This document shows, one piece after another, positions 1 to 64,000 of a stretch of DNA of 64,000 nt. The notes under the pieces were generated by a model. That model was not told the DNA's origin. It searched no databases and worked only from the letters and a program-made list of their open reading frames with translations. The stretch covers positions 736,001 through 800,000 of the forward strand of contig OY762926.1 of NCBI GenBank assembly GCA_963666735.1. The letters run 5' to 3'. The stretch is from Gemmatimonadota bacterium. GTDB lineage: Bacteria; Gemmatimonadota; Gemmatimonadetes; Palauibacterales; Palauibacteraceae. Position 1 is the first letter of the stretch. Each line of letters starts with the position of its first letter. Both the position numbers and the translations under genes were made by a program.

Positions 1-242
1 CACGAGATGATCTCGCCATCGCGGTCACGGCTCGCGAGCGTGGCGAGTTCCTGGCCCGCGAGGAGGCATGTGAGTGGAAGGAGGTGTTCGTGCCAGCACG
101 CGTGAACCTCATGCTTCAGCAGGGGCCGGTACGGCCGGCGGGGGTCGTCGGGGTGCCGGAAGCGCCACGTCCGGCTGATGGGAAGCGCGGCGCGCACAAG
201 CCGGACCGCGAGATCCAACGGGATGCGCCGAGCGCTCAGCAC
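1..242 (-). CDS. DUF374 / lysophospholipid acyltransferase-like protein, N-terminal part (runs off window start)
   Basis: Not in the ORF track. Manual translation from GTG at 242, overlapping the lpxB stop: VLSARRIPLDLAVRLVRAALPISRTWRF...HACWHEHLLPLTCLLAGQELATLASRDRDGEIIS. The WH..LLP and S..RDGEII motifs are typical of DUF374 proteins found beside lipid A genes. Confidence 0.7.
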   Translation of the reverse strand, partial: MLSARRIPLDLAVRLVRAALPISRTWRFRHPDDPRRPYRPLLKHEVHACWHEHLLPLTCLLAGQELATLASRDRDGEIIS

Positions 243-1399
243 GGTGCGCCCGGGCCATCCGGGGACTCCAGGAGATCGATCGCGTGCCTCGCAACCCGGG
301 CCGCGCACCCGGGTTTCCCGAGCCGTTCGCGAACGACGCCGAAACCGCGAAGCATCTCGCGCCGCTCGGGCGCCTCTTCGCCGAGGAGCGCCTCGAGCGC
401 CTCCGCCGCGCGCGCCGCCGTCAGCCGATCCTGCAGGAACTCCGGAACTACCGGGGCCTCCGCAACGAGGTTGACGAGTACGATGGACGGCACCCGCACA
501 AGCCGGCGGCCGATAGCCCACTCCAGCCTGCCCATGCGGTAGCCCACCACCATCGGCACGCCCGCCAGCGCGAGTTCGAGCGTGATCGTGCCGGACTTCG
601 TGAGGGCGGCCCGGGACCGTTCCGTTACCTCGCGCGCGCCCGCGGTCGGGAATCCCGCCGCGGCGTAGAGCGATTCCGGCAGGTGAGAGGGGCGCGCGAC
701 GACGAAATCGAGATCCGGATGCCGCCGCGAGAGTCGCCGCGCGGCGTCGGCGAAGACCGGAAGCATGCACCGGACCTCCTGCGCCCGCGATCCGGGGAAG
801 AGTCCGATCACCCTCCTCGCACCGGATGTTCGGCGCTGCGCGGTCGCGCGAGCCCCCGCACCGTTTCCCGGAGGGCGCGGACCGTCAAGGAGCGGGTGCC
901 CGACGAACTCCGTCCGCACGCCGTACCGCTCGAGCAGCGGTGCCTCGAACGGGAGCACCGTGAGGACGCGGTCGCAGTCGCGCCGGAGCTTTTTCGCCCG
1001 GCGCTCCCGCCAGGCCCACACCTGCGGCGCGATGTAGTAGAGGACCCGGCGTCCCCCCCGCCGCGCGCTTCGAGCGAGCCGAAGGTTCAGCTCCGGGTAA
1101 TCGATCGGAAGGAACAGTCGCACCCCTTCCGTCAGGAAGAGGCGCCGGATCCTGCGCTCCAGTCGAAGGAAGCCCGGCAGACGGCGCAGCACCTCCGTCC
1201 CCCCCATCACCGACAACTCATCCAGCCCGGCGATCCTCGACACACCGGCCGCGTCCATCTCGGCGCCTCCGATCCCGAACAGCCTTGCCTCGGGCAGCTT
1301 CCGGCGGATCTCCCGCGCGACCGCCGCGCCGTGGTGGTCCCCGGAGGATTCGCCGGCGGAGATGAAGACCGCCGGCCGCCGGCGTGGATGTGGGGTCAG
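236..1399 (-). CDS. lpxB: Lipid-A-disaccharide synthase
   Basis: Motifs IDYPELN, YIAPQVWAWR, FVGHPL, FPGSR and SGTITLE. The frame is open upstream of the track ATG (1258) through VFISAGESSGDHHGA, the conserved LpxB N-terminus. The only plausible start is CTG at 1399, overlapping the previous TGA. Confidence 0.93.
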   Translation of the reverse strand: MTPHPRRRPAVFISAGESSGDHHGAAVAREIRRKLPEARLFGIGGAEMDAAGVSRIAGLDELSVMGGTEVLRRLPGFLRLERRIRRLFLTEGVRLFLPIDYPELNLRLARSARRGGRRVLYYIAPQVWAWRERRAKKLRRDCDRVLTVLPFEAPLLERYGVRTEFVGHPLLDGPRPPGNGAGARATAQRRTSGARRVIGLFPGSRAQEVRCMLPVFADAARRLSRRHPDLDFVVARPSHLPESLYAAAGFPTAGAREVTERSRAALTKSGTITLELALAGVPMVVGYRMGRLEWAIGRRLVRVPSIVLVNLVAEAPVVPEFLQDRLTAARAAEALEALLGEEAPERREMLRGFGVVRERLGKPGCAARVARHAIDLLESPDGPGAPC

Positions 1400-1530
1400 G
1401 ACACCCGGCCGAGGTAGGCCATCAGCATGAGGACGAGCGCCAGGAGAATGAGGAGGACCAGCGTCCGGGGTCCCCGCTTGACGGCGCCTCCGAGCTTCTT
1501 CCGCTCCTCACGAATCTTGAGCAACGACAT
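1396..1530 (-). CDS. 44-aa single-pass membrane protein (basic N-terminus + hydrophobic helix)
   Basis: ATG at 1530 with GAGGAG upstream. MSLLKIREERKKLGGAVKRGPRTLVLLILLALVLMLMAYLGRVS fills the gap between the oxidoreductase and lpxB and overlaps both. Confidence 0.65.
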   Translation of the reverse strand: MSLLKIREERKKLGGAVKRGPRTLVLLILLALVLMLMAYLGRVS

Positions 1531-2482
1531 GTACGAACTCCTCGATTTCGCGGGTGATCCGGATCGCGACCGCCAGCGCTTCCCTGCCCGCGCGACCCGA
1601 TACCAGGCAGCTCGGACGTCCTGCGATCGCGTCGGCGAAGGCCTCGAGCTCCCGGGCGAGCGCCTCTCCGCCGCGGGCCTCCAGCGGCACATGCTCCAAC
1701 ATCGCCTCCACTCCCGTGATTTCGGTCGCGGTCTGAGGATCGCGCCGCCTGTAATGATGTCCCGTTCCGGCCGCCAGATCCAAGCTGAAGTACCCGGAGC
1801 GCTGGAACAACCGCAGCTTTCGCAGGGCCTTCAGCGCCACCCGGCTCGCGGTGATGTTCGCCACCGTGCCGTCCTCGAACGAGAGGCGTGCGCTAGCGAG
1901 GTCGATCCGGGGCGAAATGACGGGCACGCCCACCGCGCGCACGTCCGCCAGCGGCGCCTCCGTCAACGTGAGGACGAGGTCGATGTCGTGGATCATGAGA
2001 TCCAGGATCACGGTGGTGTCAGCCCCGCGGGGCTGAAACGGCGCCATGCGCAGCGATTCGATGAAGCGCGGCCGGTCCAGCCACGGGTCCGCGGCGAGGA
2101 GGATGCCGTTGAAGCGCTCGACGTGACCGACTCCGAGAACGACGTCCTTCTCCTCCGCGAGCGCGAGGATCTCATCCGCCTCGGCGATGCTCGCGGCCAG
2201 CGGTTTCTCGACCAGTGCGTGGCACCCCGCCCGGATCGCTGCGGTCGCAACCTTATGGTGCGCGGGAGTGGGCACCGCGATGACGACGGCGTCGACCCGG
2301 TCGAGGAGCGTCTCCACCTCCGGGAAGGCCGGCACGGACCAGGTGTGCGCGGTCGTCTCCGCCCGCGCTGCCGACCGGTCGTGGACCCCCTCCAACTCGA
2401 AGGCGTCGCTCTGCGCGAGGAGCCGGGCGTGCTCGGCGCCCAGCTTCCCGACCCCGACGACGCCGGCCGGGATCCGGCTCAC
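1508..2482 (-). CDS. Gfo/Idh/MocA oxidoreductase, probable GnnA-like UDP-GlcNAc 3-dehydrogenase
   Basis: Rossmann motif GVVGVGKLG, plus VEKP, GHVERFN and DLMIHDIDL. It lies between lpxA and lpxB, as gnnA does. Confidence 0.8.
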   Translation of the reverse strand: MSRIPAGVVGVGKLGAEHARLLAQSDAFELEGVHDRSAARAETTAHTWSVPAFPEVETLLDRVDAVVIAVPTPAHHKVATAAIRAGCHALVEKPLAASIAEADEILALAEEKDVVLGVGHVERFNGILLAADPWLDRPRFIESLRMAPFQPRGADTTVILDLMIHDIDLVLTLTEAPLADVRAVGVPVISPRIDLASARLSFEDGTVANITASRVALKALRKLRLFQRSGYFSLDLAAGTGHHYRRRDPQTATEITGVEAMLEHVPLEARGGEALARELEAFADAIAGRPSCLVSGRAGREALAVAIRITREIEEFVHVVAQDS

Positions 2483-3333
2483 ACGGCGGACCGGGACTTC
2501 GTCTCGCGCGGCTCCGGCGGGAGGTCATCGTCCGGTCCGACGCGGGTCGCGGTCACGCCGCGCTCGGAATCCCGGATGAACTTCACGAGTTCCCGCACTT
2601 CGGGCGTCATCTCTCCACGCCGGACGCGATCGAGACTCGTGCGGAGCGGGTCCCCGGACCGGAAGATCGTCCGGTATGCGGCCTGCAGCGCGCGGATCGC
2701 CTCCGGCTCGAATCCCCGGCGTTCGAGGCCGATACGGTTGACGCCGTACGTGCGGGTCCGACTCCCCCCGGCGAGCGTGTACGGCGCAACGTCGCGCGAG
2801 ACGCGGGCGCCTCCTCCGACCATCGCATGGCGGCCGATCCGCGTGAACTGGTGGATGCCCGCCAGACCTCCCACGATCCCCCAATCTCCGATCTCGACGT
2901 GACCTCCCATGGTCACGCCATTGGCGAGGACGACATGATCCCCGATGAGGCAGTCATGGGCGATGTGCACGTAGGCCATCACGAGTGTGTCCGCCCCCAC
3001 CGAAGTCAGGCCGCTCGCGGCCGTCCCCCGGTTCAGCGTCGTGAACTCGCGCACAACGGTGCGGGGGCCGACTTCCAGGAAGGTGCGTTCCCCCGCGTAT
3101 TTCAGGTCCTGCGGGTCGGAACCCAGGACGGCCCCCTTCGCGATGCGCACATCCTCGGCCACGCGCGTGTCCCGCTCGATGAGCACGTGCGGGCCGATCC
3201 GTACGCGTTCGCCGACCTCCACGCCGGGGCCGATCACGGTGTACGCGCCCACGGTGGCGCTGGCAGCGATCCTCGCCGACGCATCGACGACCGCCGTCGC
3301 ATGCCGCCCCGGAGCGTAGCCCGCCGACGTCAC
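2479..3333 (-). CDS. lpxA: Acyl-ACP--UDP-N-acetylglucosamine O-acyltransferase
   Basis: Hexapeptide repeats; PQDLKY, HIAHDC, GHVEIGD, IHQFTRIG and GVNRIGLERRGF. Confidence 0.96.
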   Translation of the reverse strand: MTSAGYAPGRHATAVVDASARIAASATVGAYTVIGPGVEVGERVRIGPHVLIERDTRVAEDVRIAKGAVLGSDPQDLKYAGERTFLEVGPRTVVREFTTLNRGTAASGLTSVGADTLVMAYVHIAHDCLIGDHVVLANGVTMGGHVEIGDWGIVGGLAGIHQFTRIGRHAMVGGGARVSRDVAPYTLAGGSRTRTYGVNRIGLERRGFEPEAIRALQAAYRTIFRSGDPLRTSLDRVRRGEMTPEVRELVKFIRDSERGVTATRVGPDDDLPPEPRETKSRSAV

Positions 3334-3758
3334 CGGTCCATGACCTGTCCCAGAATCGTGGCCTCCGCCGCCACCCTGCCGTCGACCCGGGCCACCCCCT
3401 TCAGTTTTCCGCGCTTGCCCCGCCCCTGAACCAGGTCGAGCTCGAGGATCAACTGGTCGCCGGGGATGACGGGCCGCCGGAATTTCACACCGTCCACCGA
3501 CAGGAAGTAGATGACCTTGTCCTCGGGGTCTTCAAGGCCGCCCATCAGCAGGAGTCCCCCGCACTGGGCCAGCGCCTCGATGATGAGCACGCCGGGCATC
3601 ACGGGACGGCCGGGGAAATGCCCGGCGAAGAACGGTTCGTTCGCGCTCACGTTCTTCAGGCCGACGATCCGCTGCCCCGGCTCGATCTCCAGCACGCGAT
3701 CCACCAGGAGCATCGGATACCGGTGCGGGAGGATGTTCAGTATTTCGGTGACGTCCAT
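3330..3758 (-). CDS. fabZ: 3-hydroxyacyl-ACP dehydratase
   Basis: LPHRYPMLLVDRV and FAGHFPGRPVMPGVLIIEALAQ. Start re-called to ATG 3758 (GTG 3761 is possible), overlapping the lpxC stop. Confidence 0.96.
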   Translation of the reverse strand: MDVTEILNILPHRYPMLLVDRVLEIEPGQRIVGLKNVSANEPFFAGHFPGRPVMPGVLIIEALAQCGGLLLMGGLEDPEDKVIYFLSVDGVKFRRPVIPGDQLILELDLVQGRGKRGKLKGVARVDGRVAAEATILGQVMDR

Positions 3759-4639
3759 CACCCTTCCTCGTTCATCCCGTTCTCGCGCAAGCCGGCTCCC
3801 CGTGTCGTACCGCACGACACCAGCCGGCGGGCGAGTTCCAGATTGCCGTGATGTCCCGGCCGTTCCGCGACCACATGACATTGCAGCCTCGCGCCCACGA
3901 GGGCGAGGTCGCCGACGATGTCGAGAATCTTGTGGCGCACGAACTCATCCGGGAAACGGAGGCTCTGCCCGGCTTCAAGCCCATCTGCGGAGAGGACGAG
4001 CGTGTTCTCCGGCGTCGCGCCGAGGGCGAGTCCCCGCTCGCGTAGCGCCTCCCTCCATGTGGCCAGGCCGAAGGTGCGGGCCGGCGCGATCTCCCGCAGG
4101 AACGGCACAGGCTCCAGCCGCGCGCTCGCGGACTGCCGCCCGATGAGAGGGTGCTCGAAGTCGATCGTCGCCGAGATCCGGGCGGTCGCCGCCGGGAGGA
4201 CATCGTACCGGGTCCCCCCGACCTCCAGGTGGAGCGGGCGGTCGATCCGGAGGCTCGGCGCCTCCGCTGCCTGCGCGACCGGTCCGGCGTCCAGCAGTCG
4301 GTCGCACCACATGGCGGCGCTCCCGTCGAGAGCGGGAAGTTCGGGCCCGGAGACGTCGATCCGGAGGTTGTCGAGCGTCAGCCCGTGCGCCGCGGCGAGC
4401 ATGTGTTCGGTGGTGCGAACCACGGCTTCGCCGCTTCGGAGGGCGGTTTCGCGGTGGGCGGAGTGAACGGACTCCACCGTGGCGGGGATCTCGGGCGCAC
4501 CGGGAAGATCGGTGCGGCGGAAGCGCAGACCGCCGTGCTCGGGTGCGGGGCGGAGCCTGACGACGGCAAGCTCGCCCGTGTGTATGCCGTACCCGCGGAC
4601 CTCCACGGCCCGCGCGATCGTGCGCTGTTTCGCCGTCAA
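3758..4639 (-). CDS. lpxC: UDP-3-O-acyl-GlcNAc deacetylase
   Basis: KQRTI, GIHTG, TEHMLAA, IAPARTF, RHKILDIVGDL (HKxxD zinc motif) and GHxxN. Confidence 0.95.
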   Translation of the reverse strand: MTAKQRTIARAVEVRGYGIHTGELAVVRLRPAPEHGGLRFRRTDLPGAPEIPATVESVHSAHRETALRSGEAVVRTTEHMLAAAHGLTLDNLRIDVSGPELPALDGSAAMWCDRLLDAGPVAQAAEAPSLRIDRPLHLEVGGTRYDVLPAATARISATIDFEHPLIGRQSASARLEPVPFLREIAPARTFGLATWREALRERGLALGATPENTLVLSADGLEAGQSLRFPDEFVRHKILDIVGDLALVGARLQCHVVAERPGHHGNLELARRLVSCGTTRGAGLRENGMNEEG

Positions 4640-5706
4640 GCGCTTCCGTCGTCCGACCCGCGCACCGGGCCTGGCCGCTCGCCCTCACGGGCGCCCGGCC
4701 GCCGCTCGAGCCTCGCGACGCGATGAAACAGGTCCGGCAGCCGGCTCAGGAGAGCGGCCTCCTTCAGCCAGGACCGCTGAGGGCGCGCCGGCGTCCCTCC
4801 CAGCTCCGCTCCCGGGGGCACATCCCGAACCACGCCCGTCTGCCCCGCGATGCGCGCCCCGGCGCCGATCGTCAGGTGGCCGGCCACGCCGGCCTGGCCG
4901 CCGAACTGCGTGCCGCCGCCGATGTCGCAGCTCCCCGCGATGCCCACGTGCGCGGCGATAAGGCAGTCACTCCCGATCCGCACGTTGTGTCCCACGTGCA
5001 CGAGGTTGTCGAGCTTGGTCCGGTCCCCGATCCGCGTGTCATCGAGCGCGCCCCGGTCGATCGTGCAGTTCGCTCCGATCTCGACGTCCGCTCCGATCAG
5101 GCAGCCGCCGATCTGCGGCACTTTGTACGCCCCGTCCGGCCCCGGCACGTACCCGAAACCATCCGTCCCGATGCGCGCGCCGGCGTGCACGCGCACCCGG
5201 TCGCCCAGCTCGACGTCGTGGAGGATGGAGACGGCGTGGCCGAGCCGGCAGTCGACGCCGAGCCGGGCTCCGCGGCCGATGAGTGTCCCCGGTCCCACCC
5301 ACGTTCCACGCCCGATCCGGGCTCCGTCTTCCACCACCACGCCCGGACCCAGCGACACCGCATCGTCGATCCGCGCCCCCTCGCCGATCCGGACGGACGG
5401 ATGGATCCCCGGCGGCGGCTCCGGCTCCGGATGGAACAGCCGCACGATCCTGGCGAAGGAGAGATGAGGGTCATCGACCTTGAGGACGGTGAACCGGACG
5501 CCGCGCGTTTCGAAGCCCCGCGGGGCCAACACCGCCCCCGCCCGGGTCCCGTGGACGGCCTCACGCAGCGCTGCGCGGGCGAAGAATGCAAGGTCTCCCG
5601 GTCCGGCAACGTCGAGCGAGGCGACGCCGCTCAATCGACGGTCGGGATCACCCAGCACATCCGCGCCCACGCGGCGGGCGAGATCGGAGACCGTGTACGC
5701 CGGCAT
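4636..5706 (-). CDS. lpxD: UDP-3-O-(3-hydroxyacyl)glucosamine N-acyltransferase
   Basis: Hexapeptide repeats; IGTDGFGY, KVPQIG, EIGANCTIDRG and KLDNLVHVGHNV. Confidence 0.95.
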   Translation of the reverse strand: MPAYTVSDLARRVGADVLGDPDRRLSGVASLDVAGPGDLAFFARAALREAVHGTRAGAVLAPRGFETRGVRFTVLKVDDPHLSFARIVRLFHPEPEPPPGIHPSVRIGEGARIDDAVSLGPGVVVEDGARIGRGTWVGPGTLIGRGARLGVDCRLGHAVSILHDVELGDRVRVHAGARIGTDGFGYVPGPDGAYKVPQIGGCLIGADVEIGANCTIDRGALDDTRIGDRTKLDNLVHVGHNVRIGSDCLIAAHVGIAGSCDIGGGTQFGGQAGVAGHLTIGAGARIAGQTGVVRDVPPGAELGGTPARPQRSWLKEAALLSRLPDLFHRVARLERRPGAREGERPGPVRGSDDGSA

Positions 5707-5736
5707 TCGCGAAACGGGGCCGGACTCGCCCCGACA

Positions 5737-6345
5737 CTAGCCGCCGGGCTGGGCCGAGATGGCGGCGAGGTCCACCCCGAGACGCTCGAGGACCGCCGTC
5801 GTGATGTCGAGCGACGTGTCCGCCGCCACCACGCCCGCGGCGATGTCGAGCACGATCGAGTAGCTGCGTTCCGCGCGGATCTCCTCGATAATCTCGTTCA
5901 CCCGCACCACGATCGGTTCGAGCAGTTCCGCACGACGCCGATCCAGTTCGACGTTCAGTTCCTGCTGTCTCGCCGCCGCCTGCTGCTGCTTGTCGCGGAT
6001 CTCCCCCTCTTTCTGCTGGCGACCCGCCGGGTCGAGCAGCGACTGCTGCTGCTGATATGCCGCGATGAGGGAGTCGATCTCCATCGCGAAAGCCTCGAGT
6101 TCGCCCTCGAACTCGACGGAAAGACGCTGAAACGCGGCGCCGGCCGAATCCGCGCCGGGCGCGACGGGGAGGATGGCCTGCGTGTTCACGTAGACGATCG
6201 GCGTCCCCTCGGGGGGCAGCGGGACGGCCTCCATCGCCGGCGGCGCCCCCGGCTGTTCCTGGCCGGCCAGAGGACCCGCGATGAGTGCGCCGAGCGCCAG
6301 CGCGCCCATCACCGCCGGCCCCGCGCCCCTGTGAATCCAGTTCAT
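5737..6345 (-). CDS. skp: OmpH/Skp periplasmic chaperone
   Basis: Signal peptide, IVYVN start, Q/E-rich coiled coil and DIT..VL end; located between bamA and lpxD. Confidence 0.88.
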   Translation of the reverse strand: MNWIHRGAGPAVMGALALGALIAGPLAGQEQPGAPPAMEAVPLPPEGTPIVYVNTQAILPVAPGADSAGAAFQRLSVEFEGELEAFAMEIDSLIAAYQQQQSLLDPAGRQQKEGEIRDKQQQAAARQQELNVELDRRRAELLEPIVVRVNEIIEEIRAERSYSIVLDIAAGVVAADTSLDITTAVLERLGVDLAAISAQPGG

Positions 6346-6363
6346 GTCGGTATCCCTCTCGGT

Positions 6364-8793
6364 TCAGAACACTCGTCCGAACTTGAAGTGCAGTTGCCAA
6401 CCCGGATCCGGCCGGCCCAGGACATCGCGCCGGTCAAACCCGTATGCGTAGTCGAGACCCAGGGGACCGAAGGGCGTCACGAGACTCGCGCCGATCCCGG
6501 CCCCCACCAGCAGGTCCGTCGGATTGAGCTGGCTGCTGTCCAGCCAGACGTTCCCGGCGTCCATGAAAGCACTCATGAAGATGCTGCTCGTGAGCTTGAT
6601 CCCGAAAGTCACGCCGGTCCGGAAGAACGATTCTCCCACGCGATCGAGGTCGCTGAAGGGGGCGTCGTTCGGGATGTGCCCCGATGGGGTCACCGAGGCC
6701 TCGTCATACCCTCGTAACTGGATCCCCGCCTGCGTGCCCCCCGCGTAGTAGCGTTCCGTGAAAAACGGATTCCGGCCCATGATGAGCCCCGCCTCGAAGC
6801 TGAGGCCGAAGGTGAGCTCTATGGGCGGGCTCGTGCTCCCGGGGCCTCCGCCCAGACGGCCCACCGGCACGAACCACTCGCTCGTCAGGTCTAGTTTCCG
6901 GTAGTTCCCGTCCCCTCCCAGAAAGCCGCCCGTCTGCCGGAGCGCGAGCTGGTTCCGGGCGCCGCTCGTCGCGAACAGGGGATTGTTCCGGCTGTCCTGG
7001 ACCAGTCGCCAGGAAAGCGCGGACCGCAAACCGGAGAAGAGCGAGAACCGCCGCCCGATCACGTTCGTGGTGTCCAGCCCCCGCACGTCGTCGTCGAAGA
7101 GGGAGTATCCCACGAAGACGCGCGTGTTTCGTATCCCGAAGATGGGGATGCCGACTTCGGTCAGCCCGCCCGTCTGGCGGCGGTCCCCGAGGCTGAAGCC
7201 GGTGAACTGGTCGCGCGAACTCCGGAGCGTGACATTTGCGGAATAGTGGCTTCCGAGGAGTTCCGGATCGGAGTAGCTGATGTCGAGGTCCCGCTGCCGG
7301 CGGCCGAAGATCCAGCGGAAGCTTCCCGTCTTCGCGAGTCCGAACAGGTTCGGCTGCGAATAGCCGATGAACCCCGCAAGTCCGGTGAAACCGGAGGCCG
7401 TGATCCCGAAGTTCAGCGTGCCCGTCTGCTTCTCCTGCACGCGCAGCGAGATGTCGATGTCCCCGTCCGCGCGCGGGCGGATGTTGATCGCCTCGTCCGG
7501 AGGCAGGGGCTCGAAGAAGTTCAGCCCCTGGATGTTCTGGAACGACTGGATCAGACGTTCCTGCGAATAAACGTCCCCGGGGAAGATGAGCAGGCGGTTC
7601 CGGATCACGCGGTCGTGCGTGGCCGTGTTCCCCTCGATCGCGATCTCCCGGACATAGCTCCGCGCGCCTTCCTCGATGATGAGATGGGCGGTGACGCGGG
7701 GCGGCTCGCCTTCGGGGACATTCACGCGCCGCACGTCCGGCGTGACGCGCGAGGCGAGGTACCCGTTGTTCCGGTAAAGGTCTCCGAGGTCCGCCGGCGA
7801 AGCGTAGAAGGCGGTGAAGTTGAAGGGAGGATACGCCTCGTCACTCTCGGCCTCGTGCTGTCCGCGGCGCACGATCGGTTCGATCGTCGCGAGCGGGAAA
7901 GCGCGGTTCCCGGTGATCCTCAGGTCTTCGAGCAGATACCGGGCCCCCTCCTCGACGCGGATCTCGATCCGGCCCTTTCCGGTGACGCGGTCCGATATGA
8001 CCGAGTCGCCGAGAACTTCGAAGTCCAGGTAGCCGTTCGAGCGGTAGAACTCAGGGAGCCGCTCCGTCAGGTCGCGCCGGAATTCGTCCCGCTTGAGTTC
8101 GCCCGAATCGAACCAGAAGAACCCCTCCTCATCGGTGGCCATCGCCGCCCGGAGTTCCGCGTCCGTGAAGGCTTCGTTCCCCTCGAATGTGATCGCAGTC
8201 ACCCCGAGCCGCGGCCCTTCGTCTACGTCGAAAACGACGAGCAGGTCGGGGGGGAACGCCGGGTCCGGGCGGATGAGCGTATCCACGCTCGCCGTCGGAA
8301 ACCCTTCGTTCGACAACAGTTCGAGGATCGTGGCGCGCGCGCGCCCGATCCGGCTGGGGTCGAGCGGACTGTTGCTCGCGAGGCCGATGGTGTCGCGGAT
8401 GACATCTTCGTCCACCCGTTCCAGTCCCCTGAACGCGTACTGCGTGATGTAGGGTCGTTCCTCCACGCGGATGTAGAACACGCCGCGCTCGGGATCGTCC
8501 GACTCCGCCACCCCGATCTCGACGTCGGAGAAATCCCCGGTGCTGAAGAGGCGTCGGATCGCGTCCTGGATCTGGGGCTGGCGCACGACGTTGCCCGCGC
8601 GGAGGCCGCTCCGCGTGATGATGAGGTTCTCGGAGTGGCGCTGGTTCCCCACGACCACGACCGAATCGACGCGCACGGAGGACTGGTCGAGCTGGATCTG
8701 CGCCGCTGCCGGGTCCACCGCGGCGAGCCCGAGGATCAGGCCCGTCAGCACCAGTCCGCCCGCCCCGCCGGCGAGCGGCCGCCGGCGGTTCAC
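6364..8793 (-). CDS. bamA: Outer membrane protein assembly factor BamA
   Basis: Signal peptide, POTRA repeats (GN motifs), [17 protein letters not shown] and C-terminal Phe. Confidence 0.95.
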
Positions 8794-11279
8794 TTCGCCG
8801 AAGAAGTCGTGGGCGTGGCGAACACCAGGCTGTCCTCATCTTCGGCGATGTCCACAAGGATCTGGTCGCCGGGCTCGAAGTCGGCCATCAGGATCCGCTC
8901 GGAAAGCGCATCCTCGACATGCCGTTGAATCGTGCGCTTGAGCGGACGCGCCCCGAACTTCTGGTCATAGCCGCGGTCCACGAGAAAACGGATCGCGGCA
9001 TCGGTCAGTTCGAGTTCGAGGCGCTCCTCCGCGAGGCGTTTCTGCACCTCACGGAGCTGGATATGCACGATCTCTCCCAGTTGGTCCTTCGAGAGCGGAT
9101 GGAAGACGATCGTCGCTTCGACCCGGTTCAGGAACTCGGGCGTGAACACGCGGTCGATCTCGTCCGAGACTCGTTCCCGGATCCGCTCGTAGTCGATCCC
9201 GCTCGCTTCCTCCGTGAAGCCCACGCGCGTCGAACTGCCGATGTCCCGGCTCCCGACGTTCGACGTCATGATGACGACGGTGTTCTTGAAGTCGATGACC
9301 CGGCCGTAGTTGTCCGTCAGCCGACCCTCGTCGAGCACCTGGAGGAGGATGTTGAAGACATCGGGGTGCGCCTTCTCGATCTCGTCGAGCAGGACGACGC
9401 TGTACGGCCGGCGCCGGATGGCCTTCGTGAGCGCGCCGGATTCCTCGTAACCGACGTAGCCCGGAGGCGCGCCGATGAGACGGCTCACGGAGAACTTCTC
9501 CATGTACTCCGACATGTCCACGCGCACGAGCGCGCTCTCCTCCGCGAACAGAAAGCGCGCCAGAGCCCGCGCCAGTTCGGTCTTCCCCACCCCCGTCGGA
9601 CCGCAGAAAATGAAGCTCCCGATGGGGCGGTCGGGATCCTTCAGACCCGCCCGCCCGCGGCGGATGGCGCGACTCACCGCCTCGATGGCCTCGTCCTGCC
9701 CGACGACGCTCTCGTGCAGTTCGTCCTCCATGCGGAGCAGGCGATCCGTTTCCGCTTCCCTGAGCCGGGTCACGGGAATCCCCGTCCAGCGGCCCACGAT
9801 GAAGGCGATGTCGTCCTCTTCGACCGTGGGGCGGAACTCGGCCCGCGCACGCTCCCACTCGTCGCGCCGGCGCTTGATCTCCTCCTGAACCTCCTTCTCG
9901 CGGTCCCTGAGGTAGGCGGCGCGCTCGAAGTCCTGGTCGCTGATCGCCGCGTCCTTCCACTCCGCGAGTTCCTCGAGCTTCGCGTGGAACTCCTGCACCT
10001 CGGCGGGCGGCACCTGCGCGGCGAGCCTCGATCGGGCGCCGGCCTCATCGATCACGTCGATGGCCTTGTCCGGGAGAAACCGGTCCGTGATGTAGCGCTC
10101 CGCCAGCCGGGCGGCGGCGGAGAGCGACGCATCCGGGATCTCCACGTTGTGGTGGTCCTCGTAATACTTCCGCAGCCCCTGAAGGATCTCGACGGTCTCG
10201 TCGATGGTCGGAGCCTCGACGATCACGGTCTGGAAGCGGCGCTCCAGCGCCCCATCCTTCTCGATGTACTTCCGGTACTCGTTCAGCGTGGAGGCGCCCA
10301 CGCACTGCAGCTCTCCGCGGGAGAGGGCCGGCTTGAGCATGTTCGATGCGTCGATCGCGCCTTCCGCCGCGCCGGCGCCGACGAGCGTGTGCAACTCATC
10401 GATGAAGAGGATCACGCCCTTCGCCTGCGAGGTTTCGTTCACGATCGCCTTGAGGCGCTCCTCGAACTGGCCTCGGTACTTGGTGCCGGCGATGACCGCG
10501 GCCATGTCGAGCGCAAGGACGCGGTGCCGCTTCAGGCTGTCCGGCACGTCGCCCCGCTGGATGGCCTGCGCGAGCCCTTCGACGATCGCCGTCTTGCCCA
10601 CTCCCGGCTCGCCGATGAGCACGGGGTTGTTCTTCTTGCGACGCGAGAGGACCTCCATCATGCGCTCGATCTCGCCCAGCCTGCCGATCGTCGGGTCGAG
10701 TTTTCCCTGGCTTGCGAGCTGCGTGAGATCCCGGCAGAAATGGTCCAGCGCCGGGGTCTTCGACTTCTTTTCCCCCTTCTTGCCGGACGAACTTGCGGGG
10801 TCGGATACGGAGGCCGCGGCGGGCGCGCCGCCGGCCGGCATGTCCGTCCCGAGCAGCTTCAGCGTCTCGGCCCGCGCGTTGTCGAGTCCGATTCCGGCCT
10901 CTCCGAGCGCCTTGGCCGCGAGCCCCTTCTCCTGGCGGAGAAGGCCGAGCAGAAGGTGTTCCGTCCCCACGTAGGTGTGGTTGAGTTCCTCCGTCTCGGC
11001 CATCGCGTGCTCGAGCACGTTCTTCGCCTGCGTCGTGTACGGGAGTTCGCCGATCGACGAACTGCTCTTCCCGGTCCGGATATTCCCCTCCACGAGCCGC
11101 TTCAGCTCTTCGAGGTCGGCGGACAGGTTGGCCAGGACCGCGGCGGCAACGCCCTCGCCTTCGCGAATCAGCCCGAGGAGGATGTGCTCCGTGCCCACGT
11201 AATCGTGCTTGAGGCGGATGGCCTCCTCGCGCGCCATGGCGAGCACCTTCCGAACACGATCCGTGAAGTTGTAGTTCAT
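8790..11279 (-). CDS. clpC: ATP-dependent Clp protease ATPase subunit ClpC
   Basis: Double Clp-N domain, [11 protein letters not shown] middle domain ([11 protein letters not shown]), GPTGVGKT and a VGF ClpP-docking loop. Confidence 0.96.
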
Positions 11280-11321
11280 CCGGGCCTCATGTGGCGTCGG
11301 CGAAACGGCCGGTGGCGTGAT

Positions 11322-12413
11322 TCAGTGCGATCCCGCGCTATTCAAGGCTCTTCGAACGTAGCTCGCGCGGAACGCGTCCGCATCCGCCTCGTCGAGCCGG
11401 CGCCCCGCCTCGCGCGCGAGATGTGCGGTCTGGGCATGGATCATCATGCGGCTGATCACGTCTACCCGGGGTGTTTTCAGAAGTTTCAGCGAGATGCCGA
11501 GTCGGACTCCGGAGAGGAGGTTCATCATCTCTTCGAAGGGCAGGCTCCTTGCGTGACGCAGAATCCCGTAGGCCCGCCAGACCTTGTCCTCGAGCACGTT
11601 CGGCGCTTCGCGCAGCAGGACGGCCCGCGCCTGCTTCTCGTATCCGATGACGCGGCCGACGAGGCGTTCGAGCTGGTCGATCAGATCCTCCTCGGTCTTG
11701 CCCAGAGTCGTTTGGTTCGAAATCTGGAACAGGTTCCCCACGATCCTCGAACCCTCTCCGTATAGACCCCGGTAGGTCACGCCGAGTTGCCCCATGCCCT
11801 CCAGCACCTTGCGGATCTGGCGGGTGAGGACGAGACCGGGCAAATGGATGAAGACGGAGGCCCGCAGCCCGGTCCCCACATTCGTCGGACAGGAGGTGAG
11901 GAAGCCGAACTCCTGGTGGAAGGCAAACGGAAGACGGGCGCCGATCTCCTCGTCCAGCTGGTCGAGGTCGCGCCACGCGGCCGCGAGCTGGAAGCCCCCG
12001 CGCAGCGTCTGCAGCCGGAGGTGATCCTCCTCGTTCACCATCATGCCGAGCGCCCGCGTCCGGGATAGGGCGAGGCCCGAGCCGCGACGCGGTCCGGTTT
12101 CGGGTCCGCCGATGAGTTCCTTGCTGACGAGGCGTCGTTCGAGCAGGAGGAGGCGATCCACCGGGCCGAGGCGCGAGATCTCCCAGAAATCGACCTCTTC
12201 GAGCACGCCCGCGGCCTCCGTCGCCGCTCGCGCCTTCTCGAGCAGGGCCTCGCGCTCTTCGCCGGTCGCGTGTGCGGAGAAGGAGTACCCCTGGAGGTTG
12301 CGGGCGAGGCGCACCCGACTCGAGACGACGATATCGCCATCCGGGCTCGCTTCGTCCAACCAGTCGAGACCGTGGGTTCCGATGGGCGGCACGGCCGCGG
12401 GCCCGTCCGTCAC
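11322..12413 (-). CDS. mcsB: Protein-arginine kinase McsB
   Basis: SSRVRLARN, NEEDHLR, LTSCPTNVGTGLRAS, RGLYGEGS and QISNQTTLG; located between mcsA and clpC. Confidence 0.93.
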   Translation of the reverse strand: MTDGPAAVPPIGTHGLDWLDEASPDGDIVVSSRVRLARNLQGYSFSAHATGEEREALLEKARAATEAAGVLEEVDFWEISRLGPVDRLLLLERRLVSKELIGGPETGPRRGSGLALSRTRALGMMVNEEDHLRLQTLRGGFQLAAAWRDLDQLDEEIGARLPFAFHQEFGFLTSCPTNVGTGLRASVFIHLPGLVLTRQIRKVLEGMGQLGVTYRGLYGEGSRIVGNLFQISNQTTLGKTEEDLIDQLERLVGRVIGYEKQARAVLLREAPNVLEDKVWRAYGILRHARSLPFEEMMNLLSGVRLGISLKLLKTPRVDVISRMMIHAQTAHLAREAGRRLDEADADAFRASYVRRALNSAGSH

Positions 12414-12904
12414 GACGCCTCCGTCAGGGCGTGGATCGCGTCTCTGAGGTCCGCCGCCGATTCGAAATCTTCGATCTCCACGGCCCGCTCAAGGCGTCGC
12501 CGGAGGGTGGAGAGGCGAACCTGCTCGGGGTCCGCGTCGAGGGCCGTGCTCACGTACACCTTCCCCATGTGCTGCGAGGAGCCGTGCACGCGGCGCAGGA
12601 GCGCCCGGAGCTGCCGGTGGAACTGCGCGTAGCACTGCGGGCAACCCAGCCTCCCCGATTTCCGGAAGTCGCCCGCCCCGGTGCCGCAGTACTCGCACGC
12701 CTCGCCGGCCTCGTCGAACAGCGTTTCCCCGGCGGCCCCGCCAAGGTGCGCCAGCAGATCCGCCATGGGCGCGGATCCGCCGCCGGCCGATACACCCTTC
12801 AGTGTCGCGCAGGTCGAACAGAGATTGAGCGTGCGCATCTCGTTGTTCTCAATCTCGGTGAGGGTGATCTTCGCCTTGCGCTCCCCGCAGTTCTCGCAAT
12901 CCAT
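12410..12904 (-). CDS. mcsA: McsA (CxxC motifs + UVR domain)
   Basis: Four CxxC motifs, GRLGCPQCY, HxGK and EDFESAADLRD. Confidence 0.92.
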   Translation of the reverse strand: MDCENCGERKAKITLTEIENNEMRTLNLCSTCATLKGVSAGGGSAPMADLLAHLGGAAGETLFDEAGEACEYCGTGAGDFRKSGRLGCPQCYAQFHRQLRALLRRVHGSSQHMGKVYVSTALDADPEQVRLSTLRRRLERAVEIEDFESAADLRDAIHALTEAS

Positions 12905-12936
12905 CGCGTTTCTCCGTTACGTCGCCCGGCGCCCCA

Positions 12937-13653
12937 TCACGCGGCGACGAGTTCCCCGCTCTCGATGCGCAGCACCCGGCCCGCGCGGCCCGCCAGTTCG
13001 CGGCTGTGCGTTACGACGACCAGCGCCGCGCCGTGTCCGTCCACCAGTTCGAACAGCAGATCGTGCAGGCGCAGTGTCGCCTCGGCGTCGAGGTTCCCCG
13101 ACGGCTCGTCCGCCAGCACGAGCGGGGGCGCGTTCGCCAGCGCCCGCGCCACCGCCACCCGCTGCTGCTCTCCGCCGGAGAGCCGGCGCGGCCGGTGGCG
13201 CGCCCGTTCCGCCAGCCCCACCTGAGCCAGGAGTTCCGCGGCCCGGTCCCGGGCTTCCTCCCTCGATGCGCCGGCGATCAACCGGGGCAGCATCACGTTC
13301 TCGAGCGCCGTGAAGTCGCGCAGCAGGTGATGGAACTGGAAGACGAAGCCGACGAACCGGTTTCTGAGTTCGGCCAGCCGCTCGCCTCCGAGTTCCGACA
13401 CCCGTTCGCCCCCCAGCCAGACGTCTCCCGCCGTCGGCCGGTCGAGGGCGCCGAGCAAATGTAGCAGCGTGGACTTCCCGGACCCACTCGGGCCCACGAT
13501 GGCCAGGGCATCCCCCGGGTCCACGGTGAGGTCGATCCCGTTCAGCACCGGAAGGAGACCGCCATCCGGGCTCGGGAAGGTCCGGACGAGCCCCGCCGCT
13601 CGCACCGCGGCTCCCGCCGCGGGCGACGCCTTACCGCCTCCGCCCGGCGTCAT
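12937..13653 (-). CDS. lolD: Lipoprotein-releasing ABC ATPase
   Basis: GPSGSGKST, GFVFQFHHLL, LSGGEQQR and DEPSGNLD. Start re-called to ATG 13653, an ATGA overlap with the permease stop. Confidence 0.9.
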   Translation of the reverse strand: MTPGGGGKASPAAGAAVRAAGLVRTFPSPDGGLLPVLNGIDLTVDPGDALAIVGPSGSGKSTLLHLLGALDRPTAGDVWLGGERVSELGGERLAELRNRFVGFVFQFHHLLRDFTALENVMLPRLIAGASREEARDRAAELLAQVGLAERARHRPRRLSGGEQQRVAVARALANAPPLVLADEPSGNLDAEATLRLHDLLFELVDGHGAALVVVTHSRELAGRAGRVLRIESGELVAA

Positions 13654-15002
13654 TCGTGACGGATGGCGTCGACCGGCGCGAGCGCCGCGGCTTTTCGCGC
13701 CGGATAGATCGTGGCCAGGTAGGAGATGAGCAGCGATCCGAGGATGATCAGCGTGACATCGAGCGGCGCGAGCGAGATCGGCAGGCGGTCGATGAAGTAC
13801 ACGTCGCTGGGGAGCGTGATGAACTCGTAGCGCGTCAGCGCCCAGGCGAGACTGGCGCCGAGCGCGGCCCCCAGGGTCGTACCGACGACGCCGATGAAGA
13901 GTCCCATGTTCGTGAACACCCTTCCGACGCTTCCGGCGGTCACCCCCATCGAGCGGAGAATCCCGATCTCGCGCGTGCGGTCCGCGACCATCATCACCAG
14001 CGTCGAGACGATGTTGAAGGAGGCGACGAGGATGATGAGGATGAGGACGACGGCCATGCCGAGCTTCTCGAGCCGGAGCGCGGAAAAGAGGCTCCTGTTG
14101 AGTTCCTGCCAACCCTCCACCCGGTACGGCCAGCCCAGCGCTTCCTCCACCCGCGCGGACACTTCCGTCGCCTCCCACGGGTCGCTCACGTCGAACTCGA
14201 TCCCGGTCACGGCTTCGCCGAGTCCGAACAGGGCCTGCGCGTCGGCGAGCGGGGCCATCGCAAGTTCGTCGTCGTACTGGTAGAGGCCGGTCTGGAAGAT
14301 CCCCGTGACCTCGAAGCGTTTCAGCGAAGCCGACAGCCCCGCGGCCGAGAGCGTCGCGTCCCGGGTGGACGCCGCGACGATGACCTTGCCCTGGTAGAGC
14401 CCCATCTTCTGCGCGAGGCCGCGTCCGACCACGATGCCCGGATTTCCGGACTCGGTCGGGCCGAAGGGCGGCTCCCCGATGATGAGGTGCTCGACGAGCC
14501 CGGCGATCCGCATCCCCTCCGGGTCGTCGGTGATCCCCCGCAGCACGACGGACTCGTTGTAGCGGTCGCCGGGCTGCGTGAGGATGATCTTGTTGAAGGC
14601 GAACGGGGAGGCCGCGATCACATCCTCGTCCTGCCGGACTCGCGCGAGCACCGTCTCCCAGTCCTCCATCTGGAACCCGCTATCGAGTTCCATCACGTGC
14701 GCGTGCGGCCCCCCGCTGAGGATCCGGTCCCTCAGGCTCTCCTGGAGGCCGTTGAGGACGCCGATTACGACAATGAGCGCCATCACGCCGACGGCCACGC
14801 CCCCCACCGCGAGACTCGATATGAAGGCGACGAGCCTCGAGTCCTTCTCGTCCACGGTGCCTGCGCCCGCCAGCGGCCGCCACGGCCTGCGGACGAAGCG
14901 GCCGAAGGCGCGGAATACCCCCGGCACCGACATGCGACGCCCCGTCCCCCGCAGATAGCGCCGCGCCACGAATCGTTCGAAGCGCCTCCGCCCTCCGCTC
15001 AA
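13650..15002 (-). CDS. Lipoprotein-releasing ABC permease LolC/E family
   Basis: RFVARRYLRG, GVMALIVVIGVLNG, VASFNIVSTL, EIGILRSMG, DVYFIDRLP and YPARKAA. Confidence 0.92.
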   Translation of the reverse strand: MSGGRRRFERFVARRYLRGTGRRMSVPGVFRAFGRFVRRPWRPLAGAGTVDEKDSRLVAFISSLAVGGVAVGVMALIVVIGVLNGLQESLRDRILSGGPHAHVMELDSGFQMEDWETVLARVRQDEDVIAASPFAFNKIILTQPGDRYNESVVLRGITDDPEGMRIAGLVEHLIIGEPPFGPTESGNPGIVVGRGLAQKMGLYQGKVIVAASTRDATLSAAGLSASLKRFEVTGIFQTGLYQYDDELAMAPLADAQALFGLGEAVTGIEFDVSDPWEATEVSARVEEALGWPYRVEGWQELNRSLFSALRLEKLGMAVVLILIILVASFNIVSTLVMMVADRTREIGILRSMGVTAGSVGRVFTNMGLFIGVVGTTLGAALGASLAWALTRYEFITLPSDVYFIDRLPISLAPLDVTLIILGSLLISYLATIYPARKAAALAPVDAIRHE

Positions 15003-16615
15003 GAGCGTCCCTCCCCGGCCCGCAGGATGGGAAAGAGGACGACGTCGCGAATCGAAGTCCGTCCCGTCAGCAGCATCACGAGACGGTCGACCCCGAGCCC
15101 GAACCCGCCCGTCGGAGGCAGCCCGTACTCCAGCGCCCGGACGTAGTCCTCGTCAATCGCCATGGCCTCCTGGTCGCCCGCCTCTCTCAGGCGTTGTTGC
15201 GCCGCGAACCGGTTCCACTGATCCGCCGGGTCGTTGAGTTCGCTGAACGCGTTCACGAGTTCGAAACCGCACACGACGACCTCGAACCGCTCCGCGAAGT
15301 CCGGCTCCCCCCGCATGGGCTTCGCGAGCGGGCTCATCTCGATCGGATGACCGTACACGAAGACCGGGTCCGTGATCCGGCCTTCGACCAGCTGCGAGAA
15401 CAGCGTGTCGAGAATCTGGACGCGGGACAGTTCGTCCGCGTCGGCGCGCCCGGTCTCCTTCGCCAGGGCGCGAAGATCGGCCTTCCCGGCCCGCCGCGGA
15501 TCGAGGCCGGTGGCCTCCGAGAAGGCCTCATCCCAACGGACGCGGGCCCAGGGTGCGGCGAGGTCGATGACCGTCCCATCGTATTCGAAGCGCGTCGTCC
15601 CCATCACCTCCCGCGCAACATCGCCGACCATCGTCTCGGTGAGCTTCATCACGTCGTCGTAGTCGGCGAACGCAAAGTACAACTCGAGCATCGTGAACTC
15701 GGGATTGTGCGTGCGGTCGACCCCCTCGTTCCGGAAGTCGTGCCCGATCTCGTACACGCGGTCGAGGTTCCCCACGATGAGCCGCTTCAGATAGAGTTCA
15801 TCGGCGATCCGCAGGAACATTTTCCGGTCGAGCCGGTGGTGGTGCGTGGAGAACGGCCGGGCGAGCGCGCCGCCGTAGAGCGGCTGCAGGATCGGAGTCT
15901 CCACCTCGAGGAAGCCGCGTGCGTCGAGCCAGCGGCGGAGTTCCGTGACGATTCTGCCCCGGATCCGGAAGACCTCGCGGACATCCGGATTCACCGCCAG
16001 GTCCGCATACCGCTGCCGGTAGCGGGAGGCCTGGTCGCTGAATCCGCTGTGCACGATCCGACGCCCATCCTCGGCGACCTCCTCCTTCCCGAACGGGAGC
16101 GGGCGAAGAGTCTTGGTCAGGAGGCACAGCGATTCCGCGCGAACGGTGACTTCGCCGCGCCGGGTCCGGAAGACGGCCCCCTCGACGCCGACCCAGTCGC
16201 CGAGGTCGAGCAGATCCATGAGCGCGGAGCCTTGGTCGCCCAGGAGGTTGCGGCGCAGGTGGATCTGCAGCCGCCCGTCGCGGTCGCCGATATGGGCGAA
16301 GGCGCTGCCTCCCAGGTCGCGATAGGAGAGGATGCGGCCCGCAACGCGGACACCCTCGAGTTCGGCCGCACCCACGCCGTCCGTCGCCCCTTCGGCGGCG
16401 GACTCCGCCTCCTCGAACGCCGCGAAGGCCTCGCGCAGTTCGTGGGAACGGCCGAAGGCGCGGCCATAGGGCTCGACGCCGAGATCGCGCAACCGGGCAA
16501 GCTTCTCGAAGCGGTCCCTCACGGGCTTCGGCCGCTCGTTCGAAGCGTACCAGCAGGCGGTACAGACGCCGTCCCGGAGCCCGGGAGTGTCGGAGCCGCA
16601 GGAAGGGCAGCTCAT
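14999..16615 (-). CDS. lysS: Lysyl-tRNA synthetase class II with N-terminal CxxC-x11-CxxC extension
   Basis: OB fold; RYRQRYADL, EVETPIL, RIADELYLKRL, FRNEG...HNPEF and YGLPPTGGFGLGVDRL. Start is ATG 16615, overlapping the prfB stop. Confidence 0.96.
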   Translation of the reverse strand: MSCPSCGSDTPGLRDGVCTACWYASNERPKPVRDRFEKLARLRDLGVEPYGRAFGRSHELREAFAAFEEAESAAEGATDGVGAAELEGVRVAGRILSYRDLGGSAFAHIGDRDGRLQIHLRRNLLGDQGSALMDLLDLGDWVGVEGAVFRTRRGEVTVRAESLCLLTKTLRPLPFGKEEVAEDGRRIVHSGFSDQASRYRQRYADLAVNPDVREVFRIRGRIVTELRRWLDARGFLEVETPILQPLYGGALARPFSTHHHRLDRKMFLRIADELYLKRLIVGNLDRVYEIGHDFRNEGVDRTHNPEFTMLELYFAFADYDDVMKLTETMVGDVAREVMGTTRFEYDGTVIDLAAPWARVRWDEAFSEATGLDPRRAGKADLRALAKETGRADADELSRVQILDTLFSQLVEGRITDPVFVYGHPIEMSPLAKPMRGEPDFAERFEVVVCGFELVNAFSELNDPADQWNRFAAQQRLREAGDQEAMAIDEDYVRALEYGLPPTGGFGLGVDRLVMLLTGRTSIRDVVLFPILRAGEGRS

Positions 16616-17725
16616 GCGCCCGTCTTGCCGGATTCCTGGAGGAACGCCTGGATGAAGCCGTCGATCTCGCCGTCCAGGACCGCGTCGACGTTGCCGACCT
16701 CGAGATTCGTCCGGTGGTCCTTGACCATCTTGTAGGGCTGCAGGACGTAGGACCGGATCTGTCGGCCCCACTCGATCCGCGTCTTTGTCCCCTCGAGTTC
16801 GGCCCGCCGCGCTTCCCGTTCCTCGACCGCCCGCTGGTAGAGGGCGGCCTGCAGCATCTTCATCGCCTTGGACTTGTTCTTGTGCTGGCTGCGCTCCTGC
16901 TGGCACGAGACGACGATACCCGTCGGGAGATGCGTGATCCGCACCGCGGAGTCCGTCTTGTTCACGTGTTGGCCGCCCGCCCCGGATGCCCGGAAGGTGT
17001 CGATCCTGAGATGCTCCTCGTTGACCGCGATCTCGATGTCCTCATCCACGACCGGGTAGACGAAGACCGAGGCGAAGGAGGTGTGGCGGCGTCCCTGCGA
17101 GTCGAAGGGGGAGATGCGCACGAGGCGGTGGACACCCCGTTCGGCCGAGAGATACCCGTAGGCGAACTGTCCTTCCACATCGAGCGTGGCCGACTTGATC
17201 CCCGCTTCGTCGGCCGGAAGAAGATCCATGACCTCGACATCGTAGTCGTGCTGCTCCGCCCAGCGCAGGTACATGCGCATGAGCATCTCGGCCCAGTCCT
17301 GCGACTCGGTCCCGCCGGCGCCCGGGTTGATCGTGACGAGCGCGCTGCGGTGGGCGTCCGCCCCCCGCAGCATGTTCCGCGATTCCAGGCGGGCAGCCTC
17401 CTTCTCCGCCACCCCGAGTCCCGCCTCGAGCTCCGCCTGCAGCTCCGCGTCGTCCTCCTCCCCGAGCAGGAGCGCCATCTCGGACAGATCGTCCACGCGA
17501 GCGGAGCAGTCCGCCCATGGGCGGGTCCAGCTCTTGAGGAGGTTCGTCTCGCCGATGACCTCCTTCGCCCCGTCGCGGTCGTTCCAGAAGTCCGGGGTCG
17601 CCATCTTCTTCTCGAGTTCGGCGATGCGGGTCAGCTTCGCGGGAATCTCAAAGATACCCCCGTAGCTCGTCGAGCCGGCCGCGCAGCGCTTCCGCGCGTT
17701 CTTTCTGTCTCACCAACTCCGTCAT
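16612..17725 (-). CDS. prfB: Peptide chain release factor 2, expressed via programmed +1 frameshift
   Basis: ORF0 from ATG 17725 (MTELVRQKERAEALRGRLDELRGYL) ends at CTT-TGA (17653-17648). The +1 frame continues EIPAKLTRIAELEKKMATPDFW and contains the SPF and GGQ motifs. Confidence 0.96.
17647..17662 (-). promoter_or_regulatory. prfB programmed +1 frameshift cassette (internal SD GGGGG + CTT TGA G)
   Basis: The minus strand reads CGGGGGTATCTTTGAG, matching the canonical AGGGGGTATCTTTGAC element. Confidence 0.93.
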
Positions 17726-17831
17726 TTCCGGCTCCAGGCCCTCCGCGCGAGCGGCAGGTCCGACTGGGGTATGATGGCTGGCCGTAAATAGACCACGTTT
17801 CCCCGCGGAAGGCGAACTTTCCGGGGCCGCG

Positions 17832-19784
17832 TCACACGAGGTCGAAATCGACCCGTCGCGCCTCGCGATCCACTCGGACGACCTGAACCTCCACGGGGTC
17901 GCCGAGCCGGTAGCTCCTCCGCGTGCGACGGCCCCGGAGCGCGTGCTTCGTCCGGTCGTGCACGTAATAGTCTCCCGCGAGGCGGCTCACGTGGACGAGT
18001 CCCTCGATGTCATACGCGTCGAGCCGGACGAAGAAGCCGAAGCGGGCGGTGGCGCTGATCGCGCCGGCGAAGTGATCTCCCACATGCCGCTCCATGAACT
18101 CGACCTTCTTGAGTTCCACCGAATCCCGCTCCGCCCGGGCCGCGTTCTCTTCGCGCGCCGAAGCCTGGCGGGCCGTCTCCGAGAGCCATTTCCGGCTCAT
18201 CCCGCGAACGCTCGCGGGCTCCGCCAGCCAGCGAGCCAGCTGCCGGTGGACCACGAGGTCCGGGTACCGGCGGATGGGCGAGGTGAAGTGGAGGTACGCC
18301 GGCGAAGCGAGCCCGAAATGGCCCTCGTTGCTCGTCTCATAACGGGCCTTGGCGAGACTCCGCAGCACCTGAACGGAGATGACCGGCCCCTCCGCCCTGC
18401 CCTTCACCGCGTCGAGCAGGCGCTGGAAGTCGCGCGGGCGCGGGTTCCGCTGCGGAAAGGAGAGCCCGAACTCGCCCGCCAGGAGGCGCAGCATTTCAAG
18501 CTTCTCGGGGTTCGGTTCCTCGTGGATGCGGAAGAGTACGGGCACCCCCTGCTCGATGGCCCAGTTCGCCACCGTTTCGTTCGCCGCGATCATCAGGTCC
18601 TCGATGAGCCGGTGGGAATCGAACCGCTCGCGCCGGCGCACGTCGACGGGAGCCCCCTTCTCGTCGAGTACGACCCGGGACTCCGGCAGGTCGAAGTCCA
18701 GGCTGCCCCGCGCCCTTCGCCGTTCACGGAGGGTCCGGCTCACCTCGAGCAACGCGCGAAGGTCGTCGCGCAGTCCCGGGTCGCCCTCCGTCGCCGGCGT
18801 GCCTTCGCCGTCCATCGCCTGCTGCGCTTCTTCGTAGGAGAGCCGGTGTGCGCTGCGGATGATGGCGCGGGCGAAGCGCGTCCCCCGGAGCCCTCCGCCG
18901 CGATCGACGGTGAGGAAGGCGGCCAGCGTGAGGCGGTCTTCGCCGGGGACGAGCGAGCAGAGGTCGCTTGACAGCGCGTGGGGGAGCATGGGGAGTACGC
19001 GGTCGACGAGGTACACGCTCGTGCCGCGCTCCCGAGCTTCCGCATCGAGCCCATCCCCCTCGCGCACGTAGTGCGATACGTCGGCGATGTGGATTCCGAC
19101 TCGCACGCCACCCCCGGCGAGCCGTTCGATGGAGATCGCGTCATCGTGATCGCGGGCGTCCACGGGGTCGATCGTGATCACGCGGTCAGCCCGACAATCC
19201 TCTCGACCTTCCAGATCCGCCGGCTGGATCCCCCGCGCGGCCAGGGCTCTCGCCGCCTCCTCGACGGCTTCCGGGAACGCATCGCCGATCCCGCAGCCCA
19301 CCTGGATCGCGAGCACCGCCACGCCGGGATCTCCGGAAGGCCCGAGCACGCGTTCGACGCGGCCCGCCGGGCCCGGACCCTCTTCCCCCCAGTCCGTGAC
19401 CTCGACGACCACGATGTCGCCGGGTTCGGCCTCTCCGCGATGGCGCGCCGGGATGAACAGGTCGATCCCGAGCTTCGGCTGGGTCACCTCAAGCCAGCCC
19501 TGCCCGCGTCCGCCGCGGAAGACGCCGACGAGGTGCGAGCGGGCCCGTTCGAGGACCTCGCTGATGGTCCCCCGGGGTCCGCGCCGGCCGCGGTCGTCGA
19601 TCCGCACCGTGACGCGGTCCCCGTCCACGGCCGTGCCGAGATCGCGGGCGCGGACGTAGACGTCTTCGTCTCCCTCGTCGGGGATGACGAAGGCCGCGCC
19701 GCTCTCGATCCGTTGCAGCCGGCCGCTGACGCGCCGGCCACCTCGGGATCGCCCGCGGCCGCGGGACCGTCCGCGGGGGGTCAG
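17832..19784 (-). CDS. rnr: Ribonuclease R
   Basis: Cold-shock domains, TIDPVDARDHDDAIS, HFTSPIRRYPDL and an S1 domain. The track ATG (19910) lies inside the upstream Trm112 gene, so CTG at 19784 (CTGA overlap) is proposed as the start. Confidence 0.93.
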   Translation of the reverse strand: MTPRGRSRGRGRSRGGRRVSGRLQRIESGAAFVIPDEGDEDVYVRARDLGTAVDGDRVTVRIDDRGRRGPRGTISEVLERARSHLVGVFRGGRGQGWLEVTQPKLGIDLFIPARHRGEAEPGDIVVVEVTDWGEEGPGPAGRVERVLGPSGDPGVAVLAIQVGCGIGDAFPEAVEEAARALAARGIQPADLEGREDCRADRVITIDPVDARDHDDAISIERLAGGGVRVGIHIADVSHYVREGDGLDAEARERGTSVYLVDRVLPMLPHALSSDLCSLVPGEDRLTLAAFLTVDRGGGLRGTRFARAIIRSAHRLSYEEAQQAMDGEGTPATEGDPGLRDDLRALLEVSRTLRERRRARGSLDFDLPESRVVLDEKGAPVDVRRRERFDSHRLIEDLMIAANETVANWAIEQGVPVLFRIHEEPNPEKLEMLRLLAGEFGLSFPQRNPRPRDFQRLLDAVKGRAEGPVISVQVLRSLAKARYETSNEGHFGLASPAYLHFTSPIRRYPDLVVHRQLARWLAEPASVRGMSRKWLSETARQASAREENAARAERDSVELKKVEFMERHVGDHFAGAISATARFGFFVRLDAYDIEGLVHVSRLAGDYYVHDRTKHALRGRRTRRSYRLGDPVEVQVVRVDREARRVDFDLV

Positions 19785-19954
19785 AGAGGCTTCGCCTCGT
19801 CGATGAGCATGATCGGGATCCCCTCGTCGACCTCGTACTTCAGACGGCAGCCGTGACAGAGCAGGGCCTCCTCCCCCTCCCCCACGCGGTACTCCAGTTC
19901 GCCCTTGCACTTCGGGCAGGCGAGGATCTCAAGCAGTCTGTCGTCGAGCGGCAT
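19781..19954 (-). CDS. Trm112/YcaR (UPF0434) family zinc-ribbon protein, 57 aa
   Basis: Below the track cut-off. Manual translation: MPLDDRLLEILACPKCKGELEYRVGEGEEALLCHGCRLKYEVDEGIPIMLIDEAKPL. Confidence 0.92.
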   Translation of the reverse strand: MPLDDRLLEILACPKCKGELEYRVGEGEEALLCHGCRLKYEVDEGIPIMLIDEAKPL

Positions 19955-20850
19955 CAGTTCTCCTGCGCGGGCACCCGGAAACCGAGCACCCTAAGATGGT
20001 GCGTTTTCTTGCGCCAGTTGGGGAGGACCTTGACGCGGAGCCGGAGGTAGACCCGCTGCCCGAGGAAGCGTTCGATCTTCCGGCGGGAGCGGATCCCGAG
20101 CTTCCGGATGGTCCTTCCGCCCGCTCCCACGACGATCCCCTTCTGGGATTCCTTCTCCACATGGATCAGCGCCTCGATGTATGTGGGTCTATCCCCCTCC
20201 CGTTCCCGAAACTCCTCGACCCGGATCGCCACCGCGTAGGGGACCTCATCCTCCAGCTCCTCGAGACACGTCTCCCGGATCATCTCGGCGGCGAAGTACC
20301 GGACCGGCGCGTCGGAGAGATCATCCAGCGGGTACAGGGGCGGCGACTCCGGAAGGCGCGCCGACAGCGCTTCGAGCAACTCCGGCACCCCCTCGTCCTC
20401 CGTGGCGCACGTCCCGTGTATCTCGTCCCAGCCGCCGCTCGCGAATCGGCCCCGGAGACCCTCGCCGGCCGACGCCTCCACGCGGTCGATCTTGTTGAGA
20501 CAGAGGATCTTCGGAACACGGACCGCGCGCGCGAACCCACCGGCCCAGTCCAGGCTGGGTTCGAACCCCGCGTCCGCCACGGCCAGCACGAGATCCGCGT
20601 CATCCAGCGCCGCAAGCGCCTCCTCCCTCATGGATCGATGCAGGGTGTAGCGAGGCTCGAGAAGGCCGGGCGTGTCGATGAACACGGCCTGCGAGGCTTC
20701 GTCCGAGTAGATCCCGAGGAGTCGCCGCTGCGTCGTCTGGGCCCTCGGCGTAACGGCCGCGAGCCGCTCCCCGAGGAACGCGTTGAGCAGCGTGGACTTG
20801 CCGACGTTCGGAAGTCCGACGATGGCGACGAAACCGGCCCTGAACGTCAT
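19954..20850 (-). CDS. era: GTPase Era
   Basis: GLPNVGKSTL, AQTTQ, DTPG, NKID, EVPY and KH domain SQKGIVVGAGG. Confidence 0.96.
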   Translation of the reverse strand: MTFRAGFVAIVGLPNVGKSTLLNAFLGERLAAVTPRAQTTQRRLLGIYSDEASQAVFIDTPGLLEPRYTLHRSMREEALAALDDADLVLAVADAGFEPSLDWAGGFARAVRVPKILCLNKIDRVEASAGEGLRGRFASGGWDEIHGTCATEDEGVPELLEALSARLPESPPLYPLDDLSDAPVRYFAAEMIRETCLEELEDEVPYAVAIRVEEFREREGDRPTYIEALIHVEKESQKGIVVGAGGRTIRKLGIRSRRKIERFLGQRVYLRLRVKVLPNWRKKTHHLRVLGFRVPAQEN

Positions 20851-20894
20851 GGGCGAACCACGGGTTGGAGCAGGCCGGCGATGGCGCCGGAAGG

Positions 20895-20922
20895 TTGAAC
20901 AAGAAGATGAGTGACTTGTGGG
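20895..20922 (-). other. 3' arm of pre-16S processing stem (inverted repeat with 22687-22715)
   Basis: tgagtgacttgtggg (20908-20922) is the exact reverse complement of cccacaagtcactca (22687-22701). caagaag/cttcttg extend the pairing. Confidence 0.8.
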
Positions 20923-20961
20923 AGGTCCAGGTGTGCCTTTCTCATCGAAAGGACATCTCCC

Positions 20962-22523
<1,562 letters not shown>

Positions 22524-22686
22524 AGAATTTGGTTTGAGCGCGTTCGGCCGAAGCCGGTCCGCACTCGAGACCTGGTTGAACGCAGAGCACCCCGTCCGGT
22601 CGCGAGACCGCCGGGGATTCACGTTCGGAAATCACTTTGGTTTCCCATCGAGCCACGAGAAGTGATGCCCATGGCTCTCAATCGGG

Positions 22687-22722
22687 CCCACAAGTCACTC
22701 ACACCTTCTTGTCAAAAAGCGA
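22687..22722 (-). other. 5' arm of pre-16S processing stem with boxA-like antitermination sequence
   Basis: The minus strand reads GCTTTTTGACAAGAAGGTGTGAGTGACTTGTGGG. GCTTTTTGACAA resembles rrn boxA, and the arm is complementary to 20895-20922. Confidence 0.65.
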
Positions 22723-22758
22723 TCGCGGAAGGGCGCATGCCCTCCCGCGAGAACCCCA

Positions 22759-22787
22759 AGGCTACCGACCCGGGGGCAGCTTGTCAA
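22759..22787 (-). promoter_or_regulatory. Sigma70-type promoter of the 16S rRNA gene
   Basis: TTGACA (22787-22782), 17-nt spacer, TAGCCT (22764-22759). Confidence 0.75.
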
Positions 22788-22838
22788 TGTTCCGCGAGGG
22801 GTCCGGAGATCGCCCTGAGGGAACGACGGAAATGCGGA

Positions 22839-22915
22839 GGGGTGAGCGACGGGATTCGAACCCGCGACCTCCAGGGCCACAACCTGGCGCTCTGACCACC
22901 TGAGCTACGCCCACC
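22839..22915 (-). tRNA. tRNA-His(GTG) with encoded G-1
   Basis: GGTGGGCGTAGCTCAGGTGGTCAGAGCGCCAGGTT-GTG-GCCCTGGAGGTCGCGGGTTCGAATCCCGTCGCTCACCCC folds as a cloverleaf. CCA is not fully encoded. Confidence 0.96.
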
Positions 22916-23104
22916 GCGTCGTTCGCGCCCCGTCGCGGGGCCGCGAGCGCGACAATCTAGAGGAATGGCGCGTCCCTTGCGAGTCTCCCGCGCCGGCACC
23001 GGGCGGGCGAGGGATTCGGCAGGGTGCGGCGGTGCGGTCTCCGTGGTAACGTGCCTCTCTGTAACGAGGAAACCTCCGGAGTGATCGGCGCGTACGAGCG
23101 AGCG

Positions 23105-23707
23105 ATGACCGAACAGCCCAACGAACCCGGCCGCGGCGGCCCCGAGGGCCCGGCACCTCCGTACGCCGTTGTGCCTCTCGTCGCGGCTTCCCCCCAACCG
23201 CCGGCGGAACAGGCGCCGGACGCCGGCGACCGGTACACGAACGGGGTCGGCTTCGCCCTCTGGTGCTGCGCCCTCGTCGGCGCGTGCGGGATCCACCGCT
23301 TCTATCTGGGGATGTACTTCACGGGCATCATCTGGCTGCTCACGCTAGGTCTTTTCGGCATCGGCCAGTTCTTCGACCTTTTCCGAATGAAACGGCTCGT
23401 GCGGACGGCGAACATCCGCGATGGGTACCTGCCGCACCCTCGCCTCGCCAAGGGCGCCGAACCCTCCGCGCCGTCGCGGCAGCTCGCTTCGGCGGACACC
23501 AAGCAGCAGATCCTGCTGAAGGCGGCGCAGGCGAACGGCGGACTTCTGACGGTGACTCAGGGCGTCCTCGCTTCGGGCCTGAGCTTCGATGAGGTGGAGG
23601 AAGCCCTGCGGGAAATGGTCGTGAAGGGACACGTGGACGTGGACAACGCCGCCGACAGCGGAGTGATCGTGTACCGTTTTCCGGGCCTGGCCGGCCCCTT
23701 CAAGTGA
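23105..23707 (+). CDS. TM2-domain (NINE) membrane protein with C-terminal winged-helix-like region
   Basis: GACGIHRFYLG...GIIWLLTLGLFGIGQFFDLF is the TM2 signature. Start re-called to ATG 23105. Confidence 0.85.
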   Translation: MTEQPNEPGRGGPEGPAPPYAVVPLVAASPQPPAEQAPDAGDRYTNGVGFALWCCALVGACGIHRFYLGMYFTGIIWLLTLGLFGIGQFFDLFRMKRLVRTANIRDGYLPHPRLAKGAEPSAPSRQLASADTKQQILLKAAQANGGLLTVTQGVLASGLSFDEVEEALREMVVKGHVDVDNAADSGVIVYRFPGLAGPFK

Positions 23708-24549
23708 CGAGCCGCCCGCTCCCGCATTCCTCCGAACTCCCGCCCGCCTCCCTCGAGGGATGGTATGTCCTCCATCAGTCGATCGAACTCGACTGGGCCG
23801 GCCTCAGGGGGGCGGATCCGGCGGAGACCCGGGCGGCGCTGAGGAGCTTCGCCGCGCTGGCGGACAGGTGGTCCGGGGGATCGGAGCCGGGCTGGTCCGG
23901 GATCTACCGCGTGGCGGGGGGCGGGATCGATTTTCTCATCCTCCATTTCCGGGACACGTTCGACCGGCTCGTTGAAGCGGTGCGTGAACTGAAGCTCTCC
24001 GCCTGGGGCGATCACGCGCTTGTCCGCGAGGAGTACCTGTCCGTGGTGGAACTGGGTCTCTATTCCCTGACCCGGGAACTTTCCGGGAGGATCGATCCGG
24101 GGGACCGCGAAGCGTGGGACGCGGCCCTGGCGGACGCCCTCGCGGAGGAGCGCCGGAAGGGATACGTGCGGCGCCGGCTCGAGCCGAGACAGCCGGAGCA
24201 CATGCCTTACGTCTGCTACTACCCGATGGACAAGCGCCGCAACCCGGGACAGAACTGGTACCGGCTTTCGCTGGAGGAGCGGGCGGGGTTGATGGCGGCG
24301 CACGGCAGGTTGGGACGGCGCTTCGCGGGCAGGATTTCCCAGGTCATCAGCGGGTCGATGGGCCTGGACGACTGGGAATGGGCCGTGACGCTGTGGGCGG
24401 CGGATCCGATCGAGTTCAAGGCCATCATCAGCGAGATGCGCTACGACGCGGCGAGCGCGGACTTCGCGGAATTCGGTCCCTTTCTGGTCGGAAAGCGGAT
24501 GCCCGGAGCGGAGTACGAGACCCTGCTTTCCTGCGAGGGCGCGCCGTGA
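23704..24549 (+). CDS. chdC: Coproheme decarboxylase (ChdC/HemQ; chlorite dismutase family)
   Basis: EGWYVLHQ, YLSVVELGLY, YPMDKRR..NWY, MxxHGxxGR, GSMGLDDWEW and EMRYD. The YPMxK motif is typical of ChdC. Confidence 0.8.
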   Translation: MTSRPLPHSSELPPASLEGWYVLHQSIELDWAGLRGADPAETRAALRSFAALADRWSGGSEPGWSGIYRVAGGGIDFLILHFRDTFDRLVEAVRELKLSAWGDHALVREEYLSVVELGLYSLTRELSGRIDPGDREAWDAALADALAEERRKGYVRRRLEPRQPEHMPYVCYYPMDKRRNPGQNWYRLSLEERAGLMAAHGRLGRRFAGRISQVISGSMGLDDWEWAVTLWAADPIEFKAIISEMRYDAASADFAEFGPFLVGKRMPGAEYETLLSCEGAP

Positions 24550-26171
24550 CCGGGGTGGCGCGTCCCGTCACGCTCTCGGGACGGCTTAGGGTTTCCGATG
24601 TCGTCGCGGTGGCGCGCGAGGCTTCGACCGTCGCCGAACTGGACGGGGACGCGCGCGAGCGGGTGGAGGCGAGCCGGAACACGGTGGTGGAGGCGCTGGC
24701 CCGGCCCGGGGCCCGGATCTACGGGATCACCACAGGCTACGGGGCGCTTTCCGGAACCCGCATCGCGGCGCCGGATGCGGCCCGGCTGTCGTGGAACCTG
24801 ATCCTCAAGTGCGCGGCGGGGACGGGCCGGCCTCTGCCCGAGGACTGGGTGCGGGCAATGCTGCTCGTCCGGGCGAACTCGCTGGCACTGGGTGCTTCGG
24901 GCGTGCGCCCGGTGATCATCGACACGCTGGTCCGGATGCTGAACCGGGGCGTTACGCCGGTGGTTCCCGGCAAGGGCTCGCTCGGGGCGAGCGGGGACCT
25001 CGCCCCCCTCGCACACATGGCCGCCGTCGCGACCCGCGCCCCCGGGCCGGATCACGGCGCCGGCGGGGGCGAGGGTTCAAGGGCGTTCAGCGGCGAAGCC
25101 TGGTTCGAAGGCCGACGCATGGACGGGGCGAGCGCGATGGCCGCCGCCGGGATCTCCCGCCCGGGCCTGCAGGCCAAGGAAGGGCTGGCGTTGACGAACG
25201 GGACCACCATGATGGTCGCGGGCGCGGCGCTGCAACTCCACGACGCCCGGCGTCTGCTCCTGCACGCGGAGTTGGCGGCGGCGCTGAGCTTCGAGGCGTT
25301 GCTGGCCCGTTCCGCGGCGCTGAACCCGGCGCTGCACGAGGCGAACAACCAGCCGGGACAGATCGGAACCGCGGGGAGGCTGCGGTCGCTCCTTGCCGGG
25401 AGCGGGCTCGTCGATGCGGACGCCGGCCGCGTGCAGGATGCGTACAGCCTGCGCTGCACGCCCCAGGTCGTCGGCCCGGTGCACGACATGGTCGCCTTCC
25501 TGTGGGGGCGAGTGGAAGCATCGCTCAACGCGGTGTCGGACAATCCGCTGGTCTTCGCCGCCCACGGACAGGATCCGGGCGCCGTCGTGTCGGGCGGCAA
25601 TTTCCACGGCGCGGGGCCCGCGCTGTGGCTCGACACACTGGGGATCGCGCTTGCGGACGTGGCGAGCCTGTCGGACCGCCGCGTATTCCGCATGCTGACG
25701 CCGGAACTTTCCGCGGGGCTTCCCGCCATGCTCGTGGAGTCTCCGGGGCTGCACGGCGGCCTGATGTCGCTGCAGTACACGGGGGCGGCGCTCGTGTCCG
25801 ACAACAAGACGCTCGCGCATCCGGATTCCGTCGACTCGATCCCGACGAGCGCGAACCAGGAGGACCACGTGAGCATGGGCGCGAACGCGGCCCGGCACAC
25901 GCGTGAGATCCTCGACAACACGCGCACGGTGCTCGCGATCGAGTTGCTCAGCGCCGCCCAGGGCATCCACCTCCGACCCGAGGGCCCGGATCGACTGGGC
26001 GCCGGCACGCGGGCCGTATACGAGGTCGTGCGCGAGTGCGTCCCCCCGGTGATCGAAGACCGCTCCCTGGCGGAGGATGTCGCACGCCTGGAGGCGGCCA
26101 TCGACGCCGGGACGCTGGAACGGGCGGCCGGCGGCGCCCTGGGCGATCTCTGGTCCCCCGCGCCGCGCTGA
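24546..26171 (+). CDS. hutH: Histidine ammonia-lyase family (MIO) enzyme
   Basis: YGITTGYG, GSLGASGDLAPL (MIO ASG), KEGLALTNG, QDAYSLRC, GGNFHG and SANQEDHVSMG. GTG start at 24546 overlaps the chdC stop. Confidence 0.88.
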   Translation: MTGVARPVTLSGRLRVSDVVAVAREASTVAELDGDARERVEASRNTVVEALARPGARIYGITTGYGALSGTRIAAPDAARLSWNLILKCAAGTGRPLPEDWVRAMLLVRANSLALGASGVRPVIIDTLVRMLNRGVTPVVPGKGSLGASGDLAPLAHMAAVATRAPGPDHGAGGGEGSRAFSGEAWFEGRRMDGASAMAAAGISRPGLQAKEGLALTNGTTMMVAGAALQLHDARRLLLHAELAAALSFEALLARSAALNPALHEANNQPGQIGTAGRLRSLLAGSGLVDADAGRVQDAYSLRCTPQVVGPVHDMVAFLWGRVEASLNAVSDNPLVFAAHGQDPGAVVSGGNFHGAGPALWLDTLGIALADVASLSDRRVFRMLTPELSAGLPAMLVESPGLHGGLMSLQYTGAALVSDNKTLAHPDSVDSIPTSANQEDHVSMGANAARHTREILDNTRTVLAIELLSAAQGIHLRPEGPDRLGAGTRAVYEVVRECVPPVIEDRSLAEDVARLEAAIDAGTLERAAGGALGDLWSPAPR

Positions 26172-27085
26172 GCCCCGGCTGGCTCCTCTGCGAGCCCAAC
26201 GTGAGCGAGGGGCGCGACCCACGCAGGATGGCCCGCTTCGCGGCCGCCGTCGATGAAATTCGCGGCGTCGAACTCCTCCACAGATCGGCCGACCCGGACC
26301 ACCATCGCATGGTGCTCGCCTACCGGGGGGCTCCCGAAGCCGTGGTCCGCGCGACGTCGGCGCTCGCGGGGGCCGTGTACGCCGAAGTCGATCTGCGGCG
26401 GCACCGGGGCGAGCACCCGCGGATCGGCGCACTGGATGTCGTCCCCTTCGTGCGCGGCCCGCGGTGTCCAGAGGCCGAGGCGCTCCGGGCGTCCCGCTCC
26501 TTCGGCGAGTGGGCGGCGGCGCGCTCGGTCCCGGTCTTCTTTTACGAACGGGCCGCGACAAACCCGGACCGGACTTCCCTTCCCGGCATCCGGTCCGGAC
26601 AGTTCGAGGGTCTGGCCGGGAAGTTGTCACACCCCGGATGGAGGCCGGATCTCGGTCCTCCGGCCCCCCATCCGTCGCTCGGCGCCGTCGTCGTCGGGGT
26701 GCGAGAGGCCCTCGTGCGCTTCAACGTGAACCTCGACACGACAGATCCGGGACCCGCTCGCCGCATCGCCGCGGCGATCCGGGAATCGGGCGGCGGGCTG
26801 CCGTACGTCCGCGCACTCGGAATCCCGCTGCGGCGGAGGGGATTGACGCAGGTGTCCATGAACCTGACCCGCTACGCCGTGACCGGGGTTCGCACGGCGT
26901 ACGAGCGCGTCGCCGAAGGCGCGCGGGCGGAGGGTGTGGCGCCGGCGGGTTGCGAGTTCATCGGTCCGGTGCCTGCGGAGGCGATCCGCGGCCTCGACCT
27001 CTCGCGACTGGACGCGGATGTCGCGCCGGACCAGATATTGGAGTTGCCGCGGACCCGAGACAGCGGAGAGGGAGGAAGGGGATGA
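26168..27085 (+). CDS. ftcD: Glutamate formiminotransferase (no cyclodeaminase domain)
   Basis: [31 protein letters not shown] and QVSMNL. The start is placed at CTG 26168 in a CTGA overlap with the hutH stop. Confidence 0.88.
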
Positions 27086-28740
27086 AACCGGCCGGACCGA
27101 TCCGGGCGCCGAGGGGAACGACGCTTTCGTGCAAGGGATGGCACCAGGAGGCGGCCCTCCGGATGCTGATGAACAACCTCGACCCGGACGTGGCGGAGCG
27201 CCCCGGAGACCTCGTCGTGTACGGGGGCGCGGGCAAGGCGGCGCGTGACTGGGCCGCGTACGCGAAGATCGTGGAGACGCTGCGCCGGCTGGAGAACGAC
27301 GAAACCCTGCTCGTCCAGAGCGGGAAGCCGGTCGGCGTGTTCCCCACCCACGACGAGGCGCCGCGCGTGCTCATCGCGAACGCCCACCTCGTCCCCCGCT
27401 GGGGGGATATCGACGAGTTCCGGCGTCTCGATGCCCTGGGACTCACGATGTACGGGCAGATGACCGCGGGTTCGTGGATCTACATCGGCACGCAGGGGAT
27501 CCTCCAGGGGACCTACGAGACGTTCGCGGAAATCGCGCGGCAGCACTTCGGGGGTTCTCTCGCGGGACGGCTCGTGGTGACCGCCGGGTTGGGGGGGATG
27601 GGGGGCGCCCAGCCGCTCGCCGCGACGATGAACGGGGGGGCCTTCCTCGGGGTCGAGGTCCGGGAGGACCGCATTCGCCGGCGCCTCGACACGGGCTACT
27701 GCGACCGCATGACGACGGACCTCGACGAGGCGCTGGAGTTGCTCTCCGCCGCCATGGACCGGGGGGAGGCGCTCTCGGTGGCCCTGCTCGGGAACATCGC
27801 CGAAGTCCTGCCCGCGCTCGCGGAGCGCGGCGTCGTGCCCGACGTGCTCACGGATCAGACCTCGGCGCACGACCTCCGTCTCGGCTACATCCCGGCGGGC
27901 CTGTCCGTGGAGGAGGCCGAGGCGCTGAGCCTCTCCGACCCGGACGCATACGTCGAGCGGGTCCTCGATTCCATGGTGACGCACGTGTCGGCCATGCTCG
28001 CGCTCAGGGCGCGAGGAGCGATCGCGTTCGACTACGGGAACAACCTTCGCGGCCAGGTGGCCGACCTGCGCGGCATGGCGGAGGCCTTCGACATTCCCGG
28101 CTTCGTGCCGGCCTTCATTCGACCCCTTTTCTGCCGGGGCGCGGGCCCCTTCCGCTGGGCCGCCCTCTCCGGCGATCCCGAGGACATCGCGGCGACGGAC
28201 GCGGCGGTCCTCGAGACGTTCCCGGAGAAGGAGGCGCTGGGCCGCTGGATCCGCCAGGCGCGCGAGCGGGTGCGCTTCCAGGGTCTCCCCTCCCGCATCT
28301 GCTGGCTCGAGTACGGCGAACGGGCGGAGATGGGAGAGCGCTTCAACTGGCTCGTGCAGACGGGACGGGCGCGGGCGCCCATCGTGATCGGGCGCGATCA
28401 CCTCGACACCGGCTCCGTGGCTTCGCCCAATCGGGAGACGGAAGGGATGCGGGACGGTTCCGACGCGATCGCCGACTGGCCGCTGCTGAACGCGATGCTC
28501 AACACCGCCTGCGGGGCGAGCTGGGTCTCGATTCACAACGGGGGCGGCGTGGGCATCGGGTATTCCACCCATGCGGGCATGGTGTGCGTCGCCGACGGGA
28601 CGGCATCCGGCAGCCGGCGGCTGGAGCGCGTGCTCACGGCGGATCCGGGCACCGGAGTCATGCGACACGCCGACGCGGGGTATCCGGAAGCGATCCGCAC
28701 CGCCCGCGAGCGCGGCGTCGACCTTCCCATGCTCGAATAG
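27082..28740 (+). CDS. hutU: Urocanate hydratase
   Basis: [47 protein letters not shown] and RHADAGY. ATG at 27082 with GGAGG upstream. Confidence 0.97.
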
Positions 28741-28756
28741 CGGCCGGCTCGCCGCC

Positions 28757-29989
28757 ATGCCGCGCCTCACGAACATCGGCTGTCTCGCCACCTGCGCGAA
28801 CCCTGCCGGCCAGGACGACATCGGGCTCATCCGGGATGCCGAACTCGTGTGGCGGGATGGAATCGTCCTGTGGGCCGGGCCGGCAGCCACGCTGCCGGCG
28901 GAATACCGGCAGGAACCCGAGTGGGACGCCGGAGGGCGCCTCGTCATCCCGGGGCTCGTGGATGCACATACACACCTCGCCTTCGGCGGTTGGCGAGCGG
29001 GCGAGTTCGCGGACCGCATCCAGGGTCGGGACTACCTCGAGATCGCCGCCGCCGGAGGCGGAATCAAATCGACGGTGCGGGCGACCCGGGCACTCGACGA
29101 AAATGCGCTCCTCGACCGCTCACGGGAGTTCCTGTCCGGGATGGTCTCGCTCGGGATCACGACGGTCGAGGCGAAGAGCGGGTACGGGCTGGACCTCGAG
29201 ACGGAGCTCCGACTCCTGCGGGTTTACCGGCGACTCGCCGAGATGGGACCTGCGCGGATCATCGCGACGTGCCTCGCCGCGCACGTCGTCCCGCCGGAAT
29301 GGGCCGGGGACCGGGCGGGCTACGTCCGACTCATCACCGAGGAGATCCTGCCGGCAGTGGCCGAGGAGGGGCTGGCGGATTTCTGCGATGTGTTCGTCGA
29401 GGATTCGGCCTTCTCCGCCGCCGAGGCGCGGCGGATCTGTGAACGGGGATCCGAACTGGGGTTACGCCCGAAGCTCCATGTGGATCAGCTCACAGACGGC
29501 GGCGGGGCCAAACTCGCCGCGTCGCTCGGGGCCGCGTCGGCGGACCACCTGGAGTACGCGTCGGAAGCCGGGATCGAAGCGCTCGCGGCGGCCGGCGTCG
29601 TCGGGGTCACCCTTCCTCTCGCCAACCTCTACCTGAACCAGGCTCCGCCTCCTGCCCGGGCTCTCATCGACGGGGGCGTCGCGGTGGCGGTGGCCAGCGA
29701 TTTCAACCCCGGCACGGCCCCGTGCTATCACCTTCCCTTCGCGATGACGCTCGCGTGCACCCGACAGCGGATGGCGCCCGCCGAAGTGCTCAAGGGCGCG
29801 ACGCGCTACGCGGCCCGGGCCCTCGGCCGCGAAGGTGAAGCGGGATCGCTGGAGCCGGGAGCCGCGGCCGACTTCGCGGTCATCGATGCCCCGGACGTGG
29901 AACACTGGATCTACCACCTCCGGCCCAACGCGTGTGTTGCCACAGTGATGGGCGGTGAGATCCGACACGGCGGTCTCCGGGGAGCGTAG
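28757..29989 (+). CDS. hutI: Imidazolonepropionase
   Basis: PGLVDAHTHL, EAKSGYGL, HVDQL, SADHLE and SDFNPG. ATG at 28757. Confidence 0.95.
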   Translation: MPRLTNIGCLATCANPAGQDDIGLIRDAELVWRDGIVLWAGPAATLPAEYRQEPEWDAGGRLVIPGLVDAHTHLAFGGWRAGEFADRIQGRDYLEIAAAGGGIKSTVRATRALDENALLDRSREFLSGMVSLGITTVEAKSGYGLDLETELRLLRVYRRLAEMGPARIIATCLAAHVVPPEWAGDRAGYVRLITEEILPAVAEEGLADFCDVFVEDSAFSAAEARRICERGSELGLRPKLHVDQLTDGGGAKLAASLGAASADHLEYASEAGIEALAAAGVVGVTLPLANLYLNQAPPPARALIDGGVAVAVASDFNPGTAPCYHLPFAMTLACTRQRMAPAEVLKGATRYAARALGREGEAGSLEPGAAADFAVIDAPDVEHWIYHLRPNACVATVMGGEIRHGGLRGA

Positions 29990-30010
29990 ACGGCTTCGCG
30001 GCGCCCGAAG

Positions 30011-31333
30011 TCAGGCGCCGGGATCCACAACGGCATCGAGCGGGGCGGCGCCGCCATCCAACCCGATGACCGCACGGTTCCAACCGCCGTCCTGCCGGCG
30101 GACGAGGCGCAGCATCTCCGTCGCGGCGTCGAGCAGGTCCGCGGCAATCAGCTTGCCGGCGTAGCTCTCCCGGATCGTGCGCACGGGCGTGTGTCCGACG
30201 ACGTGAATGGCGGCATCGAAACGCTCCAGGACGGCGTCGAGGTGGCCCCCGAGCGTGTCGGCGAGCACGAGATCCCGATACCAGAGCACGCTCTCCGGTC
30301 CGAAGAAGAAGTCGTACCGGCGGTAGATCTGGGCCGAATCGAGCCGGGTTTCGCGCGCGAATTCCTCGAGGAACGCCGCGTCCCGCCATCTCGTGAACAG
30401 CGGCTCCGCGATGAAGGTCTCCAGGGTGTCCTGGTACTCCTCGAGCGAGACGTCGACGTATGCCGGACTCACGCCCCCGTGCGCGAGCAGCAGGTCCCCC
30501 AGTCGAACCAGCCCCGGCTTGGCGGCGATCCAGCGTCCGAGAACGGAACGGCCCGGGTCGAACAGCGCCTCGTAGGACATGCCGTGCCAGTCGCCGATCG
30601 TCTGTTCCTTCGGCGCCACGTAGCGCAGGTCGCCGGACAGGACCATCGCTTCATGGTTGCCGAGGAGCGTGATGACCCGGCCGCCGGCCGCGTGCGCCTC
30701 CCGTTCCAGGCCGTAAATGAACCAGAGGAGGCGGGTCACGTCTTCCCCCCGGTCGAACAGGTCTCCGAGAAAGGCGACGACGGCGCGGCCGCCCGTCCAG
30801 CGCCGTTCCGCGTCGATCAGGCCGGCCACCCCGAGCAGCGAGACGACGCGGTCGAACTCGCCGTGCACATCCCCGAACACGAACACGGAGTCGTGCCCGC
30901 CGAGGTCGACTTCCGGCGAAGGAGGCTCCACCCGGATCCGGGTTCGGTGCAGGGCCGTGGCCCCCCCGGCATCGTCCGGCTGTTCCGCCCCGTATTCGAG
31001 CGTGATTTCGGGCGCCCGGACCCGCAGGCGAACCGCGTGTGCGTACCCGCGGTCCGTCCTTTGCTCATCGACCACTCGTCCATCCACGATCGCCCGGACC
31101 CGCCCGGACCGCACTTCCTCCGTGATCCAGCGCACGTCGAGACCGCGTCCGGTGAACGCGACGTAGAGTCCGTATTCCCCCGCCAGGCGCAAACCGGCCT
31201 GTCCCGTTGGCGGGAGGGACCCGGCCCGTCGCGGCCCGTCGCCGGAAGCGGGCGCGGAGGCGCCGGTCCACCCCACCCCTGCGACGGCGACGGCACAGTA
31301 CAGGAGACCGGACACCCGGCGGGGGAGCTTCAG
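30011..31333 (-). CDS. Secreted metallophosphoesterase, Shewanella-like (Shelph) PPP-type phosphatase
   Basis: GDVHG, GDLFDRG, GNHE, AHGG, a WYR motif and VVGHT. The N-terminus MKLPRRVSGLLYCAVAVAGVGWTGASA is signal-peptide-like (CTG 31333; alternative GTG 31315). The track ORF is over-extended to 32620. Confidence 0.85.
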   Translation of the reverse strand: MKLPRRVSGLLYCAVAVAGVGWTGASAPASGDGPRRAGSLPPTGQAGLRLAGEYGLYVAFTGRGLDVRWITEEVRSGRVRAIVDGRVVDEQRTDRGYAHAVRLRVRAPEITLEYGAEQPDDAGGATALHRTRIRVEPPSPEVDLGGHDSVFVFGDVHGEFDRVVSLLGVAGLIDAERRWTGGRAVVAFLGDLFDRGEDVTRLLWFIYGLEREAHAAGGRVITLLGNHEAMVLSGDLRYVAPKEQTIGDWHGMSYEALFDPGRSVLGRWIAAKPGLVRLGDLLLAHGGVSPAYVDVSLEEYQDTLETFIAEPLFTRWRDAAFLEEFARETRLDSAQIYRRYDFFFGPESVLWYRDLVLADTLGGHLDAVLERFDAAIHVVGHTPVRTIRESYAGKLIAADLLDAATEMLRLVRRQDGGWNRAVIGLDGGAAPLDAVVDPGA

Positions 31334-32328
31334 GGGAGCAACTCGTAGCGGCCTTCGTCCACCCACTCGATGAGGCGGACGATGCGCCGGTGCATGGACC
31401 GGATCTCCGATTCCGTGAGCCCGAGCTGAATCCGGTCCCCGTCGCGCCGAACCCCGCGGCCGGGATCGAGGTTCCCGGCCGGCTCCACCTCCACGAAGTT
31501 CCCGTCCCGCAGCTCGAACTGGACGAGGACCCCGAGTTGCGCCTGCAACCCCTCGAGCGAGACGTCGCGCAACCGGTCGATGGCGAAGGCCGGGTAGCGG
31601 TCGAGGCGCAGGTTGCGCCACCGCGTGCCGCGGTCGCTCTCCTCGCTCGCGAACGCCACGCCGTTGTCGACGCTGAACACGCGGGGCCACGCGGAATCCA
31701 TCGACTGCACGAAGTTCCCCCGGTTCGAATCGCCGTGACGGATGATGTACGTGAGGAGGTTGAAGTTCCCGAGCAGACGCTCGTAGACCTCGTCCTCCTC
31801 GAGCCGGTCGTCGTCGGGCAGATCGTCGGGAAGATCGACGTTGAACATCCAGTACTGGAGCGCGACGAGGGTCATCGGCCACTCGTCGAACGTCCGTTCC
31901 GGAGGGTTGGCGGCATCCCCCGTCCGGGCGACCGTGGCCCGGACGGCGTCGATGGGGAAGGCGCGGATCGCGGTCGGAGGCACGACCCGTTCCCGCTCGT
32001 CGAGGAAGAGCAGCTGGACGTCGTGGGCCGCCAGTTCGTAGCGGGGCCGGTTGTTGAACTCGTCCGCCCCCTCGCCGGCCGGAGCGTACTTGACCTGGAG
32101 CACATGGTCGCCGGATTGCAGCGTCACGCGGTAGGTGCGCTCGCCGGGAAGGCCGCGGGACGGCTGTGCGTCGAGGACCTGGATTTCCCCTTCGCGGAGG
32201 ATCCTGTCGATCTCGGCGATGGGGAGGAGGAAGTTCGCGTCCTGGGCCGTCGCCGTTGCCGGCGCCGCCGCGGCGGCCGCCCCCGCGGCGAAGAGCACTG
32301 CGCGGAACAGATCGGCGCATCGCATCAT
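31330..32328 (-). CDS. Secreted protein with atypical (PI3/4K-HipA-Fam20-like) kinase motifs
   Basis: Ala-rich Sec signal ending ATA-QD. VKY (beta3 Lys), RYELAA (alphaC Glu), VVPPT, GDSNRGN (D-x4-N catalytic loop) and VDNGVAF (DFG equivalent). ATG at 32328 overlaps the HK stop. Confidence 0.65.
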   Translation of the reverse strand: MMRCADLFRAVLFAAGAAAAAAPATATAQDANFLLPIAEIDRILREGEIQVLDAQPSRGLPGERTYRVTLQSGDHVLQVKYAPAGEGADEFNNRPRYELAAHDVQLLFLDERERVVPPTAIRAFPIDAVRATVARTGDAANPPERTFDEWPMTLVALQYWMFNVDLPDDLPDDDRLEEDEVYERLLGNFNLLTYIIRHGDSNRGNFVQSMDSAWPRVFSVDNGVAFASEESDRGTRWRNLRLDRYPAFAIDRLRDVSLEGLQAQLGVLVQFELRDGNFVEVEPAGNLDPGRGVRRDGDRIQLGLTESEIRSMHRRIVRLIEWVDEGRYELLP

Positions 32329-33119
32329 TCCGCAGCCTCCTTCCGTGCGGGACCCGTGGGCTGCCGAAGCGGCAGGCGTACGTCGAACGCCGTCCCCCGG
32401 CCCGGTTCGCTCTCGACCGAGATGTCCCCTCCGTGCTGGTGTACGATCTGGAGTGTGATCGCGAGACCCAGCCCCATCCCGATCCGCTCGCCCTTGGTCG
32501 TGAATCCGGGTTCGAAGATCTCCCCGATGACGCCGCTCGGGATGCCCCGGCCCGTGTCGGCGATGCGGATGCGCGCGCGGTCCCCTTCCACGCGCGTCCC
32601 GATCGTGAGTACGCCTCCATCCATGGCCTGGGCCGCGTTGTGCACGAGGTTCATGAACACCTGGTTGATCCGGTTCGGATGGCACACCACCAGCGGCAGG
32701 TCGCCGAAGTCGCGGACGACCTCGACCTCCTTCAGCTCGTGCCCCAAAAGGGCCAGCGAACCCTCGATGCCTTCGTGAAGGTCTACGGGACGAGGCTCGG
32801 AGGTCGTGGGCCGCCCGAAGTTCTTCAGGTTCCGTACGAGGTTCACCATGCGTTCCACGGCGATGCCGTTGGTTCGCAGCACCGATTCGGTCGCGCGCAC
32901 GACGCGACGGACCTCATCGAGTTCGTCCGGCGTGACGACTTCATCCTCGAGGATTTCCCCGAGCTTGAGGAGCGCGCGCTCGATGACGTGGTGGTTGCTG
33001 TTCAGGGCTCCCAACGGGGTGTTGAGTTCGTGCGCGATCCCCGCGACCAGCGTGCCCAGCGTCGCGAGGCGAGCCTGCGTGATCTCCCGGGCCGTCGGCC
33101 CCAGTCCCGGCTCGATCAC
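32325..33119 (-). CDS. Cytoplasmic histidine kinase lacking a sensor domain (HisKA + HATPase)
   Basis: H-box AGIAHELNTP, N-box NQVFMNLVHNA, DTGRGI, FEPGFTTK and GMGLGL. GTG at 33119 overlaps the REC gene stop. Confidence 0.9.
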   Translation of the reverse strand: MIEPGLGPTAREITQARLATLGTLVAGIAHELNTPLGALNSNHHVIERALLKLGEILEDEVVTPDELDEVRRVVRATESVLRTNGIAVERMVNLVRNLKNFGRPTTSEPRPVDLHEGIEGSLALLGHELKEVEVVRDFGDLPLVVCHPNRINQVFMNLVHNAAQAMDGGVLTIGTRVEGDRARIRIADTGRGIPSGVIGEIFEPGFTTKGERIGMGLGLAITLQIVHQHGGDISVESEPGRGTAFDVRLPLRQPTGPARKEAAE

Positions 33120-33601
33120 AGGAAGGCCTGGATCCACCGCTGCCGGAGTCCGGCGAGTTCGTCGTGCGCCGCCTCGAGTTCGGCCATGCGTTCGGTCAGG
33201 GCGCTGAAGAGAAGGCTTCGCTCGACCCCGTTGCGGATGGCGAAGGCGAGCGCGTCGTTGTTCCACGGCTTCTCAAGGTACTGGTAGAGGCCGGCCTCGT
33301 TGATGGCCAGGATGGCGTTCTCCTTGTCGGCGTAGCCTGTGAGCAGGATCCGGGTCGCCTCCGGCCGCATCTTGCGGGCTCTCGTAAGGAACTGCACGCC
33401 GTCGAGGTCCGGCATCATGAGGTCGGCCACGATCGCGTGGACGGGTTCCTTCTCGAGGTGGGCGAGGGCGGCGCGCGCGGATGTGAAGGGGCGCACCAAG
33501 TGGTCCGTTTCCAGCTCCAGGAACCCCTGAATGGCATCGACGACCATGTCCTCGTCGTCGACGACCATCACGGTGCCGGCGTCAGGTCTGATCTCATCCA
33601 T
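33116..33601 (-). CDS. Response regulator receiver protein with C-terminal coiled coil, no output domain
   Basis: VVDDE, DLMMP, LLTGY and YLEKPW, followed by about 35 aa of helix. Confidence 0.92.
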   Translation of the reverse strand: MDEIRPDAGTVMVVDDEDMVVDAIQGFLELETDHLVRPFTSARAALAHLEKEPVHAIVADLMMPDLDGVQFLTRARKMRPEATRILLTGYADKENAILAINEAGLYQYLEKPWNNDALAFAIRNGVERSLLFSALTERMAELEAAHDELAGLRQRWIQAFL

Positions 33602-33607
33602 GTCGGA

Positions 33608-36600
33608 TCATGTCATCGCCAGGCCGCGAACGCGACTCGCGAGTCCGCGAAGCAGGTCGAGGCCGAGTTCGGGGTGGTCGATGAGAAGGTCGCGAAAGTC
33701 CTCGCTGGTGATGCGCAGCACGCGGGTGGGTTCGACGGCGTGCGCTTCGACGAGACTGGGATGTTCGTCGATCAGGGCCCACGTCCCGAACGCCTCTCCA
33801 TCCGTGAGGGAAATCGATTCCTCTCCCGCCCCCTCGAGTGAGACTTCGCCGTGGATCACGAGGTAGAGCGCGTCCGTCGGCTCCCCCCTGCGGATGAAGA
33901 CGGCGTCCGGCCGCACCTCGACCTCCCTCGCGATGGAGGCGAGGAGCGCGAGTTGCCGACTTTTCACGCCCGAGAGGAGATCCACGCTCTGCAGGCGAAA
34001 CACCTTTTCGATCAGTTCCATCTCTTCCTCGTCTCGCTCGTCCCCCGGATCCTGTGCGGGGGTCTCGGCCCGCCGCCCAAGGCGGTGGGCCACACGCGCC
34101 AGCGCCGGTTCCGCCGGCCCAAAACCGCGGAGGGCCTCTGCCATCGCGTCGCGGTCGATTTCGAAGGAGGTCCGGAGCGCACACCTCGCGATCCAGGCAT
34201 CCTCATCGTCCCACAGCTCCCGCAGGACCTCTCCCGCCTCGCGCGCAGGCTCCCGCGGGGCCTCCTCCGCCAGCACCGGTCTGAGGTCGGAGAACGTGCG
34301 GTGTCCGACCGTGGTCTCGATCCACTCCAGGGCGTTCGCCCGCCGGCGCGGCCGTCCACTCTCGATGGCCAGGTAGCTGCGCCTCATCGGCTGCTCGGGA
34401 TATACGAGCCCCAGCCACCGAAAGACACTCGCCCGCCGATCCCGCCTCGCCTCATCGAGCGCTCGGAGGAGCAGCGTCCGGGGCATCGACGCCGGCACAC
34501 CCTCGAGTGCGGTGGCGGCGCGTGCGTAGCGCAGGGACGCGCGAACCTCGCGCTCCACGGCCTCCAGCACCCGCTCCGCCGGAAAAGTGAGGTGCTCATG
34601 CTGTGTGCGCAGCCGGTGGAGCGATACGAGGGCCTGGTCGTCGAGCGCCTGTTCGGTTTCCGGCAGCAGGTAGGAGGTGACGAGGGCATCGATCGTCGCA
34701 GGGGTCGCGATCTCGCCGAGTACGCTCGCGACGCCCCGGCGTACCCAGGGGTCGGCGGCCGGGTCGGAAAGTGCCGCAAGCAGAGGCGTGACGATCTCCT
34801 CGCCCCGCCCCGCCAGGCCGTCGCGCGCCGCGCTCCGGGTCCGCGGGATCGCGAGAGATGCGATGGCCGCCCGCACGAGGGCCGGCTGGGGGAGCCGGGC
34901 TGCGCTCCGCGCGGCCGCCGCCGCGACATCATCGCGGGGGTGGGCGACGAGTTCCGGAAGAACCCCCTCCACCGCGGGGTGCCCGGGGACGAGGCCCGCC
35001 GCCATCGCCAACTCCCGGGCGCCGGATCCTTCGAGTGCGCCCCTCTCATGTTCCCGCAGCAGGTGTTCGAAGCGGGGGGTCGCGATGCGTTCGGCCCGGC
35101 TGGCGCCAAAGTCGCTGAACAGGCAGTCGAACGCGGCCGAGCGGGCGTTCGTCGACTTCGAGTCGAGGAGGGGGATGAGAACATCGCGCGCCCGCGGCGC
35201 CGCCTTCAGGGCGAGGAGCCGGGCGGCGGCGCGCCGCACGGCCGAATCCGGATCCTCGAGCCGGGCCCGCACCGCCTCCTCGTTTGAGAGGCCGGGGGCC
35301 CGGGAAAGCGATCGCAGCGCCCGCGCCCGGAGGCCGGGGTTCTCATGCTCAAGGAGGCCGTACAGTTCCGGCGAAAGCGCCTCGATGTCCTCCGGCGTGG
35401 CACCGCGCAGCAAGTCGAAGGCGAACGCGACCCTCAGCGGCCGCTCATCCCGCAGCGCGTCGCGCGCGAGCGCGAGCGCGCCCACGTCCGCCATCGACAC
35501 GAAGGTCCCGCGCAGGCTCGCGAAGCGTCCCTCGAAGGACTGAGCCAGGCTCGTGACGTACGACTTTCGCACTTTGAGGAAGGCGAGCAGCAGGACGCCC
35601 GCCAGACCGACGCCGACGACCCCGAGGATCATGAGCCGGCCCGTGATCGAAAGGCCGGCGAGAGCGAGCGAAGGGATTGCGATGAGCACCCCGGAGAGCG
35701 CCTTCCCCAACCCTTTCTCCACCGCCACGTCGATGTACGACTTCGCCTTGAGCTTGATGTCGTCCGGGACGGGGACGTAGAGGATCTCGCGGCCCGTGCG
35801 CTCGGCGGAATAACGGAACGTCTTCTCCGTCGTCCGGGCCCCGACGGCGACGGCGAGCGCGGCGGCGGACAGCCACACGGCGGCGGCGAGAGCCCCGGTC
35901 GCGAGGATCACGGCCACGGGGAAGATGATGACGGCGACCCCGGCGCCCCAGCGGCGCAGGACCGGACGCAGCGCGAGGAGGACGACGATCGGGAGCCATT
36001 GCGTGAGGACATCGACGAAGGCCAGAAAGCCCGCGATCGCGCCCAGGTCGGTGAAGACCTCGCGCGTGAGCGTGTTGTACTGGTAGTCGATGAACTGTTT
36101 GACGACGATCGTCAGGAGCACCGTGGCCGCGATGAGCCGCACCTGAGGGTGCGCCGCCATGCGCCGCAGGTCGCTGCGCTCAAGTTCGGGATCTTCCGCG
36201 TACGCGTGCTCCGGCGGCGGCGCCGGCGGCTCCCGCGACCAAATGAGAGCGAGGCCGCCCGCCAGCACGAGGAGCGCGGCGCCCGCCACGAGAAGCAGGT
36301 TCTCCGACGGTCCTCCGCCCGAGGCGAAGACGGTCGTGAGGAGCGCCCCGAGCGTGGCCCCGACCGAACTCGAGGCGATGACGACCGGATAGGCGCGCTT
36401 CGCATCGCGAGCGTTGTAGAAGACCTGCGTCGCCATGTAGAAGTGCGTGACGAGCGAGGCCGCCAACACGTCGTACCACCCGTAGAAGACGAACCCGAAC
36501 CACGCCGCTCCCGGTTGGTAGATGAGGCGGAAGGCGACCATGCTCAGGGCGAAGAACGCCGCCGTAAGCGGGATGAGGCGGCGCCACGAGATGCGGTCCG

Positions 36601-36811
36601 AGAGGTAGTTGTAGAACGGAGCGACGACCACCACGGCCGCGCTGATGAAGTACACCTGGTAGAAATCGCCCGCGGCGAGTCCCGAGAGAGCGAAGGCGCT
36701 GCGCAGCGGACGCAGGATCCCGATGACGAAGAGGACGAGCGCCGCCAACCCCATCATGGCGAGCAGCTTCCCCGCCCCGGCTCTCCGCGCGAAGACCCCG
36801 CCGAGCCTCAC
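33608..36811 (-). CDS. NTT/TLC (Npt1/Npt2-like) nucleotide transporter fused to HEAT repeats and a cyclic-nucleotide-binding domain
   Basis: About 12 TM helices with TLC-like motifs (ARDAKRAYP, KQFIDYQY, REILYVPVPDDIKLKAKSYIDV), then HEAT-like repeats, then a cNMP domain (RRGEPTDALYLVIHGEV...GEAFG). GTG 36811 has an AGGAG SD; ATG 36856 is the alternative start. Confidence 0.82.
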   Translation of the reverse strand: MRLGGVFARRAGAGKLLAMMGLAALVLFVIGILRPLRSAFALSGLAAGDFYQVYFISAAVVVVAPFYNYLSDRISWRRLIPLTAAFFALSMVAFRLIYQPGAAWFGFVFYGWYDVLAASLVTHFYMATQVFYNARDAKRAYPVVIASSSVGATLGALLTTVFASGGGPSENLLLVAGAALLVLAGGLALIWSREPPAPPPEHAYAEDPELERSDLRRMAAHPQVRLIAATVLLTIVVKQFIDYQYNTLTREVFTDLGAIAGFLAFVDVLTQWLPIVVLLALRPVLRRWGAGVAVIIFPVAVILATGALAAAVWLSAAALAVAVGARTTEKTFRYSAERTGREILYVPVPDDIKLKAKSYIDVAVEKGLGKALSGVLIAIPSLALAGLSITGRLMILGVVGVGLAGVLLLAFLKVRKSYVTSLAQSFEGRFASLRGTFVSMADVGALALARDALRDERPLRVAFAFDLLRGATPEDIEALSPELYGLLEHENPGLRARALRSLSRAPGLSNEEAVRARLEDPDSAVRRAAARLLALKAAPRARDVLIPLLDSKSTNARSAAFDCLFSDFGASRAERIATPRFEHLLREHERGALEGSGARELAMAAGLVPGHPAVEGVLPELVAHPRDDVAAAAARSAARLPQPALVRAAIASLAIPRTRSAARDGLAGRGEEIVTPLLAALSDPAADPWVRRGVASVLGEIATPATIDALVTSYLLPETEQALDDQALVSLHRLRTQHEHLTFPAERVLEAVEREVRASLRYARAATALEGVPASMPRTLLLRALDEARRDRRASVFRWLGLVYPEQPMRRSYLAIESGRPRRRANALEWIETTVGHRTFSDLRPVLAEEAPREPAREAGEVLRELWDDEDAWIARCALRTSFEIDRDAMAEALRGFGPAEPALARVAHRLGRRAETPAQDPGDERDEEEMELIEKVFRLQSVDLLSGVKSRQLALLASIAREVEVRPDAVFIRRGEPTDALYLVIHGEVSLEGAGEESISLTDGEAFGTWALIDEHPSLVEAHAVEPTRVLRITSEDFRDLLIDHPELGLDLLRGLASRVRGLAMT

Positions 36812-36868
36812 GTCTTCTCCTTCGCCGGGGTGGCTTCGACCTCCCGGGCGGCCCATCTTTCGGGACTT

Positions 36869-36942
36869 CGGGGCGTGGCGCAGTCCGGTAGCGCACCTGC
36901 TTTGGGAGCAGGGGGTCGCCGGTTCAAATCCGGCCGCCCCGA
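36869..36942 (+). tRNA. tRNA-Pro(TGG)
   Basis: CGGGGCGTGGCGCAGTCCGGTAGCGCACCTGCTT-TGG-GAGCAGGGGGTCGCCGGTTCAAATCCGGCCGCCCCGA; no encoded CCA. Confidence 0.96.
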
Positions 36943-37571
36943 TTCCGCAGGACTTCCCTTTCGATCCATCCCCTGGCCCGCCGGACCGCCTTCGCTCGAT
37001 GGCTGGTCGCCGTCTTCACCGCGGCGGGCAGCTCCGCGTACGTGCGGTCGTGGCCCTCCGGCACGAAGAGCGGGTCGTAGCCGAAGCCTCCCGAGCCGCC
37101 CGGCCGGCACGCGATTCGGCCGCGCACGATGCCCTCGACCACTTCATGGCACAGATCGTCGGTGAGCGCGACCGCGCAGCGATAGTGGGCCCCGCGGCGT
37201 TCCTCCCCGACGCTCTCCAGCTGTTCGAGCAGCCAGCGATTGTTCGCTTCGTCCCGCCCCCGGCGCGCGACCAGCTCCGGCGGAGCGAAGCGCCGGGTTC
37301 GCACGCCCGGGCCGCCCCCGAGGGCGTCCACGCAGAGGCCGGAATCATCCGCGAGCACGGGCAGGCCGGACCGGCGGTGAAAGTACTTCGCCTTCGACAG
37401 GGCGTTGCGCGCGAAGGTATCGAAGGGTTCGAGATCTCCCTCTTCCTCGCGCTCGGGAAGACCGAGGTCCTCCGGGCCCAGCAGCCGGACCGGAAGGTCG
37501 GCGAGGAGGCCGCGGATTTCGCGGAGTTTGTGGGCGCTGCGCGTGGCGACGAGCACCGGAGGCGGGTTCAA
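36924..37571 (-). CDS. rdgB: Non-canonical purine NTP pyrophosphatase (RdgB/HAM1)
   Basis: VATRSAHKLRE, LADDSGLCVDAL.G.PGV, GFGYDPLF and SHR. TTG start at 37571 overlaps the upstream stop. Confidence 0.92.
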   Translation of the reverse strand: MNPPPVLVATRSAHKLREIRGLLADLPVRLLGPEDLGLPEREEEGDLEPFDTFARNALSKAKYFHRRSGLPVLADDSGLCVDALGGGPGVRTRRFAPPELVARRGRDEANNRWLLEQLESVGEERRGAHYRCAVALTDDLCHEVVEGIVRGRIACRPGGSGGFGYDPLFVPEGHDRTYAELPAAVKTATSHRAKAVRRARGWIEREVLRNRGGRI

Positions 37572-38530
37572 TCCGCCCAAAGACTCTCCGCCGCGAGACT
37601 TTCCGCGAACTCCGGGTAGACCTTCCACAGGTATCCGCCCATGACAAGCGCCGCGAGGATGTTGCCGACGAGAATCGACCACCAGGCGAGTTCATCGAGA
37701 ATCCAGCCGCCCAGCATCGCGACCATGGCGACGAAGAAGACCTCGAAGACGACGAACAGCACGATGATGCCGAGGGCGAGCGGGGGGAACCGGGACACCT
37801 GTCTCGCGAGGCCGGAGACCGCGACGCCGAACAACACGAAGAACGCGAAGTGGGCGAGCGTGTAGCCGAGGATCGGCGCGAAGGAGATCTCGACCGCGGC
37901 CGGCGTGGGAGCGCCGCGGAAGAGCACCGTCGCCAGCGCCGCCGGCGTATAGAGGGGCTGCCGGAGCATGGTGTCGATGATGAGGAACCAGAGTGCGACG
38001 ACGAGGGCGCCGAGGAGCCCCGCGTAGATGCCGTGCCGCGTCACCCGGTGCGTCTGGAGGAAGTTCATCATCCCCACGATGCCGGGTTCGGAGCTCACCC
38101 AGTGCATGTGGGTGAACATCACGACCCCGGCGAGCGCGTTCCCGAAGAAGACGGCGGGCCACCCCGGCGCGGACATCACGAGTCCGGAAGGCGCCCGGAT
38201 GAGGCCGATGTAGAACGCGAGCGAGCACACGAAGAGCCCGTACAGCGCGCCGATGAACACGTTTCGGGGGAGGCCCGCCCACTGGACGAGCGCCGCGGCC
38301 AGCATCCCGAGCCCGGCCCAGGCGGTGAAGTGGATGAAGGTGAAGCCCACGATGATCCCGGTCGTGGCCTCGACCTCCGCGCGGCTGATGATCGCCCCCC
38401 AGAGGAAGGCCGGCGTCTGAAGCGGGGTCCCCTGCCCGAGGTCGTAGAAGTAGAAGAGCACGGCGAGAACGACCCCCCCCAGCAGCCCTCCGGCGAGCCC
38501 GGCCCGGATCCTGCGCCTCAGCGTCAGCAT
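37568..38530 (-). CDS. Uncharacterised polytopic membrane protein with internal duplication (2 x ~4 TM)
   Basis: The halves align: GLLGGVVLAVLFYFYD...PLQTPAFL with GLLGALVVALWFLIID...PLYTPAAL; FTFIHF with YTLAHF; GNALAG with GNILAA. Confidence 0.8.
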   Translation of the reverse strand: MLTLRRRIRAGLAGGLLGGVVLAVLFYFYDLGQGTPLQTPAFLWGAIISRAEVEATTGIIVGFTFIHFTAWAGLGMLAAALVQWAGLPRNVFIGALYGLFVCSLAFYIGLIRAPSGLVMSAPGWPAVFFGNALAGVVMFTHMHWVSSEPGIVGMMNFLQTHRVTRHGIYAGLLGALVVALWFLIIDTMLRQPLYTPAALATVLFRGAPTPAAVEISFAPILGYTLAHFAFFVLFGVAVSGLARQVSRFPPLALGIIVLFVVFEVFFVAMVAMLGGWILDELAWWSILVGNILAALVMGGYLWKVYPEFAESLAAESLWAD

Positions 38531-38534
38531 GGCG

Positions 38535-38777
38535 TCAGCACGCGGAGTCCACGTCGGCCGCGCGGGCCTCCTCCCATTCGCGCTGCTCTTCCAGGGCTCT
38601 CTCGACCTCTTGCTGGCGCTGCCGGCGGCGCGCCCGGAAGATCCCGCCTCCGATCACGATCAGAAGCAGGTAGGGCATCGCCGCCATGAAGACGAACATC
38701 AGGACGTATCCCGCCTGTTCGTCCGGCGTATGCTGCATCTGCGGGGCCGCCGCGAGGGCGGCGAAAGTGTTCGGCAC
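38535..38777 (-). CDS. Small single-pass membrane protein at end of oxidase operon (80 aa)
   Basis: GTG at 38777, just after the cyoE stop. Contains GYVLMFVFMAAMPYLLLIVIGGGIFRARRR and a charged tail. Confidence 0.65.
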   Translation of the reverse strand: MPNTFAALAAAPQMQHTPDEQAGYVLMFVFMAAMPYLLLIVIGGGIFRARRRQRQQEVERALEEQREWEEARAADVDSAC

Positions 38778-38782
38778 GGCTG

Positions 38783-39706
38783 CTACAGCTTGTCGAGGAC
38801 GAGGACCGCCATGAGCAATGGAAGATACAGGATCGAGGCCCGGAACAGACCTCGGGCGCTCGCCGGCGTCGCGGAGCGGGCAAACCGGAACGCGGTCCAC
38901 AGGAAGAAACCCCCGAGGCCAAGCGCGACCGCGAAGTAGACGACGCCCGTGAGACCGAGGACGCTCGGCAGCAGGCTCACCGGAATGAGGGTCAGCGCGT
39001 AGAGCAGCGCCTGGTGACGCGTCTGCCGACCCTCGAAGTCGCCGACGGAGAGCATGCGCAGCCCCGCCGCCCGGTAATCGTCGCGGAGCAGCCAGGCCAG
39101 GGCGAGAAAGTGCGGCAACTGCCAGAGGAAGAGGATCGCGAACAGAGCCCAGCCGCCGGGAGCGAGCTGCCCGGTCGCGGCGGTCCAGCCGCCGAGGATC
39201 GGCAGCGCGCCGGGCACCGCCCCCACGACGGTGGAAAGCGAATGCACCCGCTTGAGCGGCGTGTAGACGAAGTCGTAGGAGATGAAGGTGGCGAGCGCGA
39301 GGCCCGCGGTGATCGGATTGACCGCGATCCACAGCCACGCGATCCCCGCCGCCGCCAGGACCCCGGAGACGACGGCGGCCGGTGGCGTCGCGATCCGGCC
39401 GGCGGGCAGGGGACGCGCGCGCGTTCGGCCCATGAGCGCGTCCACATCCCGCTCCAGCACCTGGTTCATCGCACTCGTCCCGGAGGCGACGAGCGCCACG
39501 CCGGCCATGGCGTGCGCGAACAGAATGAAATCGAAGCTGGCCGCGCCGAGGAGGAAGCCGGCCGCCGCGGTCGCGACCACGAGCGCCGTGATGCGCGGCT
39601 TCGTGAGCTCGAGGTACGAGGGAAGCGTCCCGCGAATCGAGTGGACCCGTCTCGAGATCCCGCCGAGCGGCATCCCGCGGGCCTTCAGCAGACTTCCGGC
39701 TTCCAC
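38783..39706 (-). CDS. cyoE: Protoheme IX farnesyltransferase (heme O synthase)
   Basis: YLELTKPRI, NQVLERDVDALMGRT.RPLP, YTPLKR, WQLPHF and DYRAAG. Confidence 0.95.
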   Translation of the reverse strand: MEAGSLLKARGMPLGGISRRVHSIRGTLPSYLELTKPRITALVVATAAAGFLLGAASFDFILFAHAMAGVALVASGTSAMNQVLERDVDALMGRTRARPLPAGRIATPPAAVVSGVLAAAGIAWLWIAVNPITAGLALATFISYDFVYTPLKRVHSLSTVVGAVPGALPILGGWTAATGQLAPGGWALFAILFLWQLPHFLALAWLLRDDYRAAGLRMLSVGDFEGRQTRHQALLYALTLIPVSLLPSVLGLTGVVYFAVALGLGGFFLWTAFRFARSATPASARGLFRASILYLPLLMAVLVLDKL

Positions 39707-39719
39707 GGCGGCGGCGGCG

Positions 39720-40025
39720 CTACACGTACTCCATCATGATCGCGATGATCATGATGGCCACCGCCGGCAGCGGCGCCAGCGCCACGAGCCGCAGGCGGTT
39801 GGGTTCGAACTTCAGATGCATGTAGTAGAGCGCGACCAGCAGCGCCTTCCAGACGGCCATGACGAGCAGCGACACCACGATCATCCACTTCGGGATCGCG
39901 AGGAACGCGACGAATACCTCCGCGATCGTGAGGATGGCCAGGTACAGCCAGATGAGCATGTACTTCGGCTGCTCGTGCGCATGATCGTCCGCGGCGCTCG
40001 CCGCGTGTCCTCCGGCTTCACTCAT
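39720..40025 (-). CDS. ctaF: Cytochrome c oxidase subunit IV
   Basis: YMLIWLYLAILTIAEV and KALLVALYYMHLKFE. Confidence 0.85.
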   Translation of the reverse strand: MSEAGGHAASAADDHAHEQPKYMLIWLYLAILTIAEVFVAFLAIPKWMIVVSLLVMAVWKALLVALYYMHLKFEPNRLRLVALAPLPAVAIMIIAIMMEYV

Positions 40026-40067
40026 TCGTTCGCTCCGTAGCTCTCGGCGCCAACCGCCCCGGCGCGG

Positions 40068-40682
40068 CTAGATCAGGTATACGATCGTGAACAGGATGAT
40101 CCACACGAGGTCGACGAAGTGCCAGTAGAGGCCGAGCACTTCGATCCCGTGCGTGTTGTCCGCGCCCCAGTGCCCCCTGTAGGCGCGGATCGTGGCCCAT
40201 GCAAGGCAGATCACGCCGAGCAGGACGTGGAAGCCGTGAAAGCCCGTCATCGTGAAGAAGGTGGCCCCGTACAGCCCGGCGGCGGGCGTGAACCCGTGGC
40301 TGCCTTCCCAGGACTGGTGCAGCACGAGTTCCGTGTACTCGTAGATCTGCACGCCGAGGAAGGTGGCTCCCAGGAGTGTCGTCAACAGGAGCCAGAGCCG
40401 AATGCCCCGCTGGTCCCCCGCCTGCGCGGCCGCGAACGCCTTCACCATCGTCACGGAACTGCAGATGAGAAGGAACGTGTTGATCGCGGTCACCGTAACG
40501 TTCAATACGTCGCCGGGTTCCGCCCACGTGTCGGCGGCCCCGAACCGGAGCACGACGTACGAGCCGATGAGGCCCGCGAAGAACATCACCTCCGAGCACA
40601 GAAACACCCACATTCCCACCTTCTGGGTGTAGACATCGAGCCCTCTCTCGGGGACCCGGCCCGCGGTCGCGGCGTGTGCCAT
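40068..40682 (-). CDS. ctaE: Cytochrome c oxidase subunit III (short form)
   Basis: GMWVFLCSEVMFFAGL, NTFLLICSS, TGFHGFHV and GLYWHFVDLVW. Confidence 0.95.
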   Translation of the reverse strand: MAHAATAGRVPERGLDVYTQKVGMWVFLCSEVMFFAGLIGSYVVLRFGAADTWAEPGDVLNVTVTAINTFLLICSSVTMVKAFAAAQAGDQRGIRLWLLLTTLLGATFLGVQIYEYTELVLHQSWEGSHGFTPAAGLYGATFFTMTGFHGFHVLLGVICLAWATIRAYRGHWGADNTHGIEVLGLYWHFVDLVWIILFTIVYLI

Positions 40683-40711
40683 CTCGTCAGTTCCCTTCTG
40701 TGTCTATGCGA

Positions 40712-42478
40712 TTAGTGGCTGCCGGCGGCCGGGCTCACGACATCCGGCCGTTCGTTCTGCGCCAGCCAGTCCTTGTCCTCCACATCCGGATGGCTGTACT
40801 CGTGCGGACCGTGGTAGACGACCGGGATCTCCTCCCAGTTGCCGTGCTGGGGCGGCGAGGGGGTCTGCCACTCCAGCGTCGTCGCGTTCCACGGGTTCGC
40901 CCCGGCCTTCCTGCCCTTCTTCAGGCTCCAGAAGAAGTTGAACGCGAACAGGAAGCCGGACGCGAAGAGGATGAACGCGGACCAGGAGATGAGCGCGTTC
41001 GTGTCCTCGATACCCTGCAGGTGGGCGTAGCCGGTGGAGTCGTAGATGCGCCGCATCATCCCCACCATCCCCACGCCGTGCATGGGGAAGAAGACCAGGT
41101 TGAAGAAGACGAAGGTGAGCCAGAAATGGATCTTGCCCATCGTCTCGTTCATCATCCGGCCGAACATCTTCGGGTACCAGAAGTAGATCGCTCCGAAGAG
41201 CGCGAACAGGCTTCCTCCGAAGAGCACATAGTGGATGTGCGCCACGATGAAGTACGTATCGTGGATGTAGATATCGACCGGCGTCGAGGCCATGAAGACC
41301 CCCGACAGGCCCCCGATCGCGAACATCGCCACGAACCCGATCGCGAACAGCATCGCGGTGTGCAACTGGAGGTTCCCGCGCCACATGGTGCCCATCCAGT
41401 TGAACGTCTTGATCGCCGAAGGCACGGCGATGAAGAGCGTCGACACCGTGAAGGTGAGCCCCAGCATCGGATTCATCCCGCTCTGGAACATGTGGTGGCC
41501 CCACACGATGAAGCCGAGGAAGGCGATCGAGACGAGCGCCAGCACCATCGCCTTGTACCCGAACACCGGCTTCCGCGAGCCCACGGAGAGGATCTCGGAC
41601 GTGAAGCCCATGGCCGGGAGGATGAGGATGTAGACCTCCGGATGGCCGAAGAACCAGAACAGGTGCTGCCACAGGAGCGGCTGTCCGCCCCCCTCGGGGA
41701 GGAAGAAGCTCGTTCCGATCGTCTGGTCGAAGATGAGCATGATCCCCGCGGCCGAGAGCACCGGCATGGCGAGGAGCGCGAGGATGGCCGTGATGAACAG
41801 CGACCAAATCGTGAGCGGCATGCGCATCCAGGTCATTCCGGGCGCGCGCATGTTGATCGTCGTCGTGATGTAGTTCACCGAGCCCAGGATCGAGGAAAGC
41901 CCGATGAAGACGAGCGCCGCCAGCCACATGATCTGGCCCAGTCCGACCCCGGTGAGGTCGGGACGCGCGCTGAGCGGCGCGTAGAGCGTCCAGCCCGCCC
42001 CCGCGGCGCCCCCAACGACGAAGAAACTGGCCAGCGTGAGGATGCCGGCGGGCACCATCGCCCAGAAGGAGAGCATGTTCAGCCGCGGGAACGCCATGTC
42101 GTGCGTCCCGAGCTGCAGCGGGATGAGGTAGTTCGCCCACACGCCCACGAGCATCGGCATGATGGCGAGGAACACCATCACCGAGCCGTGCATCGTGACG
42201 AGGGCATTGTAGAACTCCGGCAGGATGTACCCGCTTGCCACCATCGACTCCGGGAAGATCCCGCCCAGTGGCAACTCGCCCCGCGCCGGCCACGCGATCT
42301 GGTATCGCATGAGCATCGCGAGCAGTCCCCCGATCATCAGGAAGAAGAGCGTGTAGATCAGGAACTGGATCGCGATGACCTTGTGGTCGGTCGAGAAGAT
42401 GTACTTGCGCAGGAACGACTGCTCGTGTTCCTCGTGCAGGATCGCCTGCCCGGTCGCCTCCGCTACGATCGTCGCCAT
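40712..42478 (-). CDS. ctaD: Heme-copper oxidase subunit I, A1 type
   Basis: STDHK, TMHG, FPRLN, WFFGHPEVY, VWGHHMF, VAHIHY and GMMRR. Confidence 0.97.
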   Translation of the reverse strand: MATIVAEATGQAILHEEHEQSFLRKYIFSTDHKVIAIQFLIYTLFFLMIGGLLAMLMRYQIAWPARGELPLGGIFPESMVASGYILPEFYNALVTMHGSVMVFLAIMPMLVGVWANYLIPLQLGTHDMAFPRLNMLSFWAMVPAGILTLASFFVVGGAAGAGWTLYAPLSARPDLTGVGLGQIMWLAALVFIGLSSILGSVNYITTTINMRAPGMTWMRMPLTIWSLFITAILALLAMPVLSAAGIMLIFDQTIGTSFFLPEGGGQPLLWQHLFWFFGHPEVYILILPAMGFTSEILSVGSRKPVFGYKAMVLALVSIAFLGFIVWGHHMFQSGMNPMLGLTFTVSTLFIAVPSAIKTFNWMGTMWRGNLQLHTAMLFAIGFVAMFAIGGLSGVFMASTPVDIYIHDTYFIVAHIHYVLFGGSLFALFGAIYFWYPKMFGRMMNETMGKIHFWLTFVFFNLVFFPMHGVGMVGMMRRIYDSTGYAHLQGIEDTNALISWSAFILFASGFLFAFNFFWSLKKGRKAGANPWNATTLEWQTPSPPQHGNWEEIPVVYHGPHEYSHPDVEDKDWLAQNERPDVVSPAAGSH

Positions 42479-42489
42479 ATCAGCCTTTC

Positions 42490-42524
42490 TCGATCACTGG
42501 TCGGTCACTGGGTCGATCACTGGG
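42490..42524. repeat. Three imperfect tandem copies of an 11-12 nt unit (tcgRtcactgg) at the ctaC stop / ctaD leader
   Basis: tcgatcactgg tcggtcactggg tcgatcactggg, read directly from the sequence. Confidence 0.7.
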
Positions 42525-43188
42525 CGGTCGCCGACGCCTGGCTGGCCTGCCAGGCGTCGAAGTCCGCCGCGCTGTGCACGGTTACGCTCGCCATCATGTA
42601 GTAGTGGCCCAGGCCACACAGCTCGGCGCACGCGATCTCGAAGTCCCCGGTCTGGGTCGCGTCGAACCACACCGGGATGGTCATGCCCGGAACCGCGTCC
42701 TGCTTCACGCGGAGTTCGGGGATGAAGAAGGAGTGAATCACGTCCTCGGACTCGAGCAGGATCGTGATGTCCTCGTTCACCGGGAAGTGGAACTGGTTGC
42801 GGACGGTGAAGTCGTCCCCCGTCCCCAGCGTCTCGTCGACTCCGGGATAGGTGATGTTCCATTCGAACTGCTTGCCCACGACGAGGAACTCGAGCGCGTC
42901 CTCCGGCCGGTTGGAGCTCCCCTTGATGTCGTCCCAGACCATGGCCGAATAGCCGCCGAGGATCGCGATGATGATGGCCGGGATCACCGTCCAGATGATC
43001 TCCAGCCGGTTCGAGCCGTGCGTGTAATGCGCCCTGGCTCCCTCGCGTGCCCGGTACTTGATGCAGAACCAGAGGATGCCGCCCTCCACGAGCAGGAAGG
43101 CGATGCCGGTAATGACGAGGATGATCCAGAACAACTGGTCGATCACGACGCCGAATGTCGAGTAGTTCGGGGGCAGCGCCCAATCCAC
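42517..43188 (-). CDS. ctaC: Cytochrome c oxidase subunit II (CuA, no fused cytochrome c)
   Basis: LEIIWTVIP, DVIHSF and CAELCGLGHYYM; no CxxCH. Confidence 0.96.
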   Translation of the reverse strand: MDWALPPNYSTFGVVIDQLFWIILVITGIAFLLVEGGILWFCIKYRAREGARAHYTHGSNRLEIIWTVIPAIIIAILGGYSAMVWDDIKGSSNRPEDALEFLVVGKQFEWNITYPGVDETLGTGDDFTVRNQFHFPVNEDITILLESEDVIHSFFIPELRVKQDAVPGMTIPVWFDATQTGDFEIACAELCGLGHYYMMASVTVHSAADFDAWQASQASATAQ

Positions 43189-43278
43189 GAGCTATCTCCT
43201 TCCAGGTGACCCTTCGGATGAATGGGAACGCGAGCGGAACCGGGCGGCCGTTCCGGCCACCGGGCCCCGCCCCTGGAA

Positions 43279-44136
43279 TTACTGTGTGCGCTCCACCCGG
43301 ATGCGGTTCGTTCCGTGCTCGATGACGAGGGCGTCGGCCATGGGGACGTCGGCGCCCATCATCTCGCCGTTGTAGTCGAACGAGGCCTCGGCCATGCCGC
43401 CCGCCGTGACGGTCACGCTCGCCGTCATCGTGCCGAACTCCTCGTGCCACGCCGTCATCGTGTAGTCGCCGGCCGGGACGTTGGCGATCGAGTAGCTTCC
43501 GTCGGCGCCCGTCACCGCGAAGTACGGGTGATCGACGACGCCGATGTACGCCTGCATCCAGCCGTGCACGTCGCAGCGTACCGGCACCATGACTTCCGCC
43601 ACCTGGAAACGCTGCGTGCTCGTGATCCCCGCCCGGGGCTGGCTGATGTTGAAGCCGCGGTTCTCGGTCGGGGTGGCGTTGATGTTGTGGAGCAGGTTGT
43701 CGCTGTTCGAGATCTCGATGTCCTGCCCGCTCTGCACGCCCAGCACGTGCGGCGTGTAGCGGCAGTTCTCCTGGTCGAGTTCGGCGGCGCCCGACGCGGC
43801 CGGAGCGCCGGAGACGCCCTCGCTCAGGTAGACGAACACGTTGGCGAGGCCGCCGCCGGACACGAGGACGTTCTGGGCCATGGGCCCGTCCGCGCCATAG
43901 CCGGCGGCGCAATCCGCCTCCGCGGACATGTCGATGGCCTCCATCGCCGGGACCATTCCGCCGAAGTTGGCCGTGCCCGAGATCGTACCCACCGTGGACG
44001 GATCCACCGCGGCGGCGGCCGGCGCCGCTTCGCCCGCGTCGTCCGCCGCGCCTTCGGACGATCCGCCGCCGCCACAAGCGGCCATCGCTGCGACGGCCAG
44101 CAGGGCGGCCGAGCGGTTCCAGAAATGCGATCGCAT
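43279..44136 (-). CDS. Lipoprotein with cupredoxin-like (HN...C-x2-H-x2-M) and carboxypeptidase-regulatory-like domains
   Basis: Lipobox AMAAC; QENCRYTPH, LLHNIN, RCDVHGWM and HPYFAVT..DG.Y.I..VPAG.Y. GGAGG RBS. Confidence 0.75.
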   Translation of the reverse strand: MRSHFWNRSAALLAVAAMAACGGGGSSEGAADDAGEAAPAAAAVDPSTVGTISGTANFGGMVPAMEAIDMSAEADCAAGYGADGPMAQNVLVSGGGLANVFVYLSEGVSGAPAASGAAELDQENCRYTPHVLGVQSGQDIEISNSDNLLHNINATPTENRGFNISQPRAGITSTQRFQVAEVMVPVRCDVHGWMQAYIGVVDHPYFAVTGADGSYSIANVPAGDYTMTAWHEEFGTMTASVTVTAGGMAEASFDYNGEMMGADVPMADALVIEHGTNRIRVERTQ

Positions 44137-44212
44137 TGACTTACCTCCGTACGAGAAGCTGTTGCGCTATCGGCTGTTGAGAGCCCTTCCCCACCTCTTC
44201 GTCATCGCTTCG

Positions 44213-45772
44213 TCAATCCCTCCGACGGTCCTGGGCCCGGCGCACGAGAACGAGACCGAAGGCCCCCGTCAAGAGCATGGCCAGCAGGGGCGTCACGACG
44301 ACCGTGCTGGATGCCGGAGGTTCGAGGAGAATGTAGTACCACGTGCTCACGGAACTGCGCTTCCCGACCTCGGCGCTGGATCCGTCCCAGGCCTGGAAGG
44401 CGATGGGCGTCGGAGTGCCCTCGGCGAAGTCGAGGCCGTCGCTTTCGACCTCGATCGGACGGCGGACATAAAGCGTCCAGCGTCCCTCCTCCCACCTCGC
44501 TTCCCCGGTGACCGGGTCCTCCGTGAGCGGTTCGACCGAGCCCAGGCCCCGGCCGCGCGCGGCGCCGACACCCGCCTCCGAATCCCACGTCCAGAGATAG
44601 ACCGGCTCGCGGGTGTCCCCCATGAGGAAATACGGCCGGTCGGTGCCCTCCGGCATTTCGAAGGGGAACTGGAGGAGCACCGCGTCGGGGGGTCTCACGG
44701 CCGGCGCGCCGGCGCTGTCGAGGGCGATGGGGTCCGCGCCGTCGAGGTCGAGCGCGGCCGTGATCTTCTCCTGCCACTCGTCCCAATTCGGGTCCGGACT
44801 CATCGATGGGTCGTTCCACCGTACGCGCAGCGCGACATCGGTTCCGTCGTGAAGCCCCTGAACCCAGAGCCCGTCGACCGTCGGCGCGAAATTGCGCGGC
44901 GTCTGGACGATCTGCCCCGACATCGGGAAGTAGAATGCCTCGACGCCCGCCCAGGCCTCCTCGCCGCCATCGGCAGGGAGTCCGCTCTCGGCGCGCCCCA
45001 CGCGGACCACGTCCCGCAGCGGCGGCATCTCGCGCGGTCCGAACGAGGCAAGGTAGTGCGCCAGTTGCCACACCTCGTCCGGAGAGACGACGCCCGAGTT
45101 CATGGCGTCGATCGCCGACGGCATCGGAGTTCCGTCCAGCCCGGTCAGCATCCTCGTATGCATGTCCTCGACGCTGCTGCCGCCGTTCAGAACCCACGCT
45201 TCCGTGAGGTCCGCCGCGCGAATGGGCAGCCCCCGCCAGTCCTCGAGCGTCGGGGCCGAGGTACCGTCGCCCCGGCCGGAAAGGCCGTGGCACTCCTCGC
45301 ACAACATCGTGAGATAGGCCGCCGCCCCCGCCTCGATCGCCGCGGCGCCCCCGCCCGGATCGGATCCGAAATCCAGCGGCTCGGGCGCCGGGCCCTGGCC
45401 GAAGAACCTCGAGAAGCTCTTCAGGTAGACGATGACGTCGTCGATCTCCCGGTCCGTGAGATTGGGCCAGCCCGGCATCGTCGTGCCGGGGAGCCCGTTC
45501 TCGATCGCGAACCGGATGTCCGCGTCCGTCGGGAGCTGTCCGCTCCCGGTGGTGCGGACCTGGTAGAGCGCCTGCGTGAAATCGCGCGGCCGCGGCAGCA
45601 TCGAAGCGGCGGCCGAGCCATCCCCCTGCCCGGTCTCGCCGTGACATTCCGCGCACCAGCGGTCGTACACGACCTTGCCGGCGGCGGCCGCATCTTCCTG
45701 CCCCGCCAGCGCCGGCGAAGTGCCCGCGAACAGGGCGAGCAGCACGATTGCCGTCCGGCGCGTCGCCCTCAT
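44213..45772 (-). CDS. Exported diheme c cytochrome fused to EbdC/NxrC-like (DOMON heme b) domain, C-terminal TM anchor
   Basis: Signal peptide; CAECH and CEECH with PRDFT, GTTMP and GTPMP; then MSGQI, HDG, W.D, PYFLMGD and AWDGS..E.GK. ATG at 45772. Confidence 0.8.
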   Translation of the reverse strand: MRATRRTAIVLLALFAGTSPALAGQEDAAAAGKVVYDRWCAECHGETGQGDGSAAASMLPRPRDFTQALYQVRTTGSGQLPTDADIRFAIENGLPGTTMPGWPNLTDREIDDVIVYLKSFSRFFGQGPAPEPLDFGSDPGGGAAAIEAGAAAYLTMLCEECHGLSGRGDGTSAPTLEDWRGLPIRAADLTEAWVLNGGSSVEDMHTRMLTGLDGTPMPSAIDAMNSGVVSPDEVWQLAHYLASFGPREMPPLRDVVRVGRAESGLPADGGEEAWAGVEAFYFPMSGQIVQTPRNFAPTVDGLWVQGLHDGTDVALRVRWNDPSMSPDPNWDEWQEKITAALDLDGADPIALDSAGAPAVRPPDAVLLQFPFEMPEGTDRPYFLMGDTREPVYLWTWDSEAGVGAARGRGLGSVEPLTEDPVTGEARWEEGRWTLYVRRPIEVESDGLDFAEGTPTPIAFQAWDGSSAEVGKRSSVSTWYYILLEPPASSTVVVTPLLAMLLTGAFGLVLVRRAQDRRRD

Positions 45773-46566
45773 TCGTGCCCCCCTTCCCCTTCTTCTTCCC
45801 AAGTGCGCGGCGTGAACCCCGTCTGGTCGTAGAGATAGAGGATCACCGCCCAGATCTCGTCCTGCTCGAGGATCGACTCCCAGGCCGGCATGGCCGAATC
45901 CCACGGCGTCCCCTCGCGCGGGAGGCCGGGACCGCCCTTGACGATGCGCCAGAACACGTAGCTCTCCGTGAGCTGCGGCAGGTTGCCCGAACTCGTGAAA
46001 TCGGCGGGAACCGGGTTGAAGGCCTGCGCGTAGTGGCCCTGGCCGTCGAGCAGGTCGCCGTGGCAGGGCACGCAGTTGCGGACGTAGACCCGCTTCCCGG
46101 CCGCCATGTGCTCCTCCATGGAGCCTTCCTCGCGCAGCGGGTTCTCGAGCCCCGTCAATTCGATCGACTCGCCGCGGAAGGTGAGCTGGTTCGGCGGCGC
46201 GGGGTGTACGGCGCGCAACGTGGCCGGCGCGGCGTAGCTCGGCTTCACCCGTTCGTAGGCGAGCCAGCCGATGAGAACCGGGATCGCCACCATCAGAATC
46301 CCGCGCAGCGTCCGCCGGCCGGGCTGCACCATCGTGGCCTGGATGGGTTCGCGGAAGCGCTGCCAGCGTTCTTCGTCCGCGCTCATGTAGAGGAGGATGC
46401 CGACGAGGACGATGAGCATGTACTCCACGATGACGGAACTCGGGACCGGCGCGCTCGCCACGCCGACCACCGGAAGCACGTATCCGATCACGTACTCGAA
46501 CGCGACATATGACGCGACGACCACGATCGCACCCTGCCAGAACGGGTGGGACAGGTAACGTCTCAT
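45769..46566 (-). CDS. Membrane-anchored monoheme cytochrome c
   Basis: Three N-terminal TM helices, RAVHPAPP, CVPCHGD and WDSAMPAWE. Confidence 0.88.
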   Translation of the reverse strand: MRRYLSHPFWQGAIVVVASYVAFEYVIGYVLPVVGVASAPVPSSVIVEYMLIVLVGILLYMSADEERWQRFREPIQATMVQPGRRTLRGILMVAIPVLIGWLAYERVKPSYAAPATLRAVHPAPPNQLTFRGESIELTGLENPLREEGSMEEHMAAGKRVYVRNCVPCHGDLLDGQGHYAQAFNPVPADFTSSGNLPQLTESYVFWRIVKGGPGLPREGTPWDSAMPAWESILEQDEIWAVILYLYDQTGFTPRTWEEEGEGGHE

Positions 46567-47399
46567 CGGCCACCTCCCGCGCTGTCGGCCGGCGATTCCG
46601 CCGGATCGCCCGGAGCCTCCGCGCCGGATCCCGCGCCTCCGACGAAGAAGTTCACGAGGACATCCAGTTCCACCGGAGACATGAGATCCCCGAAGATCGT
46701 CGGCATCGTGCCGGCGAAGGCGGAGTACTCCTCGTTGATCGTCGCCATCGGATTCACGATCCCTTCGAGGACGACGGCGGGATCCTGTCCCCGCAACTCC
46801 TCGAAGGGCGGGGCGACCATGCCGCCCTCCCCGCCGAGCTGGTGGCAGGCGAGACAGCCCTGCGCCGTGATCAGGGCGACCGCGTCGACCTGGCTCGGGT
46901 CGGTGACGGCGGCGGGTGGCGGAGCGGACTCGGCCGCATCATCGGCGGCCAGCGCCGCGGCGAAGTCATCCGCGTTCACGGTGATCTCGCCACCCTGCGA
47001 CTCCAGGAAGGCGACGAGCGTCCACAGCTCGGCCTGCGACGAAGTGATGCTCTGATCGATCATGATGGGCTCGAAGCCCTCCACGATGTAGGCCGTCGGG
47101 CTGGTGAGAGACTCCCACAGGTAGTCCTTGCAGCTCTGCCCGGGTACGCGCGTGGCGCACACGCTGCCCGCCACCCCGACGAGATCCGGGGCGCGAGTGC
47201 CGAGGCCATGGCACGCCGTGCAGCCGCCCGCCCCCGCGTAGATCTCCTCGCCGATCGCCGCGAGCTCCTCGGGCGGCATGTCCGCGCTGAGCACGACCTC
47301 CCTGGGCACTGCCGACTGTACCTGCGGGATCACGTTCGCCACGAAGGTGAACACCGCCAGCGTCGCCACGACCGTGAACAGGATCTTCAGGTTCGTCAT
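46563..47399 (-). CDS. Membrane-anchored diheme cytochrome c
   Basis: N-terminal TM; CTACH, YLWESL..P.AYIV.GF..IM, CLACH and GTMP. Confidence 0.88.
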   Translation of the reverse strand: MTNLKILFTVVATLAVFTFVANVIPQVQSAVPREVVLSADMPPEELAAIGEEIYAGAGGCTACHGLGTRAPDLVGVAGSVCATRVPGQSCKDYLWESLTSPTAYIVEGFEPIMIDQSITSSQAELWTLVAFLESQGGEITVNADDFAAALAADDAAESAPPPAAVTDPSQVDAVALITAQGCLACHQLGGEGGMVAPPFEELRGQDPAVVLEGIVNPMATINEEYSAFAGTMPTIFGDLMSPVELDVLVNFFVGGAGSGAEAPGDPAESPADSAGGGR

Positions 47400-49157
47400 C
47401 TATTTCTCGCCTCCCGCCTCGGTTTCCTGATAGACGGAACGTTCGGCCAGGCCGCCGAGCCAGAAGATGAACCCGACGAGCGCGAAGAAGATGAGCACGC
47501 AGATGCTGATGATCGTCGCCGCCGGACCCAGCGCCGGGGTGAAGGCTTGCTCGCTCGTGTCGCGGATCACTTCGTAGACGTGCCAGTGCTGCCGGATCCC
47601 GCTGCGGGCGAAGCCCATCAGCCCCATGAGCCACGTAAACGTGACGGCGAGGATGAGGAGCGCGTACTGCGACCGATCCGGCATCTTCCCCCACCGGATC
47701 TCGCCCCGCGACTTGGCGCCCCGCAGCATCACCATGTCGATCCCGATGACGAACAGGATCGTCGCCAGGACCGCGAGCACCTGGTAGACGGAGAAGCCGA
47801 TCCGCACGATCGCCGTCACGAAGTAGCCGTACACCCCGTAAAAGACGACGACGACGGCGGAGAGCGCGAAGGCCGCCCCCTGCAGCATCGTCCCCGCCCG
47901 GACCCACGGTACCACGGGATCCTTGTTCGCCCTCCGGTACATGAGGAAGGAGAGGAACGTCGTCAGGATCATCAGGTTGACGGCGGTATTCTTCGCGCTC
48001 ATCACGCCGAGCACCTGCAGGAAGGGGTGCCGGATTCCTCCCATGGCCGCGATCTCGTCGCGGTCGGCGATCATCGTGTTGGGCGTGGCCCACACGATGA
48101 CTCCCAGGACCAGCACGAGCAGCATCCACTTGATGTAGGGCTGAAATCGTTCGGCTCCGGGGATCCGTCCCATCCCGATCCACAGGTAGTAGTTGCCCGC
48201 GAGGAAGAGGATGCCGATGAGGAAGGCCTGGATGATCCAGAGCCAGCTCATGAAACCGCCCATCATCGTGATGCCCATCTGCTGGCTGAACTCGTAGATC
48301 TCGCGGCCGAGCCAGTAGCCGGCGAAGGGGAGGACGATGAGGGCGCCGATCGCGATCAGGTTGCCGGTATAGCCCATCCAGTCGTAATGGGCGCGTTCCT
48401 CGTCGGTCTTGCTCGTGAGGAAGCGGTACGCGGCGTAGGCGCCGACCACCGCGCCGCCGAACACCACGTTCGCGAGCAGCCGGTGGATGTTGATCGGCAT
48501 CCAGGTCGCGTTGTTGATCGCGCTCCACAGCTGAACGGTCTGGGGCGCCGTGTCCGCCGTGAGTCCCTCGGGCGGGCTCATCATGTAGGTGAGCCACCCG
48601 TTCGCGATGAACATGACGATCGTGCCCCAGATGTTGAGCATGATCCCCAGGCACCAGTGGGCCTTCTTCGCGGCGCCCTTCTTCCACGCGTCCCACCCGT
48701 AGTAGTAGAGGTAGAGCGTGAACGACTCGAGGAAGAAGAGGCCCGCGTACACCCACATCGACGGGGCGAAGATCGCCGTCAGGTACGCCCAGAAACGCGG
48801 GTAGAGGGTCGAGAGGAAGAAGACGAGGATCGCACCCCAGATCGCGGTCGCGCTGTACGCCACGAGCAGGAGGCGGGTAAATTCCTTCGCGAGCTTGTCG
48901 TACTTCTCGTCCCCCCCGAACATCCCGATCGCCTCGATGACGACGGCGAACATGGGCACGCCGAGTACGAAGGCCGCGAACAGCAGGTGGAGCTGGGCCG
49001 CGATCCAGACCGCGCCGCGGCGGTCGAGCCCGAGGAAGTTGAACTCACCGTAGTCGGGCCCCGGAGCCTGCGCGAGGAGCGGCAGCGCGACCGCCAGCGC
49101 GAGAGCGGCCAGCAGTACGCCGCGGGCCACGACACCACGGGTCATCCAGCGCTTCAT
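47400..49157 (-). CDS. Cytochrome bd oxidase subunit I-like protein (non-canonical, bd-like)
   Basis: AQLHLLFAAFVLGVP, FFLES, NGWLTYMMSP, NIHRLLAN and GFARSGIRQHWHVY (GRQPW equivalent). No Q-loop. ATG at 49157; the track ORF is over-extended. Confidence 0.8.
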   Translation of the reverse strand: MKRWMTRGVVARGVLLAALALAVALPLLAQAPGPDYGEFNFLGLDRRGAVWIAAQLHLLFAAFVLGVPMFAVVIEAIGMFGGDEKYDKLAKEFTRLLLVAYSATAIWGAILVFFLSTLYPRFWAYLTAIFAPSMWVYAGLFFLESFTLYLYYYGWDAWKKGAAKKAHWCLGIMLNIWGTIVMFIANGWLTYMMSPPEGLTADTAPQTVQLWSAINNATWMPINIHRLLANVVFGGAVVGAYAAYRFLTSKTDEERAHYDWMGYTGNLIAIGALIVLPFAGYWLGREIYEFSQQMGITMMGGFMSWLWIIQAFLIGILFLAGNYYLWIGMGRIPGAERFQPYIKWMLLVLVLGVIVWATPNTMIADRDEIAAMGGIRHPFLQVLGVMSAKNTAVNLMILTTFLSFLMYRRANKDPVVPWVRAGTMLQGAAFALSAVVVVFYGVYGYFVTAIVRIGFSVYQVLAVLATILFVIGIDMVMLRGAKSRGEIRWGKMPDRSQYALLILAVTFTWLMGLMGFARSGIRQHWHVYEVIRDTSEQAFTPALGPAATIISICVLIFFALVGFIFWLGGLAERSVYQETEAGGEK

Positions 49158-50566
49158 CGCTTTTCTCCCCGCCCCGCGCTCCGCCGGTTCCGGGCGAAGA
49201 AGGGCATCCGTTTCGAAAAGTCCACCGGCATGGCCCGGCGGACCTCGGTCATCACCTCGAGCGTCACTTCGGTGTCCCCGCGCTCGCGCGCGAACTTTTC
49301 CACCCGCTGCGCCACCACGCCGCGCACGAAGCTGGGGATGGCGTTGAGCCGTGCGTCGGCTTCGCGGCTCCACGGGAGCTTCTGCTCTGCCGCCGAGCCG
49401 TACGTGACCGGCTGGCGCGGCTCGATCGCCTGCGCGATGCCGGGGGCCGGCTCGTAGGCGCAGGAAGGATCGGGACCGAGCAGGTCTCCGTCCACCGCAT
49501 AGGCGCGGGCGCGACAGCCGCCGCACAGCGCCCGATACTCGCAGCGTCCGCACTTCCCGCCCGGTTCGCCGTCCCGCAGCAGACGGAAGACGGTCGCCTC
49601 GCGCCAGATCTCGCCGAACGAGGCATCGGAAAGATCGCCGGCCACCTCCGGCATGTACGGGCACGGCGTCACCTTGCCCTCGGGCGTGATGCGGCAGTAC
49701 TGGACACCGCAGGGGCAGCGCGTGCGGTAGTTGAGGAGCGGCGAGGCCGGATCCCGTTCGTACACGTGCCGCATGAGTTGCGGCTGGCACTTGGAGCGGA
49801 TCATGAGCCGGCCCCGGTATTCGCGCTGGAGTTCGGCGAGCCGGGCCACGAGCTCGTCGTTCTCCTCGGGCTCGAGGCCGCGCATTCCCGCTCCCCTCCC
49901 CGTCTCGACGAGAAAATAGACGTTGAGGCAGACGGCGCCCTTCGCGTCCGCCCAGGCCGCGATGGCATCGAGTTCGTCCCGGTTTCCGCGCGTCACGCTG
50001 AACTGGATGAGGAAGTCGAGCCGATGCTCCCGGAGGCGGCCGACCGCGGCGAGGGTGTCTTCGAGAGCGCCCTCTCCGTGCCGGAAGCGGTCGTGATAGC
50101 GCGGGTTGAGGGAGTCCACGCTGAGCGCCACGCCCTGCACCCCGGCCGCCTTCAAGGAGGTGATGCGCTCGTCCGTGAGGCCGGTGCCGTTCGTGCCGAC
50201 CGTCACCGTCGCGCCGCGCTCGGAGGCGTAGGCCGCGATCTCCTCGAGATCGGAGCGCACCAGCGGCTCTCCTCCGCTGAGGATGAGAAGCGGCGACGAA
50301 CTCACTTCGAGGATCTGATCGATTACGCGGAAACAGGCCGCGGTATCGAGTTCGTTCGCGGCCGCGTGCCAGGACCCCGCCGAAATGTAGCAGTGGGCGC
50401 AGGCGAGGTTGCAGCGGCGCGTGAGGTTCCAGGCGACGACGTGAGGGATGGCGACATCGGGGTCGGCGCCCGGAGACGCGGCGGCGGGGGCGCCGTCCAG
50501 GAGCGACCCGGGCACGGCGGGGGTCCGGTGCGCGACAGCTCCCGCGGCCAGCGGGGCCCCGGTCAC
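49154..50566 (-). CDS. Radical SAM/SPASM protein (AhbD/NirJ-like) with C-terminal PCP_red-like domain
   Basis: WNLTRRCNLACAHC, SGGEPL, CPCG...C...PCPY and GKCGRCEY..LCGGCRARA...C. Tail WSREADARLNAIPSFVRGVVAQRVEKFARERG. GTG at 50566. Confidence 0.85.
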   Translation of the reverse strand: MTGAPLAAGAVAHRTPAVPGSLLDGAPAAASPGADPDVAIPHVVAWNLTRRCNLACAHCYISAGSWHAAANELDTAACFRVIDQILEVSSSPLLILSGGEPLVRSDLEEIAAYASERGATVTVGTNGTGLTDERITSLKAAGVQGVALSVDSLNPRYHDRFRHGEGALEDTLAAVGRLREHRLDFLIQFSVTRGNRDELDAIAAWADAKGAVCLNVYFLVETGRGAGMRGLEPEENDELVARLAELQREYRGRLMIRSKCQPQLMRHVYERDPASPLLNYRTRCPCGVQYCRITPEGKVTPCPYMPEVAGDLSDASFGEIWREATVFRLLRDGEPGGKCGRCEYRALCGGCRARAYAVDGDLLGPDPSCAYEPAPGIAQAIEPRQPVTYGSAAEQKLPWSREADARLNAIPSFVRGVVAQRVEKFARERGDTEVTLEVMTEVRRAMPVDFSKRMPFFARNRRSAGRGEKR

Positions 50567-52824
50567 TTCGCGCGCGATCCCTGCTCCGAAGCGGGACCCG
50601 CTTTCGCCCCTGCTTCCCCCGCATCCCCCTGCTCCGCTCCCGACTCGTCTCCCAGTTCCGTGCGCGCGAACTGCTCGACGGCGGCGCGGGCGTCGTCGGG
50701 CGAGACCATCTTGAAGTCGACGGGACAGTCCTCCGCCTGTTGTTCGATGTCGCGGATCGGACAGCGCGTCACGCCGGAGGCCTTCGCTTCCTCGATGAAA
50801 CGCTTCATCTCCTCGCTCATCCCGTCGACGCCGGCGGCCTCGGCCCGTGCCTGCTTCGCCTTCAACTCGTTGAACATCACGAGCATCGTGTCGAGGTCGA
50901 ACTCGTCGGCCGCGATCATCGCGTCCTTGTTCTCGTCCATCACGAGCGTGGTCACGCGCCACATGCCCTGGTCGCGGGCAAAGCGCTCCACCGTATTCCG
51001 GGCGAGGGGCCGCGCGATGAGCGGCACGCGGCCCAGGCGGTCAAATGCCTCGTGCGTCCAGACGATCGGGTCGGCGGCCGTGCGGTCGCGAGGGATCTGG
51101 TTGTCCGTCACCGGGCACTTCGCCATCACGGGGAGCGGGGCCTCGAAGGCGTCGGCGTCGCTCGTCTCCACGACGGTCCGCTTCATCGCCTCGCCCGCCT
51201 TCACCTCGGCGAGGGCGAGTTCCTCCGCATCGCCGATGCCCATCACGAGCTGCATGTGGGTCGGGAGGAGCTTCTTGATCGCCTCGTCGAGACGTTCGTT
51301 CGTCACGACGGGCAGCTGGTCGCGGTTCCAGAGTTCCGCCTTCTCGCCGTTCCCGCGGCCGTTACCGGCCTGTCCGACCTCGGCGATCGAGGGGGCGGCC
51401 CCGGTCTCGAGCGCTTCGCGCGCCACCTGCGCCGTGCCGTTGGTCGCGGTCTCGGGTGCCCGGTACTTCTTCTCGTCCTTCGGGTTCGGCACGAAGGCGG
51501 CCGCGTAACGGCTGCCGGGTCCGTAGTGTTCGAGGACGAACTCCTCGACGGCCTTGCGCGCGATCCCGAGCGCGAACGGCGGCACGCGCAGGATCCTCAC
51601 CTCCGCCTCGGGCGCCCACTCGAGCCCGGCCTCCCCGTCCTCTTCGATCCAGGGGATCTCCTCCGGCCGCACCTGCTCGGTCCCGATGAGGAGCACGTTC
51701 GCGTCGGAGAGGTGGACGAGGTTGTCGGCCTGCGACCCCAGATCGGTGCCCTCGATGCGGTGCGAGCCGTGGCGGGCCACGACGATGAGGGAGGGATCGA
51801 TCTCTTCGGCCCACTTGAGGAGGGCGTCGAACGGCTTCCCGATGAGGACCTGCGTCTCGATTTCGACTTCTGGGTATTCGCTCGCCATCACCTCGGCCCG
51901 CTTGATGTTCGCCTTGCAGAGGCGGAGAAGGCCCTTGTCGATGATGTTGTTATGGAGTTCTTCCTGTTCCTCGAACTTGAACACCTTCGAGGCCTGGACC
52001 GAGAGCACGTCCTTGATGTTGTGGAAGACGACGTGGTGGTACTGCACGTCGAACGCGCTCGCGATGTAGACTTTGGCCCCGTATTCGCGGGCCATGTCGA
52101 GCGCGATGCGCAGCCCCTTGTAGGCGTAGGCGGAGCCGTCCACGCCCACGAGCCACTTGCCGCCTTCGAGCGTCCGGTCGTTGCGGATGATGAGCGCGTC
52201 CTTCTCGATCCCGCGCAACGCACGCGCGACCACGCCGCCGAGGCGGCTCCGCTCCTGCCGTCCGAGACCGTGGGCGCCGATCGTCACGAGGTCGTAATCG
52301 CGCCCGGAGGTGCCCGCGAGCTTGTCCTCCTGTTCCTCATCCTCGGCCACCAGGCGGCCGCCCTCGCCCAGCTTGACGTCCGTCCGCTGCTTTTCGCTGC
52401 CGTCGTAGTTGTGGGCGATGTTCGGATCGAAGCCGATGAGGCTCGGGAGACGTCCGCCGCCGCGGTTCGCCTCGTTGATGATCTCCTCGTAGTTGATGCC
52501 CTCGAGGAGCTGCCGCGTGACGGTCACTCCGGCTTCGGCACAGCGGCGGTGGAGCTGGTCCAGGAAGCTGTCGGAGATGAGCTGCAGCCCCTTCTCGATC
52601 AGCTTGTCGTGGATCTTCCGCTGCCTGCGGATCTCGGCCGGTTCCTGGAACTGGGCCGGAAGCCCGATCTCGAGCTGGCGGAACCGGATGTCGTGGAGGC
52701 GCGCGGCGTAGACGTGGGAGCCGGTGACGCGGCCCCCGAAGCGAGCGCAGAGTTCGATGGCGCGGTCGACGGCCCAGTCCGACTCGCGCGAGTTATCGAC
52801 CGGGACAAATACCTCTCGATACAT
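50563..52824 (-). CDS. Tandem universal stress protein domains + two PCP_red-like domains + Cys-Pro motifs
   Basis: VFVPVDNS..S / GAHGLG...LGGV and LVGVDGS / ARHG...LGSQA. Then WAPEAEVRILRVPPFALGIARKAVEEF and WTHEAFDRLGRVPLIARPLARNTVERFARDQG. Confidence 0.85.
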   Translation of the reverse strand: MYREVFVPVDNSRESDWAVDRAIELCARFGGRVTGSHVYAARLHDIRFRQLEIGLPAQFQEPAEIRRQRKIHDKLIEKGLQLISDSFLDQLHRRCAEAGVTVTRQLLEGINYEEIINEANRGGGRLPSLIGFDPNIAHNYDGSEKQRTDVKLGEGGRLVAEDEEQEDKLAGTSGRDYDLVTIGAHGLGRQERSRLGGVVARALRGIEKDALIIRNDRTLEGGKWLVGVDGSAYAYKGLRIALDMAREYGAKVYIASAFDVQYHHVVFHNIKDVLSVQASKVFKFEEQEELHNNIIDKGLLRLCKANIKRAEVMASEYPEVEIETQVLIGKPFDALLKWAEEIDPSLIVVARHGSHRIEGTDLGSQADNLVHLSDANVLLIGTEQVRPEEIPWIEEDGEAGLEWAPEAEVRILRVPPFALGIARKAVEEFVLEHYGPGSRYAAAFVPNPKDEKKYRAPETATNGTAQVAREALETGAAPSIAEVGQAGNGRGNGEKAELWNRDQLPVVTNERLDEAIKKLLPTHMQLVMGIGDAEELALAEVKAGEAMKRTVVETSDADAFEAPLPVMAKCPVTDNQIPRDRTAADPIVWTHEAFDRLGRVPLIARPLARNTVERFARDQGMWRVTTLVMDENKDAMIAADEFDLDTMLVMFNELKAKQARAEAAGVDGMSEEMKRFIEEAKASGVTRCPIRDIEQQAEDCPVDFKMVSPDDARAAVEQFARTELGDESGAEQGDAGEAGAKAGPASEQGSRAK

Positions 52825-53002
52825 GGCGCTCCGTTGGACGGCGTACTGCGGCCGGTTTTACGCTGCTCGCCCCAGCCTCGCCCGGGTGCGAAGCCCGGAT
52901 GTACGCAGTCCGCGCAGATCGGCCACGGACGAGGAATTCGGCGACGCTGGTCCAAGGTTGTCGAGGCTTCCGAAAGGTCCGGGGCCCCGCTTATGCGCCA
53001 AG

Positions 53003-53031
53003 AAGTTGCGGCTGCCCACGGGGAAAGTCAA
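53003..53031 (-). promoter_or_regulatory. Candidate sigma70 promoter for the USP-rSAM-cytochrome-oxidase unit
   Basis: TTGACT, 17-nt spacer, CAACTT on the minus strand, in the 214-nt gap. The -10 match is weak. Confidence 0.4.
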
Positions 53032-53038
53032 ACGCCCT

Positions 53039-53746
53039 CTAGGGAGTCCGCGGCCAACGGAGGCGGCGGCTCCAATCCGCGGCGAAAATCGCGGCCCCGA
53101 AGGTGAAGCCGGCCGCGACGAGAAGGCTGCGGAGCCAGACGGAAGCGTCTATCGGAATCCCGCTTGCGCCTGCCGAGAGGGCCGCCTGAAGCGGGGTGTA
53201 CGGATTCCACTCGGCGGCGAGGGAGGCCCAGCCCGGAGCCGGGGTCCGGAAGAAGCCGGCGAAGTGCAGGAGAAGGAGGGAGAGCGCGGCCGAGGCGAGG
53301 GCCGCTTCCGCGAGCGAGCGCACCGCTGCCGCCACGAGCGGGCCGAGGAGGTTCGCGAACCACAGCGTGGCGAGGACGGACGGGAGGACGACGGATCCCG
53401 CCCCGAGACCATCGGCCGACCACAGGAGGATGAGGACCGCGGGCGCGAGTTGGAGCGCGTCGATCGTCATGCCCGCGAGGGTGCGCTCGAGGAGCCAGCG
53501 GGGCGCGGAGTAACCGGCGCGGAGGATCTCATCGAGCCAGCCGTCGCGGGCGTCGCGCACGGCGGGGATGGCTGAGCCGAAGGCTCCGAAGAAGACGATG
53601 AAGACGCCGAACACGGCGACCCGGTGCGGCGCCGCGGCCGCGCTGAGGGCGACGGGCGTCAGGAGGAGGAGCGGGACCGCCACGTTCCACAGGAACAACC
53701 GCCGACGCCGGAGGGCCGTGCGCCATGCCAGCCGCCAGATCGTCAC
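53039..53746 (-). CDS. ABC-2 type exporter permease
   Basis: About 6 TM helices, VRDARDGWLD and WNPY. GTG at 53746 overlaps the ATPase stop. Confidence 0.8.
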   Translation of the reverse strand: MTIWRLAWRTALRRRRLFLWNVAVPLLLLTPVALSAAAAPHRVAVFGVFIVFFGAFGSAIPAVRDARDGWLDEILRAGYSAPRWLLERTLAGMTIDALQLAPAVLILLWSADGLGAGSVVLPSVLATLWFANLLGPLVAAAVRSLAEAALASAALSLLLLHFAGFFRTPAPGWASLAAEWNPYTPLQAALSAGASGIPIDASVWLRSLLVAAGFTFGAAIFAADWSRRLRWPRTP

Positions 53747-54690
53747 CGGCCCTCCTCTTCCAGGCGGCGGCCCGTCAGCGCCACGAACACGTCCGCGAGT
53801 CCGGGTTTCCGGATGTCGACGGAAGCCACGGGAACGCCGCCGCGCAGGATCCAGGCCAGCGTCTCGGGCAGGGCTCGGCTCGGATCCCGGACTTCGAGGG
53901 TGACCGTGCTCTCGTCCCCCGTCGAGGTACGTACGCCTTCCGGGGCGGGGCCGAGGGTGTCCGGGTCGGGACTCAGCCCCGCGGCGAACCGGATCTCGAC
54001 GCGGGGACGGGCGCCGACGCGCTCGAGGAGGCGGGCCGGGGTGTCCGCCACCGCACAGCGTCCGTCGACGATGAACGCGACGCGGTCGCACTGGGACGCG
54101 GCGAAGTCCGGATCATGGGCGGAGAGCACCGCGGTCCCCCCTGCGGCGCGGTGGCCGGCGAGCGCGTCGGCGAGGGCGGCCCGGCCGCCGGGGTCCAGCC
54201 CGGCCAACGGCTCGTCGAGGAGGAGGAGCGGGGCCGCGGTTGCGAACGCCGCCGCGAGGGCGAGCCGCCGCCGCATGCCGCTCGAGTAGGTGCCGGCGGG
54301 GCGGTCCGCGTCGACGTCCAGCCCGAAGCGCCCGAGCCAGGCGTCCGCCGCGGCGCGCGCTTGCCCGGACCGGGCGCCGTGGAGTTCGAGCAGGACGACC
54401 GCATTCTCGCGCCCGCTGAGCCAGGTGCGGAAAGCGGGCTGGTCGGGGGCAAGCCAGCGCCGTCCGGCGTCATCGACCCGAGGGTCCCGGCGGATTCCCG
54501 GGACATCGTCGCCGCCCAGGAGGCGCAGGAAGGTGGATTTTCCCGATCCGTTCGGGCCGAGGAGCGCCAGGCGTTCCCCCTCCCGGACGTCGAGCGAGAG
54601 GTCCCGGAGGGCGGGACTACCATCGGGATAGTCGTAGGCGAGGGCTTCCGCCGTTACGAGCGGCGGCTCCGGCCGCGGGCCGGGGTTCAC
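53743..54690 (-). CDS. ABC exporter ATP-binding protein (DrrA-like)
   Basis: GPNGSGKST, YSSGMRRRL, LLDEP.AGLD and LADVFVALTG. GTG at 54690. Confidence 0.9.
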   Translation of the reverse strand: MNPGPRPEPPLVTAEALAYDYPDGSPALRDLSLDVREGERLALLGPNGSGKSTFLRLLGGDDVPGIRRDPRVDDAGRRWLAPDQPAFRTWLSGRENAVVLLELHGARSGQARAAADAWLGRFGLDVDADRPAGTYSSGMRRRLALAAAFATAAPLLLLDEPLAGLDPGGRAALADALAGHRAAGGTAVLSAHDPDFAASQCDRVAFIVDGRCAVADTPARLLERVGARPRVEIRFAAGLSPDPDTLGPAPEGVRTSTGDESTVTLEVRDPSRALPETLAWILRGGVPVASVDIRKPGLADVFVALTGRRLEEEGR

Positions 54691-54986
54691 GGGACGATCT
54701 CGACCCCGTCTTCGCTGACGGTGATCGCATCGACCGGACAGGACGCACACGCCTCGATGAAACGCTTCCGCGAGGCATGTTCCGGTCCGGTGAACACCGC
54801 CACCCCATCCTCGTCGAGGTCGAAGGCCTCCGGTGCTTCCTCGATGCAGTCCCCGAAGCCGACGCACAGGTCGCGGTCGATGACGGCTCGGAGTCCGTGG
54901 ACTTCCCTTTCCATCAACGGGTCCGGAGCCCGCGCCGCTTCTCCGGCTTCTCCCGCATCTCCCATCCGTCCGCCACCGTCCGTCAC
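54687..54986 (-). CDS. Ferredoxin, [3Fe-4S]-type motif
   Basis: IDRDLCVGFGDCIEEAPEAF...CASCPVDAI. Alternative start ATG 54914. Confidence 0.88.
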   Translation of the reverse strand: MTDGGGRMGDAGEAGEAARAPDPLMEREVHGLRAVIDRDLCVGFGDCIEEAPEAFDLDEDGVAVFTGPEHASRKRFIEACASCPVDAITVSEDGVEIVP

Positions 54987-54992
54987 CGGCGG

Positions 54993-55436
54993 TTACATGC
55001 CTTCCAGTCCGAGATCGGACCGGGCACGGTCCATGACGGCGGGCGTCATCTCCTCGATCCCGCGCTCCCGGGCGTATTCGTTGTAGATCTTCTTCACCAT
55101 GCCCCGCACGAAGGAGGGCACCTGACCGAGCCGCTCCACCGCGTCCACGCTCCAGCGTACGGGGCCGGGGTTCGTCAACGGGGGCGCGGGCAGGGCCTCG
55201 TCGCGCGCCTGTTCCACGCCGGCGCGGATGCCCTCGAAGTTCTCGTCGGGCACGGTCCGGCCTCCCACCTTCACGCCGAGCGAGCTCACGAGTTGGGTCT
55301 CCATGGGGTTGGCGAGCATCGCGGTCTTGCGCCCGCAGGCGGGACACCTGAATACGGCGGCCATCGTGCCGTCTCCCGGCACGGCCCGCTCGTCGAAGGC
55401 CATCTGCCGGTCGCAATCGACGCAGAGGAACTTCAT
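54993..55436 (-). CDS. Zinc-ribbon + PCP_red-like domain protein (147 aa)
   Basis: MKFLCVDCD...CPACG, NPMETQLV.SLGVK and WSVDAVERLGQVPSFVRGMVKKIYNEYARERG. ATG at 55436 overlaps the Mrp stop. Confidence 0.82.
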   Translation of the reverse strand: MKFLCVDCDRQMAFDERAVPGDGTMAAVFRCPACGRKTAMLANPMETQLVSSLGVKVGGRTVPDENFEGIRAGVEQARDEALPAPPLTNPGPVRWSVDAVERLGQVPSFVRGMVKKIYNEYARERGIEEMTPAVMDRARSDLGLEGM

Positions 55437-56323
55437 GGCGCCCCGGACCCCGCGCGAAGGGCGTCGGCCATCTGCCGCAGGGCCTCCGCCGCCCCCCCCC
55501 CGCCGGCCAGCCACCCTTCGAGCCGCCCCTCGTCGGCTGCGGCTCCCAACGCCGCGTCGAAGGGGAGGCGTGCGAGCAGGGGCGTCCGAAAGCGGCGCGC
55601 CAACTCGGCTCCGGCGTCTCCGGCGTGCAGCGGGGCGAGGGCTCCGCAGGCATCGCAGCGAACCCCCGCGAGGTTCTCCACGAGTCCCAGGATGGGGAGG
55701 TCGCGCCGCCGGGTGAGATCGAGCGAACGGGCTACGGCATCGCGGGAGGCCGCGCTCGGGATCGTGACCGCGACGATGCCCGCCAGTCCGGGGACGAGCG
55801 CGTGAAGTTCGGCGAGCCGCTGGGTGCCCGGCGGCAGGTCGACGAGGAGCACGTCCAGCTCTCCCCAGGCGACATCCGAAAGAAATTCGCGCAGGGCCCC
55901 GCGTTCCTGGGCGCCCCGCCACACGAAACCGGCGTCGGCGGGCTCACGCCAGGTGAGGGCGCGGCCGGACTCCACGAGGAGCGCCATCGACATGACGCGA
56001 ACCCCGGCCCGTGAGGAGGGTGGCGCAAATCCGTCCGGGGATTCGGCGAGGATCCCCGGCTCGATGCCGAGAAGGCGCGGTACGCTGGGGCCGTTCAGGT
56101 CCGCGTCGATCAGACCCACGCGATCCCCGCGGCGGGCAAACGCCGTCGCCAGGAGAGCGGAAACGAGACTCTTCCCCACTCCGCCCTTGCCGCTCATCAC
56201 CGCGATCACGCGCGCCACGGAGGCGAGGCGCACGGACACGCGCTCGTCCCCGGCCGCGATCTGATCGGGGAGATCGGAGCGCAGTTCGTCCACTTCGTGG
56301 TAGGTGCGGAATCCGGAGTTCAT
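55433..56323 (-). CDS. Mrp/ApbC/NBP35 family P-loop ATPase (Fe-S carrier)
   Basis: SGKGGVGKS, DADLNGPS, WRG, WGELDVLLVDLPPGT and GLVENL...CDAC. Confidence 0.9.
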   Translation of the reverse strand: MNSGFRTYHEVDELRSDLPDQIAAGDERVSVRLASVARVIAVMSGKGGVGKSLVSALLATAFARRGDRVGLIDADLNGPSVPRLLGIEPGILAESPDGFAPPSSRAGVRVMSMALLVESGRALTWREPADAGFVWRGAQERGALREFLSDVAWGELDVLLVDLPPGTQRLAELHALVPGLAGIVAVTIPSAASRDAVARSLDLTRRRDLPILGLVENLAGVRCDACGALAPLHAGDAGAELARRFRTPLLARLPFDAALGAAADEGRLEGWLAGGGGAAEALRQMADALRAGSGAP

Positions 56324-56451
56324 CGGGGATGGAAGCTCCCACCGGGCCGGGAGAGGGTCAACAGGCGCCGTAGACGAAGTTTCGGCGGGCTTCCCGCCAT
56401 CGTACGATGTTCGGGAGGGTGGCCGTAGTCCATCGTGAATCGGAACGTCCC

Positions 56452-56679
56452 ATGTCGATCATCGGGTTTCACCGTTTCCTCATCGCAACCGCTATCGTCT
56501 TCTGCGCCGTCTTCGCCGCGTGGGAGTTCAGGATCTTCGCGAGCGCCGGCGGCTTCGGAGCGCTCGCGATCGGCGTGATCTTCGCGTTCGCGGCGGCGGC
56601 GCTGGCCTACTATCTCGCCAACCTGACCAGGTTCCTGAGCGGCACGTCGCACGACTCTCCATGGCGCCGGGGGCGGTGA
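56452..56679 (+). CDS. Small two-TM membrane protein
   Basis: MSIIGFHRFLIATAIVFCAVFAAW...ALAIGVIFAFAAAALAYYL. Its stop overlaps the next GTG. Confidence 0.7.
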   Translation: MSIIGFHRFLIATAIVFCAVFAAWEFRIFASAGGFGALAIGVIFAFAAAALAYYLANLTRFLSGTSHDSPWRRGR

Positions 56680-57305
56680 GGCGCGAGGAACGGGTGGGCG
56701 GAGGCCGGCCGGTTGCGCTGTACGTCGCGGGCGCCGTGTTCCTGCTCATCATCGCCGTCGTCGTGGCCGGCTCGTTCGTGAGACCCGATCCCCTGACCTT
56801 CGTCCCCACGCCCGCCGCCCCGCAGTCTCCCATGGACGGGTTCGTGGTGGACACCGTGACGATCGATGCGCGGGACGGCTCGCGGTGGGTCCACTTCGAT
56901 TTCGACAAGGGGAGCGCGGTCGATGGACCGCTCGCCGGATGGGATCTCGCGCTCAACCGGTACCACGTCGTCGTTAACGGCGGGACCGGCTACCCGGGAG
57001 CCGGCGGGGCCATCGCCACCACTACGCCGTGGGAGGCCGTGACCGAGGCCCCCGCGTCCGGTTACGCGACGACGGAGGGGGCGCTGGAGGATGGCCCGGC
57101 GACGCCCGGACTCGAACGCTGGTATCAGTACGGGTTCTTCTCGCACCTTCTCGAACCGAAGGATGAGACGTACGTGATCCGGACGGCGGAGGGGCGCTAC
57201 GCGAAGTTGAGGATCCTGAGCTACTACTGCCCGCAGGCGACGCCCGGGTGCGTGACCCTCATGTACGGATATCAGGGGGACGGCTCGCGCCGCCTCACGG
57301 GCTGA
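56676..57305 (+). CDS. HmuY-family heme-binding protein with N-terminal membrane anchor
   Basis: IDA...WVHFDF, WDLALNRY...NGG, WYQY and YVIRTAEGRYAKLRILSYY. GTG at 56676. Confidence 0.82.
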   Translation: MRREERVGGGRPVALYVAGAVFLLIIAVVVAGSFVRPDPLTFVPTPAAPQSPMDGFVVDTVTIDARDGSRWVHFDFDKGSAVDGPLAGWDLALNRYHVVVNGGTGYPGAGGAIATTTPWEAVTEAPASGYATTEGALEDGPATPGLERWYQYGFFSHLLEPKDETYVIRTAEGRYAKLRILSYYCPQATPGCVTLMYGYQGDGSRRLTG

Positions 57306-58251
57306 ACCCGCGGGCGCGGTCGACGAGTTCGGCCGCGCCGGCCGCCAGCATGCGGCGTGCGAGGCGAAGGCCCACGTCTTCCGCCTCCGGGGCCGGGCCC
57401 TCCGCGGCATCGGCGACGGGCGCGCCACCCTCCACGTCGTAGACGGCCGCGCGCAGGCGGAGATCCTGCCCCTCCACCGACGCCCGGGCCGCAATCGGCA
57501 CGCGGCAGCCGCCTTCGAGCGCCGCGAGGAGTCCTCGTTCGGCGGTGACCTCGGCTCGGGCGACTGGATCGTCCAGCGCCCGGACGCGCGCGCCCACGCC
57601 GTCTTCAGCGGCGCGACACTGCACCGCGAGCGCACCCTGACCGGGGGCGGGCAGCCAGCCCTCGTTCATGGCGAACGCGCCGGCGGGCCACAGGCCCAGG
57701 CGCCGCAGCCCGGCCGCCGCCAGAACGAGGGCCTCGAAACGCCCCTCCTCCAGCTTTCGGAGCCGCGTGTCCACGTTGCCCCGGACCGGCCGGGGCTCGA
57801 GATCGGCCCGCGTCGCGCGCACCTGCGCCGCGCGGCGCAGCGATGACGTGCCCACGCGCGCGCCGGCGGGCAACCGCCGCAAGATCTCCGGTCCGCCGCC
57901 TTCCGCCACGGTGGAGACCCGGGAGTCCCGGACCACGAGCGCGTCGCGGGGGTCTTCGCGGAGCGGGATGGCGGCCAGCGAGAGTCCGGCGGGCGAGTCG
58001 ACCGGGAGGTCCTTGAGCGAGTGGACGGCGATGTCGATGCGGCCCCTTCGAAGGGCGCGCTCGAGGTCCTCCGTGAACAGGCCCTTGGCGCCGATGGCCG
58101 GGAGCGGCGTGTGAGGGTCGCGGTCTCCGCCGGTCGAAATGAAGCGGTAGTCGACGGAAAGACCGGGCCAGCGTTCCTCCAGCCGGTCTCCCACCCACGT
58201 CGCCTGCGCCCGGGAGAGCGGCGACCGCCGGGCCCCGATGACAAACTTCAA
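57295..58251 (-). CDS. hemC: Hydroxymethylbilane synthase (porphobilinogen deaminase)
   Basis: GARRSPLS..Q, KGLFT, AVHSLKDLP, GTSSLRR, RGNVDTRL, PAPGQGAL and LEGGC. TTG at 58251. Confidence 0.95.
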   Translation of the reverse strand: MKFVIGARRSPLSRAQATWVGDRLEERWPGLSVDYRFISTGGDRDPHTPLPAIGAKGLFTEDLERALRRGRIDIAVHSLKDLPVDSPAGLSLAAIPLREDPRDALVVRDSRVSTVAEGGGPEILRRLPAGARVGTSSLRRAAQVRATRADLEPRPVRGNVDTRLRKLEEGRFEALVLAAAGLRRLGLWPAGAFAMNEGWLPAPGQGALAVQCRAAEDGVGARVRALDDPVARAEVTAERGLLAALEGGCRVPIAARASVEGQDLRLRAAVYDVEGGAPVADAAEGPAPEAEDVGLRLARRMLAAGAAELVDRARGFSP

Positions 58252-58670
58252 CCGACCATGGAGGAGTAGGTCCCCCGCCCGACCGCGCAGAGGCGGCCCT
58301 TGTCGTCGTGCACGTCCACATCCGACACGGAGATGGTGCGTCCGTAGCGCCGGAGGCGGGCCGTGGCGCGCAGCCACGGACCGGTGCAGGGGCGCAGATA
58401 GTCGACCCGCAGCGAGATCGTGGGGACCCCGCCTCCCGCTCTCACCGCAACGGCCATGTCCCCCGCGATGTCGATCAGCGAGGCGACCGGACCGCCATGA
58501 TAGATCGTGCCGTCGCGGGTCAGCCCGGGCCGCATGATCATCCGAAGGACGACGGTGTCCTCGTCCTCGCTCATCTCCGCCAGGCTGACGCCGAGCGCGA
58601 CGATGGCCTCGGATCCGGCGAGTATCGACTCGACCAGGATCCAGGCGGGCGAAGCTCTGTTCGACTCCAC
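58248..58670 (-). CDS. PaaI-family hotdog thioesterase
   Basis: HGGPVASLID and TISLRVDYLRP. Confidence 0.88.
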   Translation of the reverse strand: MESNRASPAWILVESILAGSEAIVALGVSLAEMSEDEDTVVLRMIMRPGLTRDGTIYHGGPVASLIDIAGDMAVAVRAGGGVPTISLRVDYLRPCTGPWLRATARLRRYGRTISVSDVDVHDDKGRLCAVGRGTYSSMVG

Positions 58671-58680
58671 GCCGACTCGC

Positions 58681-60378
58681 CTACCGCGCGTAATAGAGGA
58701 GCAGGAAGAGTCCGAGCAGGATGGCGACCCAGATCACGGAGGTGCCGGTGGGCCAGGTGCGGGCGAGGACGCCGCTGGGGCCCATGTAGCGCCGCGCCGA
58801 GGCGATCGCGTCCCCGGCCGCGGACACGGTGCGCGCCGCCGCGGCGTCCCGCAGCCGCCACGCAACGTTCCCGACCGCGAGCGCGACGCCCCTGCCGAGG
58901 CGGCGGTAGAGCCAGTCCGCGTCGAGGTTCGCCGACCGCAACTCGTGCGGTTCGCGGTCCGACAGCCTCAGCCACACGAACGCCAGAACGGCGAAGAAGA
59001 GCAGCTGCAACTGGGTGATCACGTGCGCGCGGGTGAACGGCACGTACGCCACCTCGTACGGCAGGTTCGGATAGAGGAACAGCGTCGGGAACGACCCGTT
59101 GAAGACGCACAGGAAGGCGGCCATGCCCATCGCGATGAGCATGCTCGCCGGGGCCTCCTTCGTGCGGATGCCGGAATCGGGCCCGAAGAAGCCGTAGAAC
59201 GGGATCTTGATGCCCGCGTGGTGGAGCACGCCGGCGGATGCGAAGAGGAGGAAGAGCCAGACGATGTCGAGGTTCTGCTCCAGCGCGGCCGCCATCACCA
59301 TCGACTTGCTCACGAAGCCGCTGAACAGCGGGAAGGCCGAGATCGACGCGGCCCCGATCAGGCAGAGCGCCGCCGTCTTCGGCATGCTCTTGTAGAGTCC
59401 GCCCAGCTCGCTGCACTTCGTCGTGCCCGTGCGGTAGAGCAGCGCCCCCGTCGACATGAACAGGAGTCCCTTGAAGAGCACGTCGTTGAAGGCGTGCGCG
59501 ACCGCCCCGTTCACGGCCAATTCGGTGCCGATCCCGACGCCGCACACCATGAAGCCGATCTGGTTGATCATGCTGTAGCCGAGCACCCGGCGCAGATCGT
59601 TCTCGATCACGGCGTAGAAGATCGGGAACAGCGTCATGAGGACGCCGACGTAGATGAGCAGCTCCTCCCCCTGGTATCCCCGCGCCAGAGCGTAGACGGC
59701 GACCTTGGTCGTGAACGCGCTCAGGAAGACGGCGCCGCTGTACGTGGCCTCCGGATACGCGTCCGTGAGCCAGGTGTGCAGGAGGGGGAACGCCGCCTTG
59801 ATCCCGATCCCGAGCAGGATGAGGTTCGTGCCCAGCGTGCCGGTCTCCATGGGCCCGAAAGCGATGGACCCGGCCGCCCGCGCGTGGGCGATGATCCCTG
59901 CCAGGAGCACGACGCCCGACCCGACCTGCACGATGAGGTAGCGGATCCCCGCCCGGTAGGAACGTTCCGTGCCGCGCGCCCACACGAGGAAGACGGAACT
60001 CAGGGCCAGAAGCTCCCAGAAGACGAAGAGCGTGATCAGGTCGCCGGCCTGGACCGCCCCGGTCGCGGCGCCTGCGTAGACCAGTGCCGAGGCGTCCTCG
60101 AGCGCGCTTCCTCCGCGCCGGGCGAAGATGAGCCCGATGAGGGCGGCGATGTGGAAGAGCCATCCGAAGATCCGGCTCAGCCCGTCGATGCGGACGAGCG
60201 TGAGATCGTAGGAGAAGAACGAGACCTGCCCGAACTCTCCTTCGCCCAGCGCGAGGAGCGCGGCGAGGCTCGCGACGGGCAGGAGGAGCACCCACCCCGT
60301 ACGCGCGCGGCCGCGTAGCAGCGGAACGAAGAGCGCCCCGAGGATCATCACCGCGGCGGGAGGGAGGCTACCGATCAT
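58681..60378 (-). CDS. Mrp Na+/H+ antiporter, MrpA/D-type subunit
   Basis: FVFWELLA, LHTWLTDAYP, SAFTTK, HAFNDVLFKGLLFM and FPLFSGFVSK. Confidence 0.9.
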   Translation of the reverse strand: MIGSLPPAAVMILGALFVPLLRGRARTGWVLLLPVASLAALLALGEGEFGQVSFFSYDLTLVRIDGLSRIFGWLFHIAALIGLIFARRGGSALEDASALVYAGAATGAVQAGDLITLFVFWELLALSSVFLVWARGTERSYRAGIRYLIVQVGSGVVLLAGIIAHARAAGSIAFGPMETGTLGTNLILLGIGIKAAFPLLHTWLTDAYPEATYSGAVFLSAFTTKVAVYALARGYQGEELLIYVGVLMTLFPIFYAVIENDLRRVLGYSMINQIGFMVCGVGIGTELAVNGAVAHAFNDVLFKGLLFMSTGALLYRTGTTKCSELGGLYKSMPKTAALCLIGAASISAFPLFSGFVSKSMVMAAALEQNLDIVWLFLLFASAGVLHHAGIKIPFYGFFGPDSGIRTKEAPASMLIAMGMAAFLCVFNGSFPTLFLYPNLPYEVAYVPFTRAHVITQLQLLFFAVLAFVWLRLSDREPHELRSANLDADWLYRRLGRGVALAVGNVAWRLRDAAAARTVSAAGDAIASARRYMGPSGVLARTWPTGTSVIWVAILLGLFLLLYYAR

Positions 60379-60679
60379 AGTAGTCCTCGTCCCGCATCAC
60401 GCCCTTCCGGAGCAGCTTGGCGGTGTAAACGATCGCCGTGTAGGCGAGGAACCCGTAAGCGGCGTAGAAGGGCGGCAGTCCCTCCCAGTCGCGCTCGGGG
60501 TGGCGCAACTCGGACCATCCCATCCGCAGCTGCAGGAAGTTCACGAAGTCGAGCGCCAGCAGCACGCCGCACACCACGAACAGGATCGCAATCAGGCGCT
60601 TCCAGCGCTTCGGGTCGTCGAAGTAGTGCCTGCCCGAATCTTCCGGCCGTCCGCCCATGCCGTGCTTGTCAGAGGCCAT
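60368..60679 (-). CDS. Small two-TM membrane protein within Mrp operon
   Basis: HYFDDPK...PFYAAYGF...MRDEDYYD, sandwiched between two antiporter subunits. Confidence 0.75.
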   Translation of the reverse strand: MASDKHGMGGRPEDSGRHYFDDPKRWKRLIAILFVVCGVLLALDFVNFLQLRMGWSELRHPERDWEGLPPFYAAYGFLAYTAIVYTAKLLRKGVMRDEDYYDR

Positions 60680-60682
60680 GGC

Positions 60683-62146
60683 TTACCCTCCGCCCAGGGG
60701 AACGAGCAGGCGATACACGTCGTCCGCGAGGAAGAAGAGGACGATGCAGCCGACCGCCGTGAACGAGAGCGCAGCCACGCAGAATGCCGGCGCCTCCTTG
60801 AAGCGCGGCGGGTCCGACCCATCGGCGGGCTTCGAGAAGAACGCCCGGATGGGGATCGGGACGAGGTACGCGATGTTCAGCAGCGAACTGATCATGAGGA
60901 CGGCGACGAAGAGGATCTGCCCGGCGTCCAGCGCGCCGAGCGCGAGATACCACTTGCTCCAGCTCCCGCCGAGGGGCGGAACGCCGATGACGCTGAGGGC
61001 TCCGATGAGGAAGGCCGCCATCGTGATCGGCATGGCGCGGCCCAGCCCGCGCATGTCGCTGATCTCCGTCTTGTGCGCCGCGACGTAGATCGCCCCGGCG
61101 CAGAAGAAGAGGGTGATCTTGCCGAAGGCGTGCATCGCGATGTGCATGCTGCCGCCGACCACGCCCCAGGCGTTCGCGAGCGCCGCGCCGAGGACGATGT
61201 ACGAGAGCTGGCTCACCGTGGAGTAGGCGAGGCGCCGCTTGAGGTTGTCCTGCGCCATGGCGACGAGCGAGCCCGCGATGATCGTGAAGCCGGCGGCGTA
61301 CATGAGCCACTCGCTGGCCCCGGTCGTGGTCAGCAGATCGAGGCCGAAGACGTAGATGACGACCTTCATGATCGTGAACACGCCGGCCTTCACGACCGCG
61401 ACCGCGTGCAGGAGCGCGCTCACCGGCGTCGGCGCGACCATGGCGGCGGGCAGCCAGCGGTGCACCGGCATGAGGGCCGCCTTCCCCGTCCCGAAGACGA
61501 AGAGGGCGAGCAGGACGAGGAGGACGCCGTCGCTCGCCCGGCCGGCCAGGATCCCCCCGGCGCGGAAGTCGAGCGTGCCCGCAAGGACCCACGTCCACGC
61601 CACCGCGAGGAGAAGGAAGGCGACGGATGTCGTGACGAGGATCCCCAGGTACGTGCGGGCGCCCTTCATCGCCTTCCGCGTTCCGTGGTGCGAGACGAGC
61701 GGGTAGGTCGAGAGCGTCAGCACCTCGTAGAAGAGGAACAGCGTGAGCAGGTTGCCCGCGAGCGCCACCCCCATGGCGGCGCAGATGGAGACCGCGAAGC
61801 AGACGTAGAATCGCGTCTGGTGCGCCTCCCCGTGACCCCGCATGTAGCCGATCGAATAGAGCGAGGTGACGATCCAGAGGCCGGAGGCCACGAGGGCGAA
61901 GAGCATGCCGAGAGGCTCGAGCCGCAGCACCAGAGGGAGGCTGGGGAGCAGCCACACCAGCACGATGCCGGGGTTCGCCCCCGCGAGGACGTGGGGCAGG
62001 AGCGACGTGACGAACCCGAGGAGCGCGACGCCCGTGCCGAGCGTGACGGCTTCCCGAAGGTTGGGCCAGCGGCCGACGGTCGCGATGAGCACGGCGCCGG
62101 CGAGCGGAATCACCAGCGCCCAGTACATCGGAACCATGCCGCTCAC
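60683..62146 (-). CDS. Mrp antiporter MrpD/A-type subunit
   Basis: FLFYEVLT, HRWLPAAMVAPTPVSALLHAVAVVKAG, LAYSTVSQL and HAFGKITLF. GTG 62146 or ATG 62137. Confidence 0.9.
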   Translation of the reverse strand: MSGMVPMYWALVIPLAGAVLIATVGRWPNLREAVTLGTGVALLGFVTSLLPHVLAGANPGIVLVWLLPSLPLVLRLEPLGMLFALVASGLWIVTSLYSIGYMRGHGEAHQTRFYVCFAVSICAAMGVALAGNLLTLFLFYEVLTLSTYPLVSHHGTRKAMKGARTYLGILVTTSVAFLLLAVAWTWVLAGTLDFRAGGILAGRASDGVLLVLLALFVFGTGKAALMPVHRWLPAAMVAPTPVSALLHAVAVVKAGVFTIMKVVIYVFGLDLLTTTGASEWLMYAAGFTIIAGSLVAMAQDNLKRRLAYSTVSQLSYIVLGAALANAWGVVGGSMHIAMHAFGKITLFFCAGAIYVAAHKTEISDMRGLGRAMPITMAAFLIGALSVIGVPPLGGSWSKWYLALGALDAGQILFVAVLMISSLLNIAYLVPIPIRAFFSKPADGSDPPRFKEAPAFCVAALSFTAVGCIVLFFLADDVYRLLVPLGGG

Positions 62147-63633
62147 TGGAGCCCCCCGAGCACGGCCTCGGCGGCCTGTCGCGCGACGCCCGCCGAGTAC
62201 GTCGTGAAGATGCCGAAGAACACCGTCGCCCCCAGCAGCACCCAGGTCGGAATGAGCATGGCGAGCGGCGCCTCGCGCGCCTCGCGCGCCCGCTCGCTCG
62301 GTTCGCGGAAGAAGGCGGTCTCGACCACGCGCCACACGTAGACGAGCGCGAGGAGCGAACTGAGGAGCAGGAGGACGGCGACGACGAGGCTGTTCTGTTC
62401 GAGCGCCGCCTCGATGAGGTACCACTTGCTGATGAAGCCGGCCGTCGCCGGGACCCCGATGAGGCCGAGGCCTCCGAGGACCCATGCGGCCATCGTCCAC
62501 GGCATCGTGCGCCCGATCCCGGCCATGTCATCGAGGTCGACCGAGTGCAGCCGCAGCATCACGCACCCCATCGCCATGAAGAGCCCGCCCTTGATGAGCG
62601 CGTGGTTGAACAGGTGGACGATGCCGCCCGTGAGCCCCGCCGCAGTCGCGAAACTGATGCCGAGCACCATGTAGCCGACCTGCGCCACCGAGGAGTAGGC
62701 GAGCATGCGTTTCACGTTGCGCTGGAAGATCGCCACCGTGGAGGCCACGAAGATCCCGGCGAGGGCCAGCGGCATGAGCGCGCGGCCGAGTTCGAGATGC
62801 TCGAAGGAGAACTCGAGGCCGAACACGCTGAACATGAAGCGCAGCAGGATGTAGACCGAGACTTTCGTGGCGGTCGCCGCAATGAAGGCGCTCACCACCG
62901 ATGGCGCGTACGCGTAGGCGTTCGGGAGCCAGACGTGGAGCGGGAAAAGCGCCATCTTGAGGCCGATTCCCACGGTGAGGAACGCAAACGCGACGAGCGC
63001 CGTGCGGATCCCCTCGGCAGCCGGCAACCGGGCCGCCATGTCCGCCATGTTCAGCGTCCCGGTCATCTGGTACATGAGACCGATGCCGATGAGGATGAAC
63101 GTGGCTCCGATCGTGCCCATCACCAGGTACTGGAATGCCGCGGGCAGGGCCTGCCGGCGGCCTCCGAGCGCGATGAGGGCGTACGACGACAGCGCCGAGA
63201 TCTCGAGGAAGACGAAGACGTTGAACAGGTCTCCGGTGATCGCGATGCCGAGCAGCCCCGTGAGGCAGAGGAGATACAGGGTGCAGAAGAGATAGTGCCG
63301 GCTGGCCGGCACCTCGTCGGTGAGGCTGCGCGGCGCGTAGGTCAGGACGAGCGCGGCGACCCCGGACACGAAGAGCAGGACGAAGGCGCTGAGCGCGTCG
63401 ACCCGGTACTCGATCCCCCACGGCGCGGCCCATCCCCCCAGGGCGTAGCTGATGACGCCGGCCTCGAGCACGTCGCCGAGGAGGGCGGCGGAGACCAGGA
63501 AGGTGAGCCAGCACACGCCCATCGCGAACGGGAGAACCAGCGAGCGCCGCCGCAGGATGATGCAGAGGGGCGCCGCGAGAAGCGGGATCACGACCTGCAG
63601 GACCGGCAATTGCGCCTGGATCGCCTGGCTCAT
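62143..63633 (-). CDS. mrpD: Mrp antiporter subunit D
   Basis: GGWAAPWGIE, DLFNVFVFLEI, PLHVWLPNAY, KRMLAYSS and NHALIK. Confidence 0.92.
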   Translation of the reverse strand: MSQAIQAQLPVLQVVIPLLAAPLCIILRRRSLVLPFAMGVCWLTFLVSAALLGDVLEAGVISYALGGWAAPWGIEYRVDALSAFVLLFVSGVAALVLTYAPRSLTDEVPASRHYLFCTLYLLCLTGLLGIAITGDLFNVFVFLEISALSSYALIALGGRRQALPAAFQYLVMGTIGATFILIGIGLMYQMTGTLNMADMAARLPAAEGIRTALVAFAFLTVGIGLKMALFPLHVWLPNAYAYAPSVVSAFIAATATKVSVYILLRFMFSVFGLEFSFEHLELGRALMPLALAGIFVASTVAIFQRNVKRMLAYSSVAQVGYMVLGISFATAAGLTGGIVHLFNHALIKGGLFMAMGCVMLRLHSVDLDDMAGIGRTMPWTMAAWVLGGLGLIGVPATAGFISKWYLIEAALEQNSLVVAVLLLLSSLLALVYVWRVVETAFFREPSERAREAREAPLAMLIPTWVLLGATVFFGIFTTYSAGVARQAAEAVLGGLQ

Positions 63634-64000
63634 CGAGCCTCGTCCTGCTCGTAGATCTCATCCTCCTCGATCGTCTCGTACGCCTCCCGAATGCGCACGA
63701 CGAGCGAGAGCGCCACCGCGGTCGTCGCCACGCCCACGACGATCGCCGTCAGGATGAGCACGCTGGGGAGCGGGTTGCTGTAGACCTCGATCCCCTCGGC
63801 GACGGTCGGCGCCGTCCCCCCGCTCACCTTCCCGACGGTGATGTAGAGGAGGAAGACGGAGGTCTGGAAGATGTTGAGCCCGATGACCTTCTTGATGAGG
63901 TTGCCGCGCGAAATGACGATGTAGAAGCCCATCATCATCAGGAAGATGACGACCCAGTAGTTGTACAGGCCGAGCGCGGTGTCGAGGAAGCTCCCAGTCA
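63630..64000 (-). CDS. mrpC: Mrp antiporter subunit C (start codon at or just past window edge)
   Basis: NLIKKVIGL and NPLPSVLILTAIVVG. The frame is open to the window end (TGSFLDTALGLYNYWVVIFLMMMG). Confidence 0.9.
   Translation of the reverse strand, partial: TGSFLDTALGLYNYWVVIFLMMMGFYIVISRGNLIKKVIGLNIFQTSVFLLYITVGKVSGGTAPTVAEGIEVYSNPLPSVLILTAIVVGVATTAVALSLVVRIREAYETIEEDEIYEQDEAR

Follow-up and report, generated by a model that had tools for sequence, protein, structure and literature searches.

The closest described relatives of the genes analysed here come from separate systems. The Fam20 kinases of animals (Fam20C and Fam20B; PDB 4kqa, 5yh0 and 5xom) carry a signal sequence, work in a compartment other than the cytosol and need ATP to be brought into it (PMC5865150, PMC7948968). 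The CotH spore-coat kinase and CtkA of H. pylori (PDB 5jda and 3akj) are bacterial atypical kinases, and neither is linked to a nucleotide carrier or a phosphatase. LpxT, an enzyme of the inner membrane, phosphorylates an envelope molecule, lipid A, on the periplasmic side, and the part of the source cited here links its reaction to undecaprenyl phosphate synthesis (PMC2229476). A family of nucleotide carriers with three domains, NTT-HEAT-cNBD, has been described from free-living bacteria including two Gemmatimonadetes sequences (Major, Embley & Williams 2017, PMC5381601); the portion of that paper drawn on here gives it no known function and describes a cNBD gene as its only neighbour.

In the current analysis we have examined an operon of five genes, A to E, within a window of 64,000 nucleotides (the whole stretch of DNA analysed) from a Gemmatimonadota bacterium. 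Gene A shares the three-domain architecture of the NTT-HEAT-cNBD proteins, and its subfamily is tied to a receiver and histidine kinase pair, a predicted exported kinase and a Shelph phosphatase. A literature search found no description of such an operon. The features are as follows.

33608..36811, minus strand: gene A, predicted NTT/TLC-type 12-helix transporter-HEAT-cNMP-binding-like fusion, 1067 aa, GTG start (Pfam, phmmer, AF2, Foldseek)
35519..36811, minus strand: A residues 1-431, NTT-like MFS membrane domain, model helices H13-42 to H389-431
34052..35479, minus strand: A residues 445-920, HEAT/alpha-solenoid region (Pfam HEAT_2/HEAT; all-helical repeats in the model)
33614..34015, minus strand: A residues 933-1066, cNMP-binding-like beta-barrel (Pfam cNMP_binding) with a non-canonical phosphate-binding cassette
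33755-33790, minus strand: A cassette F1008-S1019, FGTWALID..PS in 25 orthologues
33116..33601, minus strand: gene B, single-domain response regulator, REC with a C-terminal helix of about 40 aa, 161 aa (Pfam Response_reg 4.9e-21)
32325..33119, minus strand: gene C, soluble histidine kinase core, HisKA and HATPase_c, 264 aa (HATPase_c 5.3e-25, HisKA 2.5e-6)
31330..32328, minus strand: gene D, predicted exported Fam20/PI4KII-like atypical kinase, 332 aa (AF2, VIA, Foldseek)
32245-32328, minus strand: predicted signal peptide of D, about residues 1-28
31714-31737, minus strand: D catalytic loop H198-N205
31663-31668, minus strand: D residues D221-N222
30011..31315, minus strand: gene E, predicted exported Shelph phosphatase (Shewanella-like PPP), 434 aa from the revised GTG start

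Direct reading of the minus strand at 30011-36811 gives five co-oriented open reading frames in the order A-B-C-D-E, as reported in the first-pass annotation. Gene A starts with GTG at 36811, six nucleotides downstream of a Shine-Dalgarno AAGGAG, and the 6-nt gap noted earlier lies between the stop of A and the start of B (TGA tccgac ATG). Three 4-nt overlaps had also been reported. Those of B with C (GTGA) and of C with D (ATGA, with GGAAGGAGG upstream) are present, which makes two in all; the D/E junction reads CTGA and the codon at 31333 is CTG. The first canonical in-frame start of gene E is GTG 31315, which leaves a gap of 14 nt after D, and a close relative (L037) has ATG at the position of this codon. 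GTG 31315 is more likely to be the start of gene E than CTG 31333. A search for RNA runs containing the locus found none.

The fusion of NTT/TLC, HEAT and cNMP domains proposed for A is borne out by Pfam and by the model, which place TLC, HEAT and cNMP_binding in this order in one protein. The HEAT_2 and cNMP_binding assignments are strong (8.4e-16 and 1.5e-13). The TLC match (PF03219) is marginal, with 22.9 bits against a cut-off of 21 over profile positions 296-491, the C-terminal half only; a match to MFS_1 is about as strong, and the score with NCBIfam TIGR00769 (23.1) is far below the cut-off of 387. Residues 61-401 match the ATP/ADP translocator AtNTT1 (9j3j, E 1e-5, phmmer), the sole solved relative found by sequence, and the NTT-like stretch FRYSAERTGREILYVPVPDDIKLKAKSYIDV is conserved and aligned to it. 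The AF2 model (pLDDT 81.7) has 12 long helices ahead of residue 431. Its top Foldseek matches are AtNTT1 (9j3m and 9j3l) followed by C. pneumoniae NTT1 (9j3n), with an E-value of 7.2e-9 and a TM-target of 0.75 for 9j3m, a fold score that barely exceeds those of other MFS carriers (0.65-0.72). One solved ATP/ADP translocator entry near A is titled as ADP/Pi-bound. Since an even number of transmembrane helices precedes it, the HEAT region is predicted to be cytoplasmic. On the model, A is a 12-helix carrier of NTT/TLC type with HEAT and cNMP-like domains facing the cytoplasm, and it is the one TLC gene of the genome to which the window belongs.

The weak TLC match beside an MFS_1 match of similar strength would also suit a carrier of another solute (NAD+, another nucleotide, a nucleotide sugar or an unrelated MFS substrate), in which case D and E would be linked to A by something other than ATP supply. 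NTT members do carry other nucleotides and NAD+, according to the part of PMC5381601 used here, and NTT-HEAT paralogues occur in unrelated contexts. We consider this quite unlikely, as the one solved relative reached by sequence is an ATP/ADP translocator and a shared nucleotide is the simplest explanation for the fusion of a kinase-fold partner to the carrier, described below.

Gene D has no family match in Pfam or NCBIfam by profile search. Its AF2 model (pLDDT 93.7) has a kinase fold, as had been proposed for 31330-32328. Hydra Fam20 is the best match in VIA (Z 17.0, 255 aligned, 3.6 A), with Z 16.0 for Fam20C and, as second-best fold, 14.9 for type II phosphatidylinositol 4-kinase (PI4KII-alpha; PDB 4pla, 4hnd); by entry, 5xom, 4kqa and 5yh0 score 17.0, 16.0 and 16.0, so that Fam20C/Fam20B is the closest fold at Z 16-17. 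Foldseek gives the same ranking order, with an E-value of 7.5e-7 for Fam20C. Actin-fragmin kinase, CtkA (Z 11.5), CotH (Z 10.9) and HipA are weaker VIA matches, and thus all four families named beforehand are matched by the structure search, Fam20 and PI4KII-alpha best and CotH and HipA lower.

The likeness to Fam20 is one of fold. The identity is only 11-15%, the Fam20C profile PF06702 matches none of the 94 D family members at E <= 0.05, a bacterial PF06702 cluster stands no higher than rank 14 in the Atlas (score 0.94), and D belongs to a bacterial periplasmic or lipoprotein context in which its ATP carrier, unlike that of the Fam20 setting, would be an NTT-type MFS protein of the same operon. 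The PI3_PI4_kinase profile (PF00454, gathering score 27.1 bits) gives weak matches on the HxDxxxxN / DxG region in 35 of the 94 members, all below the gathering score (best E 1.6e-5). The D of the window has no match to this Pfam profile, and a Vps34 profile match falls on the catalytic loop of D with an E-value of 0.018. The atypical kinase motifs claimed for D are present, and K80, E98, H198, D200, N205, D221 and N222 are each conserved in at least 90% of the 94 representatives. In the model K80 lies within strand 75-83 and E98 within helix 95-105, H198-x-D200-x4-N205 comes just after helix 180-195, and D221-N222 just after strand 217-219. The beta3 Lys, the alphaC Glu, the HxDxxxxN motif and the metal-binding Asp are thus all present in the secondary-structure elements expected for them. 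Judged by the model, D is a kinase-fold protein of Fam20/PI4KII type with all catalytic residues conserved. Its best structural match is a glycan kinase and not a protein kinase, as given in the part of PMC5865150 consulted, and reversible phosphorylation of proteins is therefore not favoured over other substrates.

Export signals had been noted in both D and E, and candidate signals are seen across the two families. By a heuristic of hydrophobicity and lipobox, an N-terminal hydrophobic stretch is found in 85 of the 94 D representatives and a lipobox-like Cys in 38. By-eye inspection of E homologues, in which the start was compared too, gives a hydrophobic N-terminal segment at 10 of 10 loci. 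D is predicted to be exported via a Sec signal peptide and, in many relatives, as a lipoprotein; E may instead be held in the membrane by a signal anchor. The start of E is uncertain, and the signal peptides might be artefacts of the choice of start codon in proteins that are cytoplasmic or unrelated neighbours. This is highly improbable in view of the hydrophobic segments of both families, the linkage of D and E across phyla, the single signal peptide carried by D-E fusions, and two cases (P0229 and P0278) in which D is fused behind a signal peptide and a periplasmic-type beta-lactamase-like domain.

Gene E was earlier called a Shelph phosphatase, and this identity is supported by its PPP motifs and by its closest similarity. 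It has a Metallophos domain (4.3e-11, Pfam) and aligns along the entire catalytic domain of the cold-active protein-tyrosine phosphatase of Shewanella (2z72 and 1v73, E about 1e-35, phmmer; BSU1, 3e-4). The motifs GDxHG, GDxxDRG and GNHE are common to both and read GDVHG, GDLFDRG and GNHE in E. Unlike the Shewanella enzyme, E carries about 100 further conserved residues as an N-terminal domain (GEYGLYV...), and it is linked in an operon, or fused, to a kinase.

The co-occurrence of transporter, kinase and phosphatase proposed from the window is found in other genomes and phyla. Within Gemmatimonadota the order A-B-C-D-E is kept at 7 of 13 loci (11 genomes), and A adjoins D in another arrangement at 3 more. 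Among 80 genome loci, E adjoins D in 58, 48 have a TLC reading frame and 33 have all five genes; where the flanks are complete (45 loci), the respective numbers are 37, 36 and 29. The arrangement lies far beyond chance, as it is met again in further genera, families and phyla. A rearranged form is encoded on proteobacterial contigs (L076, L086, L103, L115 and L116), where D and a longer metallophosphatase stand with a convergent TLC-only carrier; the HEAT and cNMP domains and the pair B/C are absent from this module, and carrier, D and phosphatase are kept. Fusions of D with E form four clusters (P0131, P0145, P0275 and P0276). There are two fusions of TLC with D (P0154 and P0277), from different sources and with D parts 64% identical, in which a positively flanked hydrophobic segment, an extra transmembrane helix, lies between the carrier and the D domain and would place D outside. 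A, D and E are genetically linked across phyla and at times fused.

Every genome in which an orthologue of A (at least 40% identity) was found also bears D. D-E pairs of KSB1, Calditrichota, Cytophagia and unclassified contigs have a TLC gene within the flanks at 0 of 13 loci, and TLC proteins are encoded elsewhere in 5 of 5 such genomes tested. D stands without either partner at 13 of the 80 loci, of which 9 are short or truncated and the other 4 are flanked in full. At 8 other loci, distant NTT-HEAT-cNMP paralogues (25-30% identity) stand without a neighbouring D or metallophosphatase, and the NTT-HEAT clade is widespread without the D/E context in the material cited from PMC5381601, so that feeding D cannot be the sole role of the clade.

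From these associations we lean slightly towards a scheme in which A exchanges cytoplasmic ATP for periplasmic ADP, with or without Pi, so that D is supplied, while E undoes the modification made by D. Where the cell is energised and the ratio of ATP to ADP in the cytoplasm is high, A would let ATP out and take back ADP, probably also Pi. On the periplasmic side D would spend the exported ATP on phosphorylating a target in the envelope, which may be a protein (the substrate type of Fam20C) or else a glycan or lipid (the types of Fam20B and PI4KII), and E would strip the phosphate from it. Kinase and phosphatase together would yield ADP and Pi, the counter-substrates of NTT carriers, and the cycle would close. 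In a porin-bearing periplasm released ATP should leak out, which counts against ATP supply by A. The proposed D would resemble LpxT in modifying an envelope molecule on the periplasmic side, and differ from it in that a kinase fold implies a nucleotide donor.

The opposite direction of transport has also to be considered, in which A imports external nucleotides, for instance from a host, and D and E process phosphorylated compounds outside for uptake or for phosphate acquisition. Periplasmic metallophosphoesterases that hydrolyse nucleotides are common, and relatives of the organism of the window are named Candidatus Palauibacter MAGs, which would suit a host source. The characterised NTTs are all importers, in parasites or organelles, as stated in the part of PMC5381601 used here. 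D would nevertheless need a phosphate donor outside the cell, which an import-only carrier does not supply, and a nucleotide-cleaving phosphatase would destroy the substrates of A itself. The module occurs besides in many other Gemmatimonadota and, with gene order rearranged, in Proteobacteria, and in the TLC-D fusions the kinase domain would be held at the carrier's outer side. Import for scavenging is thus unlikely.

The wider proposal, that the periplasm is energised by an NTT-type carrier exporting ATP for ADP and Pi while a Fam20/PI4KII-like kinase and a Shelph phosphatase cycle phosphate on envelope components, is put forward tentatively, as a possibility that falls short of even chances. 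If true, these bacteria would have an equivalent of the secretory-pathway kinases of eukaryotes and of the luminal ATP supply that serves them. By extension, the widespread NTT-HEAT(-cNBD) carriers that free-living bacteria encode would export ATP under regulation and would not be importers.

The regulation of the carrier appears to differ from that first suggested. Canonical cNMP domains (PF00027) have a Glu and an Arg in the phosphate-binding cassette that contact the cyclic nucleotide and hold its ribose phosphate. The cassette of A, F-G-T-W-A-L-I-D-x-x-P-S, is invariant or nearly so in 25 aligned orthologues, with a conserved Thr in place of Glu and a conserved Ser in place of Arg. The pocket is in this respect unlike the canonical cNMP-binding domains, and the gating of flux by cNMP that had been claimed is weakened, both residues being missing in 25 of 25 orthologues. 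Gating of A by cAMP or cGMP is doubtful from the cassette, and the domain probably binds something else, or nothing.

A further possibility is that D is a kinase-like receptor for external ATP or another nucleotide, with E shaping the signal, A and B/C relaying or adjusting it, and no envelope substrate. One member of the Fam20 family, Fam20A, is a pseudokinase (PDB titles), and the occurrence of B, C and a cNMP-like domain in one operon, together with a histidine kinase that has no sensor of its own, points to signalling. This is very unlikely, since the conservation of the catalytic Asp and Asn and of the metal-binding Asp in D is typical of active kinases and the proteobacterial module drops B, C, HEAT and cNMP, yet keeps carrier, D and phosphatase.

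Under the preferred scheme of ATP export by A, B and C would be lineage-specific controllers. As B is without a DNA-binding output, their action is probably post-translational and directed at the HEAT/cNMP-like module of A in the cytoplasm. The two-component pair had been taken to control flux; both genes do lie in the operon, but their absence from the proteobacterial module makes them accessory and not core. The description of C as a sensorless kinase holds for this lineage, where the protein has no sensor and no transmembrane segment and its translation contains the H-box IAHELNTPL, and not for the orthologues at L069 and L095, which are extended at the N-terminus by about 230 residues that match no Pfam family. 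B is a REC-only regulator as claimed, Response_reg being its only Pfam domain, and D15/D16, D60, T88 and K111 are conserved in 23 orthologues, so that the acidic pocket, phospho-Asp, Thr and Lys of a receiver are present.

The 3.98-Mb genome holding the window (G000:C1:736001-800000) is a single contig, the G+C content of the window is about 70%, and its nearest matches, at both protein and locus level, are to MAGs labelled Gemmatimonadota or Candidatus Palauibacter. Five genes, referred to here as A to E and all on the minus strand, occupy 30011-36811, and are arranged with their surroundings as follows.

26464-29989, plus strand, urocanase (three Pfam domains) then an amidohydrolase-family ORF, convergent with the end of gene E
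30011-31315, minus strand, gene E, predicted Shelph phosphatase
31330-32328, minus strand, gene D, predicted signal-peptide kinase-fold protein
32325-33119, minus strand, gene C, histidine kinase
33116-33601, minus strand, gene B, REC-only regulator
33608-36811, minus strand, gene A, NTT/TLC-HEAT-cNMP-like carrier
36868-36943, plus strand, tRNA-Pro(TGG), upstream boundary of the five-gene block, 56 nt from gene A
36924-37682, minus strand, Ham1/RdgB-family ORF (Pfam Ham1p_like 1.1e-51)

The junctions described in the first-pass annotation are borne out with the exception of the one between D and E. The gap between A and B is 6 nt, the B/C overlap is GTGA, and the C/D overlap is ATGA, preceded by a GGAAGGAGG motif. 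The D/E junction, reported earlier as a further 4-nt overlap, reads CTGA and the codon at 31333 is CTG; the first canonical start of gene E is GTG at 31315, matched by ATG in a close relative (locus L037), which gives a spacer of 14 nt. The GTG start of gene A at 36811 is preceded by AAGGAG. The operon promoter must lie within or against the tRNA-Pro gene. A promoter and terminator scan of 29800-37100 returned no promoter-like site and one terminator-like site, inside gene E and below shuffle expectation, and is uninformative because of the 70% G+C of the genome. The 3' end of the Ham1/RdgB-family ORF overlaps the tRNA-Pro gene on the opposite strand by about 20 nt, and the urocanase and the amidohydrolase-family ORF look like a histidine-utilisation pair.

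The product of gene D matched no family in Pfam or NCBIfam. A word-indexed search has identified 1077 members of its family among 8000 scored candidates, and at 50% identity an exhaustive search returned 455 representatives, of which 112 fall below 1e-30. In an alignment of 94 full-length representatives, residues K80, E98, H198, D200, N205, D221 and N222 are at least 90% conserved. The AlphaFold2 model built from this alignment (pLDDT 93.7, pTM 0.89) has the Lys within strand 75-83, the Glu within helix 95-105, the HxDxxxxN motif after helix 180-195 and the DN after strand 217-219, so that in the model the conserved residues are placed as a kinase requires. Comparison of the model with 48,161 chains using VIA-align gave the Hydra Fam20 enzyme as the best match (Z 17.0, 255 residues aligned, 3.6 A), followed by two entries of Fam20C (Z 16.0), PI4KII-alpha (Z 14.9), actin-fragmin kinase (Z 12.0), CtkA (Z 11.5), CotH (Z 10.9), and PI3K-like kinases and HipA (Z about 9-10). 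Foldseek is in agreement (Fam20C, E 7.5e-7; PI4KII-alpha, 7.9e-7), and a bacterial Fam20C-domain cluster appears at rank 14 in the protein Atlas. The kinase fold proposed earlier for 31330-32328 is thus upheld, with Fam20 kinases and PI4KII-alpha at the top and CotH and HipA lower.

Sequence profiles capture this relationship faintly. The PI3_PI4_kinase profile has sub-threshold matches in 35 of the 94 members and the Fam20C profile matches none of them; a profile search of PDB sequences with the D alignment detected marginal PI3K/ATM similarity only (best, Vps34, E 0.018, on the catalytic loop) and no Fam20 protein. On the strength of the model, D is predicted to be an exported kinase of the Fam20/PI4KII type. 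In the available part of a review of bacterial phosphorelays, CotH is the sole Fam20-like case named (PMC12189002).

The Pfam assignments of A, B, C and E agree with the domain content claimed in the first-pass annotation. Gene E carries a Metallophos domain with GDVHG, GDLFDRG, GNHE and later His motifs. Phmmer places residues 137-400 with the Shewanella cold-active phosphatase structures (2z72, 2zbm and 1v73) at E-values of about 1e-35, the next match being BSU1 at 3e-4. By sequence, E is assigned to the Shelph phosphatases, as had been proposed.

Gene A encodes TLC, HEAT_2 and cNMP_binding domains, the TLC score being marginal (22.9 bits, cut-off 21). The N-terminal 440 residues match only AtNTT1 among PDB sequences (E 1e-5), in an alignment that takes in a conserved segment around YSxxxxxxExxY-PxxxDxKxKxKxxIDV. 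Modelled at full length (pLDDT 81.7), A shows 12 long helices up to residue 431, followed by HEAT-like repeats to about residue 920 and a beta-barrel domain. The top Foldseek matches of this model are AtNTT1 in the ADP/Pi-bound and ATP-bound states (TM-target 0.75) and NTT1 of C. pneumoniae, with other MFS carriers close behind (0.65-0.72). Since the helix count is even, the HEAT and cNMP-like domains share the side of the positively charged N-terminus, which is probably the cytoplasm. The phosphate-binding cassette, FGTWALID..PS, is conserved in 25 orthologues and has Thr and Ser at the positions of the Glu and Arg of canonical cassettes; these replacements make canonical binding of cAMP or cGMP appear doubtful. 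A is the single TLC gene of the genome. The NTT-HEAT-cNMP architecture itself is already known and is uncharacterised in the available part of the source describing it (PMC5381601).

B contains a Response_reg domain only, with no output domain, and C is a protein of 264 residues with HisKA and HATPase_c domains; both are intact by motif. In other Gemmatimonadota the orthologous histidine kinase is extended at its N-terminus by about 230 residues, which have no Pfam match. PADLOC assigned none of the five proteins to a defence system and returned domain-level cNMP, HEAT and REC matches only.

The export of D and E, which had been claimed from their signal peptides, has good though not formal sequence support. 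The N-terminus of D in the window reads MMRCADLFRAVLFAAGAAAAAAPATATA/QD. By a simple heuristic based on hydrophobicity and the lipobox, 85 of the 94 D representatives have a hydrophobic N-terminal stretch and 38 of the 94 a lipobox-like Cys, and the nine representatives without a hydrophobic stretch may be truncated gene calls. A hydrophobic segment precedes the conserved GEYGL motif of E homologues in all of the 10 loci inspected. Many distant members of the D alignment also have a pair of Cys residues (…LC.D……FC…) directly following the signal peptide or lipobox; the pair, not found in D of the window, is in keeping with disulfide formation in an oxidising compartment.

The association of these genes extends beyond the window. 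D is found in 22 of the 301 sampled genomes of the phylum: within the genus of the window 15 of the 16 other genomes have it, and elsewhere it is scattered. Gene order was compared at 13 loci from 11 genomes of the D-positive set: the order A-B-C-D-E is kept in seven; in one locus each, D lies upstream of A-B-C-E, E is missing after A-B-C-D, a shorter A immediately precedes D, and E and D are on opposite strands; the remaining two contain an isolated second copy of D. Orthologues of A at 40% identity or more occur, among the sampled genomes, solely in those with D, weaker paralogues being common; this tally takes in two genomes flagged as unpublished (G182 and G057), on which no specific claim is built.

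In a scan of GTDB species genomes, neighbours were counted by tblastn and a local TLC HMM for the best 80 of 218 loci, 59 of them labelled Gemmatimonadota and about 17 from one genus, so that the loci are not independent. E lies within 3 kb of D in 58 of these 80, a TLC ORF is present in 48 and all five genes in 33. The co-occurrence expected from the first-pass annotation is also seen in the 45 loci whose flanks reach 5.5 kb or more upstream and 4.5 kb or more downstream, where the counts are 37, 36 and 29 respectively and D stands alone in four. Other arrangements include D-E-A-B-C (L098) and A with D immediately after it (L072, L085 and L110).

On five contigs that bear a Proteobacteria label (L076, L086, L103, L115 and L116), D is encoded with an overlapping metallophosphatase gene, whose product, scanned in L076, L103 and L116, is about 600 residues long. 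These genes are followed by a TLC-only carrier gene in convergent orientation, and HEAT, cNMP, REC and histidine kinase are absent. The TLC-only carrier at L116:12694-14334, minus strand, ends in a He_PIG Ig-like domain (Pfam 1.3e-6), a domain type that is usually extracytoplasmic. No TLC gene was detected near the D-E pairs of KSB1, Calditrichota, Cytophagia and unclassified contigs (0 of 13 loci), and TLC proteins are encoded elsewhere in all five genomes tested with such carrier-less pairs, as against none of 14 control genomes.

The wider proposition that every NTT-HEAT carrier lies beside an exported ATP-user is unsupported: no D or metallophosphatase gene adjoins eight distant NTT-HEAT-cNMP paralogues in the scan of their neighbourhoods, which covered the nearer 39 of 56 listed ORFs. 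One of the eight, from a distant family of the phylum, is a split form (L122:2198-10924): TLC-HEAT and cNMP-binding parts are encoded by separate genes, accompanied by a REC-only gene and one for a PAS histidine kinase. A REC-PAS-HATPase hybrid gene precedes this set, and D and E are not nearby. The link of NTT-HEAT with two-component proteins is therefore wider than that with the kinase and phosphatase.

Fusions join the same partners. D and E are joined behind one signal peptide in four protein clusters (P0131, P0145, P0275 and P0276). A TLC carrier is fused to D in P0154 and P0277, which come from different sources and are 64% identical over the D part. Both have, between carrier and kinase, a hydrophobic segment after an Arg-rich sequence and then a mature-type motif, ADSN; this segment, as a thirteenth helix, would place D opposite the side of the carrier's C-terminus.

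The analysis shows what the five proteins are and how they are predicted to fold, and it shows export signals, conservation of the catalytic residues, linkage across genomes and fusions. In a scheme consistent with these results, A would move ATP out and ADP (with Pi) in, an outward direction expected from cytoplasmic nucleotide ratios and the reverse of the role of NTT carriers in parasites. D would spend the exported ATP on an envelope target, and E would hydrolyse the product and so regenerate the counter-substrates of A. B lacks an output domain, and the simplest guess is that it and C control the cytoplasmic module of A by protein-protein contact; purely as conjecture, the REC protein might dock on the HEAT module. 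ATP in the periplasm is expected to leak through porins, which counts against such a module. Also weighing against it are the marginal TLC score of A, the D-E pairs that lack a neighbouring carrier, the four well-flanked loci in which D stands alone, and the eight distant NTT-HEAT-cNMP paralogues set among unrelated genes. Periplasmic phosphorylation, the reading originally put forward, survived every test run and is the best available, its central steps being ones that we infer.

ATP-dependent chemistry is generally taken as excluded from the Gram-negative periplasm. NTT-type 'energy parasite' carriers of free-living bacteria were reportedly catalogued in 2017, their role being unassigned since. 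A dedicated module of carrier, kinase and phosphatase would bear on both points and, if true, would provide the NTT-HEAT family with a function open to testing. If it holds, the D family would also represent a large set of exported kinases, over 1000 proteins, without a name in any profile library, and its fold points to the Fam20/PI4KII branch, so far tied to eukaryotic secretory compartments. The components belong to known superfamilies and their combination as a system, a genomic inference, is without a described counterpart: a literature search, with subscription journals outside its reach, found no carrier-linked periplasmic kinase/phosphatase system, no bacterial member of the D family and no functional study of NTT-HEAT proteins.

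The Hydra Fam20 enzyme is a xylose kinase and not a protein kinase, according to the available part of its description (PMC5865150), and as far as its fold goes the target of D may thus be a protein, a glycan or a lipid. Two further proteins (P0229 and P0278; 41 contigs), labelled 'serine hydrolase' of Myxococcales by one source, have a D-type domain fused behind a signal peptide and a class-A beta-lactamase-like (Beta-lactamase2) domain, which may hint at a peptidoglycan-related substrate. Some Gemmatimonadota also encode two D-type kinases in tandem with no adjacent Shelph gene (L095:9944-11966 and L068); the second copy in L095 matches PI3_PI4_kinase (E 7.1e-6) and is followed by a gamma-glutamyltranspeptidase gene.

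Follow-up and report, generated by a model that had tools for sequence, protein, structure and literature searches.

A conserved PCP_red gene set with an AhbD/NirJ2-type radical SAM enzyme accompanies a cytochrome bd-like oxidase gene: a candidate haem accessory module

Radical SAM/SPASM enzymes of the AhbD/NirJ2 branch, the haem b synthase type, have iron tetrapyrroles as substrates; AhbD itself turns coproheme into haem b with no need for oxygen. Passages of two reviews describe AhbD as an oxygen-independent alternative to ChdC in some organisms that use the coproporphyrin pathway (PMC13564367, PMC7242693). The locus described here lies in a 64,000-nucleotide stretch of a Gemmatimonadota contig (the window). 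It encodes a radical SAM enzyme closest to AhbD and NirJ2 yet below the cut-offs of both family models, one of three proteins in the cluster that carry the PCP_red domain (Pfam PF08369). The locus continues into a gene for cytochrome bd-like subunit I of the OR-N type, which scores only 30.6 bits against E. coli-type CydA. We found no published description of this helper gene set in the literature; it accompanies an uncharacterised bd-like respiratory oxidase.

Composition of the gene cluster

The genes from Mrp to the three cytochromes c form a single, tightly coupled operon on the minus strand. Start and stop codons overlap by 4 nt at the Mrp/Zn-ribbon, ferredoxin/ABC ATPase, ABC ATPase/permease and radical SAM/bd-like junctions. 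The features are given below in the direction of transcription, preceded by the flanking genes.

57295..58251, minus strand: porphobilinogen deaminase (hemC), adjoining the cluster (Porphobil_deam 229.5 bits)
56661..57305, plus strand: HmuY-like (haem-binding family) membrane-anchored protein, divergent from Mrp (HmuY 60.1 bits; one N-terminal hydrophobic segment)
55433..56323, minus strand: Mrp/NBP35/ApbC-type P-loop ATPase (Fe-S cluster carrier), 296 aa (Pfam ParA/NUBPL 206.4 bits)
54993..55436, minus strand: Zn-ribbon and PCP_red protein, 147 aa; its ATG overlaps the Mrp stop (ATGA)
54687..54965, minus strand: small single-cluster ferredoxin (Pfam Fer4_13 43 bits, Fer4_15 37 bits); start uncertain, ATG at 54965 or 54914
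53743..54690, minus strand: ABC transporter ATPase (DrrA-like), optional part (ABC_tran 76 bits; NCBIfam drrA 143 bits, below cut-off); its GTG overlaps the ferredoxin stop
53039..53746, minus strand: ABC-2 type permease, optional part (ABC2_membrane 42.9 bits; several hydrophobic segments)
50563..52824, minus strand: tandem USP protein with two PCP_red copies, 753 aa (Usp 107.7 bits over two stretches; no membrane segment)
49154..50515, minus strand: radical SAM/SPASM enzyme of AhbD/NirJ2 type with C-terminal PCP_red, 453 aa from GTG 50515 (Radical_SAM 89.2, SPASM 31.7 bits)
47400..49157, minus strand: cytochrome bd-like subunit I (OR-N type), 585 aa (Pfam Cyt_bd_oxida_I 74 bits; about 12–13 hydrophobic segments)
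46563..47399, minus strand: dihaem c-type cytochrome with N-terminal anchor, 278 aa (two CxxCH, one hydrophobic segment; NCBIfam CxxCH domain 39.8 bits)
45769..46566, minus strand: membrane-anchored monohaem cytochrome c, 265 aa (Cytochrome_CBB3 37.8 bits; one CxxCH; N-terminal hydrophobic segments)
44213..45772, minus strand: dihaem cytochrome c fused to an EB_dh-type (haem b) domain, C-terminal anchor (Cytochrom_C 67.5, EB_dh 45.5 bits; NCBIfam DMSO_red_II_gam 78.9 bits)
43282..44007, minus strand: CarboxypepD_reg-like protein, between the cytochromes and the cox genes (CarboxypepD_reg 35.7 bits)

The initial annotation had placed a maturation cluster at 49154–56323, which is exactly the interval from the radical SAM stop to the Mrp start, and had described it as overlapping directly into the bd-like gene. 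Indeed, the radical SAM stop and the bd-like start share a 4-nt ATGA. The Mrp ATPase, ferredoxin and ABC exporter that it listed are all present, with Pfam matches for Mrp, the ferredoxin, the ABC ATPase and the ABC-2 permease.

The PCP_red domain and the radical SAM enzyme

Searches with hmmscan (PCP_red cut-off 32.5 bits) identified the domain at the C-terminus of the radical SAM/SPASM enzyme (window positions 49238–49372; 56.0 bits), in the Zn-ribbon protein (55020–55154; 48.5 bits) and over two stretches of the tandem-USP protein (53.7 bits). These are the three proteins and four copies counted in the initial annotation, except that one USP copy is partial: the copy at 50926–51060 is full, whereas that at 51529–51618 covers 30 of 45 profile positions and alone scores 22.4 bits, below the cut-off. 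A whole-genome search recovered these four copies and none outside the cluster in the 3.98-Mb genome. The shared W...P pattern noted earlier is visible across all four copies in a MAFFT alignment as W-x3-A-x2-R-[LI]-x2-[VI]-P. In the domain the invariant positions are W, A and P; a conserved residue able to ligate haem iron (His, Cys, Met or Tyr) was not seen. When compared with the PDB, a profile of 25 copies matched the last ~50 residues of the chlorophyll enzyme BchB/ChlB (2xdq_B, residues 456–510, E = 6.4e-14) as well as the stand-alone domain structures 2kru and 2l09. Residues 90–140 of the Zn-ribbon protein were modelled by AF2 with a pLDDT of 94–96, and the model superimposes on 2kru (1.1 Å, 51 columns), which Foldseek also matched, and on 2ynm_D (1.4 Å, 48 columns). 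Profile matches and superposition thus bear out the proposed identity with PCP_red and the shared fold. The domain is an independently folding three-helix module.

PCP_red is also found fused to a ChdC-like (Chlor_dismutase) domain, detected by Pfam in two loci and by NCBIfam in three, in Nitrospirota genomes that have no bd-like gene. The ChdC-like domain of the fusion, whose activity is putative, reaches only 50–56 bits against HemQ_actino (cut-off 235). With BchB, the AhbD-like radical SAM enzyme and the ChdC-like protein among its hosts, PCP_red is a mark of proteins that catalyse or assist late tetrapyrrole steps.

Family-model scores place the radical SAM enzyme in the haem-modifying (AhbD/NirJ2) branch of radical SAM/SPASM enzymes. 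Its best NCBIfam matches are NirJ2 (273.6 bits) and AhbD (269.2 bits), and its Nitrospirota orthologs score 310–331 bits against these two models; the best peptide-type maturase models are GeoRSP (152.8 bits) and mycofactocin (142 bits). Since the NirJ2 and AhbD scores lie below the curated cut-offs of 500 bits, the enzyme is not an equivalog of either, and we infer its substrate.

Conservation and co-occurrence with the bd-like gene

The same order was sampled with 145 genomes, of which 86 have PCP_red and 83 the bd-like gene; 82 genomes have both, 4 have PCP_red only, 1 has the bd-like gene only and 58 have neither. All five discordant genomes are 70–91% complete. Presence is patchy within genera yet concordant, as in one genus (g12) in which both are found in 2 of 16 genomes. 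The association of the cluster with the bd-like module that the initial annotation had wished to see profiled is therefore found as both co-occurrence and co-location. These counts come from related genomes and overstate independence; both could be present because of a microaerobic lifestyle, with no direct link in function.

Fifteen related loci reveal which parts of the cluster are fixed. The order Mrp, Zn-ribbon-PCP_red, ferredoxin is kept in all 13 loci that show both ends, and the ferredoxin directly follows the Zn-ribbon gene in 14 of 15. In 14 of 15 loci the next gene after USP-PCP_red is either the bd-like gene or a radical SAM gene that the bd-like gene follows. Where the radical SAM gene lies differs between two families, with the gene set unchanged. 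The dihaem c-type cytochrome is kept after the bd-like gene. The ABC exporter, present in 5 of 15 loci, lies outside the cluster core.

Mrp scores 210.5 bits against NCBIfam MrpORP, below the 450-bit cut-off, and another Mrp paralog (39% identity) is encoded elsewhere in the genome; the cluster Mrp is a second, dedicated paralog. Across 15 orthologs its GKGGVGKS motif and C-x2-C pair (C223, C226) are invariant, as are the four ribbon cysteines of the Zn-ribbon protein in its own 15 orthologs, one of which is from Nitrospirales. The two genes adjoin in 13/13 Gemmatimonadota loci that show both and in 4/4 Nitrospirales genomes, which supports a link between their products. Orthologs of the tandem-USP protein (33–49% identity) are found in Nitrospinota and Nitrospirota.

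Nitrospirota, sampled with 201 genomes, provide a second phylum, in which bd-like genes are 49–55% identical to subunit I of the window. PCP_red is present in all 65 bd-like-positive genomes, and the bd-like gene in none of the 104 PCP_red-negative ones. The bd-like gene is also missing from 32 of the 97 PCP_red-positive genomes; on its own, therefore, PCP_red is no specific marker of this oxidase. Parts of the module are dispersed in this phylum, and adjacency of Mrp to Zn-ribbon-PCP_red and of PCP_red to bd-like genes recurs. In four Nitrospirales genomes (G145, G146, G147, G149) the Zn-ribbon-PCP_red ortholog comes after the best Mrp homolog (42–43% identity), and the bd-like cluster contains a small protein in which PCP_red occurs twice. 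Two genomes (G182, G320) have the order bd-like, cytochrome c, cytochrome c/EB_dh, tandem USP, radical SAM-PCP_red; here PCP_red occurs once per genome, in the radical SAM enzyme, and not in the USP partner. USP-PCP_red is followed by radical SAM-PCP_red in 76 of 80 Nitrospirales loci, where the pair adjoins metK and ahcY rather than oxidase genes. Neither a bd-like gene nor an Mrp gene lies within 10 kb of the pair in any of these 80 loci; there, the link to the oxidase depends on co-occurrence at the level of the genome and on further PCP_red genes.

A candidate haem accessory module and competing readings

Since the radical SAM enzyme falls in a haem-modifying branch, the cluster is best read as serving the maturation of a cofactor for the respiratory complex downstream. 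We consider it somewhat more probable than not that these genes are the cytoplasmic, accessory (biogenesis) half of the bd-like respiratory cluster, a haem-making or haem-delivering module dedicated to the OR-N-type oxidase. The radical SAM/SPASM enzyme would be its catalytic core. The dedicated Mrp/NBP35 paralog would load the [4Fe-4S] clusters of this enzyme, the small ferredoxin would reduce them, and the tandem-USP and Zn-ribbon proteins would be its fixed partners. PCP_red most likely serves in hand-off of substrate or product or in partner assembly, and less likely in recruitment of an ATPase. The module would make for the bd-like complex, whose genes follow immediately, or deliver to it, haem b formed independently of oxygen; a modified haem is less likely as product. 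In line with this reading are the review statements on AhbD as an alternative to ChdC; the source genome has a ChdC-like gene (window 23704–24546) and no AhbC-like match. For product and binding partners, as for the role of the USP protein, these are assignments that we infer.

The initial annotation had offered a different mechanism, by analogy with BchB and BchL: PCP_red as a docking tag read by Mrp, which would be recruited to three clients and, with USP as scaffold, assemble an Fe-S/tetrapyrrole maturation machine. Mrp belongs, like BchL, to the SIMIBI class of P-loop ATPases, it weakly matches Fer4_NifH (17 bits) and DPOR_bchL (21.5 bits), the radical SAM enzyme needs three Fe-S clusters, and the Mrp gene is translationally coupled and consistently adjacent to that of the Zn-ribbon protein. 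However, the Zn ribbon is conserved as much as PCP_red in that protein, so adjacency does not single out PCP_red. To our knowledge, ChdC-type enzymes carry no Fe-S cluster, so that an Fe-S carrier would serve no purpose for them, yet PCP_red is fused to a ChdC-like domain. The sole copy in G182 and G320 indicates that PCP_red does not need other tagged proteins, and Mrp is absent near the 80 Nitrospirales pairs. The literature passages at hand hold no statement that the C-terminal 50 residues of BchB contact BchL; the BchB element that acts in trans on protochlorophyllide is described, in the text available, as a helix at residues 398–420 (PMC12022308), apart from the PCP_red profile match at ~481–532 of the same protein. 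The docking mechanism is distinctly unlikely, and what stands of the earlier interpretation is a conserved unit tied to the bd-like gene, a haem-branch radical SAM enzyme and the Mrp/Zn-ribbon-PCP_red link. A protein maturase is highly improbable. Here, the bd-like subunit or a cytochrome would receive a modification (a cross-link or formylglycine-like residue) from the radical SAM enzyme, with PCP_red as recognition element. Most characterised SPASM enzymes do act on peptides or proteins, Nitrospirales bd-like clusters contain two FGE-sulfatase-family genes, and the solved structures nearest in sequence are PqqE (80.8 bits), SkfB and CteB. This ranking carries no weight because no AhbD-type structure is among the six PDB matches; haem-type models score ~270–330 bits against at most ~180 bits for peptide-maturase models, and the other PCP_red hosts are tetrapyrrole enzymes or their relatives.

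Rather unlikely, too, is a housekeeping role in which the radical SAM enzyme is a general oxygen-independent coproheme decarboxylase (AhbD function) that lies near the oxidase only through shared use at low oxygen. The known role of AhbD as anaerobic ChdC alternative, its place among the two best family matches and the metK/ahcY neighbourhood in Nitrospirales are consistent with such a role. A ChdC homolog is patchy across the order (60/145 genomes): it is undetectable in 31 of the 86 module-bearing genomes, where the radical SAM enzyme could be the sole decarboxylase, and present in 5 module-less ones. This patchiness neither confirms nor excludes redundancy. By contrast, the 58 order genomes that have neither PCP_red nor the bd-like gene must also make haem, gain and loss of the two are concordant within genera, every bd-like-positive Nitrospirota genome has PCP_red, and the radical SAM stop overlaps the bd-like start. 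A housekeeping role would also leave unexplained the dedicated Mrp paralog, the Zn-ribbon protein and the PCP_red proteins in Nitrospirales bd-like clusters.

The tetrapyrrole theme extends to the neighbourhood, with HmuY-like, hemC and haem O synthase genes beside the cluster; the HmuY-like gene lies beside the module in 9 of the 15 related loci and hemC in 3. The cytochrome c/EB_dh protein is also present in Nitrospirota bd-like clusters. The CarboxypepD_reg-like protein is a recurrent member of such clusters, with homologous domain proteins encoded just upstream of the bd-like gene in two Nitrospirota loci (L128, L130).

The PCP_red gene cluster and the bd-like oxidase

The initial annotation had noted a recurrent PCP_red-like motif in three proteins encoded beside an Mrp ATPase: a radical SAM enzyme (rSAM), a tandem universal stress protein (USP), and a Zn-ribbon protein. 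Searches with Pfam PF08369, which has a gathering cut-off of 32.5 bits, reveal PCP_red in all three, with scores of 56.0 bits in rSAM, 53.7 bits (two stretches) in the USP protein, and 48.5 bits in the Zn-ribbon protein. Of the two USP copies, one is incomplete; it covers 30 of the 45 profile positions and on its own scores 22.4 bits, below the cut-off. The motif is visible in an alignment of the four copies, and the whole 3.98 Mb genome yields exactly these four and no others. Gene calls for the region were based on codon-position G+C, the genome being high in G+C, and on family searches. Every gene of the finding lies on the minus strand of the window. Near-identical proteins carry source names that assign the organism to Candidatus Palauibacter (Gemmatimonadota).

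Genes of the cluster and those that follow it.
55433-56323, minus, Mrp/NBP35-type ATPase
54993-55436, minus, Zn-ribbon protein with PCP_red (Zn-PCP_red), 147 amino acids
54687-54965, minus, small ferredoxin
53743-54690, minus, ABC ATPase
53039-53746, minus, ABC-2 permease
50563-52824, minus, tandem USP with two PCP_red copies (USP-PCP_red)
49154-50515, minus, radical SAM/SPASM enzyme with PCP_red (rSAM-PCP_red)
47400-49157, minus, cytochrome bd-like subunit I
46563-47399, minus, dihaem cytochrome c
45769-46566, minus, membrane monohaem cytochrome c
44213-45772, minus, dihaem cytochrome c fused to an EB_dh-type haem b domain
43282-44007, minus, CarboxypepD_reg-like protein, between the cytochrome and cox genes
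38786-43188, minus, complete haem-copper oxidase operon (coxB, coxA, coxC, subunit IV) and haem O synthase, after the bd-like and cytochrome genes

Start and stop codons overlap by 4 bases at four junctions (Mrp/Zn-PCP_red, ferredoxin/ABC ATPase, ABC ATPase/permease, and rSAM/bd-like), and a 215-base gap separates the ABC-2 permease from the tandem USP gene. None of the PCP_red host proteins of the cluster has membrane segments. A HmuY-like gene is divergent from Mrp, and hemC lies beyond it. The haem O synthase gene scores 281 bits versus a cut-off of 210, and the genes from Mrp through ctaB together resemble a single respiratory super-cluster. A scan of positions 43000-58500 returned no promoter-like sites and four terminator-like sites versus 4.8 expected. 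RNA-library contigs from four runs in four studies match stretches within the bd-like, rSAM, and USP genes with 92-99% identity, with DNA carry-over possible, and a single 693-base RNA-library contig from a relative bridges the rSAM/bd-like junction. These contigs, which show neither transcription, strand, nor level, hint weakly at expression. Upstream of hemC on the minus strand (58684-63938) come an Oxidored_q2 gene, which is chain 4L-like, and three Proton_antipo_M genes, all part of a membrane module of the Mrp-antiporter or complex-I-like kind.

The bd-like subunit I matches Cyt_bd_oxida_I with 74 bits (Pfam). No CydB gene adjoins it; three c-type cytochromes, one of which contains the EB_dh domain, are encoded downstream. 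Its 49-55% identity to bd-like genes of Nitrospirota and its approximately 12-13 hydrophobic segments predict that it is of the OR-N type. The OR-N (N1/N2) enzymes, which include the bd-like oxidase of Nitrospira and Nitrospina, likewise have a CydA-like subunit with many helices that is weakly similar to quinol-oxidising CydA and is encoded beside c-type cytochromes rather than CydB. According to the available text of Murali, Gennis and Hemp (bioRxiv 10.1101/2021.01.16.426971), they constitute a subfamily of the cytochrome bd superfamily. The main nitrite oxidisers are believed to use them as terminal oxidases, and the main texts of two comparative genomics papers describe their subunits, cofactors, and function as experimentally unconfirmed (PMC10839748, PMC12342949).

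Several other genes were observed near bd-like genes. A CarboxypepD_reg-like protein adjoins them in both phyla studied here (window 43282-44007; related loci L128:1923-3413 and L130:5223-5951) and may represent an additional subunit with a structural or assembly role. In the Nitrospirota genome G254, a member of the NosL copper chaperone family (L130:10602-11108; 152.9 bits) directly follows the cytochrome c/EB_dh gene of the bd-like cluster, a possible hint at copper in these complexes. At locus L120 of a Nitrospirales genome (G145:C1:3660000-3679999), genes for an O-methyltransferase, a DUF420 membrane protein, two FGE-sulfatase-family proteins, and a DUF3047 protein lie between two bd-like paralogs.

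Identity and hosts of PCP_red

A profile built from 25 PCP_red copies, taken from this locus and its relatives, matches the C-terminal ~50 residues of BchB/ChlB (E 6.4e-14) as well as both solved stand-alone domains, 2kru and 2l09. The AF2 model of the Zn-ribbon protein contains a confident three-helix C-terminal domain (pLDDT 94-96 over residues 90-140). The fold comparison, which rests on this one modelled copy, yields an rmsd of 1.1 Å over 51 columns to 2kru (Foldseek probability 1.00) and of 1.4 Å over 48 columns to 2ynm_D. By sequence and predicted fold, PCP_red is the same domain as the C-terminal domain of BchB/ChlB (PF08369; 2xdq, 3aek, 2ynm), the subunit of dark-operative protochlorophyllide reductase (DPOR). 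BchB/ChlB differs in that nitrogenase-like Oxidored_nitro domains lie N-terminal to its PCP_red; no such domain is found in the three host proteins here. No additional PCP_red copy exists in the genome as a candidate BchB, and matches to the DPOR_BchB model are confined to positions ~421-512 of 512 with 33-37 bits versus a cut-off of 490.

A profile search of 1.84 billion representatives returned 1860 PCP_red clusters at E ≤0.001 and 716 at E ≤1e-10, and 128 of the best 150 representatives carry two to five copies. The Pfam scan covered 76 of these 150, namely the first 60 and 16 later ones that were picked for length; the sample is therefore biased to long proteins.

Domain content of the 76 representatives scanned.
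USP with PCP_red, 36 of 76
PCP_red only, 29 of 76
rSAM and/or SPASM with PCP_red, 8 of 76
Rubredoxin-like ribbon with PCP_red, 2 of 76
Three PCP_red copies with a haem-oxygenase-like fold, 1 of 76
BchB, 0 of 76

Outside BchB, the domain is mostly repeated, and it is carried by USP, rSAM/SPASM, Zn-ribbon, and ChdC-like proteins. Named members of the family belong to Nitrospinota and Chloroflexota/Dormibacteraeota. A search of the ESM Atlas with the PCP_red part retrieved solely PCP_red clusters, with values of 0.82-0.83 that are below the level that counts. Two stand-alone structures have been solved, and the portions of the literature that were available assign PCP_red no role outside BchB. 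A search of the literature on PCP_red, PF08369, and AhbD together with bd-like oxidases returned nothing relevant to the module. The gene cluster described here provides a first functional context outside chlorophyll synthesis for a domain carried by at least 1860 protein clusters.

Distribution of the module in two phyla

The module had been proposed to serve the bd-like complex, and its distribution among 145 genomes of the same order supports a tie between the two. With a threshold of E at most 1e-30 for the bd-like gene, PCP_red and the bd-like gene are both present in 82 genomes and both missing from 58 (PCP_red in 86, bd-like in 83). Four genomes have PCP_red without the bd-like gene (G029, G074, G097, and G116) and one has the reverse (G042); these five are 70-91% complete. 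Within genera, presence is patchy yet concordant. Gene order was compared in 15 related loci. All 13 loci in which Mrp and Zn-PCP_red can both be seen have the succession Mrp, Zn-PCP_red, ferredoxin. Of the 15, 14 contain USP-PCP_red and the bd-like gene, 12 full-length rSAM, 9 the HmuY-like gene, only 5 the ABC pair, and 3 hemC. In a sister family, rSAM lies upstream of Mrp rather than before the bd-like gene, such that the gene set is retained and its order altered.

The association extends to a second phylum. Among 201 Nitrospirota genomes, 97 are PCP_red-positive, all 65 that have a bd-like gene carry PCP_red, and none of the 104 PCP_red-negative genomes has a bd-like gene. The USP-PCP_red family comprises at least 585 loci, the best 80 of which are nearly all from Nitrospirales. 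USP-PCP_red is followed by rSAM-PCP_red in 76 of these best 80, and in none of the 80 does a bd-like or Mrp gene lie within 10 kb of the pair; in two annotated Nitrospirales loci the neighbours are metK and ahcY. The link returns at other sites in these Nitrospirales genomes, four of which (G145, G146, G147, and G149) carry 12 PCP_red copies each, at four places. Their best Mrp homolog (42-43% identity) is followed by a Zn-ribbon protein ortholog that keeps the ribbon and has two PCP_red copies, and their bd-like cluster is headed by a small Cys-rich protein with two PCP_red copies and ends with the same cytochrome c/EB_dh protein as in the window. Two other genomes (G182 and G320) show the order bd-like, cytochrome c, cytochrome c/EB_dh, tandem USP without PCP_red, and rSAM-PCP_red, and the PCP_red of rSAM is the sole copy in each.

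The remaining 32 PCP_red-positive Nitrospirota genomes are bd-like-negative, and 29 of them have a single copy. In the three that were examined, an N-terminal PCP_red is fused to a Chlor_dismutase/ChdC-like domain in a protein of ~340 amino acids that holds the only PCP_red copy of its genome.

Fusions of PCP_red to a ChdC-like domain in Nitrospirota.
L125:4036-5058, genome G194
L126:3243-4256, genome G273
L127:4083-5114, genome G202

The fused domain scores 59-69 bits in Pfam (two loci) and 50-56 bits against the NCBIfam model HemQ_actino versus a cut-off of 235 (three loci), and is thus divergent from ChdC/HemQ. Nine further genomes have a frame length and match pattern like those of the fusion. 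The genes that neighbour it (TtuA-like, DciA, HNH, and MurJ) offer no functional clue.

Candidate haem chemistry and the possible role of PCP_red

The best NCBIfam matches of rSAM, over the full model length, are NirJ2 (TIGR04055; 273.6 bits) and AhbD (TIGR04545; 269.2 bits), both below the curated equivalog cut-offs of 500 bits. Peptide maturase models reach at most about 153 bits, well behind, and the Nitrospirota orthologs score 310-331 bits against the NirJ2/AhbD models. In common with AhbD and NirJ2, the enzyme has a radical SAM core (Pfam, 89.2 bits) with the CxxxCxxC motif, read as CNLACAHC in the translation, and a SPASM domain (31.7 bits) with a C-terminal cysteine cluster that corresponds to the cysteine-rich auxiliary-cluster region. 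It differs from them in its C-terminal PCP_red, its tandem-USP partner (76/80 Nitrospirales loci), and, in this order, the accompanying Mrp, ferredoxin, and Zn-PCP_red; unlike AhbD, its distribution tracks the bd-like oxidase and not general haem synthesis. SAM-dependent decarboxylation of coproheme to haem b is a candidate function.

The second enzyme that occurs as a PCP_red fusion is ChdC-like. ChdC/HemQ is unrelated to rSAM in fold and chemistry, and according to the available text of PMC7242693, ChdC and AhbD catalyse the same step. Available text of PMC13564367 and PMC7242693 presents AhbD as an oxygen-independent alternative to ChdC in some organisms with the coproporphyrin pathway, some of which have no other Ahb genes (PMC13564367). 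The situation is the same in this genome, which contains no AhbC-like match. A ChdC/HemQ-like gene (23704-24546; 240.6 bits versus a cut-off of 253) neighbours genes for histidine utilisation at a distance of some 25 kb from the module; several genera of the family likewise keep a ChdC-like gene on the module's contig, 10-25 kb away. Across the order, ChdC homologs are patchy (60 of 145 genomes), and 31 module-bearing genomes have none. This patchiness is compatible with either product, an ordinary haem b from an oxygen-independent route or a haem that has been modified. The two fusions suggest that two unrelated coproheme-decarboxylase-type enzymes have recruited the same small module.

A deviant Walker A motif and a CxxC pair for a bridging cluster define the Mrp/NBP35/ApbC family. 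The Mrp protein of the cluster has the ParA/NUBPL fold (Pfam, 206.4 bits), and its GKGGVGKS motif (G45-K51) and C223/C226 pair are invariant in 15 orthologs. It differs from known carriers in scoring below the equivalog cut-offs (MrpORP, NF041136, 210.5 versus 450 bits; ApbC, NF008669, 139.5 versus 348 bits), in occurring beside a housekeeping-like paralog (39% identical, encoded elsewhere in the genome), and in being directly followed by the Zn-ribbon-PCP_red gene in all loci showing both. The Usp domains of the USP protein (PF00582) score 107.7 bits over two stretches, above the cut-off. Its family consensus retains G-x2-G-x9-G-[ST], the putative nucleotide-binding motif of USPs. All 15 Zn-PCP_red orthologs (window 54996-55436 and its counterparts) end in methionine (-LEGM, -LEEM, or -KFM) and keep an N-P-x-E-T-x-x-V-x-S-L motif after the ribbon.

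By analogy with BchB and its ATPase partner BchL, the initial annotation had cast PCP_red as a docking tag by which Mrp grips its clients. The module itself, its tie to the bd-like complex, and the tie between Mrp and Zn-PCP_red are all supported, but the docking tag is not. In the ortholog alignment, the ribbon of the protein encoded next to Mrp is conserved just as strongly as its PCP_red, the domain is the only copy in some genomes, and it is found on a ChdC-like protein, ChdC being an enzyme that has no Fe-S cluster. The final helices of BchB probably rest against the adjacent half of the tetramer. The PCP_red match in BchB (~481-532) is apart from helix 398-420, which acts on the substrate in trans according to the available text of PMC12022308, and the available portions of the literature contain no statement on what residues ~481-532 contact.

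We favour a model in which the module would be a cytoplasmic haem-finishing unit for the bd-like oxidase. The AhbD-like rSAM would act on an iron tetrapyrrole, the dedicated Mrp paralog would load its clusters, and the ferredoxin would reduce them. USP would be an obligate partner, possibly nucleotide-sensing, and PCP_red would mediate either hand-off or assembly. The periplasmic haem b (EB_dh) domain might be served by the HmuY-like protein and, in loci that have one, by the ABC exporter. A bolder proposal, which we consider unlikely, is that OR-N oxidases, which presumably act as the main terminal oxidases in Nitrospira and Nitrospina, need a dedicated cytoplasmic haem relay. In this relay, the AhbD-like rSAM would produce a haem that is special in itself or in the way it is delivered, PCP_red would be a hitherto unrecognised tetrapyrrole hand-off domain common to BchB, AhbD-like, and ChdC-like enzymes, and the repeat proteins (USP-PCP_red, Zn-ribbon-PCP_red, and the protein with four PCP_red copies) would carry the cofactor from rSAM to the membrane complex.

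What is added to knowledge of the OR-N bd-like oxidases is the accessory set. The terms 'radical SAM' and 'universal stress' are absent from the main text of the OR-N paper (bioRxiv 10.1101/2021.01.16.426971), whose supplements with operon contexts may list neighbours, and from the main texts of the Nitrospinota/Nitrospirales comparative genomics papers (PMC10839748, PMC12342949). The presence of a haem-type rSAM module with the bd-like gene (82 of 83 genomes in the order, 65 of 65 in Nitrospirota) offers a handle on cofactor identity and low-oxygen synthesis.

Two further PCP_red proteins were observed. In the metagenomic protein P0171 (463 amino acids), three PCP_red copies are joined to a rubredoxin-like ribbon and to a haem-oxygenase-like di-iron oxidase domain of the CADD/BesC type; this protein was rejected as a fourth tetrapyrrole host, NCBIfam grouping the domain with CADD/BesC di-iron oxidases, and is a host that is not obviously tetrapyrrole-related. 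A 329-residue protein of the Nitrospirales genome G145 (L121:6362-7348) consists of four PCP_red copies alone and is encoded among housekeeping genes, those for ribosomal protein S1, SppA, and HU.
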